The notes beneath the pieces are model-generated. The model did no database searches, was not told the origin of the DNA, and worked only from the letters and a program-made list of their open reading frames with translations. This document shows, in pieces, positions 1 through 64,000 of a DNA stretch of 64,000 bases. Numbering within the stretch: position 1 is the first letter of the stretch; every line of letters starts with the position of its first letter. The stretch is from an uncultured Alphaproteobacteria bacterium. Its GTDB lineage: Bacteria > Pseudomonadota > Alphaproteobacteria > RF32 > CAG-239. The stretch is from positions 2,422 to 66,421 of the forward strand of contig CAKQMH010000007.1 in assembly GCA_934254915.1 (NCBI GenBank), in the 5' to 3' direction. A program made the translations under genes and the position numbers.

Positions 1-164
1 CTTCAGAACATGGATTGAGCTGATGTCGCTGCGAATACCGCGGTTGATTGCCGCCAGCTCTTTTTCCATTTCCTGTACTTGGTTTTTCATAACCAAAGAA
101 CTAAAACAGATAAAACTTAACAATGTACCCCAGACAATGCTTTTAACAATTTTAGTATTATTCA
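1..164 (-). CDS. ftsL: Cell division protein FtsL (5' complete, 3' end truncated by window edge)
   Basis: Minus-strand ORF starting at ATG (complement of 162-164) reads MNNTKIVKSIVWGTLLSFICFSSLVMKNQVQEMEKELAAINRGIRSD: a small bitopic TM plus coiled-coil protein. It lies immediately downstream of rsmH in the mraZ-rsmH-ftsL dcw order. RBS GGAAAGGG upstream. Confidence 0.5.
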
Positions 165-194
165 TGTTTTCGAACCCTTTCCTAGACTTCGAGT

Positions 195-1118
195 TTACTT
201 TTTAACAGCATAGCGCAATTTGGCCGAACGCGAACGATTATTAACCGTAAGTTCTTCGGGTGAAGGCATAATCGCTTTGGAGCATTCGCTAAACACTTTG
301 CCGTTATCAATGGTTGATGTTTCCGGACGATAGCGGGAGACATGTACCGCTTTGCCGGTGTTTTCCTTAAAATAATTTTTGACGATTCGGTCTTCCAGTG
401 AATGAAAATCCACTACCACCAAACGTCCTCCCGTTTTAAGGCGGGAAGTTGCGCCTTTGAGGCCTTGCTGCAACTCGCCCAATTCATCATTAACCGCAAT
501 CCGCAAAGCTTGAAAAGTACGGGTCGCCGGATCAATGGCATTAGGCGTTTTGTGAATTATACCATATATTATATTGGCTAATTGCTTGGTTGTGCTTATC
601 GGTTGGATTTTGCGCGCTTCAATAATTTTGCGGGCAATCGCGCGTGATTTGCGTTCTTCACCGAACTGATAAATCAGGTTGGCCAAATCTTCTTCGTCAT
701 AAGAGTTGACAATATCGGCGGCGCTGATACCGTTTTGCGACATCCGCATATCCAAAGGTGCATCTTTAGCAAACGAAAATCCTCTTTCCGCCTGATCAAG
801 TTGCATGGATGATACACCGATGTCAAACACCGCGCCATCAATTTCTTCATTGACTAAAGTTGCAAAATCGCTGAATTGTCCGGCGCGAAAATCAAAACGT
901 GCGCCGTATTGCCGCCGCATTTTTTCTGCCCGAGGCTGAACCGACGGATCGCGGTCAAGAGCAATAACTTGGCAGTCAGCGGAGTTCAAAATTGCTTCGC
1001 TGTATCCGCCGTTGCCAAACGTCGCATCAACATAAATTTTGCCGTCGGTCGGTTGTAAGGTTTGCAATACTTCCAACAGCATAACGGGGAAATGTTTTTG
1101 ATAATTGGCCGACAGCAT
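195..1118 (-). CDS. rsmH: 16S rRNA (cytosine1402-N4)-methyltransferase RsmH
   Basis: 307-aa ORF with a SAM-MTase fold (DATFGNGGYS) directly following mraZ. This is the conserved dcw-cluster position. Confidence 0.9.
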   Translation of the reverse strand: MLSANYQKHFPVMLLEVLQTLQPTDGKIYVDATFGNGGYSEAILNSADCQVIALDRDPSVQPRAEKMRRQYGARFDFRAGQFSDFATLVNEEIDGAVFDIGVSSMQLDQAERGFSFAKDAPLDMRMSQNGISAADIVNSYDEEDLANLIYQFGEERKSRAIARKIIEARKIQPISTTKQLANIIYGIIHKTPNAIDPATRTFQALRIAVNDELGELQQGLKGATSRLKTGGRLVVVDFHSLEDRIVKNYFKENTGKAVHVSRYRPETSTIDNGKVFSECSKAIMPSPEELTVNNRSRSAKLRYAVKK

Positions 1119-1583
1119 TTATTTGTTCTCCTCCGGTTTAAGCGAGGGGCGGTTTTTTAATACTTCGGCACGAATACGAGCTTCCTCTTTAGCCCAATTC
1201 TGCGGATTCCAAATCTGAAACTTGCGTCCTTTGCCGACAAATATCGCGCTGTCGGTGATTTCGGCATGCTTAAGCAGTTTTTCTGACAACATAATGCGTC
1301 CGGTCGAGTCAAACGGATAACGCTTGGCGTCGCCGAAAATCAGGTTGGTTAAGTCATCTTGTTTTTGGGAGAAAAAGTCCAGCGAATCTTCCATGTCGCA
1401 AGCCAGTTTATCCAACAAATCTTCCAAACATCCTTCAATACACGGGGCGCTGAGGCTGCGGTAACAAACAATTTCGCTTTCGGTATCTTTGACAATTGCG
1501 CGGTAATCTGCCGGTAAGGAAACGCGGCCTTTGGCGTCAACCTTATTCAGAACGGTATCCATAAACAAAAATGTTTTGCGCAA
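1119..1583 (-). CDS. mraZ: Transcriptional regulator MraZ (true start possibly the internal Met at 1562)
   Basis: The DAKGRVSLP motif is duplicated, as is typical of MraZ. It is the first gene of the dcw operon and is immediately followed by rsmH. Confidence 0.85.
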   Translation of the reverse strand: MRKTFLFMDTVLNKVDAKGRVSLPADYRAIVKDTESEIVCYRSLSAPCIEGCLEDLLDKLACDMEDSLDFFSQKQDDLTNLIFGDAKRYPFDSTGRIMLSEKLLKHAEITDSAIFVGKGRKFQIWNPQNWAKEEARIRAEVLKNRPSLKPEENK

Positions 1584-1847
1584 TTGTGGAATCCTTCTTA
1601 ATTAGCTTTCGTTGTTTATGATATAGCATGGGATTTTATGGGAATCAATGGGAATTTTTAGCAATTTATTAACTGTTCTGATTTTGTTCTGTCTGATTTT
1701 ATCTCGATTCGCCCTGACCTGGCGGTGGGCTTGCCTTAGCCCAAATTAAAAAAATGGGGATAATTTTAAAAATTTTTTAATAACTTCAGGAATGCGGTTT
1801 TTGCTTGGTTTTGTGTTTGTTTTGTGCTCATTATCTGATTAAAGCTG

Positions 1848-1876
1848 TTGCAATCAATGTTTACATCTTATATTAT
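1848..1876 (+). promoter_or_regulatory. Sigma-70-type promoter for rnpB (-35 TTGCAA 1848-1853, 17-nt spacer, -10 TATTAT 1871-1876)
   Basis: Hexamers and spacing read directly. The position is correct relative to the 5' end of the RNase P RNA P1 helix. Confidence 0.5.
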
Positions 1877-1877
1877 C

Positions 1878-2280
1878 AAGCTGAATAAGGCCGCCGGATA
1901 GCTGCGCCGAAGTTTTGCCTTCGGTGAGGAAAGTCCGGGCATCCAGAGAACAAGACACCGGATAACGTCCGGCTGGAGTAATCCAAGGGAAAGTGCCACA
2001 GAGATATACCGCCGCTCTTTACGGGCGGTAAGGCTGAAAAGGCGAGGTAAGAGCTCACCGCAAGGCTGGTAACAGCTTTGGCAAGGTAAACCCTGTCTGA
2101 TGCAAGACCAAGTCAGGAGTGTTCAAGTATGCTTCGGCATAAACTGAATAACAAGGGATGTTCTCTTCCCTCTCCAGAGGTAGGTCGCGTTGAGCGGCGC
2201 AGTAATGTTCCGCCTAGATGAATAGCTATCGCTTTAGGCTTGCCTAAAGTACAGAACTCGGCTTATAGGCTGCCTTATTT
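1878..2280 (+). ncRNA. rnpB: RNase P RNA (bacterial type A)
   Basis: Universal P4 sequence GAGGAAAGTCCGGGC at about 1927. 3' region ACAGAACTCGGCTTATAGGC resembles E. coli ACAGAACCCGGCTTATCGG. P1 pairing joins AATAAGGC at the 5' end to GCCTTATT at 2272-2279. It is followed by a T8 run. Confidence 0.85.
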
Positions 2281-2307
2281 TTTTTGGTTTTTATGAAAGG
2301 GAATCCC

Positions 2308-3153
2308 ATGCAGCACACATTAACACAAACCGTCAAAGTTAAAGGTATCGGGCTCCATTCCGGCTGTGAAACATCATTGACGATAAAGCCGGCAGCGGTT
2401 AATTCCGGTATTGTTTTTAAGCGTGTGGATTTACCTGATCAGCCCGAAATTCCCGCCTTGTACAGCCGGGTGGTCGATACGCGCAACTGCACCTGCCTTG
2501 GCTTTGAGGGCGGCGTTATTTCTACGATTGAACACCTGATGTCGGCTTTGGCCGTTTGCGCGGTTGATAATGCATTAATTGAAATTGATAATCAGGAAAT
2601 GCCGATTATGGACGGTTCGGCTCAGCCTTTTTATCAGGCTTTGCGTCAGGCCGGAACAGTTGCGCAGGATGCTCCGCGCCAATACTTAAAAGTGTTGCGT
2701 CCGGTGGCTTTTGATGACGGCAAGGGCGGACGGGTCGAGCTTTTGCCGGCTGATGATTTTGCGGTGCATTTCACGGTCGAATATCCGTCTCCGGTGGTTG
2801 GACATCAGGAGTTTGATGCCGTAATTGATGAAAATGTATTTGCCTCCCAAATTGCGCCGTGCCGCACTTTTTGCGAAAAATATCAGGTTGACTACCTCAA
2901 ATCAATCGGCTTGATTAAAGGCGGCAGCTTGGAAAATGCCGTGGTTCTTGACGGTGATAAAATTCTCAATCCCGAAGGTTTCCGGCTTAATAACGAATGT
3001 GTAAACCACAAAGTTTTGGATGCAATCGGCGATATGTATACTTCCGGTTATCAGCTTAAAGGGTGGCTTATTGCTTCCAAAAGCGGACACTACCATAATA
3101 ATGAGTTGTTAAAAACCTTATTTGCCGATAAGGCAAATTATACCATTGCGTAA
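2308..3153 (+). CDS. lpxC: UDP-3-O-acyl-N-acetylglucosamine deacetylase LpxC (start taken at MQHTL, with an AAGGGA RBS; the longer ORF starts at 2284)
   Basis: N-terminus TVKVKGIGLHSG matches the LpxC start (E. coli TLKRIVQATGVGLHTG), and the conserved HKVLDAIGD motif is present. Confidence 0.9.
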   Translation: MQHTLTQTVKVKGIGLHSGCETSLTIKPAAVNSGIVFKRVDLPDQPEIPALYSRVVDTRNCTCLGFEGGVISTIEHLMSALAVCAVDNALIEIDNQEMPIMDGSAQPFYQALRQAGTVAQDAPRQYLKVLRPVAFDDGKGGRVELLPADDFAVHFTVEYPSPVVGHQEFDAVIDENVFASQIAPCRTFCEKYQVDYLKSIGLIKGGSLENAVVLDGDKILNPEGFRLNNECVNHKVLDAIGDMYTSGYQLKGWLIASKSGHYHNNELLKTLFADKANYTIA

Positions 3154-3164
3154 AGGAATAAAAA

Positions 3165-3898
3165 TGAAAAAAGTTGTTTTGCTTGTGTTAGGACTGAGCC
3201 TTGGCTTGCTTAGCGCGTGTTCGTCAACTCCTCAGGAGGAACATCGCACCGCGGAACAGTTATACAATACCGCCTACAAACAGCTTAACAAAACCCGCTA
3301 TGCTCAGGCTGCCGAAACTTTTGAAAAAATCGAGTTGGAGCATCCTTATTCCAAATGGGCTACTAAGGCTAAATTAATGGGGGCTTATGCTTATTACAAA
3401 GATCAGAAATATGATGACGCGATTATGAGCTTGGATAGGTTTATCAAATTTCATCCCGGCAACAAAGATGTCGCCTATGCTTATTATATGAAAGGTCTGT
3501 GCTATTATGAACAAATAAACGGTGTGGAAAAAGATCAGGAGTTCACCCGTCAGGCGCAAGATGCTTTTAATCAGGTCATCGCGCGTTTCCCCAACACCGA
3601 TTATGCCCAAGATGCACGGCTTAAGCTGGATTTGATTGCCGACCATTTAGCCGGACAGGAAATGGAAATCGGACGTTTTTATCTCAATCAGCATAACTAT
3701 TTGTCCGCACTAAATCGTTTTGCGGAAGTCGTAAATCACTATCAAACCACTTCACAGATTGAGGAGGCTTTATACCGTCAGGTCGAAATTTATAAAATTT
3801 TAGGCCTGCACAAAGAAAGTCAGGATGCTTTGAAAGTTCTCGGTTATAATTATCCGGACAGCAAATGGTATCAAGCCGCGCAAAAAATTTCGCAGTAG
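3165..3898 (+). CDS. bamD: Outer membrane protein assembly factor BamD (TPR lipoprotein)
   Basis: Lipoprotein signal MKKVVLLVLGLSLGLLSAC (lipobox LSAC) followed by TPR-like repeats. BamD/ComL is commonly found next to lpxC/recN in this kind of context. Start chosen at the Met with an AAGGAATAAAA RBS; the longer ORF begins at 3122. Confidence 0.75.
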
Positions 3899-3913
3899 AG
3901 GATATTTTTTCTA

Positions 3914-5578
3914 ATGTTGCAGTCTTTATCCATTCGTAATGTTGTTTTGATTGATAAACTAGATATCGATTTTAAGCCGCATTTAAGTGTTTTGACCGGT
4001 GAAACCGGTGCCGGTAAGTCAATCTTGCTTGATTCCTTAGGGCTTGTCTTGGGCAAACGGGCGGAAACGTCTTTAATCCGTCAGGGAGAGGATAAACTTA
4101 GCGTTACGGCGGTTTTTGACGCTGAGCCGGACAATAAACCCTTGAATGAAATCTTACGGGAAAATGAGCTTGATGTCGGCGATGAAATGATTATCAAACG
4201 GACGCTTAACCGTGACGGCAAAAGCAAAATCTTTTTTAACGACCAGACGATTAGTGCCAAACTGCTTAAGGATATCGGTCGTTGTTTGGTCGAGATACAC
4301 GGTCAGTTTGATAATCAGGGACTGCTTAATCCGGCCAGTCATCGCGGCGTTTTGGATGCTTATGGCAATTATGCCGAACTTTTGACCAAAGTCAAAGCCG
4401 CCTATCAGCAGTATAAAGCAGCTCAGCGTGCCAGAGAGCAGGCTGAAAATGACATTTGCCGCGCCAAAGAAGAAGAGGATAATCTGCGCCATTGGGTGCG
4501 GGAGCTGGAACAGCTTAAGCCGCATAAAGGCGAAGAAGAAGAGCTGTCGCAAAAACGCCAAGAGTTGATGCATGCCGAAAAAATTGTTGAAAGTCTGAAT
4601 TTTGCCTATGGAGCTTTGACTCAGGGGCGTGATGTCCAGTCTGCGTTGCGTCAGGCGCAAGCCGCTATTGATCGGGCAAATCAGTATGTCGACGGACGCT
4701 ATGCGGAAATTTATGATGCTTTGGATCGGGCGCTGATTGAAGCCGCTGATGCTCAGGAGCGTATTGAAACCGCTTCGCAAGACATAAATTTGGATAGCAG
4801 CGAACAGGAAAAGATTGATGAGCGGCTGTTTATGCTGAAAGATATTGCGCGTAAACACGGTGTGAGTGTTGATGATTTGGAAGACACTTTGGCTCAATTT
4901 AAGTCCAGATTGAATGCAATTGAGTTGGGCGAGGATGGGCTTAGCGCTTTGCGTCAGGCGGAACAGGCGGCAAGACAGGCTTATTTACAGGCTGCCAATG
5001 AGTTGCATCAGGCGCGGGTTACAGCTGCGGCCAAGTTAGATGCCGCCGTTATGCGAGAGTTGCCGCCGTTGAAAATGGAAAAGGCACGCTTTGTAACAAT
5101 GGTTGAAAAACAAGGCGAAGACAATTGGACGGAAAACGGATTTGATAATATCTCATTTACTGTCGCTACCAATCCGAACTCTCCGCAAGGGCCGCTGAAC
5201 AAAATCGCTTCCGGCGGTGAATTGTCGCGTTTTATGTTGGCACTTAAGGTAAATTTGGCGGCCAGCTCCGATGTCTGCTCAATGGTGTTTGATGAGGTCG
5301 ATGCCGGTATCGGCGGTGCTACGGCCAAAGCGGTGGGCGAACGTCTGGCACGTCTGGGCGACACGGTTCAGGTTTTGGTTGTGACTCACTCGCCGCAAGT
5401 GGCCGCCGGCGGCAGTACTCATTTCAAGGTCAGTAAACAAACCGTTGATAATGTTACAACTACCGAGGTTCACGAACTTTCACCTGATGAGCGCCGCGAG
5501 GAAATAGCCCGCATGTTGGCCGGTGAAAAAATTACCGATGAGGCGCGCGCTGCTGCCGAAGTTTTGTTGTCCGCCTGA
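3914..5578 (+). CDS. recN: DNA repair protein RecN
   Basis: 554 aa. N-terminal Walker A is GETGAGKS, with a long coiled-coil middle. The C-terminal SMC signature GGELSRFMLALK and Walker B MVFDEVDAGIGG are present. Confidence 0.9.
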   Translation: MLQSLSIRNVVLIDKLDIDFKPHLSVLTGETGAGKSILLDSLGLVLGKRAETSLIRQGEDKLSVTAVFDAEPDNKPLNEILRENELDVGDEMIIKRTLNRDGKSKIFFNDQTISAKLLKDIGRCLVEIHGQFDNQGLLNPASHRGVLDAYGNYAELLTKVKAAYQQYKAAQRAREQAENDICRAKEEEDNLRHWVRELEQLKPHKGEEEELSQKRQELMHAEKIVESLNFAYGALTQGRDVQSALRQAQAAIDRANQYVDGRYAEIYDALDRALIEAADAQERIETASQDINLDSSEQEKIDERLFMLKDIARKHGVSVDDLEDTLAQFKSRLNAIELGEDGLSALRQAEQAARQAYLQAANELHQARVTAAAKLDAAVMRELPPLKMEKARFVTMVEKQGEDNWTENGFDNISFTVATNPNSPQGPLNKIASGGELSRFMLALKVNLAASSDVCSMVFDEVDAGIGGATAKAVGERLARLGDTVQVLVVTHSPQVAAGGSTHFKVSKQTVDNVTTTEVHELSPDERREEIARMLAGEKITDEARAAAEVLLSA

Positions 5579-5672
5579 GTTTTTGTTGGTTTGGTATCTA
5601 CTGAAAGTTCTTGTCTAAAAAAATATTTGCGCTATTTTAGAACATAATTAAATTTTACTAAAAGGAAAAGTT

Positions 5673-7100
5673 ATGACTACACGTACTCGTTTTGCTCCCA
5701 GTCCCACGGGATATATGCATATCGGCAACTTACGCACGGCTTTGTATGAATATTTGATTGCCAAAGCCGCCAATGGTCAGTTTTTGCTGCGAATTGAAGA
5801 TACTGACCAAAAGCGTTATGTTGAGGGCGCAACCGACATTATTTATAATACCTTGAAAACCGTCGGTATGAATTGGGACGAAGGTCCTGATATCGGCGGA
5901 AATTATGGTCCGTATATCCAGTCTGAGCGCAAACCGTTATATGCCGAATACGCTCATAAGTTGGTCGAATTGGGCGGCGCGCATTATTGTTTCTGCTCCA
6001 AGAGCGAAGCTGATGAGGAGAAAAACGAGGAGCTTAATATCAAATTTAAAGATCCTTGCAAAATGTTGTCATTGGAGGAGGCTAAGGCGCGCGTAGCTGC
6101 CGGAGAACCGTATGTCATTCGTCAAACGATTAATAAAAAAGGAAAGTCCAAATATCATGACGAAGTTTATGGCGATATTGAGATTGACTATGACGAACTT
6201 GACGAAGGTGTACTGCTCAAATCTGATGGTTTCCCGACGTATAACTTTGCCAACGTGGTCGATGACCATTTGATGAACATTACCCATGTTGTCCGCGGCA
6301 ATGAATATATTTCTTCAACCCCGAAATATAACCTGATTTATGAAGATTTCGGTTGGGAGCATCCGCACTATGTTCACGTTCCGCCGGTTATGAAAGATGC
6401 CCAGCATAAACTTAGCAAACGTAACGGCGATGCCTCTTTTCAGGACTTGGTGGCTAAAGGCTACTTGCCGGAAGCGATTATTAATTATATTGCATTGTTA
6501 GGTTGGAATCCCGGCAATGATGAAGAAATTTTCAGTCTTGAGGATTTGAAAAAAATCTTTACCGTTGAACGTCTGAACCGTTCACCGGCGATTTTTGATA
6601 TCACCAAACTAACTTGGATGAATGGCGTGTATTTACGAGCCTTGCCGGCTGAAAAATTCCATGAATTGGCTTTGCCATATTATCATAATATGCCGTCATT
6701 TGTTGATACTAAAGCCCTGAGCGCAACTTTGCAGCCGCGTGTTGAAACTTTGGGCGATATTCCTGCTCAAACAGACTTTATTTGTGAGCTTCCGGATTAT
6801 GCTTTGGATTTGTACAGCAACAAAAAGATGAAAACCGATGCTGCTGTTGCCCGTCAAAATTTGCCGGCAATCCGTGAAACCTTATCTTTACAGTCGGAAT
6901 GGAACAATCAGGCTTTGTTTGAAACACTTAAAGCCTTAGCTGAAAAATTAGGTGTTAAAAACGGACAAATTCTCTATCCTGCCCGTATTGCTTTGAGCGG
7001 TAAGGAAACCACCCCCGGCGGTGCTACGGAAATAGCCGTAATTTTAGGCAAAAACGAAACATTACGCCGTATTGATGAGGCCATAAAAAAATTAGCTTAG
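5673..7100 (+). CDS. gltX: Glutamate--tRNA ligase
   Basis: Class I aaRS motifs HIGN (HIGH) and KLSKR (KMSKS), in a 475-aa protein with GltX-like architecture. Confidence 0.9.
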   Translation: MTTRTRFAPSPTGYMHIGNLRTALYEYLIAKAANGQFLLRIEDTDQKRYVEGATDIIYNTLKTVGMNWDEGPDIGGNYGPYIQSERKPLYAEYAHKLVELGGAHYCFCSKSEADEEKNEELNIKFKDPCKMLSLEEAKARVAAGEPYVIRQTINKKGKSKYHDEVYGDIEIDYDELDEGVLLKSDGFPTYNFANVVDDHLMNITHVVRGNEYISSTPKYNLIYEDFGWEHPHYVHVPPVMKDAQHKLSKRNGDASFQDLVAKGYLPEAIINYIALLGWNPGNDEEIFSLEDLKKIFTVERLNRSPAIFDITKLTWMNGVYLRALPAEKFHELALPYYHNMPSFVDTKALSATLQPRVETLGDIPAQTDFICELPDYALDLYSNKKMKTDAAVARQNLPAIRETLSLQSEWNNQALFETLKALAEKLGVKNGQILYPARIALSGKETTPGGATEIAVILGKNETLRRIDEAIKKLA

Positions 7101-7123
7101 AGCAGTTTGGATAAAACAACATA

Positions 7124-7152
7124 AAAACTCCGCTGTCTAAGCGGAGTTTTTT
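7124..7152 (+). terminator. Rho-independent terminator after gltX
   Basis: Stem AACTCCGC / GCGGAGTT with a TGTCTAA loop, followed by a T6 run. Confidence 0.7.
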
Positions 7153-7163
7153 GCATTAAGTAC

Positions 7164-7192
7164 TTGAAATATGTTGTTATGTAGTGTAATAT
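7164..7192 (+). promoter_or_regulatory. Putative sigma-70 promoter (-35 TTGAAA 7164-7169, 17-nt spacer, -10 TAATAT 7187-7192) for the 7220 gene
   Basis: Hexamers read directly. The promoter lies between the gltX terminator and the next start codon. Confidence 0.4.
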
Positions 7193-7219
7193 AATTTAGA
7201 CAAAAAATAAGAGAGTGTC

Positions 7220-8947
7220 ATGAATAACAACCTTGTTGACATTGAAAATCAGTCGGCTGACCATTTCGATTTGGGCGTGTCTTTCCCGATGGGCGAAGGC
7301 GACTATAACAAAACTCGTGAACAAATTAATGCTGAGCAGCACGAGAAGGATGCCGCATGCCTGGAAATTATCCGTGAGGCCGTTACTAATGATGAAACCG
7401 GTGAAGAATATACTTTTGAAAATATCACCGAAGAGGCGGTCAGGTGCGGTAAAATTGATCGTGATTATGCTCGGGTTTTGCGTTTTTATTACACCGACGG
7501 TATGGAAACTTATCGCGAGGCTTTCTTCTCAATTGCCGATATGTTGGGTATCAAAAAGAATATCAAAATCATTGATCCTGCAACCGGCAAAACTAAGGTT
7601 GATGATGCTCGTCTCGGCCAAATCACGCCTAACAACTGTGCGGTTTTGGAATATATTGACCGTCTGGAATACGAGAGCCAGACTTTTGGTCGCGGTCGGT
7701 TGCGTCATCGCGATTTTTCCGATGTTCCGGAATCATTGAATCCGGTTTTTCTGACTATGCCGGGACTGAAGAGTATAACCCGCACTCTTGCCAAATATGA
7801 AAAATATTTTAGCAAATATCAGAGTGATAAAAATAAAATTTCTGCTCGTTACAGTGTTGGTTCATCAGCTTATGAAGCCGCCGTCAAAAAACTGCATAAG
7901 CCTGCTGAATCTATAAGTGACATTGCCCGTTGCTCAATTAGTGTCAAACGGTTGCAAAATGTGCGTATGTGGGCTGACTTTTTTGCTGATTCGCCGGATA
8001 TCAAAATCGACAAGAGCAAAACCAAAGATAAATTTTGCGCCAATGATGTTCGCAATGCCGATAAGTTTACGGAAAACAATTTCCGTAACTATGTTTTCTT
8101 TGCCGAACTGCCCAGCGGACTGCGGATGGAAATTCAAATCAAAATTACCGCTCTTGATGAGATTGATAAACTGACGCACCCTCTTTATGAACAGTTGCGT
8201 GATCTGAAAAGAAAAGTCAAGCATATCAAAGAGGTTAAAGAAAAATTACAGACGGAAATGGAGATTCATAAACTTGAATACGCGATTAAAGGCATTTATC
8301 GCTTAGGTATTGAAAAACACAATCAGAACGAAGTTTTTGATAAAGTTTATCGCGTTGAAGAGCAAAATCGTATTTCCGGTCATAGCCAGACTAACGAATT
8401 CGGACTTGATATTGATGCCGTGCAAATTTTGGAACGCAACTTTTTAGCACGTCCCAAGCAGGCTTTTGTCCGCGAAAATCCGATTATCAATGTTCCGCGC
8501 AGCGTTAAGCGGGAATATATTGCTTATCGCCGTAATCCTGATAATCCGGATATTTCGCCGACCATGAAGACCTTGTACCAAATCTATGACAACTCGCCCT
8601 ATCTGCAAAAGTTGCTACGCGATTGTCCTGAGCATCTCCGCTGCACTATTCATCGTTATCTGCCGTATATTACTTCCCACTACCGTGGCTGGATTAACGG
8701 GCAGGAAGGAAAAGACGTGCTGAAAAGGGATGATTATTTTGCTGCTCGCTCTGAAGAGGAATATCATCGTTTGCAGGAAGTTGACCGCCGTCATATGAAC
8801 CTTGAACCGCTGACGGAGGATGAACCTTTACCGGATTATGATATTGCAAAATATGCAAAAAGAACAAAATCTTTGCCAAAAGTTAAGAAAAATGGATTAT
8901 CATTAACCCAAATGATACGTAAAAAACAAGGCAGTATGAGAAAATAG
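7220..8947 (+). CDS. Hypothetical cytoplasmic protein, 575 aa, with a putative Rel/Spo-like nucleotidyltransferase core
   Basis: No signal peptide. Three motifs appear in the order and approximate spacing of the RelA/SpoT synthetase domain: GLKSITRTLAKYEK (cf. GRxKxxYSIYRKMQRK), SDIARCSISV (cf. DxxGxRIIV) and MEIQIKIT (cf. EVQIRT). Confidence 0.55.
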   Translation: MNNNLVDIENQSADHFDLGVSFPMGEGDYNKTREQINAEQHEKDAACLEIIREAVTNDETGEEYTFENITEEAVRCGKIDRDYARVLRFYYTDGMETYREAFFSIADMLGIKKNIKIIDPATGKTKVDDARLGQITPNNCAVLEYIDRLEYESQTFGRGRLRHRDFSDVPESLNPVFLTMPGLKSITRTLAKYEKYFSKYQSDKNKISARYSVGSSAYEAAVKKLHKPAESISDIARCSISVKRLQNVRMWADFFADSPDIKIDKSKTKDKFCANDVRNADKFTENNFRNYVFFAELPSGLRMEIQIKITALDEIDKLTHPLYEQLRDLKRKVKHIKEVKEKLQTEMEIHKLEYAIKGIYRLGIEKHNQNEVFDKVYRVEEQNRISGHSQTNEFGLDIDAVQILERNFLARPKQAFVRENPIINVPRSVKREYIAYRRNPDNPDISPTMKTLYQIYDNSPYLQKLLRDCPEHLRCTIHRYLPYITSHYRGWINGQEGKDVLKRDDYFAARSEEEYHRLQEVDRRHMNLEPLTEDEPLPDYDIAKYAKRTKSLPKVKKNGLSLTQMIRKKQGSMRK

Positions 8948-10027
8948 ATGAAAAAAATCTGGCTCTTATCTTTTGCTATCGCGTTACCGGCATTGGCACA
9001 GGCGGCTGATGACAGCGGTGTTATCTCGCTTTTTGACGGTACTGCGGCTGAGGAAGTAAAACCTAAACCACAGGATGACGGTGAAAGTATTTTTTCTTTT
9101 CTGAACTTCAAAAATTGGAGTAAGGAAAAGCCCAAACTTTCGGTTTCCGAACAATCTAAGCTCTCATCGCTGGAGCAGACAACAATTTTGGCTGATAAAG
9201 GTGATGTCAACGCTCAGCTGGCATTGGGCTATATCTATCTTTATGGTGATAACGGGGTTGAACCTGATTATGACAAGTCATTTGAATATTATGCCAAAGC
9301 CGCCATGCAAAATGATTCGGTTGGGCTGAATAATCTCGGCAGTTTATATTACAGTGGTATCGGTATCAAGCGTAACACGGCTAAAGCTGCAGTGTTGTTT
9401 GAAAAAGCGGCTAAATTAGGCAATGCGGAAGCTGCCGTTAATTTAGGCTTTATCCTTATAACCGGCAACGGCGTGGAAAAAAATCCGTCTTTGGCAATGG
9501 AGTTCTTTCAACAAGCGGCCGACGCCAAAAATCCGACGGCACAGTTTATGGTCGGTTACGCGCGTTACAAGGGCGGTTTGCTCGATAAGGATTATCTTAA
9601 AGCCGCCACATTAATAAAATCGGCAGCTGCCGCAAATTTTGATGAAGCGCAATATACGTTAGCGCTTATGTATATTAATGGTTTGGGGATGCCGCAAAAC
9701 TATGGTAATGCCGTTAAATATTTAAAACTGGCTGTATCTCAAGGCAATGTCGAAGCCATGATGACATTAGGTGATATTTTGGCTCGCGGTGAAAAATATA
9801 CCAAAGACTTGTTTACTGCTCACGTGATGTTCAACCTGGCGGCCGTTCGCGGAGCGGAAGGGGCTGCTGCCAAACGTGATGTTATTGAGAGTAGAATGAA
9901 GATTGACGAAGTCTTAAGTGCGCAAGAGCAAGCTGAGCGCTTTAATCCCAAACCATCCGAACTGACATTGTACATTCGTCAAACGTTTGGCACTAATGTT
10001 CGCAGCTATATTGACAACGCCAATTAA
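8948..10027 (+). CDS. Secreted Sel1-repeat (TPR-like) protein
   Basis: Sec signal MKKIWLLSFAIALPALAQA. At least 6 Sel1-type repeats are visible (LALGYIYLYGDNGVEPDYDKSFEYYAKAA, LGSLYYSGIGIKRNTAKAAVLFEKAA, and others). Its ATG directly abuts the upstream TAG (TAGATG). Confidence 0.8.
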   Translation: MKKIWLLSFAIALPALAQAADDSGVISLFDGTAAEEVKPKPQDDGESIFSFLNFKNWSKEKPKLSVSEQSKLSSLEQTTILADKGDVNAQLALGYIYLYGDNGVEPDYDKSFEYYAKAAMQNDSVGLNNLGSLYYSGIGIKRNTAKAAVLFEKAAKLGNAEAAVNLGFILITGNGVEKNPSLAMEFFQQAADAKNPTAQFMVGYARYKGGLLDKDYLKAATLIKSAAAANFDEAQYTLALMYINGLGMPQNYGNAVKYLKLAVSQGNVEAMMTLGDILARGEKYTKDLFTAHVMFNLAAVRGAEGAAAKRDVIESRMKIDEVLSAQEQAERFNPKPSELTLYIRQTFGTNVRSYIDNAN

Positions 10028-10054
10028 ATAAATTTGTAATTTTCGAGTTACAAA

Positions 10055-10085
10055 AAATCCCTTTGATTTGCTGTCAAAGGGATTT
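10055..10085. terminator. Hairpin terminator shared by the convergent Sel1 gene and accC
   Basis: AAATCCCTTTGA / TCAAAGGGATTT 12-bp perfect stem. The T-run is on the minus-strand side. Confidence 0.6.
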
Positions 10086-10091
10086 TCATTA

Positions 10092-11444
10092 CTACAATTG
10101 CTGTGATTTTTTGGTCATAAACTTTTCCAACCAGTGAATGTTATATTGCCCGTCAATAAATTCGGCTTGCGATATAATTTCCTGATGCAAGGGAATAGTG
10201 GTTTTGACACCTTCAATCACAAATTCTTCCAAAGCGCGGCGCAGTCTCATCAAGGCCGCATTTCGGGTTTTGCCGCTGACAATAAGTTTGGCAATCATAC
10301 TGTCATAAAACGGCGGAATGCTGTAACCGGAGTAGATTTCCGAGTCAACACGCACGCCCAAACCGCCGGGTGCATGCCATTCGGTAATTTTTCCGGGGCA
10401 GGGAGCAAAAGTTTCCGGATCTTCCGCATTAATACGGCATTCAATAGCATGACCGCTGAAGGTGATGTCATCTTGGGTATAACCCAAGGCTGCGCCGCTG
10501 GCAATGCGGATTTGTTCCCGTACGATATCAATTCCCGTAACGGCTTCGGTAATCGGGTGTTCTACTTGCAGACGAGTATTCATTTCCATAAAATAGAAGC
10601 GTCCGTCTTCATACAAAAATTCCAGTGTTCCGGCGCTGGTATAACCGATTTTTTCAATAGCTTTGCGTACAATTTCGCCGATTTCGTGGCGCTGTTGCGC
10701 ATTCAGAGCCGGTGATGGAGTTTCCTCAATCACTTTTTGGTTATTACGTTGGATTGAACAGTCGCGTTCGCCCAAGTGGACGACATGGCCATATTTATCA
10801 GCCAGCACTTGCATTTCAATATGACGCGGTTTTTGCAGATATTTTTCCATATAAACCACATCACTGGTGAAAGCGGCTTTAGCTTCGACTTTAGCCATGG
10901 TGAAAGCTTCACGCATTTCATCGTCGTTAAAGGCGATTTTCATGCCTTTTCCGCCGCCGCCTGCTGTTGCCTTAACAATAACCGGATAACCGATTTTGTT
11001 AGCCCACTCAATGGCGTGTTCAACACTTTCCAAAGCCGGTGAACCGGGGGTAACCGGCAAACCTGCTTCTGCGGCTACTTTGCGAGCGGTGATTTTGTCG
11101 CCCATCAAACGCATTTGTTCGGCGGTAGGGCCGATGAACGTTATTCCGTGTTCCTCAACCATTTCGGCAAAGTCGGCATTTTCCGACAAGAAGCCGAAAC
11201 CGGGGTGAATGGCATCAGCGCCAGTGATTAAGGCCGCCGAAATAATTGCCGATTTATTTAAATAAGAGTCGGTCGAACGAGCCGGACCGATACAAACGGC
11301 TTCATCAGCCAGGCGTACATGCATGGCATTGGCATCGGCTTCCGAGTGAACGGCCACGGTTTTGATACCCATTTCCCGGCAGGCGCGATGAATACGCAAT
11401 GCAACTTCGCCACGATTGGCAATTAAAACTTTTTCAAACATCAT
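10092..11444 (-). CDS. accC: Acetyl-CoA carboxylase biotin carboxylase subunit
   Basis: 450 aa with a classic ATP-grasp biotin carboxylase sequence (MMFEKVLIANRGEVALRI...EMNTRLQVEHPITE). Confidence 0.95.
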   Translation of the reverse strand: MMFEKVLIANRGEVALRIHRACREMGIKTVAVHSEADANAMHVRLADEAVCIGPARSTDSYLNKSAIISAALITGADAIHPGFGFLSENADFAEMVEEHGITFIGPTAEQMRLMGDKITARKVAAEAGLPVTPGSPALESVEHAIEWANKIGYPVIVKATAGGGGKGMKIAFNDDEMREAFTMAKVEAKAAFTSDVVYMEKYLQKPRHIEMQVLADKYGHVVHLGERDCSIQRNNQKVIEETPSPALNAQQRHEIGEIVRKAIEKIGYTSAGTLEFLYEDGRFYFMEMNTRLQVEHPITEAVTGIDIVREQIRIASGAALGYTQDDITFSGHAIECRINAEDPETFAPCPGKITEWHAPGGLGVRVDSEIYSGYSIPPFYDSMIAKLIVSGKTRNAALMRLRRALEEFVIEGVKTTIPLHQEIISQAEFIDGQYNIHWLEKFMTKKSQQL

Positions 11445-11463
11445 ACAATCCTAAAAATTATGA

Positions 11464-11949
11464 TTATTCAATAACAACCAAGGGTTCACCATATTCAACC
11501 GGATCGCCGCCTTCAACCAAAATTTTAGTTACCGTACCGGATTTGTGAGCTTTAACCGGATTAAATGTTTTCATAGCCTCAATCAGGCAAACGATGTCGC
11601 CTTCTTTTACGCTGTCTCCGACTTTAACATAGTTCGGGGTATTGGGATCAGCCGCCAGATAAACTACGCCGACCATTGGTGATTTGACGGCATTGGGGCT
11701 GTTGGTATAATCCTCATCGGCAACTGCAGTTGCAACCGGAGCTGCGGGTGCAATCGTTGCCGCGGCAGGTGCCGGAGCGGCGACAGTTTGCATAACCGGA
11801 GCTGCAGCCATTTGAACCGGAGCGCCGGTCAAACCTTTAGATAAACTGATGCGGCAGCCTTCGTCTTCGTATTCCAACTCATTAAGATTGCTTTTTTCAA
11901 GGATTTCAGCCAATTTGGCAATGACTTTAGTGTCAATGGGATTAGACAT
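11464..11949 (-). CDS. accB: Acetyl-CoA carboxylase biotin carboxyl carrier protein
   Basis: Ala/Pro-rich linker and a C-terminal biotinyl domain with EAMKTFN (the AMKM-type lysine motif). Directly upstream of accC. Confidence 0.9.
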   Translation of the reverse strand: MSNPIDTKVIAKLAEILEKSNLNELEYEDEGCRISLSKGLTGAPVQMAAAPVMQTVAAPAPAAATIAPAAPVATAVADEDYTNSPNAVKSPMVGVVYLAADPNTPNYVKVGDSVKEGDIVCLIEAMKTFNPVKAHKSGTVTKILVEGGDPVEYGEPLVVIE

Positions 11950-12217
11950 AAGTTTTTCTCTCTTTCTGGTTAATTAATAAAGTACAGATATTGCCGCATG
12001 GCAATAACGCAAAATTCTTACCTTTAAATAACCGATTTTTTTGAAAAAGACAATAAAAATATCAAGAATTGCAAAATTATGCCCCGTTTTTAGCAAAAAA
12101 TCGCTAAAAATCACTGAAAATTCCGTAAATAAGCAATTTAAAAAATATTTTCTAAAATACGGTTGTTTTTAAAAATATTAACAATCATAAGAAGAGTGCA
12201 TGCGCTATTTTAAAAAT

Positions 12218-12233
12218 TGGCACGTATTTTGCA
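12218..12233 (+). promoter_or_regulatory. Sigma-54 (RpoN) -24/-12 promoter, TGGCACG-N4-TTGCA, for the fliK-flgD-flgE operon
   Basis: TGGCAC at 12218-12223 and TTGCA at 12229-12233 are an exact consensus match, 40 bp upstream of the fliK ATG. A sigma-54 activator (flbD) is encoded in the locus. Confidence 0.65.
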
Positions 12234-12273
12234 TAGCTATCCGTAACGAAATTTTTTTAGAAGGTTTAGAGCC

Positions 12274-14217
12274 ATGGAAGTAAAAGATGTAAATAATAAT
12301 TTGAATCAATTGCTGTTCAAGAATACGGCAGTTAATTCTTCAACCCAAGCTTTGGGCGCAGGGTTTGCGTCGTTGTTAGGGCAAACTACAATGGCTTTAG
12401 ATATTGTGTCCGGTGACAAATCGGTAGATGTTAAAGCTGATGTCTCATCCGACAGCGTTAAGAAACCAGACAGCAAAAAAACGGTGGCTGATGCGTCAAA
12501 GAAAACAACAAAGTCAGATGCCGCTAAGGATGGTAAAAACAGTAAAAATGTTGCCGCTAAAACTGCGGACAAGAAAGTCGCTGATAAGCCGACAACTAAA
12601 AAAACAAAGGTAACAGATGATAGCGCTTCAGTCCAGATGTCCGTTTCGCAGCCTGAACAACAAGTAATGCAAGAATCTGCGCCGGTTGCAGACGGCAATG
12701 CGGCCGCTGCTGTTGTCGATGATGCCGCTGTTGCTGATGTTGCTGTCGAAGTTGTAGCCGATGTTGTTGTGGAAGCGGACGCTTTACCGGCTGATGTTGA
12801 AATGCTTCCGGTTGCAAATGCAGAAATGTTACCGGAGACATCTCTTGAGCAAACGAATAATTCAGAATTACAGGCTCTTGTCGCAACCGATCAGGTGCAA
12901 ACTATTGTGGCCGACAGCAATTTGGTGATCAAAACCGCTGATAATCAAGAAATGCCGCTCGCTGATTTTGCTGCTGAACCTGAAAAATTGCAGGATTTGG
13001 GCGAAATTAAGGTTGTCAATCCGGATACCGGTGCGGCGGTAAATGTTGACGGGCAAGAGTTGTATGTTCAATTACAGGCTTATGTCGATGCTCCGGCTCA
13101 GGCGGAAAAAATTGCCGCTGTTATGCCTGAAGCGGTTGATAAGGTTAATGCCGAAGCTGCTGAAAATGTTGCTGCTCCGGTTGTGGCTGAAGTTGCCGAT
13201 GCTCCGATTGAAAACGTAAGCAAAGATGAAAAAACAACTGATACACAGGTTAAAAACACCAAACCGCAAATGGCTAAAGTTGTTTCTGATACCAAGGCTT
13301 ATACTGATGATGTTTTGGCTGTCCAAGCCGCCCAACTGGATGAGGTTTTGCCTGATGATGTCAAGGCTAAAGTCGCTGTTGATGTTAAAGAGGAAAAAAT
13401 TGCCTACACGGCATCTTCTTCTGATTTGATAAAAGATAAATTAACTTTGGAAGAGGCTTTGCAAGCAGTTGCCGACGCCGGACAGGATGTTAATCAGACA
13501 ACGCTTAGTGATACAGAAAGTCAGATTTCATCGACCAATTCACAGTCCAATGTTAATTCGGAAGTTAAAACTACTGCTAATGCTATGCCGGCCGCGGCTC
13601 AGGCTGTTGTTGCTGCGGTTGAAAATACCGAGGCTGTAACTTCATCTGCCACAATCAGCGGTGTCAGCGAAATCGGTTCAGCCTCAATGGCTCATACCGC
13701 TACGGCCGCTGCCGCCAACAGCAGTGAGTTTGTAAATCAGGCTAGAGCTGAAAATGCCAAAACCGCCGACACTTCTTTTCGCGATGTCTTAAAAGGTATG
13801 GAAAAAGAAGTTGTCGAACAGGTGAAAGTAAATATTACCAAATCAGCGGTTAAAGGCGTTGATAAAATCAATATCCAACTTAAACCGGAAGATTTAGGAC
13901 ATATTGAAGTTAAGATGCAAATTTCTAAAGATGGTAAATTGCAGGCTCATATTATTGCCAGCCGTCCGGAAACATTGGAAGTTTTGCAAAAAGAAATTCA
14001 AAATTTGGAACGGGCGTTTAATGAAGCCGGTTTCCAGACTGATGCCGACAGTTTAAGTTTTAGTTTCCAAGGTGGAAACCAAGCCGGACAGGAAAGCAAT
14101 TCCGAACTCCGCAGCTTTATCGGCAATATTTTCGAGCATGAAGCCCAAGAAGAAATCGCCGGCAATGATAATTTACAAAATTGGACACCTGCACAGGGTC
14201 TTAATATCCGCGTTTAG
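12274..14217 (+). CDS. fliK: Flagellar hook-length control protein FliK-like
   Basis: 647 aa. Ala/Val/Asp/Lys-rich low-complexity N-terminal two thirds. C-terminal Flg_hook-like segment INIQLKPEDLGHIEVKMQISKDGKLQAHIIASRPETLEVL. Directly upstream of flgD and flgE. Confidence 0.6.
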   Translation: MEVKDVNNNLNQLLFKNTAVNSSTQALGAGFASLLGQTTMALDIVSGDKSVDVKADVSSDSVKKPDSKKTVADASKKTTKSDAAKDGKNSKNVAAKTADKKVADKPTTKKTKVTDDSASVQMSVSQPEQQVMQESAPVADGNAAAAVVDDAAVADVAVEVVADVVVEADALPADVEMLPVANAEMLPETSLEQTNNSELQALVATDQVQTIVADSNLVIKTADNQEMPLADFAAEPEKLQDLGEIKVVNPDTGAAVNVDGQELYVQLQAYVDAPAQAEKIAAVMPEAVDKVNAEAAENVAAPVVAEVADAPIENVSKDEKTTDTQVKNTKPQMAKVVSDTKAYTDDVLAVQAAQLDEVLPDDVKAKVAVDVKEEKIAYTASSSDLIKDKLTLEEALQAVADAGQDVNQTTLSDTESQISSTNSQSNVNSEVKTTANAMPAAAQAVVAAVENTEAVTSSATISGVSEIGSASMAHTATAAAANSSEFVNQARAENAKTADTSFRDVLKGMEKEVVEQVKVNITKSAVKGVDKINIQLKPEDLGHIEVKMQISKDGKLQAHIIASRPETLEVLQKEIQNLERAFNEAGFQTDADSLSFSFQGGNQAGQESNSELRSFIGNIFEHEAQEEIAGNDNLQNWTPAQGLNIRV

Positions 14218-14235
14218 GTTAAGGGGAGAGCCACA

Positions 14236-15006
14236 ATGACAGATGTTAGCGCAATTACGGGTGCAGTTCAGACCGGTGCCGCCAAGACAAGTTCCAGCAG
14301 TCAAACGCTGTCGGCGGATATGGACACCTTTCTGACCTTGTTGACCACACAATTAAAATATCAGGATCCGTTGGATCCGATGGATACGGCTGAATTTACC
14401 AACCAGTTGGTACAATATTCAAGCGTTGAACAGGCTATTCAGATGAATAGTAAGTTAGACAACCTGTTGAGCCTTAATATTTCTAACCTTGGCGCACAAG
14501 CTGTATCTTATATTGGAAAAACCGCTCAAGTACTGGGTGATGTAATGCCCTTAGAAGGAGGCAAAGCCAAAGCCACTTACACTTTGGATAAAGATGTTGT
14601 TTCAACCACCATCAGTATCAAGGATATGAACGGCAAAGTTGTTTACACCACCAGTGGTGAAGTAACTTCCGGCACTCACGAATTTGTCTGGGACGGCAAA
14701 GATAAGGACGGCAACCAATTGGAAGACGGAGCTTATCAAATTGTTGTCAATGCTAAAGTTGCCAGCGGTGAAACCGCCGCGACCGTAACCACCACCATTT
14801 TTGGCAAGGTTACCGGCGTGGCCAGCGACAGCAACGGTATTTATGTCGGTCTTGGCGATTCGGTTACTGCCAGCCTTGGTGATATCCTCACTGTTCGCAG
14901 CGACAGCTATTTTGATAATATCAAGAAAGATGATAACAGTGGTACTGATGGCGGTGACAGCGAAAGTGGCAATAACAATCAAGATGATAATACGGCTTCG
15001 GCTTAA
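14236..15006 (+). CDS. flgD: Flagellar hook assembly/capping protein FlgD
   Basis: Conserved FlgD N-terminus FLTLLTTQLKYQDPLDPMDTAEFTNQLVQYSSVEQ. Positioned between fliK and flgE. Confidence 0.85.
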   Translation: MTDVSAITGAVQTGAAKTSSSSQTLSADMDTFLTLLTTQLKYQDPLDPMDTAEFTNQLVQYSSVEQAIQMNSKLDNLLSLNISNLGAQAVSYIGKTAQVLGDVMPLEGGKAKATYTLDKDVVSTTISIKDMNGKVVYTTSGEVTSGTHEFVWDGKDKDGNQLEDGAYQIVVNAKVASGETAATVTTTIFGKVTGVASDSNGIYVGLGDSVTASLGDILTVRSDSYFDNIKKDDNSGTDGGDSESGNNNQDDNTASA

Positions 15007-15031
15007 TTATTAAAGTTTTAGGAGAAAGAAA

Positions 15032-17275
15032 ATGAGTTTATTTGGTGCATTACAATCAGGAATTTCGGGGCTTGCCGCGCAGTCAACCTCAATGGGCGCA
15101 ATCTCTGATAATATTTCTAACGTTAATACCATCGGTTACAAAAACAACTCGGTTGCTTTTCAAACCCTGGTAACAAAACAGGCTTCAACCAACTACTATT
15201 CACCGGGCGGTGTTCAGCCGGTTTCCAAACAATCGGTTAACGCTCAGGGGTTGTTAGCGGCTAACTCTTCATCAACAGCTATGGGTATCAGCGGTAACGG
15301 TTATTTCGTTGTAAATACTTCGGCTAATCCGGGACAAGGTGATACTTGGGCTTATACCCGTGCCGGCGACTTTGATGTCGATGATAACGGCTACTTGAAA
15401 AACACCAGCGGTTTTTATCTGCAAGGCTGGTCGTTGCTTCCGTGGGATGGTAACTCTAATGCCAGCATTATTAACGTCAACGGTGTTAACTATATGAAGG
15501 CTTATTATGATACTCAGGGTAACACGGTTTATATTAACGATAATATTGTTGACAGCCGCAACCTGCAACCGGTTAACCTCTCGACCATCGGCGGTACGGC
15601 TACCCCGACCCAACAGATTAAATACGGTGCTAACCTACCGTCTAATGCTCCGGTCTATGATCCGGCAGTTCCTTCGGCTGGTGGTCGTTACAGCATTAAT
15701 GCTATGATTTATGACAGCTTGGGAAATTCCAGCAACTTGAGCATCAGCTACACTAAAGAAAGTTCAAACAGCTGGGGTATGTCGACTTCAATTCCGTCCG
15801 GTGCTGCCGTTGTCACCATGACCAGTGACTACGAAACTTTCGGCGATGCTTCGGATGACGTTTACTATGCAGCCGGACAGCTCGAATTTACTAAAGTTCC
15901 TGATGAAGGTTCGTCAGTTTCCATTACCGACGAAACCACTGGACAGACTTTTAACTTCGTGTTCACCAGCAATCCTGCCGGCGTAACCGGTGCTGATAAC
16001 TATGCGGTTGATATTTCATCAGGCATTGTTTCGGCTTCGGATTTTGCTAACAAATTTGCTGAGGTTATTCAAGATGTCATGCCTGGTGCAAAACGTTTTT
16101 CGGCCAGTGCTAACAGTATCCAAATTGTTCAGTCTTTGACCGGTGGTGCTTTGTCGATTGACTGCAGCAAAACCTTGGCTTGTACACAATCTGCGGCTAA
16201 TCCGGTATTGGAAACCGGCTTGCCGACCGGTAAATTTAAAATTCCGGCTATCGACAGTGATATCAAAAACGTTGGTAGTATAAGCTTTACCGAAACTAAT
16301 CCGACCCAATATACGGGCAAAACTTTCAAAGTCGGAGGTGTTACTTACGAATTTGTCAACGGCGGCGCTGCTACCGGCGGTAACGTAGCTGTTGATATCT
16401 CAGGAGCTTTGGTTAATGGTAATGTTAACGGTGGTAAGTTGGCTGAGATTACAGTTGAACAAATCCGCACCAACGGCAATTTGATTGAACCGGATCGTGT
16501 TACTGCCAGCGGTTCTACCATTTCCTTTATTCCGACTTCTACCGGTCCGGATATGGTCTTGAACTTTGGCGGCTTAAATGGCTTGATTAAAGGTGAAATC
16601 CGTAACGGTACTGCTTGGGTTGATGCCGGAGCAACCGCAACCGACATTACCTTGAAAAACACATTCAATGTTAATAACACTGATATTGAACAAGGTTCTT
16701 GTGTTCCGGCTGTTCGTTTCAACTCTGATGGTACGCCTAAATACTTCTTTGTAAACAAGATGAATATTGAATGGGCTAACGGTGCTGAGAATATGAACGG
16801 TGACTACAAACAGGGCACTCCGATTACTATCACAATGGGCAGTGCTGGTACTAATGATGGTTTAACCAGCTTATCCGGAAATTTCAATACCAACTACATC
16901 AAACAAGATGGTGCTAAATTCGGTAGCTATTCCGGTGTAAGCGTAAGTGAAAACGGCGTCGTAACGGCTCTGTTCGACAATGGTGAAACTCGTCCGATTG
17001 CTATTTTACCATTGGCAACATTTGCTAATGCTAACGGTATGAGCGCTTTGACCGGTAACGCTTGGATCGAGACCGATTATTCGGGACAAGCTTTGCTGAA
17101 ACAGGCTAAAACTAACGGTGCAGGAACTATTTCCGCTAACTCGTTAGAGCAATCTACCGTTGACCTGGCTACGGAATTTTCGAATATGATTATTACGCAG
17201 CGTGCATACTCAGCCGCAACCAAGATTATCACCACGGCTGATGAGATGTTGGACGAATTGACCAGACTGACATAG
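15032..17275 (+). CDS. flgE: Flagellar hook protein FlgE (long form, 747 aa)
   Basis: N-terminal GLAAQSTSMGAISDNISNVNTIGYK and C-terminal ANSLEQSTVDLATEFSNMIITQRAYSAATKIITTADEMLDEL are the flagellar rod/hook family termini. It has a long central insertion and follows flgD. Confidence 0.85.
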   Translation: MSLFGALQSGISGLAAQSTSMGAISDNISNVNTIGYKNNSVAFQTLVTKQASTNYYSPGGVQPVSKQSVNAQGLLAANSSSTAMGISGNGYFVVNTSANPGQGDTWAYTRAGDFDVDDNGYLKNTSGFYLQGWSLLPWDGNSNASIINVNGVNYMKAYYDTQGNTVYINDNIVDSRNLQPVNLSTIGGTATPTQQIKYGANLPSNAPVYDPAVPSAGGRYSINAMIYDSLGNSSNLSISYTKESSNSWGMSTSIPSGAAVVTMTSDYETFGDASDDVYYAAGQLEFTKVPDEGSSVSITDETTGQTFNFVFTSNPAGVTGADNYAVDISSGIVSASDFANKFAEVIQDVMPGAKRFSASANSIQIVQSLTGGALSIDCSKTLACTQSAANPVLETGLPTGKFKIPAIDSDIKNVGSISFTETNPTQYTGKTFKVGGVTYEFVNGGAATGGNVAVDISGALVNGNVNGGKLAEITVEQIRTNGNLIEPDRVTASGSTISFIPTSTGPDMVLNFGGLNGLIKGEIRNGTAWVDAGATATDITLKNTFNVNNTDIEQGSCVPAVRFNSDGTPKYFFVNKMNIEWANGAENMNGDYKQGTPITITMGSAGTNDGLTSLSGNFNTNYIKQDGAKFGSYSGVSVSENGVVTALFDNGETRPIAILPLATFANANGMSALTGNAWIETDYSGQALLKQAKTNGAGTISANSLEQSTVDLATEFSNMIITQRAYSAATKIITTADEMLDELTRLT

Positions 17276-17333
17276 TCAGTTCAATCTTGAACTAAAGACG
17301 AAAAGACGTCTTAAAAACTTTATCCTCCTAAAA

Positions 17334-17366
17334 CGCTCCGCCGGCAGAAAGTCGGCGGAGTTTTGT
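17334..17366 (+). terminator. Rho-independent terminator after flgE
   Basis: CTCCGCCG / CGGCGGAG stem with a GCAGAAAGT loop, followed by TTTT. Confidence 0.7.
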
Positions 17367-17475
17367 TTGCGGTGTTGATATCTTAAATTATTTATTCCCT
17401 AAATAATATTTTTAAGCTAAGACATAAATAAATGGGGAAGTTTTTACGGTTAGGGGCTGTAAAAACGTTTTGTAA

Positions 17476-19104
17476 TTGGGGAAAAAAGTGAATAATATTC
17501 TGCAGTCACTTAAAAATATGTCTACCGGACGCTTGGCGTCTTTGGGGGCAATTGTTGTCTTTTTAATCAGTTTTCTGGTCTATATCGGTGTGCGGATGAG
17601 TACTACCGATTACGCGGTTTTGTATTCTGATTTGGAATTGGAGGATGCCAAACAGATTACCAACCGTCTGGACAGTGATGGCATAAAATACCGTCTGACC
17701 AATAACGGCACGGAAATCCAAGTCCCCGCTGATGAAGTTAATAAATTGAGGGTTGATACGGCTGAATTGGCGTTATCCTCAGCCGGTTCTAATGTCGGGT
17801 ATGAGGTTTTTGATAATACCGATGCTCTTGGCTCAACCAATTTTGTACAGAACGTAAATTTAATCAGAGCTTTGGAAGGCGAACTTGCCCGTACGATTCG
17901 TTCGGTTGATAATATTCGTTCGGCTCGAGTTCATTTGGTTCTGCCCAAACGCGAAATGTTTTCTAAGGAAGAACAAACCCCGTCTGCTTCAGTGGTAATC
18001 AAAACGCAAAAAGGCAATTTGAGTTTGCAAAACATCCAGTCGATTCAAAAACTGGTGGCCGCGGCCGTTCCTAAGCTTGATGTCAAAAATGTTGCGATTG
18101 TTGATGCTGCCGGAAACCTTTTGACCAATAATTATGAAGATGAAGAAACCATCAACAATGCCAATAATGAGGTTTTGCGTCTGGAGCAGGAGCGCAAAAT
18201 GGCTGCTAAGGTGCAGGCTTTGTTGGAAAAATCAGTCGGCGCCGGTAAAGCTCAGGCTCAGGTAAATATTGAGATGGACTTCGATCAGGTCGTCACTAAT
18301 GAGGAAATCTATGACCCTGACAGCCAAGTTGTCCGTTCGCAGGCAACTATTACCGAAGAAGGCAATTCCGGTCAAAATATCAAGCCGGTTACCGTAGCCC
18401 AAAACATCCCCAATGGTGATGGTGTCACCAATAATTCCGGTACTTACAGCCAAAATTCCAAGACCGAAGAAACCATTAATTATGAGATTTCCAAAGTTGT
18501 GCGTAATAAAGTTAAAAATGCCGGAACTATCAAACGCTTGAGCGTTGCCGTAATGGTGGACGGTATTTATGAGCGCGGCGAGGACGGTAAGGAGGTTTAT
18601 CGTTCGCGTACGCCCGAAGAAATGGATAAGATTGCCGCGTTGGTTAAGTCGGCTGTCGGCTATGATGCTGACCGCGGTGATGTGGTAGAGGTTGAAAATA
18701 TGAGGTTTGCTTCCATGACACCGGATTATAATGAAGTTAATGAAATTTTGTATTTTGGTTTTACCAAAGAAGAATTGATGCGGATGTGCGAAGGCCTGGG
18801 CGTTGCTATTGTTGCTATCTTAGTCATTTTGCTGGTTATTCGCCCGCTGATTAACAATGCGTTTGACAACGGGGCAAACAATTCCGGCAGTGACAAGCTT
18901 CTGACCGGTAATCCCGAAGATGATAACTTGTTGCTTTCGAACTTCTTGAATCCGGAAGAAAACGAAGAAGAATTGGTTAACTTAAATAAAATTGACGGCA
19001 GAGTTAAAGTTTCATCATTAAAGAAACTTAATACCATGGTCGAAAAAAATCCCGATGCGGCTGTAAATATTATCCGCAGCTGGCTATATAATAATGATAA
19101 CTAG
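17476..19104 (+). CDS. fliF: Flagellar M-ring protein FliF (TTG start at 17476; alternative GTG at 17488 has a better-placed GGGGA RBS)
   Basis: 542 aa. N-terminal TM (LASLGAIVVFLISFLVYIGV), a large periplasmic region and a C-terminal TM (GVAIVAILVILLVIRPL), as expected for FliF. Confidence 0.85.
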   Translation: MGKKVNNILQSLKNMSTGRLASLGAIVVFLISFLVYIGVRMSTTDYAVLYSDLELEDAKQITNRLDSDGIKYRLTNNGTEIQVPADEVNKLRVDTAELALSSAGSNVGYEVFDNTDALGSTNFVQNVNLIRALEGELARTIRSVDNIRSARVHLVLPKREMFSKEEQTPSASVVIKTQKGNLSLQNIQSIQKLVAAAVPKLDVKNVAIVDAAGNLLTNNYEDEETINNANNEVLRLEQERKMAAKVQALLEKSVGAGKAQAQVNIEMDFDQVVTNEEIYDPDSQVVRSQATITEEGNSGQNIKPVTVAQNIPNGDGVTNNSGTYSQNSKTEETINYEISKVVRNKVKNAGTIKRLSVAVMVDGIYERGEDGKEVYRSRTPEEMDKIAALVKSAVGYDADRGDVVEVENMRFASMTPDYNEVNEILYFGFTKEELMRMCEGLGVAIVAILVILLVIRPLINNAFDNGANNSGSDKLLTGNPEDDNLLLSNFLNPEENEEELVNLNKIDGRVKVSSLKKLNTMVEKNPDAAVNIIRSWLYNNDN

Positions 19105-19116
19105 GGGTAGCAAGCG

Positions 19117-20139
19117 ATGAAACAAAACGTTATAGACGATTATAATATTATTTCGGGGCAGCAAAAAGCCGCTATTCTGATGTTGTCTTTGGATGAAGAG
19201 CGCTCTTCGCAATTATTTGCATTAATGGATGACGAAGAGATTAAGGAGCTTTCGGTTATTATGGCTTCTTTGGGCAAAATCAATTCTAATGTTGTCGAGC
19301 AACTGCTGCAGGAGTTTTCTGAAAAAATTTCTAACACCGGAACGCTTATCGGTACGTATGAAAGTACTGAACGTCTGTTGGCTAAGGCTTTGGATAAAGA
19401 TCGTGTTTCCATTATTATGGAAGAAATCCGCGGTCCGGCCGGACGTACAATGTGGGATAAACTTGGCAATGTTAACGAACATGTTTTGGCTAACTATCTT
19501 AAGAATGAATATCCGCAGACCATTGCCGTAATCCTTTCTAAAATCAAGGCGGAGCATGCGGCTAAAGTTTTGGCGCTTTTCCCTGAGAATTTTGCAATGG
19601 AAATTTTGATGCGTATGCTGCGTATGGATTCGGTGCAAAAAGAGGTTTTAGACGGCTTGGAAAAAACTTTGCGCAAAGAATTTATGAGCAACTTGTCAAA
19701 ATCGACACGCCGCGATTCGCATGAATTGATTGCCGATATTTTCAACTCCTTGGATCGCAATACCGAAACCCGCTTTATGGAAGCTTTGGAAGAACGTAAC
19801 CGTGAGAGTGCTGAACGCGTCAAGTCCTTGATGTTCACCTTTGAGGATTTGGTTCGTGTCGATTCACAAGGTATTCAGGTCTTGCTGCGTAATGTCGATA
19901 AAGATAAATTGGCAATTGCTCTGAAGGGTTCGTCTGAAACAATCAAAGATTTGTTCTTCAACAATATGTCTTCACGTGCCGGCAAAATCATCAAGGAAGA
20001 TATGGAAGCTATGGGGCCGGTTCGTTTGCGCGATGTTGAGGAAGCTCAACAATACATTGTTACGGCGACCAAAGATTTGGCTAACAGCGGTGAATTGGTT
20101 ATCAGTGAAGGTAAAGACAGCGATGAGCTGGTTTACTGA
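19117..20139 (+). CDS. fliG: Flagellar motor switch protein FliG
   Basis: 340 aa. KAAILMLSLDEE N-terminus; the C-terminal domain has the conserved charged torque helix region. Immediately follows fliF. Confidence 0.9.
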   Translation: MKQNVIDDYNIISGQQKAAILMLSLDEERSSQLFALMDDEEIKELSVIMASLGKINSNVVEQLLQEFSEKISNTGTLIGTYESTERLLAKALDKDRVSIIMEEIRGPAGRTMWDKLGNVNEHVLANYLKNEYPQTIAVILSKIKAEHAAKVLALFPENFAMEILMRMLRMDSVQKEVLDGLEKTLRKEFMSNLSKSTRRDSHELIADIFNSLDRNTETRFMEALEERNRESAERVKSLMFTFEDLVRVDSQGIQVLLRNVDKDKLAIALKGSSETIKDLFFNNMSSRAGKIIKEDMEAMGPVRLRDVEEAQQYIVTATKDLANSGELVISEGKDSDELVY

Positions 20140-20153
20140 TGGGGTGAGCAAGC

Positions 20154-20933
20154 GTGGCAGAGTTTCAGAAATATATGTTTGATAATTTTGTTGTTCCCAA
20201 TGACAATGAACCGGTCATTGATGAACCGCAGGTTATGACAACATCTGAAAATGAGGCTGCGCAAGATTTACCGTCATCGGAAAATACTGATACCATGCCG
20301 GAAGAAGTCGTTGCCGAAGCTACGGTTGAGCCGATGCCGCCGGCTGCACCTGAACCGGAAATAAAAGCCGAACCTACTGTCAGCTTTTCGCCTGAAGAAT
20401 TGGACGCAGAGGTTAAAAAAGCCGAAGAACGCGGTTATGAAAAAGGTTTTCAGGTTGCACAGAGCGAAAAAGAACAACGCCAATCATTATTATTAACCGA
20501 AATCAGCGGTAAGTTACAGGAATTATTGGATAATGCGGCGGCTGTGCAAACCAATTTGGAAGCAGAGCAGATGAGCTTAAGTGTCGAATTGGTGCGTAAA
20601 TTGTTACCGACATTGGAAAAAACGCAGGCTCAAGCCGAAGTCAAAAAGTTTTTGACCGATAACTTTGCTAATTTTCGCAAAGAGCCGGCGTTATCATTTA
20701 GTTTTAATCCCGAAGTGGTTGCCGCAATGCCTGAAATTATATCGAAACTGGCTTCACAAAATGATTTTGAGGGTAAAATTGCCATTCATAAAGATGCCAA
20801 TCTTGCTTTGACCGACTGTCGGGTTGAATGGCTTAATGGCGGAGTTGAACGCAATAATCATAAAATGCTTGAAAAAATGAGCGAATTATTTGATGATAAG
20901 ACCATGAATGGAAAAGAGAGGGAACATGGATAA
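20154..20933 (+). CDS. fliH: Flagellar assembly protein FliH/FlbE-like (GTG start)
   Basis: Acidic Pro-rich N-terminus, then AEERGYEKGFQVAQSE, which is FliH-like. It occupies the flbE slot of the Caulobacter fliF operon. Confidence 0.55.
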   Translation: MAEFQKYMFDNFVVPNDNEPVIDEPQVMTTSENEAAQDLPSSENTDTMPEEVVAEATVEPMPPAAPEPEIKAEPTVSFSPEELDAEVKKAEERGYEKGFQVAQSEKEQRQSLLLTEISGKLQELLDNAAAVQTNLEAEQMSLSVELVRKLLPTLEKTQAQAEVKKFLTDNFANFRKEPALSFSFNPEVVAAMPEIISKLASQNDFEGKIAIHKDANLALTDCRVEWLNGGVERNNHKMLEKMSELFDDKTMNGKEREHG

Positions 20934-21279
20934 AAATTTGGAATTAGACGAGTTAAACGAAACGGCATCCATGGATGATGAGCCGATTTTGCGCAAAAAT
21001 AATCCGACGGAAGATTTTGACATTCCAAGCTCCACCAGCGACTTGGAAGCTGTTTATAATATTCCGGTTAAGGTTTCGGCCATTTTGGGTAAAACGCAAA
21101 TGAAAGTCAGCCAGCTGATGAAGTTGAACAAAGGCGCGATTATTGAACTCGACCGCAAAGTCGGGGAGGCGATTGATATTTACGTTAACAATAATTTGGT
21201 TGCCCGCGGTGAAGTTGTCGTTGTTGATGACAAACTTGGTATTACCATGACTGAAATTGTCAAAACCGTAGCTAAATAG
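20926..21279 (+). CDS. fliN: Flagellar motor switch protein FliN (start at MDKNLE with a GAGAGGGA RBS; the longer ORF begins at 20908)
   Basis: C-terminal SpoA/FliN domain: VKVSAILGKTQMKVSQLMKLNKGAIIELDRKVGEAIDIYVNNNLVARGEVVVVDDKLGITMTEIV. Confidence 0.8.
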   Translation: MDKNLELDELNETASMDDEPILRKNNPTEDFDIPSSTSDLEAVYNIPVKVSAILGKTQMKVSQLMKLNKGAIIELDRKVGEAIDIYVNNNLVARGEVVVVDDKLGITMTEIVKTVAK

Positions 21280-21299
21280 TTGGATCGGCGGTAATAAAA

Positions 21300-22628
21300 A
21301 TGGAATTGTTGATTGTCGGAACTTTAGAAGGACAAATTGGTGCAGCCAGCAAAATTGCTATTGCGCAGGGCGGTCATGTGTCTTTAGCCGACAGTGTCGA
21401 GGCCGGACTTGAAATCTTGCGGTCGGGCAAAACCATTGAGTTGGTTATGATAGACGTTAAGCTTGATGTCTATAAGTTTATTTCCTCGTTGGAGCAGGAA
21501 CGCATTAATGTTCTGGTTGTAGCCTGCGGTGTGGCTAATGATCCGACTTTGGCGGTTAAAGCCATAAAAGCCGGCGCTAAGGAGTATATCCCTCTTCCTC
21601 CCGATGCCGAACTTATCGGAGCTGTTTTGGCGGCGGCCACGCGCGAAAATCACGCCCTGATTTACGGGGATAAAAAGACCGAAAATATTTTAAAAATGGC
21701 CAAGCAAATTGCCCCTTCGGAAGCCAGTGTGCTGTTGACCGGCTCTTCCGGAACCGGTAAAGAAATTTTTTCGCGCTTTATTCACGATAATTCCAAACGT
21801 GCCAATAAAAAGTTTGTGGCCGTAAACTGTGCGGCAATTCCCGAGACATTGTTGGAATCAGAGCTTTTCGGCTATGAAAAAGGCGCATTTACCGGCGCTG
21901 TCGCTCGTCGTATCGGCAAATTTGAGGAAGCCTCTGACGGAACATTGTTGCTGGATGAAATCTCCGAAATGGATATCGGTATTCAGGCCAAATTACTGCG
22001 TGCAATTCAGGAAAAAGAAATTGACCGTATCGGCGGTAAAGCTCCGATTAAAGTCAATACGCGGATTATTGCCACCTCCAACCGCAACTTGGATGAGGCT
22101 GTAAAAAACGGCACATTCCGCCAGGATTTGTATTATCGCTTGAACGTTATCGCAATTAATATTCCCGATTTGAAAGACCGTTCCGGCGACATTATCGTTT
22201 TGGCCAAGCATTTTATCAAAAAATATTCCGAACTCAATGACTTACCGATGAAAGATTTGTCTCCTGAGGCTGAGCAGATGCTGCTTAATTATCTGTGGCC
22301 GGGTAATGTTCGTGAGTTGGAAAATACGATTCATCGTGCGGTATTATTAAGTACCGGAGATGTTATTGGTCAGGATGCGATTATTTTGACCAGTCCCGAT
22401 GCTGTTATTAATTCTCAGGCCGCTGTGGCTGATAATAGCGGCAACAATAGTATGGTCGGGCAAACCGTTGCCGGAATGGAACGCAAGCTGATTATTGACA
22501 CCCTCAAACATACCATGGGTAACCGTACTACGGCAGCCAATATTTTAGGAATTTCAATCCGCACATTGCGTAACAAACTCAAACAATATCAGGAAGAGGG
22601 ATTTGATTTTCCCGCAGCTGAAGGATAA
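21300..22628 (+). CDS. flbD: Sigma-54-dependent flagellar transcriptional regulator (FlbD/FleR-like response regulator)
   Basis: Receiver-like N-terminus, an AAA+ sigma-54 activation domain with Walker A GSSGTGKE and GAFTGA, and a C-terminal HTH. Same position as flbD in the Caulobacter fliF operon. Confidence 0.8.
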   Translation: MELLIVGTLEGQIGAASKIAIAQGGHVSLADSVEAGLEILRSGKTIELVMIDVKLDVYKFISSLEQERINVLVVACGVANDPTLAVKAIKAGAKEYIPLPPDAELIGAVLAAATRENHALIYGDKKTENILKMAKQIAPSEASVLLTGSSGTGKEIFSRFIHDNSKRANKKFVAVNCAAIPETLLESELFGYEKGAFTGAVARRIGKFEEASDGTLLLDEISEMDIGIQAKLLRAIQEKEIDRIGGKAPIKVNTRIIATSNRNLDEAVKNGTFRQDLYYRLNVIAINIPDLKDRSGDIIVLAKHFIKKYSELNDLPMKDLSPEAEQMLLNYLWPGNVRELENTIHRAVLLSTGDVIGQDAIILTSPDAVINSQAAVADNSGNNSMVGQTVAGMERKLIIDTLKHTMGNRTTAANILGISIRTLRNKLKQYQEEGFDFPAAEG

Positions 22629-22639
22629 AATAATCGACA

Positions 22640-24754
22640 ATGGCAAAACAACCTCAAAATATGTTTGGTAGCAAAAGCTTTAAGGATATGCTCACGGGTG
22701 CAACCCGGCGCGGCGATATTTTCTTTGCCTTCGCCATAATTTTGATGCTGGTTATCCTGATTTTACCTTTACCGTCTTGGATTTTGGATGTTTTGTTGGC
22801 CTTTTCCATTACCATGTCGTGCATTGTGCTGATGATGTCTATTTTTATCGAAAAGCCGACCGAATTCAGTGCTTTTCCGCTGGTTTTGCTGATAACAACC
22901 TTATACCGCCTGTCCTTAAATCTGGCCTCTACGCGTCTGATTTTGGCCAAAGGTTATACCGGACCTGATGCCGCAGGTGAAGTTATTAAAGCTTTCGGCG
23001 GTTTTATCATGGGCAATAACTTTGTTATCGGTGTTATCGTTTTTGCGATTTTGGTATTGGTAAACTTTGTGGTTATTACCAAAGGTTCGGGACGTATTGC
23101 TGAAGTTGCCGCCCGTTTTGCTTTGGATGCGATGCCCGGTAAGCAAATGGCTATTGATGCTGACTTGTCTTCGGGCTTGATTAATGAAGATGAAGCGCGC
23201 AAACGCCGTGAGGATTTATCTAAAGAAAGCTCTTTTTACGGAGCTATGGATGGTGCTTCCAAGTTTGTCCGCGGAGATGCTATTGCCGGCTTGCTGATTG
23301 TGTTCATTAACATTGTCGCTGGTATTATTATCGGTATGGTGCAAAACCACTTAAGCTTCAGCGAGGCCAGCGAAACTTATATGCGTTTGACGGTCGGCGA
23401 TGGTTTGGTTTCGCAAGTTCCGGCACTGATTGTTTCGGTTGCCGCCGGTATTTTGGTGTCCAAGGCCGGTATGACCGATTCGACCGACAAAGTTTTGTTC
23501 GATCAGGTTGCCAACTATCCTAAAGCTTTGGGTATGAGTGCCTTTTTGGCCTTGGCTTTGGGAATGCTGCCCGGAACGCCGTTTGTACCATTCGTCATGT
23601 TGGCAACATTGACCGGTGCGACCGCGTATTATCTGGATAAACGCCAAAAAGAGCAGGCCGCTAAAGCCCAAGAAGTACTCGAGCAGGAGAAAAAACAAGG
23701 CAAACAGGCCAAAGCAGCTGATGAGCCGATTGCCAATGCTTTGCGGGTTGACCTGATTCGTCTGGAAATCGGTTATGGTCTGTTGCCGTTGATTAATGAA
23801 GAAACCAACCGTAAACTGACTGATCAGATTAAAGCCTTGCGCCGCGCATTGGCTTCCGAGCTTGGCTTTGTTATGCCCTCAATCCGTATTCAGGATAATA
23901 TGCAGCTGGAGGCTAACGAATATAATATTTACATCAAAGAAGTTCGGGCCGGCAAGGGGGAACTTCGCCCGACCAAATTATTGGTTATGGATCCGCGCGG
24001 CGAAGCGATTACTCTCCCCGGAGAAGCTACCTTTGAGCCGACTTTCGGGCTGAAAGCCATGTGGGTTGATCCTTCGTATCGTGAGGAAGCTATGTTCCGC
24101 GGCTATACGGTGGTCGATCCGGCTACGGTGGTTACAACCCATATTACCGAACTGGTCAAAGATAATATGCCCGAATTGTTGTCTTATGCCGAAACGCAAA
24201 AACTGCTTGATGAACTGGACAAAGAACATCAAAAACTTATCAAAGAGCTTATTCCGAGCAAAGTCAGCCTTGGTGCTTTGCAACGTATCTTGCAAAATCT
24301 GTTGCAGGAAAGAGTTTCAATTCGCGATTTGCCGACTATTTTGGAAGGCATTTCCGAGGCGGTTACCACTACGCGCAGCCTGATGATGATTACCGAGCAT
24401 GTTCGCGCTCGTTTGGCTCGCCAACTTTCCAATGCCTATGCCAATGAATTCGGAGTGATTTCTTTGGTTACCTTATCGCCGGAATGGGAACATGCTTTTG
24501 CCGAAGCTATTGTGGGCGAGGGTGATGAGCGTCAGTTGGCAATGGCTCCCAGCGCTTTACAAAGCTTTATTACCAAAGTCCGCAATACGATGGAAGAACT
24601 TGCCGCCAAAGGTGAAAGCGCCGTTCTTCTGACCAGTCCCGGCATTCGTCCGTTTGTTCGTTCTATCATTGAACGTTTCCGCCCGTTAACGGTGGTTATG
24701 TCGCAAAATGAAATTCATCCTAAGGCTAAAATCAAAACCGTCGGGCAGATTTGA
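22640..24754 (+). CDS. flhA: Flagellar biosynthesis protein FlhA (type III export gate)
   Basis: 704 aa, 8 TM N-terminal region with the FHIPEP signature (FALDAMPGKQMAIDADL) and a large cytoplasmic C-terminal domain. Confidence 0.95.
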   Translation: MAKQPQNMFGSKSFKDMLTGATRRGDIFFAFAIILMLVILILPLPSWILDVLLAFSITMSCIVLMMSIFIEKPTEFSAFPLVLLITTLYRLSLNLASTRLILAKGYTGPDAAGEVIKAFGGFIMGNNFVIGVIVFAILVLVNFVVITKGSGRIAEVAARFALDAMPGKQMAIDADLSSGLINEDEARKRREDLSKESSFYGAMDGASKFVRGDAIAGLLIVFINIVAGIIIGMVQNHLSFSEASETYMRLTVGDGLVSQVPALIVSVAAGILVSKAGMTDSTDKVLFDQVANYPKALGMSAFLALALGMLPGTPFVPFVMLATLTGATAYYLDKRQKEQAAKAQEVLEQEKKQGKQAKAADEPIANALRVDLIRLEIGYGLLPLINEETNRKLTDQIKALRRALASELGFVMPSIRIQDNMQLEANEYNIYIKEVRAGKGELRPTKLLVMDPRGEAITLPGEATFEPTFGLKAMWVDPSYREEAMFRGYTVVDPATVVTTHITELVKDNMPELLSYAETQKLLDELDKEHQKLIKELIPSKVSLGALQRILQNLLQERVSIRDLPTILEGISEAVTTTRSLMMITEHVRARLARQLSNAYANEFGVISLVTLSPEWEHAFAEAIVGEGDERQLAMAPSALQSFITKVRNTMEELAAKGESAVLLTSPGIRPFVRSIIERFRPLTVVMSQNEIHPKAKIKTVGQI

Positions 24755-24766
24755 GGATAAGCGCCG

Positions 24767-25720
24767 ATGAGAGTTAAAAATTTCATAGCGGCAAATATGA
24801 ACGAAGCCATGGCGCAAGTCCGAATGACGCTTGGTTCTGAGGCCGTAATCCTCTCTAATCAGATCCTGGACGGGCAGATTCATCTTACCGCCGCGGTTGA
24901 TGAACGTGATGACTTTGATTTCAATCCTGACGAGCGTCTTCGCGCCATAGATACCAAAATTTGGTTTGATGAACGCCATTTGCGCGAAAGTTTGGAATAT
25001 CACGGTGTTTTGGCATCCATCGCCGAAAAAATTTTGGCGCAGGCTCGAGATGTCGCTCGTTCACAACCGCAAGCCGATGAGCAAAAAGTTTTAAGTCAGG
25101 CTTTGGCTAAGGTATTTAAGTTTGATGGTCTGTTCGGTTCTGATTCGCAGGTAAAAGTTTTTATGGGGATTTCCGGCAGCGGTAAGTCCACCGCCATTGC
25201 CAAAATGGCCACTCAGGCTCGGTTGCAAAACATTAAAACCTTAATTGTCAGTACCGACAACATTCGCGCCGGCGCTAATAATCAGTTACAAGCATTTGCC
25301 AACATTTTGGAAGTCGATTTTGTCTTTCACAAACAGGCGGAAGAAGCGTTTAAATGTATTAATCAGGCTAAGCGCAATTATGGGCTTATCTTGGTTGATA
25401 CTGCCGGTATCAATCCTTATTATCAGGCAGAATTGGACAAGATTGCGCCGATTGTCGAAGCTTTAAAGGGAGATAAAATTTTAGTGCAGGATGCAGGACG
25501 CAACGTCTTTGAAGCGGTTGAAACGGCTGAATTGTTTAAGGATTTGGGCGCGGACTATTTATTACCGACCCGTTTGGATTTGACCCGACGCATCGGTGCT
25601 TTGATTTCTGCCGCCGGCTGTTGCAATCTTGCTTTTGCCGCCGCCGGTGTAAATTCGTCAATAGCTAAAGGATTAGCTCGTGTCGAAAGTTCATCATTAG
25701 CCAAACTTTTGTTAGCTTAA
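24767..25720 (+). CDS. flhF: Flagellar biosynthesis GTPase FlhF
   Basis: N-terminus MRVKNFIAANMNEAMAQVRMTLGSEAVIL is typical of FlhF. SRP-type GTPase P-loop GISGSGKST. Follows flhA. Confidence 0.8.
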   Translation: MRVKNFIAANMNEAMAQVRMTLGSEAVILSNQILDGQIHLTAAVDERDDFDFNPDERLRAIDTKIWFDERHLRESLEYHGVLASIAEKILAQARDVARSQPQADEQKVLSQALAKVFKFDGLFGSDSQVKVFMGISGSGKSTAIAKMATQARLQNIKTLIVSTDNIRAGANNQLQAFANILEVDFVFHKQAEEAFKCINQAKRNYGLILVDTAGINPYYQAELDKIAPIVEALKGDKILVQDAGRNVFEAVETAELFKDLGADYLLPTRLDLTRRIGALISAAGCCNLAFAAAGVNSSIAKGLARVESSSLAKLLLA

Positions 25721-25731
25721 AGGAAAGGAAA

Positions 25732-26538
25732 ATGGAAAATATACAAGAATTGACAATCGCTCCCGCCGGAACATCCGCCCGCAGTTTGCGTAAAGGGCGC
25801 AATATGTTGGCTATTGCCTCGGGCAAAGGCGGAGTTGGCAAAACCTGGTTTTCCATAACCTTGGCTCATGCTTTAAGCACGTTGCGGCAAAAAACTTTGC
25901 TGTTTGACGGCGATTTGGGTTTGGCCAATGTCGATATCCAGTTAGGTCTTATGGTGAAATACGATTTAGGCAGCGTCATTTCCGGCGCTATGAGCCTTAA
26001 TCAGGTGGTTCATCACTATGACAAAGGGCGGTTTGATGTTATTGCCGGACGTTCTGGCTCGGCCGGATTAGCCTCCATGCCGATAGGGCGGTTACAAATT
26101 TTGGGTGAGGATTTGAGCCTGCTGGCCGGTAATTACAATAAAGTCATATTGGATATGGGCGCCGGTGTTGAAAAGCCGGTACGCATACTTTCCGGTATGG
26201 CCGAAAAAATTATTGTTGTCTGCACGGACGAACCCACTTCTTTGACCGATGCCTACGCTTTTATCAAAATTATGACTATGCAATATCCGAAGAGTAATAT
26301 TAATATCGTTATTAATCAGGCTAATTCGGTGCGCGAGGGCCAACGTACGTATGATACTCTGCTCAAAGCCTGCAACAACTTCTTGAAAATAAATCCGCCT
26401 TTATTAGGTATAATCAGAAGAGATACGCGCGTTCGTGATTCGATTCGCAATCAAACTTCCATTATAAACCGCTATCCGACATCCGAGGCCGCCGAAGATG
26501 TTTTAGCCATTGCCAAGAGGTTAATCGCCAATGGATAA
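25732..26538 (+). CDS. flhG: Flagellar number regulator FlhG (MinD/ParA-family ATPase)
   Basis: Deviant Walker A: IASGKGGVGKTWFSITLA. About 268 aa and follows flhF. Confidence 0.8.
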   Translation: MENIQELTIAPAGTSARSLRKGRNMLAIASGKGGVGKTWFSITLAHALSTLRQKTLLFDGDLGLANVDIQLGLMVKYDLGSVISGAMSLNQVVHHYDKGRFDVIAGRSGSAGLASMPIGRLQILGEDLSLLAGNYNKVILDMGAGVEKPVRILSGMAEKIIVVCTDEPTSLTDAYAFIKIMTMQYPKSNINIVINQANSVREGQRTYDTLLKACNNFLKINPPLLGIIRRDTRVRDSIRNQTSIINRYPTSEAAEDVLAIAKRLIANG

Positions 26539-28387
26539 TGTAATTGCTTCAACCCTTAATCCCGCGATGACACCGCAGCTTGCCGATAAGATTGTTACCG
26601 GACAAATTGTGGAAATTCCCGAGGCGTTGAGCAATTTTAATATCGGCGATACTTTGCTGCTTAAAGTTCTGTTTGACAATAATGCTTTTAAGTTTAATCA
26701 GGATTTAAGTGTGCGTTTGCTGATTGACGGACAGGAAACCCCGCTTCATCTAAAGTTTGATATTCCTTTGAAGCTTGAGGCTGATGAGGCTCACCAAATT
26801 TTAGCTAAAGTGGTCGGACGTCCGACTGATTCTCGTATCAGTTTTTCGCTTATCAGTATTGATAATAAACGTCCTGACAGTTTTATCCTGCCGCCGCAAA
26901 CCTCAAAAAACACCCCATCGACGCCGGTTTTGGGCAATGAAAACTTAAAACCCGATGTCACTAATCAAATGGTTTCACCCAATGCGCCGATAATCAAAGA
27001 AGTCAACTCCGCTATCCAACAAGTTAGATTTGTGCCGCTGAAATTAGCGCCGGCCGTAACGGAAATTATGCAGGAATTTTCACTGCCGCCGGAGTTGCAA
27101 AATCGTATTTCTGCAGCGGTAAGCGATTTACGAATGAATGTTGAGCTGAAAGCTGTTTTGCCGACCCCGCAGGAAAACACCTCAATTTCGCAGTCCTTAG
27201 AGCAAGAAATTACCGCGCCATTGCGTCAACTGATAAGCAATATTGCGCTAGCACAGGACAAACCGCAGCAGCTGACCGCTTTAATCAACAATTTGGCTGC
27301 CGAAGTCAAAAATTTATCATTGCTGTCGCTGCCGGCTACGGCTCAGCTCAAAGGTGAAAACAACGTGCTGTTTTTTCAAACCCCGTTGGGTGAAGTGTTG
27401 CCGGAAACCTCGCTTAAATTTCCGCCGCAAACGCAGGTAATCTTACAGCTGAAAGAAGTCGAAACCGGTTCTGACACTCGTCCCGCAACAGTTAGCCAAC
27501 CGCCGGCGGCTAATTCGCAACCAGTATCGGAAAAATCGTTGTTAGGCAGTTTGTTGTCCAAATTGGTCGACGTCATCAAGCCACAGCCGGCTGAAGTTAA
27601 GCCTGAATTGAATGCTAAATCACTGCTTACTCCGTTGAAAGCCGAAACGTTACTTCCGACGGAAAAAAGTCTTCCGTTGCCGGAAACAGGTATGGTTATC
27701 AATACGCTTTCCTCTCGTATGCCCAACAGTTTATCGCCGCTTTTGGATATTTTAAAACCTTTGGCCGCTCAGCCGCAAGAAACACATGTCGCTACTCTTT
27801 TATTGGACAAGCTTCCGGCGCCGAATGATAAAATGTTGTCTAACCTGACTAATTATGTCAAAGCGGCTTCAACCCGCGATGTCAGTGCCTGGTTGGGTAA
27901 AGATTTGGTGCAGGAGCTTGATTCACTTGGCACTCAGGGTAAAGAGGTTATTGCCCGTGCAGCTGATTATGTAAGCCAAAATACGCGTGACGGCATCAGT
28001 TGGCGCACGGTCGAAATACCGCTTCTTGCCGGTTCGGAGCTTTCGCATATTCAATTGTCCATCAAAAAACCGCAGGACGAAGAAGAAAAAGATGTTCCGG
28101 CCGCTAAGCGCAAATCGGGTACACGGTTTTTGCTGGAAACCGAATTCACACGGTTGGGCAAATTTCAGTTCGATGGTTTTTCACTGCCCAAAGACCGGCG
28201 CTTTGATTTGGTTATTCGTACTACCCATCAGTTTTCGGAAGACTTTTGTTCGCAAATTATTCGGCTTTTCAAAACCTCTTTGCAGGAAGTTGATTATGTC
28301 GGTAACATAAATATCAATCTTAAGGAAAATTTTATTAAAATCGCTGAAACTGAAAATCATCAGTTGGATGACAGCATATATATTTAG
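26531..28387 (+). CDS. Hypothetical proline/glutamine/leucine-rich protein, 618 aa, possibly FliK-like
   Basis: Overlaps the flhG stop by 8 nt, on the same strand. No signal peptide. C-terminal block WRTVEIPLLAGSELSHIQLSIKK resembles the FliK Flg_hook block of the upstream FliK (INIQLKPEDLGHIEVKMQISK). Confidence 0.5.
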   Translation: MDNVIASTLNPAMTPQLADKIVTGQIVEIPEALSNFNIGDTLLLKVLFDNNAFKFNQDLSVRLLIDGQETPLHLKFDIPLKLEADEAHQILAKVVGRPTDSRISFSLISIDNKRPDSFILPPQTSKNTPSTPVLGNENLKPDVTNQMVSPNAPIIKEVNSAIQQVRFVPLKLAPAVTEIMQEFSLPPELQNRISAAVSDLRMNVELKAVLPTPQENTSISQSLEQEITAPLRQLISNIALAQDKPQQLTALINNLAAEVKNLSLLSLPATAQLKGENNVLFFQTPLGEVLPETSLKFPPQTQVILQLKEVETGSDTRPATVSQPPAANSQPVSEKSLLGSLLSKLVDVIKPQPAEVKPELNAKSLLTPLKAETLLPTEKSLPLPETGMVINTLSSRMPNSLSPLLDILKPLAAQPQETHVATLLLDKLPAPNDKMLSNLTNYVKAASTRDVSAWLGKDLVQELDSLGTQGKEVIARAADYVSQNTRDGISWRTVEIPLLAGSELSHIQLSIKKPQDEEEKDVPAAKRKSGTRFLLETEFTRLGKFQFDGFSLPKDRRFDLVIRTTHQFSEDFCSQIIRLFKTSLQEVDYVGNININLKENFIKIAETENHQLDDSIYI

Positions 28388-28402
28388 TAATAGGGAGCAG
28401 CA

Positions 28403-29548
28403 ATGTTGCAAGACGCACTTGGTTATTATCAGATTTTAGAAGTCAACGACCAATCATCGGCCGCTGAGATAAAACGCCAATACCGCGATAAAGCCAAATT
28501 ATATCATCCCGATTATAATAAATCTGCCGCCGCGGTGGAGATTTTTCAACAATTATCCGAAGCTTATGAAGTTTTGAGCAATGATGACCGACGCTTAATT
28601 TATAATCTATTATCGGCGGTTTATGATAAAAACAATTATCCTGAGCTTGAAAATATCCAACCATTTAAATCACCGGCAAGCGACAGTGTCGACATTCGTT
28701 TTATCAACCCGATGTCGGTGCGCGGAAAACTGTGGCGCTATACGGTAAGTACACAGCCATGTTATTGCACTTTAGGTTTGGCGCGCAAACACGAGTTGAA
28801 AGTTTCCGTCCTTAATTGGTTGTTAGGTTGGTGGCAGCCCAAAGCTTTTGTGCTTAATTGCAAATATTTGTGTGAAAACTTTCGCCATGTTGATTATCAG
28901 GATGAAAATTTGCGTCTGTTGGTGCATAACGCGGTGGCGTATAATCATTTGGGACAACAAGCGGAAGCCTCCCGTTCGGCTGTTTTGGCGCTGAGCTATG
29001 CTCAAGGCAGTTTGCGGACTTATTTGCAGCAGTTTATTGCTCGCCTTAACCAACGTGTCGCTCGTCCGCAGTCATGGCCGTTGTTGCAGCTTAAACTGGT
29101 ACAGTTGCTGATGCCGTTGCTTATCTTTTTAGCCGTATTTTTGCCGTCATCGGTTGAATATGTCAGTGAATGGGATTTAATGCAGTATTTCCAAAATAAG
29201 AAAGCTATTGATTATTATCAGGAAGTCAATTTCGGGCGTCGCGGACGCAGTGTTGATGATGTCGTTGTCGGCAAGGTTTTGACTATTCCGGTCGACCGAA
29301 CCGATATCAAACAGCTGTATCATTTGCGCGCTGATGCCCAAATTATGTATGGTCCGTCGGATGAGTTTGATATCTTCAAGCCAGTGAAAAGCGGCACTAC
29401 TGTTCGCCTGACCGGTGTAACTCCGGATAAAATTTGGGCGCGGATAATGATTGACAGCGGCGAAATGGGGTTTGTTAAAATGCAAATCTTACAGCGCGGT
29501 ATGGGCAATCCGGTGCCGGATTTTAGTAAGGTTTATGAGCCGGAGTAG
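28403..29548 (+). CDS. J-domain (DnaJ-like) membrane protein with a C-terminal SH3-like domain
   Basis: N-terminal J domain YYQILEVNDQSSAAEIKRQYRDKAKLYHPDYN with HPD. Internal TM segment LVQLLMPLLIFLAVFLP. C-terminal segment FDIFKPVKSGTTVRLTGVTPDKIWARIMIDSGEMGFVKMQIL resembles a bacterial SH3 fold. Confidence 0.65.
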   Translation: MLQDALGYYQILEVNDQSSAAEIKRQYRDKAKLYHPDYNKSAAAVEIFQQLSEAYEVLSNDDRRLIYNLLSAVYDKNNYPELENIQPFKSPASDSVDIRFINPMSVRGKLWRYTVSTQPCYCTLGLARKHELKVSVLNWLLGWWQPKAFVLNCKYLCENFRHVDYQDENLRLLVHNAVAYNHLGQQAEASRSAVLALSYAQGSLRTYLQQFIARLNQRVARPQSWPLLQLKLVQLLMPLLIFLAVFLPSSVEYVSEWDLMQYFQNKKAIDYYQEVNFGRRGRSVDDVVVGKVLTIPVDRTDIKQLYHLRADAQIMYGPSDEFDIFKPVKSGTTVRLTGVTPDKIWARIMIDSGEMGFVKMQILQRGMGNPVPDFSKVYEPE

Positions 29549-29796
29549 GAAGTTCGTTTTGTGCTGGGAAGTTCGTCTAGAGGTTTTCTAGAGCAGCTAA
29601 CTACGGTCTCGTGTTCGGTCATGTACTATTTTGTACACTCACTCACACTCGCCTTGTTATCCACTCTATAAATTCCTCTATCCGAACTTCTAGGACTTAG
29701 TGCAGGAATATTTTAAATGGTCGAAAGGTCTCGGCCTTGTTTTTCGTGACGCGCATCAGTCGCGGCACAAAGAATATCAGCATATTATCCGCGTTG

Positions 29797-31095
29797 CTAG
29801 TGCTTCTTGCCTTGGAATATGACTTTAGCACGGTCAAGCAAAGAGCTGTCTTGCGCCAGTTTATTAAACATATGCGTTGGAGACATCGGAATAGGATCGG
29901 TCGGCGTATTGTCCACGTAGTTGACATTGGGACGAAACGTGATGCGGGAAAAAGCAAATAATACCAAAAATCCGTTTACGGCGGAAAAAGCGACCAAGAA
30001 ACTGATTGCTCCCCAAACCTCCATGGTATAAGAAATTACTATCGGCCCGAAAATCATACCGATGCTTTGCAGTAAAATCAACATTCCGCTGGCTTCCACG
30101 CGTTCGCTGTCATCTATCAGGTCATTAACATGGGAGACGCATAACGGATACATCACAAACACGGCCGCGCCCAAAATCAAGGATACGCCGATTAATTCCC
30201 ATAATGCGCCGCCGATAAACAGGTGTACCCAGGGTGCAATCAAAAACAAAATGCCGCTTTCCCACATCACCACAAAGCGCCGGTCCATTCGGTCAGAGAG
30301 TTTACCGACCGGAATTTGCGCCAACATCCCGCCGGTAATGATAAAAAACATAAACAGTGAAATTCTATCCAAACTTAAGCCGCTTTTGCTGGCATAAATT
30401 GCCCCCAGAATATAAACACTGCCAACCATTACGCCGCTTACAATGCAGCCGACTACGCCCACCGGCGAAATTTTATACAGCCGCAACAGCGACATACTTT
30501 TGTGAATGGAGATATCGGGTGCGGGCAGGGCGGTTAGTGAAATCGGCACTAATGCAATAGAATACAAAACCGACACCAGAATAAAAATAATTACTCCGTT
30601 GGCATCGGGAACGGTAATCAATAATTGCCCCCATGCTGATCCTAAATAGGTTGTCACCATGTATAATGACATAATGATGCCGCGATTCTGATTCTTGGTG
30701 CGGGTATTCAGCCAGCTTTCCAGACACATCATAGCTGAACTGAGGCAATATCCTTCCAGAAAACGCAACACTCCCCAATATAGCGGATTAGGAGAAATGC
30801 TGTGCAGCAAAACCAACGCTGATAAAACGGATATATAGACGGAAAAAGCTCGAATATGCCCCACACGGTTGATAATTCGGTATGAACTCAGCGAGGCAAA
30901 AATATATCCGACATAATAAACCGAAAGCACCAAACCGGCTTCCGCGGTGGTAATCGTCATTGCATTAAGCCTTAAAGCCAAGGTTGATGACAACAAACCA
31001 TAGGCCGCACAGGTAAACATCGTGCCGATAAAAAAAGCCGTCAGAGGGGAAGCTAATTTTTCCAAAGATTTGATACTTTCCCAAATTTTGTTCAT
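29797..31095 (-). CDS. MFS transporter (start at MNKIW with a GAGGGGAAA RBS; the longer ORF runs to 31113)
   Basis: About 12 predicted TM helices with MFS-like loop motifs (GKLSDRMDRR between TM2 and TM3). Confidence 0.8.
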   Translation of the reverse strand: MNKIWESIKSLEKLASPLTAFFIGTMFTCAAYGLLSSTLALRLNAMTITTAEAGLVLSVYYVGYIFASLSSYRIINRVGHIRAFSVYISVLSALVLLHSISPNPLYWGVLRFLEGYCLSSAMMCLESWLNTRTKNQNRGIIMSLYMVTTYLGSAWGQLLITVPDANGVIIFILVSVLYSIALVPISLTALPAPDISIHKSMSLLRLYKISPVGVVGCIVSGVMVGSVYILGAIYASKSGLSLDRISLFMFFIITGGMLAQIPVGKLSDRMDRRFVVMWESGILFLIAPWVHLFIGGALWELIGVSLILGAAVFVMYPLCVSHVNDLIDDSERVEASGMLILLQSIGMIFGPIVISYTMEVWGAISFLVAFSAVNGFLVLFAFSRITFRPNVNYVDNTPTDPIPMSPTHMFNKLAQDSSLLDRAKVIFQGKKH

Positions 31096-31122
31096 TTTCC
31101 CCTCTTCTCGCAATGTTTTAAT

Positions 31123-32856
31123 TTATTCCGCACAGGCTTTTTTGAGCATAACTTCCGGAGCTTCGATTCCCAACAAATTGAGCAGAAGCTGCAGAATATC
31201 GCGTACCATTTTGGCCAAACGCAGGCGGGAGGCCGCCAATTCGGCTGTTTCGGCACTCATAATCGGGGAGGCGTTGTAGAAGCTGGAAAATGTCTGTGCC
31301 AGATTATAAGCATAATCCGAAATAATGCTTGGCTCTTTTTCGGCTTCCGCCCGCATAATCACGCTGTTAAGCTGCGAAATTTTGAGCGCCAGAACCCGCT
31401 CTTCTTTGTTGCTGATAATCACCTCGCCGGCCGCATGTTCTGCCTTGCGCAAAATTGAGTTAATCCGCGCAATTGCATATTGAATATACGGGCCGGTTTT
31501 GCCTTCAAATTTAGCAAAATCTTCCAGTTCGAACACATATCCTGAGCCGATGTTGTTTTTTAAATCCTGAAACTTTATCGCGCCGACGGCAATTTGTTCC
31601 ACCAACTTGTTAATTTCGTTTGCCCCGTAACCGTCAACTTCACCGGCTTCCGGAACCGATTCGCTGACTTTGTTTTTCGACATATTAATCAGATTTTCTA
31701 ATGTCATTACTCCGCCGTCACGGGTTTTGAATGGTTTGCCGTCCGCTCCGTTGACTGTGCCGAAACCGATGTGCTGCAGTTTAACATTAGGCGCAATTCC
31801 TAACTTGTCGGCAACTTCAAACACTTGTTCAAAGTGCAACGCCTGACGTTTGTCCACCACATACAAAATTTCTTGTGCGTGCAGTTCATCAACTCGCATT
31901 TTAATGGTCGCAATATCGGTCAGCTGATAGCCAAAACCGCCATCGCTTTTAACCATAATAACCGGTGGTTTGCTGTCATCGGCCAACCGGATGATTAAAG
32001 CTCCGTTATCAAGTTCGGCCAAGCCTTTGGCTTTTGCCAGTTCAACAATTTCGCCGCAGGTTTTGTGTGCATCGCTTTCGCCTAACCACAAATCAAAATG
32101 CACATCCAAGGCTTCATAATTTTGTTTTATGGCCTCAACCGAAACCTTGCGTAAATGTTGCCATGCTTTGCGATATTCTTCATCGCCGTCCTGCAGTTTG
32201 GCCGTAATAATACGAGCTTTTTCTTTGGCGGCTTCGTCTTCCTTGCAGCGGATGTTGGCTTTTTTATAAAATTCGGTAATTTGATTAATATCGTAGCTCT
32301 CGGTTTGTGCCAAATTTCCGTCTTGGTTGATAATTTCCGCCAAAATCATACCCATCGGTGTTCCCCAATCGCCCAAGTGAACATCGGAAATTACCTTGTT
32401 GCCGACAAAGCGTTCAATTCTTTGCAGCGATTCGCCGATAACGCCGGAACGCAAATGGCCGACGTGCATAGCTTTCGCGACATTCGGGCCGCCGAAATCC
32501 AACACAACAGTGTGCGGATTGGCGGTTTTGTCAATCCCGAAACGGGTATCATTGCTGATTTTATCCATCGTTTGGGCAATAAACTTATCGCTGATTGTCA
32601 TATTAATAAAACCAGGACCATCAACCGAAACTTTGGCTAAATCGCTGTCTTTTTCCAGTTCGGCGGCAATCAAAGCGGCAATTTCCCGCGGATTTTTATG
32701 CAGCTGCTTGGCTAAGGCCAAAGCGCCGTTGCATTGAAAATCGCTCAAATCCGGACGATCGGAAACCTTAACTTGAGCGTATTTTTCATCTAAGCCGATT
32801 TGTTGAAAAATTTTGGTAGTTTTTTGATTAATAATTGCTTCTAAAGACAAACTCAT
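31123..32856 (-). CDS. argS: Arginine--tRNA ligase
   Basis: 577 aa with class I HIGH-type motif (MHVGHLRS), the ArgRS N-terminal additional domain and a C-terminal DALR-type anticodon-binding domain. Confidence 0.95.
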   Translation of the reverse strand: MSLSLEAIINQKTTKIFQQIGLDEKYAQVKVSDRPDLSDFQCNGALALAKQLHKNPREIAALIAAELEKDSDLAKVSVDGPGFINMTISDKFIAQTMDKISNDTRFGIDKTANPHTVVLDFGGPNVAKAMHVGHLRSGVIGESLQRIERFVGNKVISDVHLGDWGTPMGMILAEIINQDGNLAQTESYDINQITEFYKKANIRCKEDEAAKEKARIITAKLQDGDEEYRKAWQHLRKVSVEAIKQNYEALDVHFDLWLGESDAHKTCGEIVELAKAKGLAELDNGALIIRLADDSKPPVIMVKSDGGFGYQLTDIATIKMRVDELHAQEILYVVDKRQALHFEQVFEVADKLGIAPNVKLQHIGFGTVNGADGKPFKTRDGGVMTLENLINMSKNKVSESVPEAGEVDGYGANEINKLVEQIAVGAIKFQDLKNNIGSGYVFELEDFAKFEGKTGPYIQYAIARINSILRKAEHAAGEVIISNKEERVLALKISQLNSVIMRAEAEKEPSIISDYAYNLAQTFSSFYNASPIMSAETAELAASRLRLAKMVRDILQLLLNLLGIEAPEVMLKKACAE

Positions 32857-32876
32857 TTTAACTTAATTCCTTAAAC

Positions 32877-33194
32877 TTATTTTACACATTTGAAATAGTA
32901 GTGGTTGGGGAGTAAAACCCGACAGGTGAAAGTGCTTTTGCTGACTTCCTCCGCATGAGAACCTTTTTTTTGCTTAACGCATTCTTCGTCAGCCATTTTT
33001 TTCACTTCATCGAACGATGTCCACAAACCGTTGTAGCAGATTGCCGGAGCCTCAGGCTTTGAGCGCCCGACATATAACTTGTCAGCAGAAGGCGCTCCGG
33101 CTTCTCTTCGTCGGTCGACAAACGGGTTTAACAGCGAACAAGCCCCGAGAGCCAGCATCAAAATCGGCAGAATGGTCATTTTTAGCCTAGACAA
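32877..33194 (-). CDS. Small lipoprotein (hypothetical)
   Basis: Lipobox LALGAC in the N-terminal signal, with 4 further Cys; 105 aa. Confidence 0.45.
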   Translation of the reverse strand: MSRLKMTILPILMLALGACSLLNPFVDRRREAGAPSADKLYVGRSKPEAPAICYNGLWTSFDEVKKMADEECVKQKKGSHAEEVSKSTFTCRVLLPNHYYFKCVK

Positions 33195-33254
33195 TTTTTA
33201 AAACTCCACTACATTAAAAGTAAATTGTGATAACTATACTAAAAGAAGATAAAA

Positions 33255-33860
33255 ATGCAAACTGAAAATAAATATATCGGTGATGATAAATTTACCAAAT
33301 TGCTGGAACACTATCAATGCCCAACTCCGCTGGAGGTGGTCAAAATGCGCTTTGCCGGTGCTTTGTGCAGTCCCAATATGGATTTGCGCCCGACGGATGT
33401 AATCTCGTCCTTTTGGCCGCAAGGGCAAGCTCCGCGTCTGGCCACCAAAGATGAGGCGGATTTGTTTTTTAAGTTTTTTATGGGCTTGTGGGATGAAATT
33501 TTTACTCACATCAAAGCCAACAAAATCAAATTGCCGAAACTTTCTCTTGCTGACACTGCGGCAATTCGCGCAGCCTGCGAGCGGCGCTTTGCTGAGGTCG
33601 AGTGGGGGTATGTCGAAGGCTTTTGGGGCGGCAAACAGGATTTGAAATTGCCCGAATTCCTCGCCCAAGTGATTGATTCGCTGTCAGAATTAGCTGAAGC
33701 TTATACTACTTTGGCTAAAAAACTTGACAACCCCGCTGATTTGTCTGACATTACAACAGCATTTGCCAATACTGATAAAATGGTTGAAAAAACTATTGCT
33801 TTTGTCATCGAAAATTCGGTGCTGCCGCGGATAGACAGCCTCAAACGCACTGTAAATTAA
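33255..33860 (+). CDS. Hypothetical protein (201 aa)
   Basis: Clean ORF with a plausible start. Sits in the gap between the divergent lipoprotein gene and the nitroreductase gene. No motif recognised. Confidence 0.45.
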   Translation: MQTENKYIGDDKFTKLLEHYQCPTPLEVVKMRFAGALCSPNMDLRPTDVISSFWPQGQAPRLATKDEADLFFKFFMGLWDEIFTHIKANKIKLPKLSLADTAAIRAACERRFAEVEWGYVEGFWGGKQDLKLPEFLAQVIDSLSELAEAYTTLAKKLDNPADLSDITTAFANTDKMVEKTIAFVIENSVLPRIDSLKRTVN

Positions 33861-33899
33861 GCCGCTTTTGCCTGCGGTATAATAAAGGAGATTTCGCTT

Positions 33900-34433
33900 A
33901 TGGAACTAATGGAAGGACTTTTGACCCGTCGTTCGGTTCGCCAATATCAGGATAAAAAGATTCCCAAGTCGGTTATGGAAGAAATTATCAAAGCCGCTCA
34001 ATATTCCCCCACGGCGCATAATCGCCAGCCATGGGAGTTTTTGGTGGTTGATGACAAAGAGATTTTAGCCGACTTGCGCCATTTGCAGCGCTGGACGTCG
34101 TTTGCTAAAAATGCCGCTTGCGTGGTTTTTGTCTGCGGCGATATTGATCGTTCGTTTAACCGCAACAAGGAAGATGAGAAATGGAGCTTTATTGACGTTG
34201 ACTGCGCGATTGCTACCGAAAATTTGATGTTGGCGGCTTGGTCTAAAGGTATCGGCAGCTGCTATTGCGGAGCTGCGCCGATGCAAAAGGTGGTTGATGC
34301 CTTAAAAGCGTATCTGCATTTGCCGGACAATATTCGCCCGTTTGCGATTGTGCCAATGGGATATCCGGCTGAAACCCCTAAGCAGCCTGACGACCGCTAT
34401 CACCCCGAAAAAATCCATTGGGGCAAGTGGTAA
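33900..34433 (+). CDS. Nitroreductase-family protein
   Basis: TRRSVRQY N-terminal motif and HNRQPWEF, typical of NADH/FMN nitroreductases; 177 aa. Confidence 0.8.
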   Translation: MELMEGLLTRRSVRQYQDKKIPKSVMEEIIKAAQYSPTAHNRQPWEFLVVDDKEILADLRHLQRWTSFAKNAACVVFVCGDIDRSFNRNKEDEKWSFIDVDCAIATENLMLAAWSKGIGSCYCGAAPMQKVVDALKAYLHLPDNIRPFAIVPMGYPAETPKQPDDRYHPEKIHWGKW

Positions 34434-34562
34434 TCCTGAAATAAGGCAAAAAATTGTGGGTAGATACCCAAGTTTTCAAATTTAGCTTGAAAAAATATGA
34501 TTTGGTGCTAAATTACCAACGATTAAAACTATGCCTGTGCGGGGCTGTCCGCACATTGATAA

Positions 34563-35594
<1,032 letters not shown>

Positions 35595-35681
35595 TCTTAA
35601 ATTCCCCGCTTTCAGCACCGCGGTTAGTCGGTTACGGCTAATCGCACTGACCGCGGGGATTTTTTATTTTAGGAAAAGAAA

Positions 35682-36890
35682 ATGGAATATAAAACAATCA
35701 AAGATTTAGGTGATTTGAACGGCAAAGTCGTTATGCTGCGTGCTGATTTGAATGTACCTATGGATGAAAATTTCAATGTAACCAACACGGCTCGTATTGA
35801 CCGTACAGTTCCGACCATTAAGGAATTGATGAAAAAAGGCGCTAAAGTAGTAGTCGTTTCGCACTTTGGTCGTCCGGAAGGCAAAGGCGATATGAAAAAC
35901 TCTTTGTCGCACGTGGCAAAACCGTTGGAAAAAGCTTTGGGACAGCATGTTGTTTTTGTTGATGACTGCATTGGTGAAAAAGTTGCCGCTGCCGTTAAGA
36001 CGATGAAGAACGATGAAGTTTTGCTGCTTGAAAATCTGCGTTTTTATAACGAGGAGAAAAAAGGCGATGAAGCTTTTGCCGCTGAGTTGGTAAAACCGGC
36101 TGATGTCTATGTTTCTGATGCTTTTTCGACTGCTCACCGTGCGCATGCTTCAATGGTTGCGGCTGCTAAATTGCGTCCGGCGGCTATGGGCTTGTTGATG
36201 GAAGAAGAAGTTAATGCCTTGACCAAAGGGCTGAACAATCCGGAACGTCCGTTGATGGCGGTTGTCGGTGGTTCTAAGGTTTCCACCAAGTTGGATTTGC
36301 TCAACAATCTGGTTAAGAAAGTTGATAAATTGGTTATCTCCGGCGGTATGGCTCACACCTTTATGAAAGCCAGCGGTGTTGATACCGTAAACGAGGCCAA
36401 CTCTTTGGTTCAAATGGATATGTTGGACACCGCTAAAGAGATTATGGCTACGGCCAAAGCCAACAACTGCGACATCATTTTGCCGTTAGATGTGGTTGTA
36501 TCCAAAGAGTTCAAAGCCGAAGCCGAACACAAAACGGTTGCTTTGGATGAGATTCCGGCTGAAGGTTGGATTTTGATGGATGTTGGCGCTAAAACCATTG
36601 CTTCAATTAATGCCAAATTAGATGAATGCAAAACTTTGGTTTGGAACGGACCTTTGGGCGTGTTTGAATTAAAACCATTTGACAATGCCACCAACCAAGT
36701 TGCTGCTCATGCGGCTGAGTTGACCCAAGCCGGTAAGCTGGTTTCGGTCGCCGGCGGCGGTGATACGGTTTCGGCTTTGGCTAATGCCGGAGTTGAAGCT
36801 AAGTTTTCATATATTTCAACTGCGGGCGGCGCTTTCCTTGAATGGATGGAAGGCAAAGAGCTCCCCGGCGTAGTTGTTTTGAAAAAATAA
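35682..36890 (+). CDS. pgk: Phosphoglycerate kinase
   Basis: 402 aa with RADLNVP near the N-terminus and the C-terminal GGGDT(V)SA nucleotide-binding motif. Confidence 0.95.
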   Translation: MEYKTIKDLGDLNGKVVMLRADLNVPMDENFNVTNTARIDRTVPTIKELMKKGAKVVVVSHFGRPEGKGDMKNSLSHVAKPLEKALGQHVVFVDDCIGEKVAAAVKTMKNDEVLLLENLRFYNEEKKGDEAFAAELVKPADVYVSDAFSTAHRAHASMVAAAKLRPAAMGLLMEEEVNALTKGLNNPERPLMAVVGGSKVSTKLDLLNNLVKKVDKLVISGGMAHTFMKASGVDTVNEANSLVQMDMLDTAKEIMATAKANNCDIILPLDVVVSKEFKAEAEHKTVALDEIPAEGWILMDVGAKTIASINAKLDECKTLVWNGPLGVFELKPFDNATNQVAAHAAELTQAGKLVSVAGGGDTVSALANAGVEAKFSYISTAGGAFLEWMEGKELPGVVVLKK

Positions 36891-36907
36891 GCTGTCTACG
36901 AAAAATC

Positions 36908-36943
36908 AAAGCCCCGATGTTTTATGCCTCGGGGCTTTTTTCT
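36908..36943. terminator. Bidirectional rho-independent terminator between pgk (+) and flgE2 (-)
   Basis: AGCCCCGA / TCGGGGCT stem flanked by an A-run (5') and a T6 run (3'). Confidence 0.7.
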
Positions 36944-37010
36944 ACTATTGTCATCCTGACCAAGCGTCAGCGCGTGGAAGGATCTCGGCTATATTTTCCC
37001 GTGCCGTTTC

Positions 37011-38213
37011 CTAGGTTTTCAGGTTAACTGCGGTTTGCAGCATCTCATTATTAACCGTAAAGGCATTGGCATTACTGGTATAAGCGCGCTGCGTAATAAT
37101 CATCGTACCAAACTCTTCGGCAATATCCACGGTTGACCGTTCCAAAGCTTGTGGCACAAGATAGTTGTCAGACACAAAATAGCTTTCGCCGACGTCATTG
37201 GTCGCCTCAAACAATGTTCCGTCTACCGCCAACAGGTTGTTGGGCGCGGTAAAACCGGTAATTGCCAGTTTGGCGATGTTATAAGTATTGCCGTTGGTGT
37301 AAGAGGCTTTCACAATTCCGCCCTCGTCAATGTAGCTCTTGATAAAGCTGCCGCTTGGCGCACCGTTTTGGTTGATAGTGGCAATACCTGTTCCGCCGTC
37401 ATATTGCGTCATGGTTGAAATATTTAAGGCCACATTGGTGGAAACCCCGTCATCCCATTGCACATCGACATTAAGGTTCTTGGGCGAAATCAGCCCGCCT
37501 TTGCTGTCAAAAACAACTTCGGTTTCGCTGCCGGTCGCTGTTCCACCCTCAACCGCAAACGACAAATTCCAGGTATTAACTTTGCCTTCGACTTTGGTAA
37601 AAATCATACTGAGCGAGTCACTCTCGTGGTTTTCGCTATATACCGGAATATTAAACAAGTTGCGATCAACATTAGCCGGAACATTGGCGGTAATACTGGC
37701 CTCCGTGGTTGGCTGCGCCGGAATTTTTTCGGGGTATTTGAGGATAATATTTTCCGCCGCCGCGCTGAACCCGCCGCCGTCTAAGGCCGTAAAGCCTTGA
37801 ACTTTCAACCCATTTTGCGAAATCAGATACGTAACCCCGTTTTCCGTGCGGTTTTCAAAATTACCGGCGCGGGAATAATAGGTGTTGTTGAAGTCGTCCT
37901 TGAGGGTAAAAAAAGCATTAGAATTGCCGGAAATCGCCACATCAAAACTATTGCCGGTCACATTCAAAATACCCTGATCGTCAATATTGGTGCGGTCATA
38001 ATAGCCCACACCCTGCACATCGACGCGGGAGGCGGAAATTCCTGCCGCATTATTCTTGACCGCCGGCGCTGAACCAAGCAAGGTGTAAAACATTGTCTGA
38101 TTGGTACGATAACCCACGGTGTTGACATTGGCGATGTTCGTACTTACCTGTCCGATAGCGTGCGCATAAGCTTCCATACCGGTGGTGGAGGGGGTAAACA
38201 TACTTAAAGCCAT
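37011..38213 (-). CDS. flgE: Flagellar hook protein FlgE paralog (canonical length, 400 aa)
   Basis: N-terminal IGQVSTNIANVNTVGYR and the DVAISGNSNAFFTLKDD...YYSRAGNF block match the FlgE N-domain. C-terminus ERSTVDIAEEFGTMIITQRAYTSNANAFTVNNEMLQTAVNLK matches the rod/hook C-terminus. Confidence 0.8.
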   Translation of the reverse strand: MALSMFTPSTTGMEAYAHAIGQVSTNIANVNTVGYRTNQTMFYTLLGSAPAVKNNAAGISASRVDVQGVGYYDRTNIDDQGILNVTGNSFDVAISGNSNAFFTLKDDFNNTYYSRAGNFENRTENGVTYLISQNGLKVQGFTALDGGGFSAAAENIILKYPEKIPAQPTTEASITANVPANVDRNLFNIPVYSENHESDSLSMIFTKVEGKVNTWNLSFAVEGGTATGSETEVVFDSKGGLISPKNLNVDVQWDDGVSTNVALNISTMTQYDGGTGIATINQNGAPSGSFIKSYIDEGGIVKASYTNGNTYNIAKLAITGFTAPNNLLAVDGTLFEATNDVGESYFVSDNYLVPQALERSTVDIAEEFGTMIITQRAYTSNANAFTVNNEMLQTAVNLKT

Positions 38214-38255
38214 AACTAACCTCGCATTTAAATAAACTAATTCATTCGATATATA

Positions 38256-38271
38256 TGCAAATTTTGTGCCA
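38256..38271 (-). promoter_or_regulatory. Sigma-54 -24/-12 promoter (minus strand reads TGGCACaaaatTTGCA) for flgE2
   Basis: Reverse complement of 38256-38271 is TGGCAC-N5-TTGCA, about 45 bp upstream of the flgE2 start at 38213. Confidence 0.6.
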
Positions 38272-38305
38272 AAAAAACAGCCCTCCTACATTCTGTAAGA
38301 GGGCT
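38272..38305 (-). terminator. Rho-independent terminator after the 594-aa Cys-rich gene
   Basis: Stem AGCCCTC (38279-38285) / GAGGGCT (38299-38305). On the minus strand it is followed by T7, which abuts the sigma-54 -24 element. Confidence 0.6.
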
Positions 38306-38330
38306 ACTTCCGAATTAAGCCGAACTTATT

Positions 38331-40115
38331 TTAGTTTGGTTTGCATCCTTTCCAATAAGCATCATTGCAAGGACATATCTCGTATGTTTTACTGTTATCA
38401 CAACCCATTCTATTTATGTTTGACTCATATCCTAATTTAATGCAGAATTCTTTTGTATCCCCAAAGTAAGCGCAATCGCATTTTGCTAAGAATGTTTTGG
38501 CTTGGTTTCTGCTATCATCTGAGTCAGACCATTTATTTGTGGAAATTTGCTGGTAATCATGTTCGCAATTACCTGGTTCTTCTTTCTCACTCACTAAAGT
38601 ATCGTTACAAGCCGGATAAGAAGGATCTGAATTATTTTGATATGGTGTAAATATACTGTTTTCACATCCACCCCAGCGATACCAGCTATTATAGTTGTAG
38701 TCGGTTTCATCTGGTCTGCCGCATTTCTTGCAGTAGATAGCACCTTCTTGTGAAGCAGATACTCCTACTTTAGGAAAAACACTCTGAGGAGTACGGCAGG
38801 TATCTTGCGGGTTAAAGGTGTAACCGCTGCTGCAGGTTGGAGCTTCACAACTTGAAATATACGTTTTGCGATGTTCAATGCGGGTTGCTTTGGCGCATAC
38901 TCTATTGAGACACTCTTCATACGTATCATCATCCTCATTCTCGCTACACCTGTATTGATTGTATTCTCCATCAAGGGCATTATCATCAACGCTAGCTCTG
39001 CACTCTGTGACGCTTAGTTCATAGTCATCATAGACGCAGCTGGTGCATTCCGGATTGTTACTGTCGTGTTCGACTTTCATATATTTTTTACCATTACACC
39101 AAGACGATTTGTCACAAGTGCTGAAGCCCTCGCGGCAGACTTTATCCGCGTGATAATAAGTTTTTTCATTGCTGCCGCAGCCTTCGGTGCAGGATACAAC
39201 ATTGGTCGCGCCCGCCGGCACGCTTTCCAAATTGTAGTAGGTGCGGTCGCAGGCCGGCTTATTGCATACACATTTGTTGCATGGTTCGCCGCCGGAATAT
39301 CCGTCGGTTTCCAACGTCGGCGTGGTTGAGGTTTGGTCGCACGAGGTTACACCTGTGCTGTAACCCGTGGGGCATGATTTCTTAGCACAACCGCAGTTAC
39401 CGCTGTTGAGCCAACCTAGAGCCGTGTTGCATACACATTCGCCGCCTTGTTCGGTGAGGCCGGCAGCGGTGTCACATACACATTGCTTGGTGTAGGAGTT
39501 ATAAACATGGCAGCTACGGCAATTTATCGGCTTGGTACAGCTGGTGCAGCTTCCTTTACTTTGGTTGCCGTGGGTGCAAGAATAGCCGCTGTTGCATGAG
39601 CATTGGTAGTGGGTTCCGTTCTTATCGCTACAAGATTTACAGCTCAAATTTTCATCTGTCGGGCGGAAATTCAACGGAAACTTAATAGCCGAACAAGTGC
39701 AGTTGTATCTAGTTCCGTTTCTGTCGGTACATGCTTGGCAATTATAACCTTCATCAGTCGGCTGAGAATTTAGTGGATATTCTGAGGTCGAGCAAGCGCA
39801 GTATTCATACTTCCCATCACAGCTTTGTCCTGACGGAACTTTTCCCGCCGGGCAGGATGACACATAGTTCGTCGGGCAGGTACAGGACTTATAGCAGTAC
39901 AAGCCTTGTGTAACCATTATTTTAGTCCCTTTCTTTGGTGCGGGGCAATCGCTAAGCATGTTGTGATCGCTGCAGGTTGACTGCTTTGTATCAGTACCAA
40001 AGGAGCCAAGATCACCGCTGTAATTCGGCAGCCACGTCACACCGGCCCACGCTGCTCCGGATATCACTATCGCACCGACCAGTGCGACTATCCCTGTTTT
40101 TGAAAATTTAATCAT
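38331..40115 (-). CDS. Cysteine-rich secreted protein (594 aa; about 12% Cys), paralog of the upstream gene
   Basis: Strong SD GAGGTG with 4-nt spacing. Sec signal MIKFSKTGIVALVGAIVISGAAWA, followed by the VTWLPNYSG motif. Dense CxC/CxxC content and no Cys-free stretch longer than about 25 aa. Confidence 0.7.
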   Translation of the reverse strand: MIKFSKTGIVALVGAIVISGAAWAGVTWLPNYSGDLGSFGTDTKQSTCSDHNMLSDCPAPKKGTKIMVTQGLYCYKSCTCPTNYVSSCPAGKVPSGQSCDGKYEYCACSTSEYPLNSQPTDEGYNCQACTDRNGTRYNCTCSAIKFPLNFRPTDENLSCKSCSDKNGTHYQCSCNSGYSCTHGNQSKGSCTSCTKPINCRSCHVYNSYTKQCVCDTAAGLTEQGGECVCNTALGWLNSGNCGCAKKSCPTGYSTGVTSCDQTSTTPTLETDGYSGGEPCNKCVCNKPACDRTYYNLESVPAGATNVVSCTEGCGSNEKTYYHADKVCREGFSTCDKSSWCNGKKYMKVEHDSNNPECTSCVYDDYELSVTECRASVDDNALDGEYNQYRCSENEDDDTYEECLNRVCAKATRIEHRKTYISSCEAPTCSSGYTFNPQDTCRTPQSVFPKVGVSASQEGAIYCKKCGRPDETDYNYNSWYRWGGCENSIFTPYQNNSDPSYPACNDTLVSEKEEPGNCEHDYQQISTNKWSDSDDSRNQAKTFLAKCDCAYFGDTKEFCIKLGYESNINRMGCDNSKTYEICPCNDAYWKGCKPN

Positions 40116-40141
40116 TCTGCACCTCTTTTAAAGTTAGTGTT

Positions 40142-42573
40142 TTAGTTGTTGTCTAATTTCCGTCCCAAATACTCTATTGGCATATTATAAACATGATGTG
40201 GTAAAGTCCTGTAACGCGGTGAGCCAGTTGAAATTTCGCAATAACCTGCTCCTTCATCAATAGCTCCGTATGAGTCATCATAGTCGGTAATATTTTGCGC
40301 ACCGAAAACGCAACTAGCCACACGATTGTTGGTTAGATCTACGCCTTGAAGAGAACCGCCCACATTGAGAATAAATTTGGTAATCTCACCGTTTATGTAA
40401 GGAACCGGTTCATAAAAGTCATTCTCATATGCCTGTTTGTCACAGTCGTCCATCCCTTCATTGCAGGTGCCTGCTTCTTCACAATAGCTGACCGAAAAGT
40501 CACTATTTATAAGTACGTTAACATTTTTTTGAATATCAAGGCTTACATATCGGTTACCAATATAAACATTTCCAGCTATAATAAGATTATTATTGGTATA
40601 GGTATTGCCGGTTTTAGGCGAAATTATAGCATTTACTGAGCCGATTTCTACAACATCATTGTTAACGTCAGTCATAGTTGAAGCTGAGTGTTTTAGTTTT
40701 ACTGAACCCTTGATATTCATAGTATCGATCGCTCTCAGCGGTACCGTGCCATAATAATTATGGTCGCCTAATTCTAGAAAAGAACCTTCTTCTGTTTCAA
40801 TGTTGTCAATGTGTCCACTCGGGTTATTAATAACCAAGTTCGAGTTTTTAGACAGATATATATTGGCAGCGTCAAAAGCCACTTCTTCATTCGGAATAAC
40901 GACCTTTGTCTGAGTAGTAGTCACTCTTAAGTTTTTTATGTCGACAGATGTAACGCCAAGAAAATCACCGGTGTGTGTAGCATTAATTGATAATTCATCA
41001 ATGCTAAATCCTCTAATATTCGTAGTGATTCTAGCGCTTGAACCATCAATAAATAATTGACTCCAATTTAAAGTATTAACACCTGATGCTTTACAAACAC
41101 CATTTGATTCTTCAACAAATTTGTCCTCGGTATATATTTCTATCGGATAGGTCAAATCAATAGACTTAGAGATGTTATCTGTTGCCATAATAATCATTGT
41201 TCTACCTTCATCAATTGCATCTCTCATCTCTTGACCATCGGACACATACACTGCAGCTGGATATTTAGCTTCTAAGAACGCCTGACAGCTGGGGTAGACG
41301 CATTTACCGTTGACCAAAGTCGTACCGGGCCGGCAGTAGATACAAGTGTCATTAACCAATGTTGTGTTGGGATAACAACTTTTTATTTTGTAATAAGTCG
41401 TGTTGTCGCCACAGCCTTTGACACAAGTTTCATACGTTGCGTTCATCGGCTTTTTGGTTAGTGTATAGCCGGTGCAACTTTGGGGCGAGCATACACAGCG
41501 TCCGCATTTTTGTTCGCCGGAGTATCCGCTCTCGAGGTAAGAGTAATCATCGGCACATTCGGTCACGCCCGCGGTATAACCGGCCGGACAAGCCGCCGCT
41601 TTACAGCTGGTGATATTGCCGGCTGAGTCAGTGGTTTTGGTGTAGCCGGTCTTGCAACCGTCAATCTTATAATTAGGCGTGCCGGTTGAACTCATTCGGC
41701 AGGTGCTGCAACTGCTTGCGCCGGTCGGGCAGGCCGCGTTGCAGTATTTGTTTATGTCACAACTGCATAAATAACAGGACATACCATTGACGGTTACAGA
41801 GTTACAGGTTTGTCCCAAGGCTGTTCTTTCGGATATATCTTCGGGATTAACATAGCCGCTGGGGCAAGATGTCGCCTGACATTTGCCATCCACCAACTCA
41901 TAGTTGGCATTGCAGCCTGTTACTTTATATTTATTATCGCATTTTTCACAGGTGCTGTTGGCCGGACACGAAGACAGGCTGTAATCAGACGGGCAGGTAC
42001 AGGTGGTAAAATATCCTTTTATGGTCGTCGCCGTTACCTTGTCGCCAAAACCGGGAGCATAAATCGTGTCTGATAAACGGGAGCTGCTTTGAGTCGCAGC
42101 CGCTTTGGTTCCGGTATTGCGTTGAGCCGCAGCTGTTTTGGTTCCGGTATTGATTTTAGACGTAGCCGGTTTGAGGCCGTTGGTGGTGGCAACTGAGTCT
42201 AAAGTCGAACTATCGGAAAAAACGCCGTTGCTGGCGAGGGCGTCACAGGATTCCCCTCCCAACACTTTGGGGGATTCGCAGTTGCTGGAGCTGTATTGGT
42301 AATAACTTCGATCGCAGGAGCAGGATTTGTAGCAAGTCTTATTGCCGACCGGAACGGAGGTTGTTGGTTTCTTATGCTCTGGGCAAGATGAAATCAAGCC
42401 GGCTTCTTCGCAGGTCGTGGTGACTTCACTTAAGCCGCCATCGCTAACGCGGTTTTTATCCATATTGCTGCCCAAATATTCCGGCAGCCAATAAATTTTG
42501 GCAAAAGAACTTGAAACCATAATCACTGAACTAATCAGGACCAAAGTCCACAACCACAACCGCTTAGACATAA
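40142..42573 (-). CDS. Cysteine-rich secreted protein with a Cys-poor beta-helix-like C-terminal half (about 809 aa from the MSKRLW start; the longer ORF runs to 42607)
   Basis: Sec signal MSKRLWLWTLVLISSVIMVSSSFA, then KIYWLPEYLG. N-terminal about 440 aa are Cys-rich, with modules shared with the 594-aa protein (for example CPAGYTAGVTEC...SGYSGEQKCGRCVC vs CPTGYSTGVTSC...DGYSGGEPCNKCVC). The C-terminal about 370 aa are Asn/Ile/Val-rich repeats. Confidence 0.7.
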
Positions 42574-42710
42574 TACACCCCGCTGATTTTAAGGCGATTG
42601 CTGCCAATCACCCAAATTTCACCTATATATAGTTTAGCTTATTTTAGCCACACTAGCAATTAAAAATACGTTAAATCAGCTTAATAAAATAAAAATTTAA
42701 TATATTTGTA

Positions 42711-42746
42711 ACAAAAAAGAGGCGTTTTTTTGCGCCTCTTTTGTTC
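42711..42746. terminator. Bidirectional terminator between the bactofilin gene and the Cys-rich gene
   Basis: AAGAGGCG / CGCCTCTT stem with a T-rich loop, flanked by an A6 run and a T-run. Confidence 0.65.
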
Positions 42747-42769
42747 AATCATTGCTCTTTGTTTGTTGA

Positions 42770-43249
42770 TTATGCCATTTTGTTGCGGCTGGCGTCAACT
42801 AACATCAAATCCGGTTTGCCCTGTTCAGCGGGAATGGGCGCGCCGGCGCGGATGCAGTGTCCGTCAATATAAGCTCCCGGCTCAATCGCAATCGTATTAT
42901 GGGTTGCGTCGCCAATCATGTGAGCTGATTTGGCAATAAACAGGTTGTCAACCGCGGCTTTGCCGTTCAGCGTACCGAATAATTGCAGGCTGTTGGCGTT
43001 AACCGAGCCGGTAACCGAGCCCTTAACCCCGATAATCAGCTCATCACAGCTGATGTCGCCTTCAACATGCCCGTCAACATGAACAATCGCCTCGCTGATA
43101 ATATCGCCGTTGAGTTTAGTGTTTTCGCTGATGATGCTAGGAACGGGAACTCCATTCGAACCGCGGCTCAAACGACGTGCAAGTTTCAGATAAATCAAAC
43201 GTTTAAGTTTTTTCATTTTAACCTCTTTCATAACCATTCTCCGGCTCAA
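42770..43249 (-). CDS. Bactofilin (polymer-forming cytoskeletal protein, CcmA/BacA-like)
   Basis: DUF583-type beta-helical repeats: GDIISEAIVHVDGHVEGDISCDELIIGVKGSVTGSVNANSLQLFGTLNG. Basic N-terminal tail. Confidence 0.8.
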   Translation of the reverse strand: MSRRMVMKEVKMKKLKRLIYLKLARRLSRGSNGVPVPSIISENTKLNGDIISEAIVHVDGHVEGDISCDELIIGVKGSVTGSVNANSLQLFGTLNGKAAVDNLFIAKSAHMIGDATHNTIAIEPGAYIDGHCIRAGAPIPAEQGKPDLMLVDASRNKMA

Positions 43250-43263
43250 ACTGCTGTGCTAAC

Positions 43264-44568
43264 CTAAATTTTTGCCTGCATAAACGGCAAAGGATCAACC
43301 GGAACACCCTGATACAACACCTCATAATGCAGGTGCGGGCCGGTAGAACGTCCGGTACTGCCAACTTCACCCAGTGTATCATATTTTTTTAAATAATCAC
43401 CTTTTTTTACATAAATCTTGTGCATATGCGCATATTTGGTCTGAAAACCGTTGCCGTGGTCGACTACCACATAGTTGCCGTAGCCGCGGTTGCTGTGTTC
43501 GGTTTTAATGACTTTCCCTTTGGCTTGAACCTGAATTTTGTTGCCGGTGCGGCTGGCCAGGTCGACCCCCTTGTGGCCGGCTTTTTTCTTGTTAAACGGA
43601 TCGCTGCGGTAGCCATATTTCGATGTTACCCAATAGCTCCACACCGGTTTACCCATCGGCACATATTGCACCACTTCGCGATAATATTCCAAATCATCGG
43701 CGGCCTTAAATATTTTGCTGATTTTGTCGGTCATGGCTTTGTCTTGCAATTCCGAAACCGAAGCCGGAATAAATGGTCCTCCGCGGGAGTTTTTCTTTTT
43801 GCTGTTGGCCAACGGGTTAAAATAAAGCTCTTTTTTCTTTAATGAGCCGTTGATCTGCGAAAACGCACTTTTGATTTTATTGATTTCTTTGGCGGCAATG
43901 CTCTCAACTCTCGAAAACACTTCCATTTCCGCGGCTTTAATCTCTTTAATTGAATCTTCCAACCGGCTGATTTGCTGCCGCAGTTCATCACGTTCGGCGG
44001 CGGCGATGTCGCGTTGCAGCAAAGCCTCGTTAACCGTCATTTTTTCATTGATTTTTTTGTCGTCGGCCCAATTTTTTTCAGCGGTTATTTGTTTGATCTT
44101 GTCTTCAACCACCATGGCCTGATGTTTATACTTATCCAACTCCTTGGTTGAGGCTTGTCCTTTTTTATTAATGGAAGACAAAACCGAATCAATATTTTTG
44201 TGAATGGCCGCAAAGTCGCTCATCAAATCGACATAAGCGTCGCGCGTTTCCACCAGCTCGATTTCCTTGTGGTTTATAATCCGGCTGGACTTGTTGTACA
44301 TATGGTATGAATAAAAGCTCCAAACCGCAATGCAGCACAACAGGCTGAGCAAAATAACCTGCATTTGCGAAGAAATTTTTAAGACTTTGGCGCGTCCGGC
44401 ACTGCGGAAAATAATCTCCTTTTCCGAGAAAAACGGTTTCTTCTCGGTATAGTGCGGGGAATAAGTCTTTTTGCGGAGTAGGCGAGCCTTACGTTTCATA
44501 AAAAAAGCCTGAGTTGTTAATACTAAACGTGCGCATAATCGGCACACATTTATAGTTACATATAACAA
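43264..44568 (-). CDS. M23-family (LytM-type) peptidoglycan endopeptidase with an N-terminal coiled-coil
   Basis: C-terminal M23 domain GHKGVDLASRTGNKIQVQAKGKV...GNYVVVDHGNGFQTKYAHMHK...GSTGRSTGPHLHYEV, including the HxxxD and HxH zinc ligands. One TM helix and a long coiled-coil before it. Confidence 0.8.
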   Translation of the reverse strand: MLYVTINVCRLCARLVLTTQAFFMKRKARLLRKKTYSPHYTEKKPFFSEKEIIFRSAGRAKVLKISSQMQVILLSLLCCIAVWSFYSYHMYNKSSRIINHKEIELVETRDAYVDLMSDFAAIHKNIDSVLSSINKKGQASTKELDKYKHQAMVVEDKIKQITAEKNWADDKKINEKMTVNEALLQRDIAAAERDELRQQISRLEDSIKEIKAAEMEVFSRVESIAAKEINKIKSAFSQINGSLKKKELYFNPLANSKKKNSRGGPFIPASVSELQDKAMTDKISKIFKAADDLEYYREVVQYVPMGKPVWSYWVTSKYGYRSDPFNKKKAGHKGVDLASRTGNKIQVQAKGKVIKTEHSNRGYGNYVVVDHGNGFQTKYAHMHKIYVKKGDYLKKYDTLGEVGSTGRSTGPHLHYEVLYQGVPVDPLPFMQAKI

Positions 44569-44675
44569 ATTTTAGAAAAAATACAGCTTTTTTTGCAAAG
44601 TTATCCAAAAGCGCTAAATATACTCTTGTTTTATAACTTATTTTGCGCCTTAATTCAAATATACGAAGTTAAAAA

Positions 44676-45152
44676 ATGAAGGTTAAAATGTCCAAAACAG
44701 CTATCTTAAAATTTGTAAGCACATGGTTTTATTCCGGATTGTCGCCCAAAGCCCCCGGAACTTGCGGCTCATTGGCAGCTTTGCCGTTTATTTATGCCCT
44801 TGCTTGGTGGAAAGGCGCATGGGCGGTTTTTGCGTTTGCGGCCGTCATTACCATTGTTGGAATTTATGTCAGTGACGCCTATGCCAAACGTTTAGGCAAA
44901 AAAGATCCCGGACTGATTGTGATTGACGAGGTCGCCGGACAATCGATTACATTGATTGCGGCCGGAACTAATCTGGCTTTGTTTATGGTCGGTTTTCTGC
45001 TCTTCCGCCTGTTTGATATCACCAAACCATGGCCGGTTTCGTGGGCTGACCAAAAAGTCCGCGGCGGGTTAGGCATTATGCTGGATGATATTATCGCCGG
45101 CATCATCAGCGGCGTCTTGCTTTATTTTATTAAAGCCCAATACGGATTATAA
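44676..45152 (+). CDS. pgpA: Phosphatidylglycerophosphatase A
   Basis: PGTCGSLAALP motif and multiple TM helices; size about 158 aa. Confidence 0.7.
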   Translation: MKVKMSKTAILKFVSTWFYSGLSPKAPGTCGSLAALPFIYALAWWKGAWAVFAFAAVITIVGIYVSDAYAKRLGKKDPGLIVIDEVAGQSITLIAAGTNLALFMVGFLLFRLFDITKPWPVSWADQKVRGGLGIMLDDIIAGIISGVLLYFIKAQYGL

Positions 45153-45159
45153 CAAATTA

Positions 45160-45188
45160 AAGCCGGAGTTATTCCGGCTTTTTTTTAA
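45160..45188. terminator. Bidirectional terminator between pgpA (+) and the ftsB-like gene (-)
   Basis: AAGCCGGA / TCCGGCTT stem, then T9. Confidence 0.7.
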
Positions 45189-45502
45189 TTGTTGTCATCA
45201 AGAATGATAAATTCGTCATCGGCGGCCATATTTAAGACAATCCGCGCCCGCTCTTCCAACAAGTCCAAATCAAGGCTCTTGTTTGACAGGTGATGGACTT
45301 TCTCTTCTAAAAGTGTTTTTTCTTGATTATATTTGGCGGCCGTAAGTCTGGCCTCGGCAATTTCTTGTTTGAGATAAATATATTTTAACAACCCGCGCTC
45401 GCCGTTAACCGCATGAAAGCCGAAATAAACCATTATCAGCGCCCCAAAAATCCAAAAACCGGACTTCCGTAATCTGGTTTGAAAATCAGCAAACAACTCC
45501 AT
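45185..45502 (-). CDS. ftsB: Septum formation initiator (FtsB/DivIC-like)
   Basis: 105 aa: a short cytoplasmic N-terminus, a single TM (FWIFGALIMVYFGFHAV) and a coiled-coil (IYLKQEIAEARLTAAKYNQEKTLLEEKVHHLS). Confidence 0.6.
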   Translation of the reverse strand: MELFADFQTRLRKSGFWIFGALIMVYFGFHAVNGERGLLKYIYLKQEIAEARLTAAKYNQEKTLLEEKVHHLSNKSLDLDLLEERARIVLNMAADDEFIILDDNN

Positions 45503-45710
45503 AATATTTTATTCTTTCACTTGGTTGGCGATAAAAGAATCAGACTCGCACAGATGTTCTTGTTGTTATGAAAAGAGGAACATATTTTTATTAAAAATTG
45601 GTTACGCCGGAAAAGAGTTTTTTACTTTTTTTATTTCCCTTCGCATATGCACTTTTGGTATTGATGCTTTATTTGCAATAAATTAGTCAAAGTTAAGTTT
45701 TTAATAAACA

Positions 45711-45738
45711 AAAACCCTAGGATTTTCCTAGGGTTTTA
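45711..45738 (-). terminator. Rho-independent terminator downstream of tRNA-Phe
   Basis: Perfect palindrome AAACCCTAGG-ATTTTC-CTAGGGTTT immediately 3' of the tRNA on the minus strand, followed by a T-rich tract. Confidence 0.65.
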
Positions 45739-45741
45739 GAA

Positions 45742-45817
<76 letters not shown>

Positions 45818-45976
45818 GTCAATCAACGAAAAGTCTTATAAAGCATATTTTCCTCTATGTCCAGCTAAAAATTATATTTTGGGGGATTTTTTTGTTTACC
45901 TGTTGAATTTTTGTAAAAATATTGTCATTAACTTTAAAAAAGATATGACTTGAAACGAAATTTTTAAGGAGCAGCG

Positions 45977-46591
45977 ATGAACTTTCCATACGGACAGACC
46001 GAATTAGATTACTTGTCGGCCAAAGACGCTAAATTAGCGGCAGTAATTGCCAAAGTCGGCAAAATCGAACGCGAGGTTAATCCTGATTTGTTCGGGGCTT
46101 TAGTCTCTTCAATCATCGGTCAGCAGATTTCGGGCAAAGCCGCGACTACTATTCGTCAACGGATTGTTAAATTGTGTTGGGGAGAGGTGACCCCGCGGCG
46201 TTTATGCGGTTTGTCTGACGATTCGTTGGCAGCCTGCGGTTTAAATTATCCCAAAATCAATTATCTGCGGAAGGCTGCAACTGCGGCTATGACGGGGCAG
46301 GTGGATTTTGCCGCGTTAAAAGCCTTACCGGATGATAAATTTATTGACAAAATAACATCTTTACCCGGAGTCGGCCGTTGGACAGCTGAAATGCTGCTGA
46401 TTTTCTCGTTGCAGCGTCCCGATGTTATCAGCTATGACGATTTGGGGATTCGCAAAGGTATGCAGCTGCTTTATGGAATAGACAACGTCCGTAGAAAAGA
46501 TTTCCTGCGCCTGTCGGAAGCTTATCACCCGTATGCTAGCGTAGCTTCATTTTATCTGTGGTATGTCGGCAATAACAATTGGCAGCCGTAA
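45977..46591 (+). CDS. alkA: DNA-3-methyladenine glycosylase II (HhH-GPD family, AlkA-like)
   Basis: HhH motif LPGVGRWTAEMLLIFSL followed by the catalytic Asp context (ISYDDLGIRKG). Confidence 0.7.
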   Translation: MNFPYGQTELDYLSAKDAKLAAVIAKVGKIEREVNPDLFGALVSSIIGQQISGKAATTIRQRIVKLCWGEVTPRRLCGLSDDSLAACGLNYPKINYLRKAATAAMTGQVDFAALKALPDDKFIDKITSLPGVGRWTAEMLLIFSLQRPDVISYDDLGIRKGMQLLYGIDNVRRKDFLRLSEAYHPYASVASFYLWYVGNNNWQP

Positions 46592-46713
46592 ACCTCTTCA
46601 CCTTCTGCCAAGGTAGCACAACTCAGCCCATTATTCCAAGCCGTAAAAAAACAGCTCGAGCGCCATTAATCTGACACCGGAGCTGTTTTTGGAGGTTTTA
46701 TAATTTTTGTCGC

Positions 46714-47874
46714 TTAGGCGGCTTTATTTTGCTTCTTCGCGGCAAATTCATTCATTGTGTTGATGATGTAATCCAAATCTTCGTTGTCAAGATACGGAGT
46801 CATCGGGATAGACAACACGGTCTTAGAAAGTTTTTCGCAAACCGGCATCGGGCGGGTATTCCACTTAGCATAAGCTGTCTGAGTGTTAACCGGACGCGGA
46901 TAATATGCACCGCAAGGAATACCATTGTCTTTGAGGTAAGTCATTAATTCATCGCGGTCTTCGCAGTGAATGGTGTAAAGTGCATAAGCCGAATGGCAGT
47001 TATCCAAAATCTTTTGTTTGCCATAGTAGTTGCTCAATTCATTGTCATAACGGCTGGCAACACGGAAACGATCTTTCAATTCCTGATCAAATACGGTCAG
47101 TTTTTGCAGCAAAACTGCACCTTGGAAAGAGTTCATACGGCCGGTGATACCCAGGCGGACATTATCATAGTGGTCTTCCGGACTCATTCCGTGAACACGG
47201 CAGGATTTAACCAGCTCGTTTTCTTCATTAGTATTAGAGAATACCGCGCCGCCGTCGCCATAGCAGCCCAACGGCTTGGTCGGATAAAAAGAAGTAGCGG
47301 TCATATCGGCAACCGAACCTGCTCTTTTGCCTTTGTAAACCGAACCGAATGACTGGCAAGAGTCAGCCAAAACTTTCATGCCGTTAGCATGAGCGATTTT
47401 AATGATTTCGTCATATTCGCACGGAGAACCGAAAATATCAACCGGAATAACGGCTTTAAGATTGAGCTTGCCTTCTTTCTTAACTTCATCAATAGCGCGT
47501 TGCAAATCTTTCGGATTCATATTGTAGGTGTCAGGGTCTGAGTCAACAAACACCGGAGTAGCACCCAACAAAACCGGAGCTTCAGCTGAAGCAACAAAGG
47601 TAAAAGATGAAACAAAAACAGCATCACCGGCTTTAACACCCCAAGACATCAAAGCCAAAGTTAAAGCATCAGTACCCGAACCGCAGGTCGAGCAGAACTT
47701 GCTGCCGGCGTATTGTGCTAATTTTTCATCTAATTCACGAGTTTCCGGACCTTGGCAATATGCGCCGTGGTTCAAAATAGCTTCAAACGCATTTAAGAAT
47801 TTTTCTTTACCAATAACATTTTGTGAAGTTTTGCAGTCAAAAAGGTTAAGCGGTTTATTAGGTTTGTTACTCAT
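46714..47874 (-). CDS. DegT/DnrJ/EryC1/StrS-family PLP-dependent sugar aminotransferase
   Basis: 386 aa with fold-type I aminotransferase features, including an ATSFYPTKPLG block containing the PLP-lysine region. Confidence 0.75.
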   Translation of the reverse strand: MSNKPNKPLNLFDCKTSQNVIGKEKFLNAFEAILNHGAYCQGPETRELDEKLAQYAGSKFCSTCGSGTDALTLALMSWGVKAGDAVFVSSFTFVASAEAPVLLGATPVFVDSDPDTYNMNPKDLQRAIDEVKKEGKLNLKAVIPVDIFGSPCEYDEIIKIAHANGMKVLADSCQSFGSVYKGKRAGSVADMTATSFYPTKPLGCYGDGGAVFSNTNEENELVKSCRVHGMSPEDHYDNVRLGITGRMNSFQGAVLLQKLTVFDQELKDRFRVASRYDNELSNYYGKQKILDNCHSAYALYTIHCEDRDELMTYLKDNGIPCGAYYPRPVNTQTAYAKWNTRPMPVCEKLSKTVLSIPMTPYLDNEDLDYIINTMNEFAAKKQNKAA

Positions 47875-48007
47875 TAGTATTTGTCCTTCTAAATGTTTCT
47901 AACTGTCACCGATAATATGTTAAAAGATTTTTGATTGCAAAACACAAAACATTTCCGCTTTGTAACATATGCGCAAACATTAAATTTTGTTGATTTAATA
48001 AATTATA

Positions 48008-48856
48008 ATGTTATATTATACACAAATTTTGAAACCAAATGCGGAGAAAATAGTGCTTAAGAAAAACACCTGCAGCGTATGTCTGTTTTTTGCTGCAACT
48101 CTTCTGTGTTCGTGCGCTTCCACTAACACTTCTTTGAATGATGAACATGATCAGGTCGACCGTTTTGAAAACGTCAATCGTGCCGTGTTCAAATTTAACT
48201 ACCAGTTTGATAAATATGTTCTGAAACCGGTCGCTAAAGGCTATCGTGCCATTACCAATCGTTTTGTGCGCGAACGCGTCAGTACCGCAATCAGCAACCT
48301 TGATGAACCGCTTAATGCCGGCAACTACCTTTTGCAGGCGCGTCCGCTTGACTCGCTTAAGAGCGTGGCTCGTTTTGCGCTTAACACCACTATGGGTTTG
48401 GCCGGTACGTTTGACGTCGCCGAAGGTTGGGGCTTGAAAAAACAAAGTACCTCGTTTAACGAAACCTTTGCCAAATGGTGTATTCCGAGCGGTCCGTATA
48501 TTGTTTTGCCGTTTATCGGTCCGAGCTCGCCGCGTCACGCTACCGGTATGGCTTTAGGATTCGTTTTTGATCCGGTATATTGGGCAACCTATAATGATGC
48601 CAATATCCGCGACAAAGTTCGTTGGTCATATACCGCGGTTCAGGCGGTTGCTATGCGTGAAGGCGCGCTTGATTTGCTGGATGATTTGGAGCGTAATTCG
48701 GTTGACTATTACATCACGATGCGTTCGGCTTATCTGCAAAACCAGAACAAATTAAAGTGCTTTAATGATGTCGAGGCCGATGAAAATACCTATGATTTTG
48801 ACTTTGGTATTGAGGATGAAGACGCAACCTATGAAGCCATGGAAGATGAAAATTAA
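48008..48856 (+). CDS. mlaA: MlaA/VacJ-family outer-membrane lipoprotein (alternative GTG start at 48053 gives a cleaner lipoprotein signal)
   Basis: Lipobox LLCSC. Conserved VacJ motifs NRAVFKFNYQFDKYVLKPVAKGY and GPYIVLPFIGPSSPR. Confidence 0.8.
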   Translation: MLYYTQILKPNAEKIVLKKNTCSVCLFFAATLLCSCASTNTSLNDEHDQVDRFENVNRAVFKFNYQFDKYVLKPVAKGYRAITNRFVRERVSTAISNLDEPLNAGNYLLQARPLDSLKSVARFALNTTMGLAGTFDVAEGWGLKKQSTSFNETFAKWCIPSGPYIVLPFIGPSSPRHATGMALGFVFDPVYWATYNDANIRDKVRWSYTAVQAVAMREGALDLLDDLERNSVDYYITMRSAYLQNQNKLKCFNDVEADENTYDFDFGIEDEDATYEAMEDEN

Positions 48857-48877
48857 TAATTCAGGGAGAAACCTTAA

Positions 48878-49471
48878 ATGAAAAAAACAGTTTTATCGGT
48901 ATTGGCCGCACTTATGATGTTTGGCACGGCCGCACAGGCGGAAGTTGACAGCGCAGCGGCGGAAAAGTTTGTTAAAAACGTCACTACCCAAGGCATTGAG
49001 GAAATTATTAACGCTAATGTTTCGCAGGCTGAAAAAGATGCGCGTTTTGCCAAATTGTTTAATCAGGCTCTTGATTTGGACTTTATCGGACAATTTGTCT
49101 TGGGGCGCAACTGGCGTACCGCCACTCCCGAACAGCGCAAAGAGTTCATCCAAACCTATCGTCAGCTGAATATTTCCACCTGGTCGAAGCGTTTTGACGA
49201 ATTTAAGGGCAAAGAGTTTGTTTTCAAAGGTACGACCCCGTCTAATTCCAAGGGGCAGATTTTTGTAAATTCGGTTGTGCCGATGGATCAGGGCGAACCA
49301 GCCAAGGTTGTATGGCGTGTTAAGGAAAAAGCCGGACAATATCGCATTGTCGACATTATTATTGAGAATGTCAGTCTCGCGATTACGGCGCGCAATGAAT
49401 ATACGGCCTTCATTAAGAACAATCCCGGCGGTATAGATGCCTTGATTGCTAATCTCAAAACCAAAATCTGA
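48878..49471 (+). CDS. mlaC: Phospholipid-binding periplasmic protein MlaC (Ttg2D family)
   Basis: Sec signal MKKTVLSVLAALMMFGTAAQA. Tol-resistance MlaC-like size (197 aa). Immediately downstream of mlaA. Confidence 0.7.
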   Translation: MKKTVLSVLAALMMFGTAAQAEVDSAAAEKFVKNVTTQGIEEIINANVSQAEKDARFAKLFNQALDLDFIGQFVLGRNWRTATPEQRKEFIQTYRQLNISTWSKRFDEFKGKEFVFKGTTPSNSKGQIFVNSVVPMDQGEPAKVVWRVKEKAGQYRIVDIIIENVSLAITARNEYTAFIKNNPGGIDALIANLKTKI

Positions 49472-49475
49472 GTTC

Positions 49476-49503
49476 TTAAGCCTCCTGCGGGAGGCTTTTT
49501 TAA
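49476..49503 (+). terminator. Rho-independent terminator after mlaC
   Basis: AAGCCTCC / GGAGGCTT stem with a TGCG loop, followed by T6. Confidence 0.75.
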
Positions 49504-49799
49504 TGCCAGACTGATAATTAGTCTAGGTAAGCTGGAAAAAACTCAAATTGATAATATATTATAATTGTTCACGATGATGGTACATCGAAATTTTATTTCT
49601 TTTGCCATTATGAGTGTTCACCAGATTCTCCTGCACCTATTGTTGTGGCAAAAGATATAATATTTTTTGTTCATCAAAGTTTCAGTGAGGTCGGAAAGGC
49701 GAAAAGTATATGGCTTTTCGCCTTTTTTATGGTTTGGGTTGTATTTTTATCCAATTATTAAATATTGTTTGCTAAAATTCATTAAAATTGACAAAAAAG

Positions 49800-49827
49800 T
49801 TGAATTTTCGAAAATTTATGCTAGAAT
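49800..49827 (+). promoter_or_regulatory. Sigma-70 promoter (-35 TTGAAT 49800-49805, 16-nt spacer, -10 TAGAAT 49822-49827 with upstream TGc)
   Basis: Hexamers read directly. Followed by a GGAGG RBS at 49852-49856 and an ATG at 49862. Confidence 0.5.
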
Positions 49828-49861
49828 AAATCTCATAGTAAAGAATATACCGGAGGCAGCC

Positions 49862-51817
49862 ATGGCAGAATCAAAATTGTTTACGTTCACCTTTAATATG
49901 GACGAGGAACATAAGTCGCTAATTTTGCAAAAGTATAATCAAGAAACTTTCTCCGCAGAGGATGAAAAGCTTTTGGCCTCAATCCGCAATTCTTCTGCAC
50001 CCAATAAAGAACAAGCTGAAAAAGATTTACTTTTCGCGCATGCTTTTGTCCGTAGTGTGGCTGAAGACGGCAAATATTCGCAACAAGATGGTGAAAATCC
50101 GGCCAATCAAAATAATGTTGAGCTGAAACAAGATCGTCATGGAAACTTGCGCTTGCTTTGCATGATGCGTAATCTGGAAGGTACGGGCTTGAATTTTACG
50201 ATTGAGGACGGCAAAAGTATCGTCTTGGCTCAAAATGGCGAAATGAGCCGTGAAAAACTCATGGCTTTGTTCAACTTTTTAGACACTCACTATATCAGCG
50301 ATGTCAAGCTTCCGGATAATCTCCGTGATTTGACTTTAGCGCCGACCGCCGATGACAACAGCCCGAATGTCGGGACTTATTGGGACAAATTGCAGCAAGA
50401 ATCTGAAAGTTTTGCTGAACAAAACGAAATGAGCGGACAGGTCAAACTCGGTGCTGGTAAGTCCGAGAATATAGAGCCGGATATATCACCATCCGAGAAT
50501 ATTGATCCTGATATGTCACCATTGGCTAATAGTGGAGGAGCTTTTTATAAAGATGATAACAAGCCGCTTAACCTCAGTGCCAAAGTAATGCGCGATAAGG
50601 TTGAGGCTCGTCTGGGGATTATGGGCTACAACAACGGTGTTATCAAAACCAAATCCCTATGGTTTAATAATGGTTATATTGTCAGTGCCTATAAAGACGA
50701 TGATGCCTATAAGAACGATGGTAAAAACGAAAAAGGCAAAATTAAACACACCAAAGATTTTTCGATTAAAGTCCAAATCAAAAAAGGTCGTCCTACCGTC
50801 AGCTGGTATATCCCGCAAGGCGGTAAAATTGAAACCAAACATGCTCAAGCGATGTTGGATGCCCTAAAAGCTACCGGCGCTAAATATTTTACTCTTCCTT
50901 CAGCGGTTAAGGTCAGTGGCGGAGCGCAAAATTGTTTTTGGGAGGGCTGCGGCAAAACCTTAATGGTTCCGCGGTGCAAATGTGCCGATTGTCCGGAAGG
51001 AGTTGAGCTTGGTCCGGATAATGTTCAAACTATGTTCAATGTTATTGAAAAAGATAACAATAAAGATTCGGATTCCGTTTTGGAATTTAAGGCACGGTTG
51101 TTAGATGAATTAGAATATCAGGAAGCTTACAAACGTTCTAAAAACAAAAATTATAAAACCAATTCGGTTTTGGCTACTCAAATGGAACAAATGCGTGGAA
51201 CATTGGTCTATAAAAAACTGAATGACGGCTACCTTAATAATTTAAGCAGTAACATTATGAAGATGGCCAATAAAGGGCTGAGCAGCAAAACCAAAAATGA
51301 AGGTTGGGATTTCATTGAAGTTCAGGCCGCCAACCGAGCAATGGTATCAATAATCGAAAAGTTAAATGAAAAAGACGATAACGGCAATTTCAAATACCGC
51401 TATATTGGTTCGCCGGAGCAAGATAAAGCTTTGGATAAGATTTTTGCCAAGATGATGGAAGAAGAAAAGAAAAATATTGCAGAGGAATTTCAGTTGGGAC
51501 TGTCTGAAGGCAAACGCGAAAAAGACATAAAGAATGAAATTCGCGGCACAACCAAAGGTCTGATTGAAACGACACATGATAGTATTGAAACTGATTACGG
51601 CATCAAATTGAATATGTCATCTAAAGGTGTTAATGTTTCAAGTAATGTTGATATTAAGAAATACTATCCTGATACTAAAGTCAAAAAAGATGGCAAGGGA
51701 CATCTTGAATACGACTTCAGCGGTTGCAGCTATAAGAGAACAACCTCGCGCAGCCATACCGGTGAAGTTCAACAGCTTGGCGGCAACGTCAATCGGATTA
51801 CAAGTCGCGAACGTTGA
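49862..51817 (+). CDS. Hypothetical hydrophilic protein, 651 aa (start at MAESKLF; the upstream part of the long ORF 49667-49861 is promoter sequence)
   Basis: GGAGG 6 nt upstream of the ATG. No signal peptide or TM. Lys/Asp/Asn/Glu-rich. Contains an internal 10-aa tandem repeat and a Cys cluster CFWEGCGKTLMVPRCKCADCPEG. Confidence 0.6.
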   Translation: MAESKLFTFTFNMDEEHKSLILQKYNQETFSAEDEKLLASIRNSSAPNKEQAEKDLLFAHAFVRSVAEDGKYSQQDGENPANQNNVELKQDRHGNLRLLCMMRNLEGTGLNFTIEDGKSIVLAQNGEMSREKLMALFNFLDTHYISDVKLPDNLRDLTLAPTADDNSPNVGTYWDKLQQESESFAEQNEMSGQVKLGAGKSENIEPDISPSENIDPDMSPLANSGGAFYKDDNKPLNLSAKVMRDKVEARLGIMGYNNGVIKTKSLWFNNGYIVSAYKDDDAYKNDGKNEKGKIKHTKDFSIKVQIKKGRPTVSWYIPQGGKIETKHAQAMLDALKATGAKYFTLPSAVKVSGGAQNCFWEGCGKTLMVPRCKCADCPEGVELGPDNVQTMFNVIEKDNNKDSDSVLEFKARLLDELEYQEAYKRSKNKNYKTNSVLATQMEQMRGTLVYKKLNDGYLNNLSSNIMKMANKGLSSKTKNEGWDFIEVQAANRAMVSIIEKLNEKDDNGNFKYRYIGSPEQDKALDKIFAKMMEEEKKNIAEEFQLGLSEGKREKDIKNEIRGTTKGLIETTHDSIETDYGIKLNMSSKGVNVSSNVDIKKYYPDTKVKKDGKGHLEYDFSGCSYKRTTSRSHTGEVQQLGGNVNRITSRER

Positions 51818-51837
51818 TATTAATGCCTTTACCCTTT

Positions 51838-51870
51838 TATCGCCATTCGTTATCGGATGGCGATTTTTTT
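51838..51870 (+). terminator. Rho-independent terminator after the 651-aa gene
   Basis: ATCGCCAT / ATGGCGAT stem, followed by T8. Confidence 0.6.
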
Positions 51871-51974
51871 TATCCTCAAGAAACAATTTACAATATTTTG
51901 TGTCTTTACAAACTAAACCGATTTTATAAACTAAAGCCAACCTAAAGTTTAACTATTTTGATAAGGAAAAACTA

Positions 51975-52778
51975 ATGTCAAATATTCATGCTACCGCTGT
52001 TGTTGAAGATGGTGCGCAAATTGCCGCCACTGCCGAAATCGGACCTTTTTGCGTAATCAGCTCGCGCGCCAAAATCGGCGAAAATGTCCGCTTGATTGCT
52101 CATGTTACCGTTATGGGCGACACCACTATCGGCGATGGTACGATTGTTTTTCCGGGAGCTGTTTTGGGCGCCGGTCCGCAAGATCATGGTAATGAGTTCA
52201 AAACCGAAGCTAAACTGATTATCGGTAAAAATAATATTATCCGCGAAAATGTTACCATGCATGCCGGAACACCTAAAGAACACTTTACTACCACCGTCGG
52301 CGACAACGGTATGTTTATGATTAACTCTCATATTGCGCATGACTGCGTAGTCGGCAATAATGTCATTATGACCAACAATGCCGTTATCGGCGGACACGTA
52401 CGCTTGGGCGATGGGGTTATTATCGGCGGCAACTCTGCCGTTCACCAGTTCTGCCGTATCGGCCGCAAAGCTATGATTGGCGGTATGTCCGGCGTTGACC
52501 GCGATGTTATCCCGTTTGCGATTGTTACCGGCGACCGCGGCAAATTGCGCGGCTTGAATGTCATCGGGTTGAAACGCAGCGGCTTTGAAGAAAGCGTTGT
52601 CAAATCTATCAGCCGTGCTTTTATGTTCATTTTCAAAGGCAAGACCGGTACTTTCGAAGAACGCTTGGTTGAAGCGCGTGAAAAATACAAAGATAATGAA
52701 ATGGTTATGGAGCAAATCAAATTTATTGAGGAAGCTCTTAGCGGTCGCCGCAAAGTTATGATGGCTGACGATAAATAA
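51975..52778 (+). CDS. lpxA: Acyl-ACP--UDP-N-acetylglucosamine O-acyltransferase
   Basis: Left-handed beta-helix hexapeptide repeats throughout, with the N-terminus IHATAVVEDGAQI; 267 aa. Confidence 0.9.
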   Translation: MSNIHATAVVEDGAQIAATAEIGPFCVISSRAKIGENVRLIAHVTVMGDTTIGDGTIVFPGAVLGAGPQDHGNEFKTEAKLIIGKNNIIRENVTMHAGTPKEHFTTTVGDNGMFMINSHIAHDCVVGNNVIMTNNAVIGGHVRLGDGVIIGGNSAVHQFCRIGRKAMIGGMSGVDRDVIPFAIVTGDRGKLRGLNVIGLKRSGFEESVVKSISRAFMFIFKGKTGTFEERLVEAREKYKDNEMVMEQIKFIEEALSGRRKVMMADDK

Positions 52779-52803
52779 TTTTTTTGACTTAAGGTGACTC
52801 TTT

Positions 52804-53640
52804 ATGACCCCACAACGCAAACTCGGCATTATCGCCGGTGGCGGAACTATCCCGCATATGCTGATTGAGCATTGCCGTCAAACTGGCCGACCATACTTTG
52901 TTTTGGCGATTGAAGGCAATGCCGATAAAGCTTTGGTAAATGAACAGATTCCTCACCAATGGATACGTATCGGGCAGGCCGGTACGGGATTTAAGCGTCT
53001 GGCTGAAGAAAAAGTTCAGGATGTGGTCATGATTGGTACTATTCACCGCCCTAGCTTTTTTGATTTAGTGCCGGATTTGCGTACAACGGCTTTTTTTGCC
53101 AAAATCGGCACTAAAGCTTTGGGCGATGACGGTATTCTGCGCGCTTTGGTCAAAGAAATCGAAAGAGAAGGTATGGTTGTCCGCGGTATCCACGAGGTTA
53201 TGGCCGATTTGTTGGTCAAGGAAGGCGTGCTTGGCCGTCACAAACCCGACAAACAGGCTTTGAGTGATATCCGCCGCGGGGTCGAAGTTGCCACCGCATT
53301 GGGGCAGGTCGATGTCGGACAATCAGTCGTCGTACAGCAGGGCTTGGTGCTTGGCGTTGAAGGTATTGAAGGCACGGATGAGCTTATCCGCCGCTGTGGA
53401 GATTATCGCCGCAAAGGTGTCGGCGGGGTTTTGGTCAAACTGCGTAAACCGCAGCAGGATATGCGGATTGACCTGCCGACCATTGGCCCGCGTTCGGTTA
53501 TTCGCGCTAAGGAAAGCGGTCTGCGCGGTATTGTCGTCCACGCCGGCAACGGTTTGATTGTAGATGAGGCCGAGGTTATCAAACTGGCTGATAAAGAAGG
53601 ACTGTTTGTTATGGGGGTAAATCCGAATGACTATCGCTGA
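52804..53640 (+). CDS. lpxI: UDP-2,3-diacylglucosamine pyrophosphatase LpxI (DUF1009)
   Basis: KLGIIAGGGTIP N-terminus, DLPTIGPRS and a GLFVMGVNP C-terminus, which match Caulobacter LpxI (KLGLIAGGGALP, DLPTIG, GLFVLGVDP). It sits between lpxA and lpxB. Confidence 0.8.
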   Translation: MTPQRKLGIIAGGGTIPHMLIEHCRQTGRPYFVLAIEGNADKALVNEQIPHQWIRIGQAGTGFKRLAEEKVQDVVMIGTIHRPSFFDLVPDLRTTAFFAKIGTKALGDDGILRALVKEIEREGMVVRGIHEVMADLLVKEGVLGRHKPDKQALSDIRRGVEVATALGQVDVGQSVVVQQGLVLGVEGIEGTDELIRRCGDYRRKGVGGVLVKLRKPQQDMRIDLPTIGPRSVIRAKESGLRGIVVHAGNGLIVDEAEVIKLADKEGLFVMGVNPNDYR

Positions 53641-54805
53641 GCAACCATTGAAAGTTTATCTGATTGCCGGTGAACCGAGCGGTGATTTGCTTGGTTCGCG
53701 CCTGATGCGTGCCCTGCGCCGCAAAACCGCGGGTAAGGTTGAATTTTTTGGACTTGGCGGCGATACCATGGAAGCTGAAGGACTTAAGCCGCTGTTTGAT
53801 ATTTCGGATTTGGCAATTATGGGCTTGATTGAGGTCATTCCCAGTATTCCTAAAGTTTTGCGCCATATCAAAGAAACTGTCGCCGACATCTTGCGTGTTC
53901 AGCCGGATATTGTCATAACGATTGACAGCTGGAGTTTTTCCGCCCGCGTTCATCAAAAACTTCGCCAGCTCAAAACCGGTATTCCACAATTGCACTATGT
54001 CGCTCCGCAAGTTTGGGCTTGGAAGAAAAAACGTGCCAAGACCATGTATAAATACATTGACGCCTTAATGACGCTGCTTCCGCAAGAACCCAAATATTTT
54101 ACACCTTATCATTTGGAAACGGTTTTTGTCGGACATCCGGTAATCGAAAGCGAAGTTTTACAGGCTGACGGCAATGAATTTCGCCGTCAATATCAAATTC
54201 CTGATAATAAGAAAATCATCACGATTTTGCCTGGCTCAAGGCATAATGAAGTCGGCCGTCTGTTGCCGGTTTTTGCTGAGGCTGCCCGCCGGTTGTTGGC
54301 GCAAAATCCCGATTTCTATTTTGTGATTCCCACGGTGCGAACCGTCGCCCGCCATGTTAAGGCCGAAGCTGCCAAGCTTAATTTGCCGTTGTTGGTGGTC
54401 GAAAGCCAGCAGGATCGCTACAATGCGTTTCGTGCGTCATCGGCCGCTATTGCCGCTTCCGGCACGGTTGCGTTGGAGTTGGCAATTTGCCGGATTCCGC
54501 ATATTATCGGCTATAAGGTATCGCCGCTGACCGCCTTTATTGCCGACAAATTCTTAAAAATTCAGTTTGTAAACTTATCAAATATCATGCTTGGACGCGA
54601 GGTTGTTCCTGAATTGTTGCAAGAACAGTGTATCGCCGGCAACATTGTTCGTTATATTAATGAGTTGCTGTCGCACGGCGAATTATACCATCGCCAAATG
54701 GATGGTTTTGATAAAGTCAAAGCATTGTTAAGTAACGGCGAACAAACTCCAAGTGACAATGCCGCCGATTTTATTTTGGATTTGATTTCACGGACACGCC
54801 GCTGA
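53627..54805 (+). CDS. lpxB: Lipid-A-disaccharide synthase
   Basis: N-terminus LKVYLIAGEPSGDLLG, characteristic of LpxB (GT19); 392 aa. Confidence 0.9.
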   Translation: MTIAEQPLKVYLIAGEPSGDLLGSRLMRALRRKTAGKVEFFGLGGDTMEAEGLKPLFDISDLAIMGLIEVIPSIPKVLRHIKETVADILRVQPDIVITIDSWSFSARVHQKLRQLKTGIPQLHYVAPQVWAWKKKRAKTMYKYIDALMTLLPQEPKYFTPYHLETVFVGHPVIESEVLQADGNEFRRQYQIPDNKKIITILPGSRHNEVGRLLPVFAEAARRLLAQNPDFYFVIPTVRTVARHVKAEAAKLNLPLLVVESQQDRYNAFRASSAAIAASGTVALELAICRIPHIIGYKVSPLTAFIADKFLKIQFVNLSNIMLGREVVPELLQEQCIAGNIVRYINELLSHGELYHRQMDGFDKVKALLSNGEQTPSDNAADFILDLISRTRR

Positions 54806-54807
54806 GA

Positions 54808-55056
54808 TTATTCCGCCACACATTTGTGGTAATAGCTGCAGCCTTCGGCTTCGCAATCAACCATTTTTTCACCGGCCGGACAAATCGTGGTCGTCAGGTC
54901 ATATCCGACACAGGCTTCCGAACAAGTCGTTTCCAAAGCTGCCCCGCTTCCCACAATCGGGAGCGAAGATGTATATTCGGTAATCGATTGTACGCGGGCA
55001 TCGGCGGTAGCAGCTATGCCCATAGCTAATGCAAAGCAAAGAATTTTAATTTTCAT
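54808..55056 (-). CDS. Small secreted cysteine-rich protein (82 aa from MKIKIL; the longer ORF runs to 55089)
   Basis: SD GAGGTGG 4 nt upstream of the ATG at 55056. Signal MKIKILCFALAMGIAATADA. The mature part has 7 Cys in about 60 aa and contains TCSEAC...CPAGEK, matching the N-terminal module of the two large Cys-rich proteins. Confidence 0.5.
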   Translation of the reverse strand: MKIKILCFALAMGIAATADARVQSITEYTSSLPIVGSGAALETTCSEACVGYDLTTTICPAGEKMVDCEAEGCSYYHKCVAE

Positions 55057-55165
55057 TGTCCACCTCATTTGGCTAAAACTACATTTCATTGTAATTTGTA
55101 AAAGTTAATTTATTGCAAATAAGCATAATTTATATTAAATTAGCCGCGACAAAGGAAAGAGAACT

Positions 55166-57235
55166 ATGCGTTTGTGGTGGTATCATTTTAAGGAACAGAT
55201 TTTAGCCGGACAAAACCGTTGGGGATTGTGGCTGCCGGTGTTGTTCGGCTGTGGTATCGGGTTATATTTTGCTTTGCCGTTTGAACCGTCCAAATGGTTT
55301 ACGGTTGCGGTAGTCGAGCTTTTAATCATCACTGCCGTTATTTTTCGCTGCTCGCTGGCGGTGCTTTATGCTTTGCTTATTCCGACCTTTGTTGTTTTGG
55401 GGTTTGCCACCATTCAAATCCGCACTCTCTATTTAGCCTCCAAACAAGTTGCTGTTCCGACAGATTCTTTATATCTGCGCGGACGTATTAAATATTTGGA
55501 TTACAATTCACGCGGCAATCAACGCCTGATTTTAGATCAGCTGCAAGATTTTGAACGCCGACCGTTGGCGGGAGAATTTCGGATAAGCTTGCGCCCGCAG
55601 GCGGAAAAACTGCAGTCGGGGCAATGTGTTGAATTGGTGGCCAAACTTATGCCGCGTCCGCAGGCGGCTTTGCCGACCGGCTATCAGTTTGACCGTAAAA
55701 GTTTTTATCTTGGCATTTCGGGCAGTGGCTATGCCGAAAGTCGGGTTTTGCCGATAATTTGCGCCGCTGGTTCGTCTTGGACGGATAAAATTAGTTTCGT
55801 GGTATCGGCTTTGCGCACCAAAGTTATTGACCATATCAAATCAATGCTGCCGCCGGATGAGGCCGCGGTGACTGCCGCTATTATTGCCGGCGAACAAGGC
55901 GGCATCAACAGCCGCTTGCTGAACCATTATCGAGATTCGGGATTGGCACATTTCTTATCAATCTCCGGCCTGCATATGAGTATGATAGCGGGAATGATGT
56001 TTTTTCTGATACGTCTGATGACGGCAATGTTCCCGCCGTTGGCTTTACGCTGCGATTCTAAGAAAATTGCGGCTTTTTTCGCCATAGTTATGAGTATGGT
56101 TTACTTGGTTATCTCCGGTTCTGCCATTCCGGCACAACGGGCGTTTATTATGACTTTTATTGTCTTGTTGGGTGTTTTGTTCGATCGTCGCGCGATTTCA
56201 ATGCACACCATCGCTTGGGCGGCATTTATTGTCTTGTTTATCAGTCCTGAGGCTCTGATTGGTGCCAGTTTTCAAATGTCTTTTGCCGCCGTGATAGCGC
56301 TGGTTGCTTTTTATGAAAAATATGCCGGTGCTTTGCAGCGATTTTTACGCGGCCGCGGTGACAAGCTGCAATCGCTGCCGTTGTGCATCGTGAAAATTCT
56401 ATTTGCTTATATTATCGGTATTTTGCTTTCGGACTTAGTGGCCAGTTTGGCTACATTGCCGTTTGCCATTTATCATTTTAACCGCATTGCCTTGTTTACG
56501 AGTTTAGCCAACCTGTTGGCCGGACCGGTTATCGGTCTGCTGATTATGCCGTTTACGCTGTTATCCTTGGTTGCAATGCCGTTCGGAATGGATTATGTGG
56601 ATATAAAAATTGTCGGTTTCGGAGTTTCTCTGGTTAACCAAATTACAGCTTGGGTCAGCAGTCTTCCGGATGCGGCTTACCTGATACCGTCTATGCCGGC
56701 ATGGGGCTTGGTATTGATTGCTTTAGGCGGCTTGTGGCTGGCAATATGGCAAACCTCAATCCGGCGTTGGGGAATGCTGCCGCTGATTATCGGTTTCTTA
56801 AGTATCGCAGTGGTGCGTCAGCCCGATATGCTGATTTCGTATGACGGTCGCTTGATAGCCCTGCAGGACAAGCAGCATAATATGGTCATTTTACCGGCTC
56901 GCGGCAATAAGTTTATGCAGGATGTCTGGCTTAACAAAACGGCATCTCATCCGCTGACTGATGAGCAAAAATCTTTGCTGCGCGAGATTTATTATCAAGG
57001 CAAAACCGCTAAAGACTGGTTGGATTTGGCGTGTCGTCCGGATGAATGTTTGTATCAAAATCGAGTTGTTATATCGCAAACCAAGTCGATAACTATTGAC
57101 GGTAAAACATTGCCGCTTTCTTCCGGAGGAACAACGGCAGTATATTTGTCAAATGCCGGATTTAAACTTTATACCGTACGCGATTATATCGGTAATCGCC
57201 CATGGAACAGCGGAGGGATAAATGGAAAAAATTGA
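55166..57235 (+). CDS. comEC: DNA internalization-related competence protein ComEC/Rec2
   Basis: 689 aa polytopic membrane protein with the competence-domain motif (LSISGLHMSMIAGMMFF) and a C-terminal metallo-beta-lactamase-like region. Confidence 0.75.
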   Translation: MRLWWYHFKEQILAGQNRWGLWLPVLFGCGIGLYFALPFEPSKWFTVAVVELLIITAVIFRCSLAVLYALLIPTFVVLGFATIQIRTLYLASKQVAVPTDSLYLRGRIKYLDYNSRGNQRLILDQLQDFERRPLAGEFRISLRPQAEKLQSGQCVELVAKLMPRPQAALPTGYQFDRKSFYLGISGSGYAESRVLPIICAAGSSWTDKISFVVSALRTKVIDHIKSMLPPDEAAVTAAIIAGEQGGINSRLLNHYRDSGLAHFLSISGLHMSMIAGMMFFLIRLMTAMFPPLALRCDSKKIAAFFAIVMSMVYLVISGSAIPAQRAFIMTFIVLLGVLFDRRAISMHTIAWAAFIVLFISPEALIGASFQMSFAAVIALVAFYEKYAGALQRFLRGRGDKLQSLPLCIVKILFAYIIGILLSDLVASLATLPFAIYHFNRIALFTSLANLLAGPVIGLLIMPFTLLSLVAMPFGMDYVDIKIVGFGVSLVNQITAWVSSLPDAAYLIPSMPAWGLVLIALGGLWLAIWQTSIRRWGMLPLIIGFLSIAVVRQPDMLISYDGRLIALQDKQHNMVILPARGNKFMQDVWLNKTASHPLTDEQKSLLREIYYQGKTAKDWLDLACRPDECLYQNRVVISQTKSITIDGKTLPLSSGGTTAVYLSNAGFKLYTVRDYIGNRPWNSGGINGKN

Positions 57236-57698
57236 CAAGACTAATGTAATGCGTATTTTCGACAAGCATAAAATCAATTATCAAACCTATTCTTATGCCG
57301 ACCATCCCACAACCTGTGGCACTGAGGTTGCAGCATTATTGGGGCAAAATCCGGCACAGGTGTTCAAAACCCTGGTTACTGTCAGCAAATCCAAGCACTA
57401 TTATGTCTTTATGCTGCCGGTTGAAGATGAGCTTGATCTTAAAAAAGCGGCTGCCGCTGTCGGTGAAAAAGCGGTTGATATGCTTAAATCTAAAGAATTA
57501 CTGCCGTTGACCGGCTATATTCACGGCGGTTGCTCGCCGGTGGGGATGAAAAAGTTTTTTACCACCACCATTCATCAAACCGCCGCCAATTTTCCGACCA
57601 TAATTTTCAGTGCCGGCAAGATTGGTTATCAGGTTGAGACATCAATTTCTGAGCTGCAAAAGGTTATTCCGTTTAAGTTGGCAGATATTATCGCCTGA
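57222..57698 (+). CDS. ybaK: Cys-tRNA(Pro)/Cys-tRNA(Cys) deacylase YbaK-like
   Basis: 158 aa with YbaK/ProX-type motifs (FKTLV..., HGGCSPVG). Overlaps the comEC stop. Confidence 0.6.
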   Translation: MEKIDKTNVMRIFDKHKINYQTYSYADHPTTCGTEVAALLGQNPAQVFKTLVTVSKSKHYYVFMLPVEDELDLKKAAAAVGEKAVDMLKSKELLPLTGYIHGGCSPVGMKKFFTTTIHQTAANFPTIIFSAGKIGYQVETSISELQKVIPFKLADIIA

Positions 57699-57704
57699 AA
57701 AAAT

Positions 57705-57740
57705 AAACCCGAGCGTAATTTAATACGTTCGGGTTTAGTC
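57705..57740. terminator. Bidirectional terminator between ybaK (+) and the 57741 gene (-)
   Basis: AAACCCGAGCGTA / TACGTTCGGGTTT stem (one mismatch) with T/A flanks. Confidence 0.55.
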
Positions 57741-58718
57741 TTAGAAACCTAGGTCAAATCCGCTGTGTGGAGCGTAGGATGATTTGTCGCTGCCAATGCA
57801 GACAAACAAACCTTCTTCGTTTTTGGCAAAGCGTTCGTTTTCCGTCCAACTTTCTTTCAGTTTTCCGTTCTCATAGCGTTGCTTGGGTTCTGCAATGAAA
57901 AAACCGGCACGTTCAGGTTCGTACTGAAAGTGGGCATCTTTGCCGAATTCCGTGATGTAACACAATGTGCCGTTGATGTCTTGATAAAGATGTGTGTCAA
58001 TGATAATCAACTCATCATCAAGCGGTTGCACCAACACATCTTTGCCGATAAACATCAAACTTTTGTCTGCGCCGCGATAAAAGTCATAGCTTTTACTGTA
58101 TATGACCGGCGCACTCAGAAAGTCAAAGCTGTTCCAACTGAATTGCAAAATCGGTGACAAAGCTTCCGGCGTACCTAGTACAATATGATAAGCGCTGGTG
58201 TTGTCGCAGATTAGTAAAGTGTTTTTATCATACAGGCGGTATTGCACTGCCGGTATTGATTCACAGTTATAAGCGCAAATCGGTACAAACCGACGTAATT
58301 CTGAAGGTTCGGCTTTAGCCAGAGCCTCTTTATACCATACGCTTTTCAGTACATCAGCAGAAATCTTGCAGTCTTGACGCCCGATTTTACATAAAGCGTT
58401 ATTAACTTTGGCCAGCACCGTTTTCAACCGCAGAAGCTGATAAAGGTTGGGAACCATTTCATCAATAGTCGGAAATGGTTTGGCAACATTTTTGGCCGGC
58501 TTAAACGTACGGTCGAATTTGGGTAACGGAATAAATAAGTGTTCATCAATAAAAATTCCATATATTTTATCAGGAATAGGGTCGGTGGATGATACTCCGC
58601 CTTTAAGAAGATATTGTCCGCTTTTAGTTGATTGACTTAATAATCCGCCTTCAAAGCTGCTGGTATTATAGCAAGCAACTTTTGCTGATACCGGAAATTT
58701 TACTCGTTTCATAAACAT
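57741..58718 (-). CDS. Hypothetical protein (325 aa)
   Basis: Clean ORF co-directional with, and 74 bp downstream of, ogt. No motif recognised. Confidence 0.45.
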   Translation of the reverse strand: MFMKRVKFPVSAKVACYNTSSFEGGLLSQSTKSGQYLLKGGVSSTDPIPDKIYGIFIDEHLFIPLPKFDRTFKPAKNVAKPFPTIDEMVPNLYQLLRLKTVLAKVNNALCKIGRQDCKISADVLKSVWYKEALAKAEPSELRRFVPICAYNCESIPAVQYRLYDKNTLLICDNTSAYHIVLGTPEALSPILQFSWNSFDFLSAPVIYSKSYDFYRGADKSLMFIGKDVLVQPLDDELIIIDTHLYQDINGTLCYITEFGKDAHFQYEPERAGFFIAEPKQRYENGKLKESWTENERFAKNEEGLFVCIGSDKSSYAPHSGFDLGF

Positions 58719-58792
58719 TAAATAATTTGATTAGTAATTTTTTGATTGTTACTAACTTATGCTTTTTGTCTAAAATGTCAATATCAAATTTT

Positions 58793-59293
58793 TTATTTGG
58801 AGGCTAAAGCGTGTTCCAATTCCAACAGTTTAATCTTAATATCAATTCCGCCGTCATAACCGGTCAACTTGCCGTTAGCTCCCATAACGCGGTGGCAGGG
58901 TACAATAATAGCAATCGGGTTATGTCCGACTGCGCCGCCGACCGCTTGAGCTGACATTTTGCCGCCTCGAGGAGTGATTTTTTGTACAATATCGCCATAA
59001 GTAATGGTTGTGCCGTAGGGAATTTGCCACAAGATTGCCCAAACTTTGTGCTGAAAAATTGTGCCGCTTGCCTTTAGCGGAAAATCAATCACCGGATTTC
59101 GACCGGCAAAATACTCATCCAGCCAGCGGCAGACTTTTTGTAAAACACGGCTGCTTTTTCCATCACAACAATCGCGCGGCAGATTTTCCTCATAACCGCG
59201 CTGCCCTTTAATCGACAACAACGTTAAATTCTCATCATCAGCCGTTAAATAGATTTTGCCGACCGGTGAATTATAGTGCCGTGCATAAATCAT
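58793..59293 (-). CDS. ogt: Methylated-DNA--protein-cysteine methyltransferase
   Basis: Active-site PCHRV motif (IIVPCHRVMGANG) and an HTH-containing C-terminal domain; 166 aa. Confidence 0.85.
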   Translation of the reverse strand: MIYARHYNSPVGKIYLTADDENLTLLSIKGQRGYEENLPRDCCDGKSSRVLQKVCRWLDEYFAGRNPVIDFPLKASGTIFQHKVWAILWQIPYGTTITYGDIVQKITPRGGKMSAQAVGGAVGHNPIAIIVPCHRVMGANGKLTGYDGGIDIKIKLLELEHALASK

Positions 59294-59307
59294 TGTGTTG
59301 TTCTTAA

Positions 59308-59742
59308 TCAGGCTTTCTTTTTTAAGATTATCTGTCGCACAAAAGCCGCAGCCAAAGATACCGGTAAGCCGATTGTCATGGTATAATTCAGAATGTTGCC
59401 CATGAACTCAATGCTTTGTTCATTTCCGCCTTCAAAAGTCGCAATCACCAAAATAGCCACCAATCCGAAAATCGCAGCATACGGAATCCAGCCGATAGCA
59501 ATCAGGTAATAGGAAACACGCGGTAATTTTTCAATGATTTTGTAAATAAATTTGGGCGTTTTGTTAAAGCACAGCATCAACATACACAAAGTGAAAATTG
59601 CTAACAACAAAGATAAAACTCCGTCGCCGAAAGAATTGCCCATAAAGGTAAACGGTGCGCCCAAAACTCCGTATAATCCGCCCAAAACCAAAGCTTCGTT
59701 TGACCAATATTTCATAATATCGCTCCTTTGTTTTGTTGTCAT
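59308..59742 (-). CDS. Hypothetical integral membrane protein (about 4 TM)
   Basis: 144 aa, very hydrophobic. Co-directional with ogt. Confidence 0.4.
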   Translation of the reverse strand: MTTKQRSDIMKYWSNEALVLGGLYGVLGAPFTFMGNSFGDGVLSLLLAIFTLCMLMLCFNKTPKFIYKIIEKLPRVSYYLIAIGWIPYAAIFGLVAILVIATFEGGNEQSIEFMGNILNYTMTIGLPVSLAAAFVRQIILKKKA

Positions 59743-59845
59743 AATATCTCAAGTATAATTTTGTTTGGTTAAAATAGCAATATTTAAAACTTAAAAGTGC
59801 CGAAACGGATTCGGCACTTTGACTTAAACTGCTGATAAGCAAAAT

Positions 59846-60304
59846 TTAGTAGTTGGCAGGAATAACGCGGGCTTGTTTGCCGTACAACACGATGCATTTT
59901 TGTCCCGGTGTCAACAAAACGTCATTTCCCTGCGTAATGGTAACCAAATTTCCGTTGTCGAGTTGGACGACATATTCATATCCGCCCTGATTCGACAAAG
60001 CGCCTTGTGCTGCATCACCGGCCATACCGCCGAGAACCGCACCGCCGATAGCCCCCAATACGTGAACGGCATCATTTCCGCCGATCATTGAACCGGCTAC
60101 ACCGCCGGCCGCGCCGCCCAACAGCATTCCGGCGTTATTATCGCTCTGAACCTGAACCTGACGGACACTGACGATTGTACCTTTAAGTGCGCGGTTTACC
60201 TGCCCGGTGCTGGCGGTAGCATATTCATTAGCTCCGATTCTGGACGTGCAGGCGTTAAGCATCAACGCCAACGGCAATACCAACATAATGGCAAATCTTT
60301 TCAT
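59846..60304 (-). CDS. Glycine-zipper outer-membrane lipoprotein (SlyB/17-kDa-antigen-like)
   Basis: Lipobox MLNAC and a Gly-zipper GGAAGGVAGSMIGGNDAVHVLGAIGGAVLGGMAG. Confidence 0.6.
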   Translation of the reverse strand: MKRFAIMLVLPLALMLNACTSRIGANEYATASTGQVNRALKGTIVSVRQVQVQSDNNAGMLLGGAAGGVAGSMIGGNDAVHVLGAIGGAVLGGMAGDAAQGALSNQGGYEYVVQLDNGNLVTITQGNDVLLTPGQKCIVLYGKQARVIPANY

Positions 60305-60453
60305 AAGTTATCTCCTTTGTGTTTATGACTTTTTCAACCTTAATACGCAGATAAAAAAATGTCAATCTAGACAAGTCGTAAATCTTGTAATATAGTCATC
60401 ACGCGATTACCGGCAGTAATCGGATAAATATCGAAATTTAAGGAATAGGATAA

Positions 60454-61842
60454 ATGTTACAAAGAACTAAGATTGTAAAGCTTTTGGCCAGTGATACGAC
60501 TTTGCCCGAAGTTTTGGTTAAAGGCTGGGTTCGTACCCGCCGTGATGCAAAAGATTTTTCATTTGTCGAGCTTAATGACGGCTCATGTTTAAAAAATATC
60601 CAGATTATTGCCAATAATAATTTACCCAATTATGACGAAGTTAAAAAGCTTTCTACCGGTTCATCAGTAGCGGTTACCGGACATTTGGAAGAGTCTAAAG
60701 GCGGCAATCAGAAATACGAAGTCGTAGCCGACAAAATCGAAATTTATGACATTGCTCCCGATGATTATCCGTTGCAAAAGAAAAAACACACGGATGAATA
60801 TTTGCGTACCATTGCTCATCTGCGTCCGCGTACCAATAAGTATGGCGCAGCTTTCCGCGTTCGTTCGGAACTTTCATACGCAATTCACAAGTTTTTCCAT
60901 GATCGCGGTTTCCGCTATGTTCATACACCGTTGATTACCGGATCTGATTGTGAAGGTGCCGGTGAGATGTTTCAGGTTACGACCCTGGATTTGAATAACA
61001 TACCGCGGACCAAAGACGGTAAGATTGATTATTCACAGGATTTCTTCGGCAAAGAGGCTCACCTGACGGTTTCGGGACAGCTTAATGGCGAAATGTATGC
61101 TATGGGGTTGGGCGATATTTATACTTTCGGTCCGACTTTTCGGGCCGAAAACTCCAACACAACCCGTCATGCGGCCGAATTTTGGATGATTGAACCGGAA
61201 ATGGCGTTTGCTGATTTGAATGATGATATGGATTTGGCGGAAGATATGGTCAAATTCTGTATCAACCACTTGTTGGCAAATGCGCACGAGGATTTGGAGC
61301 TGTTTGACAAGTATGTCGAGCCCGGTTTGTTTGACAAGCTGCATAATATTGTTGAAAACGGATTTGCCCGTATTACTTATGCTGAGGCTATTGATATCAT
61401 GCAAAAATCAGGACAAAAGTTTGAATACAAGCCTGAATTCGGTATTGATATGCAGACCGAGCATGAACGCTTTTTGGCTGAAAAACATTTCAAACGTCCG
61501 GTTATTGTCCGTGATTATCCGAAGGAGATTAAAGCCTTTTATATGCGGATGAATGATGATAACCGCACGGTTGCCGCCATGGATGTGCTTGTCCCCGGTA
61601 TCGGTGAGTTGATTGGCGGTTCTCAACGTGAAGAACGGTATGACTTGTTGGTCAAACGTATTGAAGAAATGGGCATGACGGAAGCTGATTATGAGTGGTA
61701 TCTGGATTCGCGTCGTTACGGTTCGGTCCCGCACTCCGGTTTCGGTTTGGGCTTTGAACGCATGATGATGTTGGTTACCGGTATCGGCAACATTCGTGAT
61801 GTTATTCCGTTTCCGCGGACGCCGAATTCAATCAATTTCTAA
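60454..61842 (+). CDS. asnS: Asparagine--tRNA ligase
   Basis: Class II aaRS motifs (FRAE...; [12 protein letters not shown]; GFGLGFERM) with an N-terminal OB fold; 462 aa. Confidence 0.95.
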
Positions 61843-61851
61843 GGAGGTTTT

Positions 61852-62439
61852 ATGCGGTATCTTGCAGCTTTGCTTTTCTGTCTGTTCTCGACAACGGCGT
61901 GGGCGCAGGATACTGCCGCTCCCTCACTTGGTGAAAAAGATGCTTATTACCGCGAAGCTGAAACGCTTAATGCTTTTGGACATTCTACCGGTATGATCCG
62001 TGAAGTAGATAATTCGGCTTATAATAATGCCGTGGATAATGTGCCGGCAGTTGCTCAAAACTTTCCGCCTTGTGATGATGCGAAACTGTTACAAAAAGTT
62101 CGCGAGCAGCTGGCAATGATTATGCAAAATGATGTCCCGTCCGATATCTACAACCAGCGGCGGCGGATATTGATTCTCAAAAATACTAATCATTTTATCC
62201 CAACGGCGGTGGACGGTTTTTCGCCTAAAGAAAATTTTACGGTGGCCGGACGTCTGACCGAGATTAAAGTTAATGAAGGCTTGCACAATGCCGATTTGCA
62301 GCTTTGCCGCAGTGATAATCCAATCACCAATCGCCGCATATATGTGCTGATGTATTCGATTTTGGGCCGCAACAATGCTGAAATACTTAATTTTTCAGCC
62401 TCTGACGATGCCAAAAAATATTTACATTTTACCTACTGA
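61852..62439 (+). CDS. Hypothetical secreted protein (195 aa)
   Basis: Strong SD AAGGAGG. Signal MRYLAALLFCLFSTTAWAQD. Lies 9 nt after the asnS stop. Confidence 0.5.
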   Translation: MRYLAALLFCLFSTTAWAQDTAAPSLGEKDAYYREAETLNAFGHSTGMIREVDNSAYNNAVDNVPAVAQNFPPCDDAKLLQKVREQLAMIMQNDVPSDIYNQRRRILILKNTNHFIPTAVDGFSPKENFTVAGRLTEIKVNEGLHNADLQLCRSDNPITNRRIYVLMYSILGRNNAEILNFSASDDAKKYLHFTY

Positions 62440-62569
62440 TTTCTTGAAAAATTTGTTGCATATTTCAGCAAAAAAAAGTACTATCTTTCTTTGCTAAGGG
62501 ATTGCAATTTTCGGATACAATTCTTATATAAGAAAATTGAAGAAAATGAAAAGAGGTCGAATTTAATCC

Positions 62570-63469
62570 ATGAGTATCGGTTCTGAACTCGTTGTTAAAA
62601 CATCATCAAATCTTCCGGCAGTGATTAACGAAAATTCACTGGTCGCTTATCTGGAACAAATCAAAAAGTTTCCGGTTTTGAGCGAGCAGGATGAAGAACG
62701 TCTGGTCACGGATTTTCAGCAAAACAAAAATATGCAGGCGGCGCAGATTTTGGTTACATCGCATTTGCGCTTGGCAGCTAAAATTGCGTTTAACTACCGC
62801 CATTACGGTTTGCCGTTGTCGGACATTATTTCTGAGGCCAATATCGGTTTGATGCAGGCCGTCAAGAAGTTTGACTTGTCCAAAAAAGTTCGTTTGGCGA
62901 CATATGCCATTTGGTGGATTAAGGCCGCGATTAATGACTATATTTTGCGCTCGTGGTCGTTGGTCAAAATCGGTACACGCGCTGCGCAGAAAAAGTTGTT
63001 TTACAATTTGAACCGCATTAAGGCTCGTCTTGGTATTTATGAAAATAAGGAACTTGAGCCGGAAGTAGTCAAGAGCATCGCTAATGAGTTGGTCGTTGAT
63101 GAAAACGAGGTTAAGGAGATGAACCGCCGCTTGGTCGGTGATCAGTCGCTTAACGTTGCGGTTTCAGATGATGATGACGATGAAAAGATCGACTTCTTGG
63201 TTGATAAGAGTCAGAATATTGAAGATAATTTAGCCCGTCGTCAGGAAGCCGGCTTCAAAGCTCAGGTTTTACAAAATTGCCTTGGACAGCTTAATGACCG
63301 TGAACGCTATATTATTAAAAACCGGATGTTGACTGACACGCCCGAAACACTGGAAGGTATCAGCGCCAAGTATGGTATCAGCCGCGAGCGCGTCCGCCAG
63401 ATTGAACAAAGTGCGTTTAAAAAACTGAAAAATATGGTTTTGCTTGCAATTAAGAAACAAGCATGCTAA
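62570..63469 (+). CDS. rpoH: RNA polymerase sigma-32 factor RpoH
   Basis: RpoH box QKKLFYNLNRIKARL. Region 2.4 IWWIKAAINDYILRSW and a region 4 HTH TLEGISAKYGISRERVRQIEQSA. Confidence 0.9.
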   Translation: MSIGSELVVKTSSNLPAVINENSLVAYLEQIKKFPVLSEQDEERLVTDFQQNKNMQAAQILVTSHLRLAAKIAFNYRHYGLPLSDIISEANIGLMQAVKKFDLSKKVRLATYAIWWIKAAINDYILRSWSLVKIGTRAAQKKLFYNLNRIKARLGIYENKELEPEVVKSIANELVVDENEVKEMNRRLVGDQSLNVAVSDDDDDEKIDFLVDKSQNIEDNLARRQEAGFKAQVLQNCLGQLNDRERYIIKNRMLTDTPETLEGISAKYGISRERVRQIEQSAFKKLKNMVLLAIKKQAC

Positions 63470-63498
63470 TATAACAGAACACCATTAAAGGAAGCATT

Positions 63499-63705
63499 AT
63501 GACTAAAACCGATTCTCATACGAAAGCGGATATGAACGCATCACTGACTGAAGCCGATAAACAGGCTTATGGTTTGGATGCTGATTCTTTTCGTAAACGT
63601 ATGGCTGATCGCTTGCATAAGGTATGGTGTTTGCAACACGGAGAAGACTTTGAAGGCGAATTGGAGTTGCCCGGTTTTCAACGTGGTTCGTATGTTCGTT
63701 CCTAA
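63499..63705 (+). CDS. Small hypothetical protein (68 aa)
   Basis: ORF with an AAAGGAAG RBS between rpoH and prmC. No motif recognised. Low confidence that it is expressed. Confidence 0.3.
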   Translation: MTKTDSHTKADMNASLTEADKQAYGLDADSFRKRMADRLHKVWCLQHGEDFEGELELPGFQRGSYVRS

Positions 63706-63767
63706 AACTATTGCTATTTATTTGCAGCATCGATGACGGTGCTTTTTTTGTGTGACAGGTTTTATAA

Positions 63768-64000
63768 ATGAATTTTGAGATTGAGGCAATTTTAACCGCC
63801 GCCGCAGCCAAGCTTAGCAAGGCCGGAATTGTCAACTCTCGATTCGATGTCAAAGTTATGCTTGCGGCGGTATTGGGCTGTAAAGTCGGTGAGGTTATGC
63901 TTTGTCGTTCCAATCTCACGCCGGCTCAGAATGATGCTTTCCAAACCATGGTTGCCGCGCGGCTTAAACGCAAACCGGTAGACAAGATTTTAGGCAATAA
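63768..64000 (+). CDS. prmC: Release factor glutamine methyltransferase PrmC/HemK (N-terminal part, truncated by the window end)
   Basis: N-terminal HemK-type helical domain (LSKAGIVNSRFDVKVMLAAVLGCK...). The RF-methyltransferase N-terminus typically carries a D/EA..LL motif. Confidence 0.55.
   Translation, partial: MNFEIEAILTAAAAKLSKAGIVNSRFDVKVMLAAVLGCKVGEVMLCRSNLTPAQNDAFQTMVAARLKRKPVDKILGN

Follow-up and report, generated by a model that had tools for sequence, protein, structure and literature searches.

The most informative feature of this locus is hypervariability between strains, confined here to the C-terminal halves of two neighboring gene products, A and B. By sequence, both belong to an undescribed and unannotated protein family, defined here by its N-terminal module. 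Our favored explanation, with a probability of roughly 0.55, is that these are modular Sec-exported proteins made of three parts: a conserved N-terminal module for export or anchoring; a stalk with a ladder of disulfides; and an exposed head that varies from strain to strain.

The locus

A and B are intact neighboring genes on the minus strand of the window (the whole 64-kb stretch of DNA analyzed). Their features are given in window positions.

42711-42746, minus strand: intrinsic terminator hairpin closing the upstream M23-peptidase/bactofilin operon (AAGAGGCG-A7-CGCCUCUU, then U6)
42572-42710, minus strand: AT-rich intergenic region upstream of B, presumed promoter region, 99-100% identical between strains
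40142-42571, minus strand: gene B, 809 aa from ATG, stop codon 40142-40144 included
42500-42571, minus strand: B putative signal peptide, aa 1-24 (MSKRLWLWTLVLISSVIMVSSSFA), judged by eye from a basic n-region, a hydrophobic core and S-F-A at -3 to -1
42242-42499, minus strand: B N-terminal family-signature module, aa 25-110; KIYWLPEY motif at 42476-42499, then the first Cys-rich domain
42011-42241, minus strand: B linker, aa 111-187, T/A/G/K-rich, Cys-free, predicted disordered (pLDDT 27-35)
41252-42010, minus strand: B putative disulfide-rich stalk, aa 188-440, 12.4% Cys; predicted beta-hairpin modules (pLDDT 70-87)
40145-41251, minus strand: B C-terminal head, aa 441-809, strain-hypervariable by strain comparison, Cys-poor, beta-rich
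38331-40115, minus strand: gene A, 594 aa, stop codon 38331-38333 included
40044-40115, minus strand: A putative signal peptide, aa 1-24 (MIKFSKTGIVALVGAIVISGAAWA), judged by eye, A-W-A at -3 to -1
39786-40043, minus strand: A N-terminal family-signature module, aa 25-110; GVTWLPNY motif at 40020-40043, then the first Cys-rich domain
39141-39785, minus strand: A putative disulfide-rich stalk, aa 111-325, 12.6% Cys; CPTGYSTGV...GYSG...CNKC and GCGSNEKTYY modules
38334-39140, minus strand: A C-terminal head, aa 326-594, strain-hypervariable; Cys framework kept (8.9% Cys), sequence between varies
38272-38305, minus strand: intrinsic terminator hairpin 3' of A, 13-bp stem, then U7

The original prediction of two adjacent minus-strand genes, of 594 and 809 aa, agrees with the ORFs present. 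Its end coordinate, 42573, lies 2 nt beyond the B ATG, and its description of the proteins as giant overstates their lengths. Some gene callers choose an alternative B start, TTG at 42607, which yields 821 aa. A strong Shine-Dalgarno sequence had been claimed for both genes; this is true of A (AAGAGGTG, 6 nt upstream of the ATG) but not of B, whose GGGGTG is moderate.

B lies upstream of A, and only 26 nt separate the B stop from the A start, so co-transcription is likely. The two genes likely form an operon bounded by terminators. The claim of a discrete unit with its own terminators on both sides is supported: both hairpins fold stably (upstream, dG -16.5 kcal/mol and z -5.41, with equal stability in 0/200 shuffles; downstream, dG -22.2 kcal/mol and z -4.85), and each precedes a U-run. 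A simple consensus scan for terminators picked up neither hairpin. Inspection of the presumed promoter region upstream of B (42572-42710) revealed only weak sigma-70-like hexamers by eye, and no invertible or phase-variable element. Beyond the terminator 3' of A lies a fully conserved flgE-like gene. No conserved neighboring secretion or partner gene was found for A or B.

A family defined by its N-terminal module

A and B align by BLASTP with E=6e-12 (30% identity over 288 aa), and their N-termini separately with E=2e-9. Both pairs of long modules previously quoted as shared by the two proteins align; in the B stalk these are CPAGYTAGV...GYSG...CGRC and C..GCG..TYYK..C. Signal peptides were judged by eye from a basic n-region, a hydrophobic core, and small residues at -3/-1. 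The predicted mature N-termini (slash, putative cleavage site) read AWA/GVTWLPNY in A and SFA/KIYWLPEY in B, with the common core WLPxY; signal-peptide cleavage is thus a prediction for both. On this reading, the earlier proposal of a Sec signal peptide followed by the same post-cleavage motif fits A, B, and some other members of the family, but not most of them, in which the motif sits 15-35 aa deeper in the protein. A requirement for a free N-terminal peptide is accordingly less likely.

The family comprises about 425 clusters (50% identity) in a profile search of 1.84 billion representatives (E<=1e-3), and most matches cover the N-terminal ~100-aa module alone. Its signature is A-[GKR]-[VIT]-[YT]-W-L-P-D-Y, after which comes a Cys-rich domain. 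Tested as a signal peptide followed by A-[GKR]-[VIT]-[YT]-[WFY]-L-P-[DEN]-[YW], the motif was found in 151/212 fetched family proteins, A and B included. Across the 116 members used for the consensus, conservation is 98% for A, 97% each for L, P, and D, and 87% for Y. Protein A is divergent, with N for D and without the downstream Arg present in 84% of members. Both proteins also fit the pattern of the first Cys-rich domain, C..YG...C...GLxCYxxCxC...Y.Y...C.......G..C, in which the invariant or near-invariant columns (B numbering, alignment including A and B) are C54, C80, Y81, C84, C86, Y90, C98, G106, and C109. In B, this domain has 7 Cys in aa 26-115 (7.8%).

Relatives that share this module carry adhesin-type domains at the C-terminus: DUF285/BspA LRR plus PKD, or Lcl_C. 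Another C-terminus resembles a pectate-lyase-like adhesive domain, at a sub-threshold score. Family member P0094 carries five genuine Ephrin_rec_like (PF07699) repeats behind the module.

A and B themselves matched no known family in database searches, consistent with the earlier view that no standard bacterial surface-protein family is recognizable. Pfam EGF-like, furin-like, Ephrin_rec_like, and TNFR repeats failed to match either protein, even at E<=1. Cys-rich repeats of these four kinds are the top fold matches, with non-significant scores. In the AF2 models, the stalks and N-terminal domains form beta-hairpin modules (pLDDT 70-87); pLDDT is 80-83 for the A N-terminal module, about 66 for that of B, and 75-87 over aa 220-360 of A. 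Small beta-hairpin modules with putative disulfide bracing and 'CPxGY'-type spacing would recall those of the Ephrin_rec_like, furin-like, TNFR, and EGF repeats.

Cysteines and predicted disulfides

Of the residues of A, 10.1% are Cys (60 in all), with 12.6% over residues 111-325 and 8.9% over 326-594. B contains 44 Cys (5.4%), concentrated in residues 191-440 (12.4%) and 26-115 (7.8%); its linker has none over residues 116-190, and its C-terminal ~370 residues have 1.6%. For comparison, 48 other ORFs in the window average 1.0%, with a maximum of 3.1%. The previous figure of about 12% Cys for the mature regions needs correction, and B is not uniformly Cys-rich: its C-terminal 45% is Cys-poor.

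An even-number bias in Cys counts is a signature of disulfide pairing, known from comparative analyses of exported proteins. The count is even in both A and B, and in 71/103 family members (p=7.7e-5). Moreover, 54/60 Cys in A and 43/44 in B never change between alleles, including those inside hypervariable regions. Export and disulfide bonding, as originally proposed, are therefore plausible. No Dsb gene was found within the window.

Heads that differ between strains

Among conspecific strains, the flanking genes for M23 peptidase, bactofilin, FlgE, PGK, and GAPDH encode products that are 99.3-100% identical (dS 0.01-0.07; dN/dS 0-0.07). A and B are the sole element at the locus that differs between these otherwise near-identical strains, and the difference is sharply localized. 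The N-terminal modules are 91-99% (A) and 96-99% (B) identical, and the stalks 95-99.5% and 95-98%. The C-terminal halves are 64-87% identical, with dN 0.07-0.29, dS 0.13-0.83, and dN/dS 0.3-0.7. For the A head, amino acid identity is 65-87%, dN reaches 0.29, and dS reaches 0.71; for the B head, the corresponding values are 64-83%, 0.24, and 0.83. Nucleotide identity is 65-81% in the A head and falls to 63-80% in that of B. The most divergent halves (64-65% identity, dN about 0.25, dS 0.7-0.8) keep nearly all Cys.

The nucleotide islands of divergence have sharp edges, and their pattern is mosaic between strains. In a third paralog, elsewhere in the same species, the C-terminal ~170 aa are replaced outright between strains. 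A tandem repeat with an 11-aa (33-nt) unit occupies 42085-42173 in the B linker. The A/B locus shows no sign of switching within a clone; the variation is allelic between strains. With dN/dS under 1, the heads give no proof of positive selection, and relaxed constraint combined with recombination could contribute to the divergence. Tail ends that differ sharply between near-identical strains are usual in exposed proteins that face a host or phage.

A model for surface display

We propose that each protein would be exported by Sec and would then form its disulfides in the periplasm. The N-terminal module ([KG]-[IV]-[YT]-W-L-P-x-Y plus a small multi-Cys domain, nearly invariant within the species) would serve as a common handle, either directing outer-membrane translocation or attaching the protein to the envelope. 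A rigid stalk of small, disulfide-laddered beta-hairpin modules, preceded in B by the disordered linker, would project the head into the gut lumen. There, the head, strongly different among near-identical strains, might bind an external partner, for example mucus or a glycan of the host, a particle, or another microbe, and phages or IgA may also recognize it. Old, divergent head alleles would persist under negative frequency-dependent selection and be shuffled by recombination. Both proteins would thus be located at the cell surface or outside the cell.

Neither head has detectable homologs (for B, none beyond its orthologs), and AF2 models of the heads are poor (pLDDT 25-68), so that a binding function is suggested by analogy. 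One analogy is with BspA-type LRR proteins and Legionella Lcl, in which a stalk carries a distal binding head, and whose domains are present in relatives of A and B. Unlike modular bacterial adhesins, A and B themselves lack BspA LRR, PKD, and Lcl_C domains; they carry no autotransporter barrel, lipobox, T1SS signal, or T9SS signal; and their stalk is apparently built on disulfides rather than Ig-like or coiled-coil repeats.

Known sorting signals are likewise missing. Pfam and NCBIfam revealed no autotransporter or OMP domain, and a beta-barrel is absent. There is no lipobox, the first 47 residues of A and the first 53 of B being Cys-free, and no C-terminal sorting domain or known outer-membrane translocation or anchoring signal. 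The C-termini (...AYWKGCKPN in A, ...YLGRKLDNN in B) have no hydrophobic segment, CRGKA tail, or terminal aromatic residue.

The overall pattern recalls Giardia VSPs and ciliate immobilization antigens, which are exported, have a Cys content of about 10-12% with many CxxC and CxC spacings, and are encoded by multiple paralogs in a gut dweller, with a conserved anchoring end and a highly variable exposed part. However, A and B show no sequence homology to VSPs (no match to the VSP Pfam domain). The conserved end of a VSP is a C-terminal TM segment with a CRGKA tail, whereas that of A and B is N-terminal; and A and B belong to a diderm bacterium, in which variation is allelic between strains. 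More tentatively, the YWLPDY module may be an unrecognized N-terminal sorting or anchoring signal, forming a lineage-specific route for surface display in diderm gut Alphaproteobacteria. The proteins it carries would make up a coat rich in disulfides and hypervariable between strains, comparable in bacteria to protozoan variant surface antigens of the VSP type and shaped by pressure from host immunity or phage.

Alternative explanations

A variant of the surface-display model with a different function is unlikely: A and B would be components of a surface layer or coat, self-assembling on the outer membrane through the N-terminal module, with C-termini that vary mainly for antigenic variation. 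Its appeal lies in the absence of a specific ligand-binding domain from A and B and in a layout like that of the Campylobacter fetus Sap proteins, which combine a conserved N-terminal part thought to attach to the envelope, variable C-termini, and several paralogs, partly in tandem. The Sap proteins themselves contain little Cys, are secreted by a type I system without a signal peptide, and vary through inversion of a promoter; A and B share none of these features. Bacterial S-layer proteins are typically Cys-free, and Gram-negative ones are often type I-secreted without a signal peptide, whereas A and B combine their Cys contents with Sec-type N-termini. The well-conserved promoter region, which has no phase-variation or invertible-promoter element, and the adhesin-type heads on relatives also argue against a coat.

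The sharp replacement of C-termini raises a quite improbable alternative, polymorphic toxins or bacteriocin-like effectors, in which the N-terminal region exports or delivers swappable C-terminal toxins for inter-strain competition. CdiA, Rhs, and MafB similarly join a conserved N-terminal region to C-terminal cassettes swapped between strains by recombination, and the high C-terminal dS, the mosaic alleles, and the several paralogs per genome would fit. However, no immunity-like ORF lies 3' of B, A, or the third paralog. Between the latter and smpB, the next gene, on the opposite strand, lie only ORFs of <70 aa and no features. Pfam, NCBIfam, and PHROGs revealed no toxin domain in the heads; no PT-type pre-toxin motif, associated T5, T6, or T7 secretion genes, or other dedicated secretion partner was seen; and the dense, conserved Cys framework of the A head is atypical for translocated toxin domains.

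Very improbably, the proteins could instead stay within the envelope or periplasm, their Cys serving metal binding, redox buffering, or metal storage rather than structural disulfides. Abundant Cys, spaced as CxC and CxxC, a probably anaerobic host, and the lack of a Dsb gene in the window would suit such a role. The even-count bias across the family points instead to pairing, as does the AF2 placement of Cys in ladder-like beta-hairpin modules reminiscent of TNFR, furin, and EGF repeats. A and B contain neither CC pairs nor metallothionein-type His/Cys clusters, and a housekeeping metal role would not predict such localized hypervariability.

Finally, spurious or decaying ORFs (assembly chimeras or pseudogenes), a worry for a family whose genes are often found at contig ends in fragmented MAGs, are effectively refuted by intact full-length ORFs from >20 independent assemblies (22 distinct intact A alleles, with intact B orthologs likewise), conserved Cys, dN/dS below 1, and the conservation of start and stop positions, Shine-Dalgarno sequences, and terminators.

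Host and significance

The window encodes LpxC, LpxA, LpxI, LpxB, BamD, MlaA, and MlaC, which indicates a diderm cell. An endosymbiotic host, as had been suggested, is not evident from a window that also encodes a full flagellar cluster and whose proteins have identical counterparts in human stool metagenomes. The host is an uncultured, flagellated bacterium of the human gut, probably anaerobic. In a scan of reference genomes, the family turned up almost exclusively in uncultured Alphaproteobacteria of gut and rumen: 14/15 genome matches are MAGs of uncultured Alphaproteobacteria or of a proteobacterium, from gut or rumen.

These bacteria are common in humans and ruminants, and their biology is almost unknown. 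The family stands out among their proteins, with several paralogs per genome, tandem arrays, and Cys at about ten times the level of the window's other proteins. Proteins of the A/B type are most likely the molecules where these bacteria meet host, phages, or competitors. With an N-terminal motif that is sharply defined and testable, the family could reveal a new route of export or anchoring in diderm bacteria, and the compact disulfide-rich repeat modules are without a solved structure. The hypervariable 3' islands provide ready strain-typing markers for this lineage in metagenomes.

The gene pair

Genes B and A are neighbouring minus-strand genes whose products are paralogous and cysteine-rich. 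The stop codon of B lies 26 nt from the start of A.

Features of the B-A unit
42746-42711, minus: terminator hairpin following the upstream bactofilin stop codon; dG -16.5 kcal/mol, z -5.4; U-run
40142-42571, minus: gene B, intact ORF, 809 aa from ATG
38331-40115, minus: gene A, intact ORF, 594 aa
38305-38272, minus: terminator hairpin after A; dG -22.2 kcal/mol, z -4.9; U-run

Some gene callers choose an alternative start for B, a TTG at 42607 that yields 821 aa. The original prediction placed a strong Shine-Dalgarno sequence before both genes; this holds for A (AAGAGGTG), but that of B is weaker (GGGGTG). Both hairpins were absent from a simple consensus terminator scan and were verified by folding, which found them much more stable than shuffled controls. 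Because these stable hairpins with U-runs bracket the pair, B-A constitutes a discrete two-gene unit, as first proposed. More than 20 intact independent alleles exclude artefactual reading frames.

No sigma-54 or sigma-28 promoter motif was seen by eye upstream of B, and no phase-variation element (invertible repeats, homopolymers) was found at the locus. Its sole repeat is a 33-nt coding tandem repeat (42085-42173, minus strand; 2.7 copies, 80% matches) in a B linker, residues 116-190, that contains no cysteine and is predicted to be disordered. The encoded 11-aa unit, rich in T, G, K and A, may provide linker-length variation or a glycosylation site.

Both amino termini read as signal peptides, with a basic n-region leading into a hydrophobic core and small residues at positions -3 and -1. 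Cleavage is predicted between AWA and G in A and between SFA and K in B, directly followed by WLPNY and WLPEY, respectively. The signal peptides and common post-cleavage motif described earlier are thus present, with cleavage itself a prediction.

A family defined by its amino-terminal module

Word-indexed searches retrieved only close orthologs of A (at least 69% identity) and, for B, 14 relatives; a word-indexed search with a profile from a 20-sequence family alignment, including A and B, retrieved 52. When 1.84 billion cluster representatives were searched exhaustively with an HMM, 425 matched at E<=1e-3, of which 203 reached E<=1e-10 and 53 reached E<=1e-30. None of the proteins from annotated searches is named by any source, and almost none contains a Pfam domain.

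Most matches have in common only the first ~100 residues past the signal peptide. This YWLPDY module comprises a motif and the first cysteine-rich domain. The motif consensus among 116 members is A(98%)-[GKR]-[VIT]-[YT]-W-L(97%)-P(97%)-D(97%)-Y(87%); an Arg residue follows about 10 residues later in 84% of them, and then a domain with the consensus C..YG...C...GLxCYxxCxC..Y.Y...C......G..C. The motif is present in 151 of 212 fetched proteins, and its position is bimodal: directly after the signal peptide in some, including A and B, and 15-35 residues deeper in most. It therefore is not simply cleavage-site context but a conserved structural or functional element.

Past this module, family proteins are mosaics of recurring cysteine modules.

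Recurring cysteine modules
Module 1: CPxGY[ST]xG[VL]TxC...GYSGxxxCGxC
Module 2: C..Y.L...P.NA....C..GCG...YYK..C
Module 3: CxCP..Y.LS.CP....C..C..KYK...C..GY

Several relatives join the same amino-terminal module to different carboxyl-terminal domains: DUF285/BspA-type LRR with PKD (P0047 and P0089); Lcl_C (P0135); a pectate-lyase-like adhesive domain, slightly sub-threshold (P0062); and five Ephrin_rec_like repeats, E=5.6e-30 (P0094). The majority of these domains are typical of extracellular adhesins. About 20 fetched members have long cysteine-poor tails like that of B; a jackhmmer comparison of the B head, its carboxyl-terminal part, with 20 such tails found all of them unrelated in sequence. 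Outside their own orthologs, the carboxyl-terminal halves of A and B have no matches.

Neither protein was expected to fall into a recognisable standard family, and neither does: Pfam, NCBIfam, and PHROGs gave no meaningful match for A or B, and no PDB sequence matched either the family profile or A at E<=1. Searchable literature held nothing relevant on the motif or on comparable cysteine-rich proteins of gut alphaproteobacteria. The family, motif, and modules thus are undescribed in Pfam, NCBIfam, the PDB, and searchable literature, but the type of function is a familiar one, that of a modular, variable, exported protein facing the host.

Cysteines and disulfides

Protein A contains 60 Cys (10.1%), a proportion rare for an exported bacterial protein, and B contains 44 (5.4%). 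Those of B lie mainly in residues 191-440 (12.4%), within the cysteine-rich middle part or stalk, and 26-115 (7.8%); its last 369 residues have only 1.6%. The other ORFs in the window (n=48) average 1.0%, with a maximum of 3.1%. The earlier figure of about 12% for both proteins is about right for A, but applies to B only in the stalk.

BLASTP aligns A and B with 30% identity over 288 aa (E=6e-12), plus a separate amino-terminal match (E=2e-9), and the module pairs originally quoted as common to both do align. The two are true but old paralogs.

The Cys count is even in both A and B, and in 71 of 103 non-redundant motif-bearing family members (binomial p=7.7e-5, truncated sequences included). 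Among alleles, 54 of the 60 Cys in A (22 distinct alleles) and 43 of the 44 in B (8 alleles) never change; exceptions mostly trace to loss of an entire four-Cys module. Confident AF2 modelling is limited to the amino-terminal domains (A residues 45-115, pLDDT ~80) and the stalks (pLDDT 70-87), which are modelled as beta-hairpins; the heads of A and B are modelled poorly. Together, Cys parity, fixed Cys positions in hypervariable sequence, and hairpin-ladder models support structural disulfides over metal ligation. The suggested likeness to eukaryotic cysteine-rich repeats is one of style, without demonstrable homology. No DsbA/DsbB or VKOR gene lies within the 64-kb window.

Hypervariability between strains

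Three other assemblies with the same locus were compared with the window. The M23 peptidase, bactofilin, flgE-like gene, PGK, and GAPDH are 99.3-100% identical in protein sequence, whereas A is only 80-94% and B only 81-90% identical, with divergence mostly in the 3' halves.

Divergence between strains
Flanking genes: aa identity 99.3-100%; dN <=0.004; dS 0.01-0.07; dN/dS 0-0.07
A residues 326-594: aa identity 65-87%; dN 0.07-0.29; dS 0.13-0.71; dN/dS 0.41-0.74
B residues 441-809: aa identity 64-83%; dN 0.11-0.24; dS 0.18-0.83; dN/dS 0.29-0.58

The amino-terminal modules and stalks are 95-99% identical in most strain comparisons. A 200-nt identity scan resolves two sharp islands, at ~41400-40200 and 39000-38330, with 63-81% identity against a background of 98-100%. 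This contrast is exceptionally clean. Variability peaks at residues 331-594 in A (22 distinct alleles) and at 421-540 and 721-809 in B (8 alleles). Because island patterns vary among strain pairs, the alleles are mosaic. Synonymous divergence of the heads exceeds that of the flanks more than 10-fold, which marks them as old alleles introduced or retained by recombination, not recent mutations.

A third paralog of the same species lies at another locus, between hemW with an EamA-like gene and smpB/tilS/cpoB/pal (contig L028, 5971-7650, 559 aa; contig L032, 6001-7629, 542 aa). L028 belongs to an assembly that also contains an A/B locus, with equal coverage for both, and the third paralog very probably resides in the same genome. 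It takes the strain pattern to its extreme: between the two strains its first ~350 aa are 86-90% identical and its last ~170 aa essentially unrelated, with flanks 92-100% identical.

Function and alternatives

The best-supported reading is a three-part protein. The conserved amino-terminal module would serve as a handle; a disulfide-braced stalk would follow, preceded in B by the flexible linker; and a strain-variable head would occupy the distal end. Such an arrangement would explain why the amino-terminal module is the sole part common to the whole family and is nearly invariant within the species, why cysteines are fixed and loops variable, and how differing payload domains can be attached.

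Old alleles combined with localised hypervariability are seen in pilins, flagellins, O-antigen loci, and phage receptors, which are exposed and under frequency-dependent selection. By this analogy, A and B are most economically inferred to be exposed, either on the cell surface or in the medium. Neither protein has a lipobox, barrel, or known sorting signal; the evident candidate to mediate crossing of, or attachment to, the outer membrane is the YWLPDY module. The motif is experimentally tractable.

One sub-variant of this handle-stalk-head reading, an S-layer-like coat, is unlikely, known S-layers being cysteine-poor. A polymorphic toxin would share the conserved amino terminus and swapped carboxyl terminus, but there is neither an immunity gene nor a toxin domain; absence of the former led to its rejection as leading model, and we consider it improbable. 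A periplasmic metal or redox protein is more improbable still, as Cys parity, modelled fold, and hypervariability are all contrary.

Distribution and host organism

Among reference contigs (one genome per species), 14 of 15 matches are to MAGs whose titles read uncultured Alphaproteobacteria or proteobacterium; human-gut (UMGS) and rumen (RUG) sets are among them. The sole exception, a 53%-GC contig binned as Limosilactobacillus gorillae (L020), carries a 908-aa ORF (5785-8508; 128 Cys) that matches the CPxGY/GYSG module only, without the WLPDY motif. Probably the contig is mis-binned or the ORF encodes an unrelated cysteine-repeat protein. No relative was encoded on viral contigs. Human stool assemblies, Hadza samples among them, contain proteins identical to A.

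Some genomes contain four to six or more paralogs. One alphaproteobacterial MAG (CALYAX01; L016, 7983-15186) has three or four family genes in tandem on one strand, the last two ORFs overlapping through what may be a frameshift or pseudogene. In the CATGXW01 MAG, six short contigs (L010-L015) open with family genes. The pattern suggests that such repetitive or hypervariable genes interrupt metagenome assembly, and that copy number therefore is underestimated. Family-gene neighbourhoods differ wholly between genomes (SecDF, ATP synthase, murC, EPSP synthase, tol-pal), and no conserved neighbourhood, secretion gene, or partner gene recurs across six genomic contexts.

The window encodes LpxC, LpxA, LpxI, LpxB, BamD, MlaA, and MlaC, along with a full flagellar cluster (12274-26538, plus strand: FliK, FlgD, FlgE, FliF, FliG, an unassigned 259-aa ORF, a sigma-54 activator, FlhA, FlhF, and a MinD/FlhG-like ATPase). 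From this gene content the host is a motile diderm with LPS and not an obvious endosymbiont, contrary to the relation originally supposed; its motility argues against a reduced endosymbiont.

Other genes in the window

Upstream of B, an M23 (LytM-type) peptidase gene with DUF5930 is directly followed by the bactofilin gene (42770-44568, minus strand); the pair terminates at the hairpin upstream of B, and both genes are 100% identical between strains. Their order is reminiscent of the Helicobacter csd/ccmA cell-shape locus, and the cells may accordingly be curved or helical. Directly downstream of A is a stand-alone 400-aa FlgE-like gene with its own Shine-Dalgarno sequence (37011-38213, minus strand; Flg_bbr_C, weak FlgE_D2). 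It is distant from the main flagellar cluster, where a 747-aa FlgE (15032-17275) is already encoded.

A 575-aa ORF without a Pfam match directly precedes the gene for a 359-aa Sel1-repeat protein (7220-10027, plus strand). Sel1-like repeat proteins often are tied to host interaction, and this may be another host-interaction pair. A 716-aa ORF without a Pfam match (49667-51817, plus strand) adjoins mlaA/mlaC, upstream of lpxA/lpxI/lpxB; it is also called in other assemblies, without annotation. The window further contains a class A RNase P RNA (1886-2281, plus strand; 287 bits) and a single tRNA, tRNA-Phe(GAA) (45742-45817, minus strand).

Follow-up and report, generated by a model that had tools for sequence, protein, structure and literature searches.

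Between the mla genes and lpxA of an uncultured alphaproteobacterium lies a gene, here called X, for a 651-aa protein that a sequence-only reading had put forward as a secreted-effector candidate. The locus raises the question whether X is a functional gene and, if so, whether its product works outside the cell or inside it. We analysed the window (the whole stretch of DNA under study, 64,000 nt) together with homologous loci. X is flanked by genes for MlaA and MlaC on its upstream side and by those for LpxA, LpxI and LpxB on its downstream side, which confirms its placement between the mla genes and lpxA. The 651-aa ORF was recovered as described, with its ATG at 49862 and its stop at 51817. 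An alternative, longer ORF with a TTG start at 49667 is artefactual, because all homologues begin 'MA(D/E)...' at the position of ATG 49862. The elements of the transcription unit are the following:

49478..49497, plus strand: terminator hairpin of the upstream mlaC (8-bp stem with 5 GC pairs, then a T-run)
49693..49727, plus strand: second terminator-like hairpin, in the 390-bp spacer between mlaC and X (15-bp stem, then a T-run)
49789..49799, plus strand: conserved TGACAAAAAAG box adjoining the -35 hexamer, a candidate UP element or operator, with a GACAAAAA-type box upstream of homologues
49800..49827, plus strand: sigma-70-type promoter, TTGAAT, 16-nt spacer, TG-n-TAGAAT (extended -10), conserved in position and sequence across homologous loci
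49852..49856, plus strand: ribosome-binding site GGAGG, 5 nt upstream of the X ATG
49862..51817, plus strand: coding sequence of the 651-aa protein X, stop codon included (99% identical proteins on independent contigs; AlphaFold pLDDT 81.9)
51839..51864, plus strand: intrinsic terminator of X (11-bp stem, then T7)

X is a genuine gene, transcribed as a unit of its own. Its TTGAAT-16-TAGAAT promoter, its GGAGG site and the flanking terminators had all been claimed from the sequence and were all found, the promoter (-35 TTGAAT at 49800-49805, -10 TAGAAT at 49822-49827) gaining a TG extended -10. A match to the promoter consensus alone is no better than chance in this DNA (12 promoter-like sites vs 6.9 +/- 3.0 expected). 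The promoter of X is credible because the same block is kept upstream of homologues at only 25-40% protein identity. A GACAAAAA-type box lies upstream of the X homologues in loci L002, L003-5, L006, L008, L010, L012 and L013, and its exact 14-mer occurs in a single copy in the whole window. This conservation of promoter and GACAAAAA box upstream of distant homologues is a new observation. A dedicated sigma-70 promoter would drive X, controlled via the conserved box. The hairpin at 49693..49727 insulates X from upstream transcription; it could be a relic, or mark where a small RNA ends.

In L010 the homologue is broken into two ORFs by a frameshift, as would suit a non-functional, spurious or decaying ORF. 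That reading is already contradicted by intact full-length homologues across the family, which comprises ~59 clusters, by a confident AlphaFold model built on the family alignment, by conservation of promoter and ribosome-binding site, and by within-species variants (n=13) that are 99% identical; its probability is negligible.

Protein X is charged and rich in Lys, Asp, Glu and Asn, as the sequence-only reading had said (K 10.9, E 8.0, N 8.1 and D 6.9%). It carries no signal peptide or TM segment, the top 19-residue hydropathy being 0.59. AlphaFold, which had been proposed as a check, gave a confident three-module model of the full-length protein (pLDDT 81.9), divided as follows:

49862..50416, plus strand: N-terminal acidic module, residues 1-185 (19 K+R vs 31 D+E; mean identity to relatives 21%)
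50417..50548, plus strand: disordered acidic linker, residues 186-229, holding the tandem repeat (pLDDT <50; 13% identity to relatives)
50462-50522, plus strand: tandem repeat, 2 x 30 nt, SENIEPDISP/SENIDPDMSP, inside the disordered linker
50549..51061, plus strand: central alpha/beta domain, residues 230-400, conserved more strongly than the rest of the protein (mean identity 31%)
50933..50992, plus strand: Cys cluster C358, C363, C372, C374, C377 inside the central domain, species-specific and not a family feature
51062..51616, plus strand: C-terminal helical domain, residues 401-585, five long helices (motifs YKTNS and WDFIExQAAxRA conserved)
51725..51814, plus strand: disordered Arg-rich tail, residues 622-651, with ...NRITSRER as its end (last 30 residues: 5 Arg, net charge +4)

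Protein X is thus soluble and built from three folded units: an N-terminal alpha/beta module of acidic character, the conserved alpha/beta domain in the centre and a bundle of helices. The acidic linker joins the first two. The N-terminal module runs from a conserved strand (MAxxxLFxF) through three helices and a four-strand meander (GTGLNFTIEDGKSIVLA) to one helix. The central domain carries the motifs DGxxDKxGxxxHTKxF, PPxxxxYxPxGK, LxAxKxxGxxYFxxP and GAFxEAxGKTLMVP, and modelled alone it reached pLDDT 91 and pTM 0.86; DSSP on that model gave H9-22, E30-35, E40-46, E67-76, E79-85, H94-106, H123-135 and H154-166. An internal duplication relating the N-terminal and central modules was considered and rejected, the hhalign comparison being not significant (E = 0.38). 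The internal tandem repeat and the compact Cys cluster stressed in the sequence-only reading are both present, the latter spanning C358-C377, but neither is a family feature: the repeat sits in the non-conserved linker, and the cluster is not conserved in relatives.

No known family or fold claimed the protein. The best Pfam score was 11.8 bits against a cut-off of 23.4 bits and the best NCBIfam score 11.6 bits against 86, with nothing for 50 relatives in either; the claim that X lacks a recognisable domain held in these profile searches, and Pfam-A and NCBIfam likewise gave no homology to a housekeeping family, the outcome that the sequence-only reading had named as speaking against it. The descriptive half of that reading, an independently transcribed, hydrophilic protein without signal peptide or recognisable domain, stands. 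PHROGs and PADLOC gave no match to protein X or to the 50 relatives, tblastn against plasmids and phages found none, word-index homology searches with profiles returned nothing past four proteins, and a literature search on genomes of the presumed clade returned nothing about the protein. When the PDB was searched with profiles of the whole protein and of its central domain, nothing above noise emerged (Stu2, annexin, formyltransferase, RepB'). Foldseek returned nothing at E <0.02, either for the full model against PDB and BFVD or for the central domain against PDB, so that the confident model came without a significant structural match.

There is a likeness to the UBC/RWD/UEV-like fold, with which the modelled central domain shares the order helix, four-strand antiparallel meander, helices (by DSSP). 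Its best five Foldseek PDB matches are UBC/RWD-type (Listerin three times, an E2 enzyme and Atg10), but these are not significant (E 0.068-0.18, TM <=0.30, rmsd 12-16 Å). The 'PP...Y-x-P-x-G' motif that follows strands 3 and 4 resembles the 'PPKV...YHPN' region of E2 enzymes. Homology to E2 was rejected: hhalign against UbcH5B gave a probability of 0.1%, and there was no Pfam UQ_con or RWD match. Unlike active E2 enzymes, the X family has no conserved catalytic Cys or HPN motif, and no Cys or His is conserved at all. A 48-residue stretch of the central domain (the LxAxKxxGxxYF helix and the next) aligns to residues 22-69 of the RSF1010 primase RepB' (3h25); at E = 0.88 this is noise, and 3h25 was not among the Foldseek matches listed.

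Q132, Y277, D286, G292, K298, P311, Y316, K336, G339, P370, W482 and A490 are near-invariant in the family. Besides glycines and prolines, the family keeps turn residues constant, together with a small number of lysines and tyrosines and a single aspartate located in a hairpin turn. A search of the family alignment for a conserved Cys, His or Ser found none, in keeping with the earlier statement that X has no recognisable catalytic motif: the family lacks a conserved catalytic residue set, which is a further new finding. We therefore infer that protein X binds partners and does not catalyse. Five Cys within 20 residues of this protein (C358-C377) might still suggest metal- or redox-dependence. 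However, of 50 relatives, 41 have Ala at position 358, 24 have Leu at position 372 and just 2 have Cys at position 374, and none of the commoner residue classes listed for position 377 is Cys; C374 and C377 are nearly unique to X. A Zn/Fe-binding cluster as a family property was accordingly discarded, columns 358, 363, 372, 374 and 377 being mostly Ala, Ser, Leu, Arg or Asn, and a metal- or redox-dependent X is extremely improbable.

In a clade of uncultured Alphaproteobacteria that are flagellated and make LPS, X belongs to the core genes; it is single-copy and has been inherited vertically. All five homologous loci found in reference genomes belong to uncultured alphaproteobacterial MAGs, and most loci have gap-pgk, glgP or mla genes next to the homologue. 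No paralogue was found when the family HMM was run over the window and all loci, each locus holding one copy. X identity tracks PGK identity (45% at 93%, 39% at 91%, 26-31% at 83-88%), which indicates that the homologues are orthologous and descend vertically at ~ten times the PGK rate. These sequence comparisons indicate, as a new finding, that protein X diverges with species, far faster than its neighbours. The codon usage of X is the nearest to pooled usage among all window genes, which marks the gene as native; its GC content is low (0.406 vs 0.454 +/- 0.024). Recent horizontal transfer was rejected on this codon usage and on the tracking of PGK. In codon bias X does not resemble pgk and other highly expressed genes, so that an 'abundant scaffold' is not supported. 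Within the species, identity of the protein is at least 99%, which rules out hypervariability at that level and points to purifying selection, not to a diversifying antigen.

A check for an effector-type C-terminal signal, also proposed from the sequence, was positive at the family level. The last 30 residues, predicted to be disordered in X (pLDDT <50), are net positive in 51/51 full-length family members, and the terminal residue is Arg in 30/51; this too is new. Arg occurs within the last 4 residues of 46/51 members vs 7/49 control proteins (Fisher p = 4e-15). It makes up 13.7% of family tails vs 4.5% of the whole protein, a threefold enrichment, and Lys is depleted in the tail. Agrobacterium VirB/D4 substrates carry an Arg-rich C-terminal translocation peptide (PMC3937733, PMC10025392), and the X family has the tail feature of these substrates, unstructured, net-positive and Arg-rich over the last 20-50 residues. 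Like the signals of VirF, VirE2, VirE3, VirD2 and VirD5 and the Bartonella Bep tails, the X tail lies at the extreme C-terminus, is disordered and net positive, and has more Arg than Lys; like VirB/D4 substrates, the protein is alphaproteobacterial and without an N-terminal signal. The differences are equally plain. Over half of the X family ends exactly ...[G/S]R, which is not a described feature of these signals; X has neither a BID domain nor a known effector domain; as a core gene it is present once and passed on vertically; and no type IV system was found in the DNA examined.

If the family is what it seems, it combines a sequence and a predicted fold without described relatives, fixation as a core gene in uncultured, probably gut-dwelling Alphaproteobacteria, and a rate ~tenfold that of its neighbours, yet fold, promoter and C-terminal Arg motif are kept. 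It offers structural biology a confident new-fold target, and an entry point to how uncultured bacteria meet their surroundings, whether X proves to be an effector that is exported or a scaffold that evolves fast inside the cell. Uncultured lineages commonly carry orphan families, however, and the evidence on X points to no unusual mechanism yet.

The reading to which we commit, at a probability of roughly 0.35, is that X is a non-enzymatic adaptor working inside the cell. Here it would act as an adaptor or scaffold whose folded modules would hold one or more partners evolving quickly alongside it, and whose basic tail would attach to something acidic, be it nucleic acid or a groove in a protein. 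We infer this non-catalytic binding, the intracellular action and the role of the tail. In its favour, X shows no link to plasmids, phages or defence systems, and the flanks examined hold no type IV or type I genes. Counting against it, a tenfold neighbour rate is unusual for a cytoplasmic protein and more typical of proteins that face a host, phage or the environment, and a disordered Arg-rich C-terminus is the very export signal recognised for alphaproteobacterial VirB/D4 substrates.

The same two facts carry the effector proposal, by which X would be made in the cytoplasm, read at its tail by a type IV coupling protein and sent into a eukaryotic or bacterial target cell, where its modules would bind a fast-evolving target. 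By analogy with VirB/D4 substrates this is possible but doubtful. The tail is conserved family-wide, net positive and specific for Arg within a Lys-rich protein, and PxPxR, RPR-like and ...RGGxR endings recur among family tails, but the query tail has no PxPxR element, and VirB/D4 signals are not described as favouring Arg so strongly in the final position. The hosts are Alphaproteobacteria, the protein lacks a Sec signal, and divergence between species is extreme, at ~ten times the neighbour rate; against these stand a single-copy, vertically inherited gene of native codon usage, 99% conserved within species, and the fact that the stressed repeat and Cys cluster are not family features. The ~145-aa ORF upstream of X homologues at two loci could be a chaperone, but it is absent from the window and most loci. 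At 7220-8947 the window encodes another orphan, with a still more basic tail (+11), next to a secreted Sel1-repeat protein. No VirB, VirD4, other type IV or type I genes were found in ~75 kb (the window and 10 kb past its end) or in ~ten homologue flanks; these amount to a few per cent of a genome, so this test is weak. In its fullest form the proposal would make X a chromosomally fixed translocated protein across a clade of uncultured gut Alphaproteobacteria, of an unseen three-module fold, exported by its Arg tail and co-evolving with a host or competitor target, which we consider unlikely. If it were true, X would be the first effector family described for the lineage, and the orphan at 7220-8947 and the Sel1-repeat protein might share its repertoire.

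Fast evolution without export could also arise if X were a component of a conflict system, in an arms race with phages or mobile elements. Very fast divergence between species with the fold kept would fit, as would a position that shifts between relatives. E2-like domains occur in bacterial conflict systems, and the best five Foldseek PDB matches of the central domain are all of UBC/RWD type, but not significant (E at least 0.068, TM <=0.30). X has no PADLOC or PHROG match and no plasmid or phage homologue, is orthologous and present clade-wide rather than patchy, and stands alone, with no conserved adjoining partner genes, so that we hold such a role to be distinctly improbable. A flagellar role, as a type III export substrate or assembly factor, is very improbable. 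It is brought to mind by the window itself: the earlier statement that no secretion system is encoded there did not survive, as 12274-26538 holds a flagellar cluster (fliK, flgD, flgE, fliF, fliG, flhA, flhF, flhG) in which the type III export gate of the flagellum is encoded. At L006 and L007 the homologue sits immediately between or next to flgE-type genes and flgD-fliK, but most loci adjoin gap-pgk, glgP or mla genes. The promoter is sigma-70-like with an extended -10, not sigma-28 or sigma-54, the protein has no axial-protein terminal domains and no Pfam flagellar domain, and its N-terminus is conserved and predicted to be ordered, unlike a disordered export signal. FliK of the same window offers a parallel, being lineage-typical, partly disordered, adjacent to X at two loci and likewise fast-evolving (43-45% identity vs 75-78% for its neighbours). 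FliK differs in being a substrate of flagellar export and in having a Flg_hook domain; X lacks this domain, and a flagellar promoter too.

The small ORF of ~145 aa directly upstream of the X homologue is homologous in L002 and L012 only; with no Pfam match, and missing from the window and most loci, it was rejected as an obligatory partner. In BFVD, the X model matched an 85-aa Acinetobacter phage protein with a probability of 0.99 and E = 0.096.

The gene for the 651-aa orphan protein lies between mlaC and lpxA and is laid out as follows:

49478-49497: terminator-like hairpin upstream of the gene
49693-49727: second strong terminator-like hairpin upstream of the gene
49800-49805: promoter -35, TTGAAT
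49822-49827: promoter -10, TAGAAT, preceded by TG, 16-nt spacer from the -35
5 nt upstream of the ATG: ribosome-binding site, GGAGG
49862-51817, + strand: coding sequence, ATG to stop, 651 aa (ORF listing and homologue starts)
51839-51864: terminator-like hairpin downstream of the gene

The sequence-only reading was essentially correct in its description: the TTGAAT-16-TAGAAT promoter, the GGAGG site, the terminators on both sides and the placement between the mla genes and lpxA were all seen. The start was set at ATG 49862 because each homologue begins there with MA(D/E)...; TTG 49667, taken from a mechanical ORF listing, was rejected. Neighbours on one side encode a DegT-type aminotransferase, MlaA and MlaC, and on the other LpxA, LpxI, LpxB and ComEC. 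A promoter-like site lies at 49533 in the 390-bp spacer after mlaC, whose 49500-49727 segment may encode a small RNA or be what is left of the ~145-aa ORF seen upstream of the homologue in two related loci, L002 and L012.

The promoter was kept upstream of homologues at only 25-40% protein identity. A GACAAAAA(A) box, followed by a TTG-type -35 and a TGnTAnnAT-type -10, lay equally far from the start codon in the window and the related loci L002, L003-5, L006, L008, L010 and L012; in L013 the GACAAAAA(A) box was present in a shifted arrangement. The exact 14-mer of the box is single-copy within the window, and the composite box-promoter motif had one other, looser match in the ~300 kb searched, ahead of another gene in L003-5. 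Terminators followed the homologues in the loci inspected. The conservation of promoter and box, the rarity of the motif and the downstream terminators together argue that the gene is a dedicated transcription unit under its own regulation. Its codon usage was the most average among window genes, unlike that of strongly biased genes such as pgk, and so would not indicate very high expression.

An exhaustive phmmer search of 1.84 billion cluster representatives returned 59 relatives (49 with E < 1e-10), mostly 600-840 aa long and none named or annotated. All five homologous loci from reference genomes came from MAGs labelled uncultured Alphaproteobacteria or uncultured proteobacterium. Each locus compared, the window included, carries a single copy. 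The claim that the protein has no recognisable domain was borne out by Pfam and NCBIfam, neither of which gave a match, and searches with whole-protein and central-domain profiles found no sequence relative in the PDB (best matches E 0.1-0.9). RepB' primase, at E = 0.88, was treated as noise. The family is new in the sense that none of the tools used could tie it to a described family or fold; orphan families are common. The L010 homologue is split by a frameshift into two ORFs (7064-7693, 209 aa; 7695-9206, 503 aa), reflecting either a pseudogene or an assembly error.

Comparison of the window with related loci gave 84-96% identity for flanking housekeeping proteins (GAPDH 95-96%, PGK 86-91%, MlaC 84%, AccC 96%) and only 25-38% for the orphan. 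Pairwise, its identity followed that of PGK (45% at 93%, 39% at 91%, 26-31% at 83-88%), which argues that the homologues are orthologues diverging with their species at roughly ten times the rate of PGK; shuffled paralogues or transfers were rejected on the same grounds. Within the window's own species, 13 variants were at least 99% identical. The surroundings of the gene differed between loci:

Window: mlaC, orphan gene, lpxA
L002: pgk, 148-aa ORF, orphan gene, then opposite-strand mlaC
L003-5: glgP, then orphan gene
L006, L007: orphan gene flanked by a flgE-like gene and flgE-flgD-fliK
L008, L010: opposite-strand gap, then orphan gene
L012: orphan gene, then opposite-strand glgP
L013, L014: gap-pgk-orphan gene, then glgP on the opposite strand

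No gene was consistently co-oriented beside it among these loci, leaving no operon from which to borrow function. Small homologous ORFs directly precede it in L002 (2661-3107, 148 aa) and L012 (1683-2114, 143 aa); they share 32% identity (E = 5e-14) and the motif GVxADAKGRIN, have no Pfam match, and occur neither in the window nor in the other loci.

The protein is hydrophilic and charged, as first described (K/E/N/D-rich, net charge -3, peak 19-residue hydropathy 0.59, no hydrophobic segment). AlphaFold2, proposed as a check, gave a confident model from a 50-sequence alignment (pLDDT 81.9, pTM 0.66), in which five parts were delineated:

Residues 1-185: acidic N-terminal module, a conserved N-terminal strand joined to a four-strand meander, plus helices
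Residues 186-229: acidic disordered linker
Residues 230-400: central alpha/beta domain
Residues 401-585: bundle of five long helices
Residue 622 onward: disordered tail

Modelled alone, the central domain reached pLDDT 91 and pTM 0.86, and it is the best-conserved part (mean identity 31% vs 21-23% in other modules). The reported internal repeat exists (2 x 30 nt, 50462-50522) but falls within the unconserved disordered linker. Near-invariant positions (Q132, Y277, D286, G292, K298, P311, Y316, K336, G339, P370, W482, A490) are chiefly turn or core residues and lysines; as they do not look like a catalytic set, we infer that the protein binds partners and has no enzyme function.

At the extreme C-terminus, character is conserved and alignment is not. 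The last 30 residues were net-positive in 51/51 full-length members, with Arg at 13.7% in the tail vs 4.5% in the whole protein and Lys at 6.9% vs 10.1%. Arg occurred within the last four residues of 46 of the 51 members vs 7/49 other window proteins (Fisher p = 4e-15) and was the final residue in 30/51, usually preceded by Gly or Ser. Many tails carry PxPxR then ...RGGxR, and one sub-clade W-[KR]-[KR]; the window protein (...YKRTTSRSH...NRITSRER) keeps the Arg pattern, its prolines being absent.

We favour, at a probability of about 35%, a non-catalytic adaptor or scaffold that would work inside the cell, where its basic tail would dock onto nucleic acid or an acidic partner. Core-gene behaviour, vertical inheritance, native codon usage and within-species purifying selection point this way, as does the lack of type IV or type I secretion genes in any sequence inspected. 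The effector proposal survives as one live hypothesis, possible though doubtful, in the form of a type IV secretion substrate. Agrobacterium VirB/D4 effectors carry an Arg-rich disordered C-terminal tail as their accepted translocation signal (PMC3937733, PMC8525350, PMC10025392); the suggested look for an effector-type signal found an Arg-rich, disordered, net-positive tail across the family that would match it. The gene is carried by Alphaproteobacteria and evolves at an effector-like rate. Against this, type IV machinery, the decisive feature, was not seen in the sequence inspected, which covered just a few per cent of one genome.

The remaining readings are less probable than either, and part of the probability is given to none of those named here. 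A conflict-system component is improbable, with no match in plasmids, phages, PHROGs or PADLOC; a link to the flagellum, whose genes flank the orphan in L006 and L007, is more so. The Cys cluster is present as described (C358, C363, C372, C374, C377) but is peculiar to the window's species, and a metalloprotein built on it is very unlikely. Least credible, given its family of relatives, is a non-functional ORF.

The window had been said to encode no secretion system, which does not hold: the flagellar cluster at 12274-26538 (fliK, flgD, flgE, fliF, fliG, a sigma-54 activator, flhA, flhF, flhG) is a secretion apparatus, so a type III-type export gate is present and the organism is probably motile. 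A 259-aa ORF in the cluster without a Pfam match may be fliH. FliK (12274-14217), 43-45% identical to its L006 and L007 counterparts beside FlgD and FlgE at 75-78%, ranked second only to the orphan in rate of evolution among the proteins compared. A Pro/Ser/Leu-rich 618-aa ORF (26531-28387, + strand) without a Pfam match overlaps the flhG end and is probably part of the flagellar operon. Another flgE-like gene (37011-38213) adjoins pgk.

A 575-aa orphan (7220-8947, + strand), with no Pfam match or signal peptide and a very basic tail (net charge +11 over its final 30 residues), is directly followed by a Sel1-repeat protein with a signal peptide (8948-10027, + strand); the two are a candidate second effector-style pair. 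Three further proteins (38331-40115, 40142-42607 and 54808-55089, all - strand) are Cys-rich, carry signal peptides and have no Pfam match; they share N-terminal motifs (YWLPEY / TWLPNY ... C..CP....K...CYKSC[ST]C) and look like a lineage-specific secreted or surface family. RNase P RNA (class A, 287 bits) lies at 1886-2281 (+ strand), ending 2 nt before the listed lpxC TTG start at 2284.
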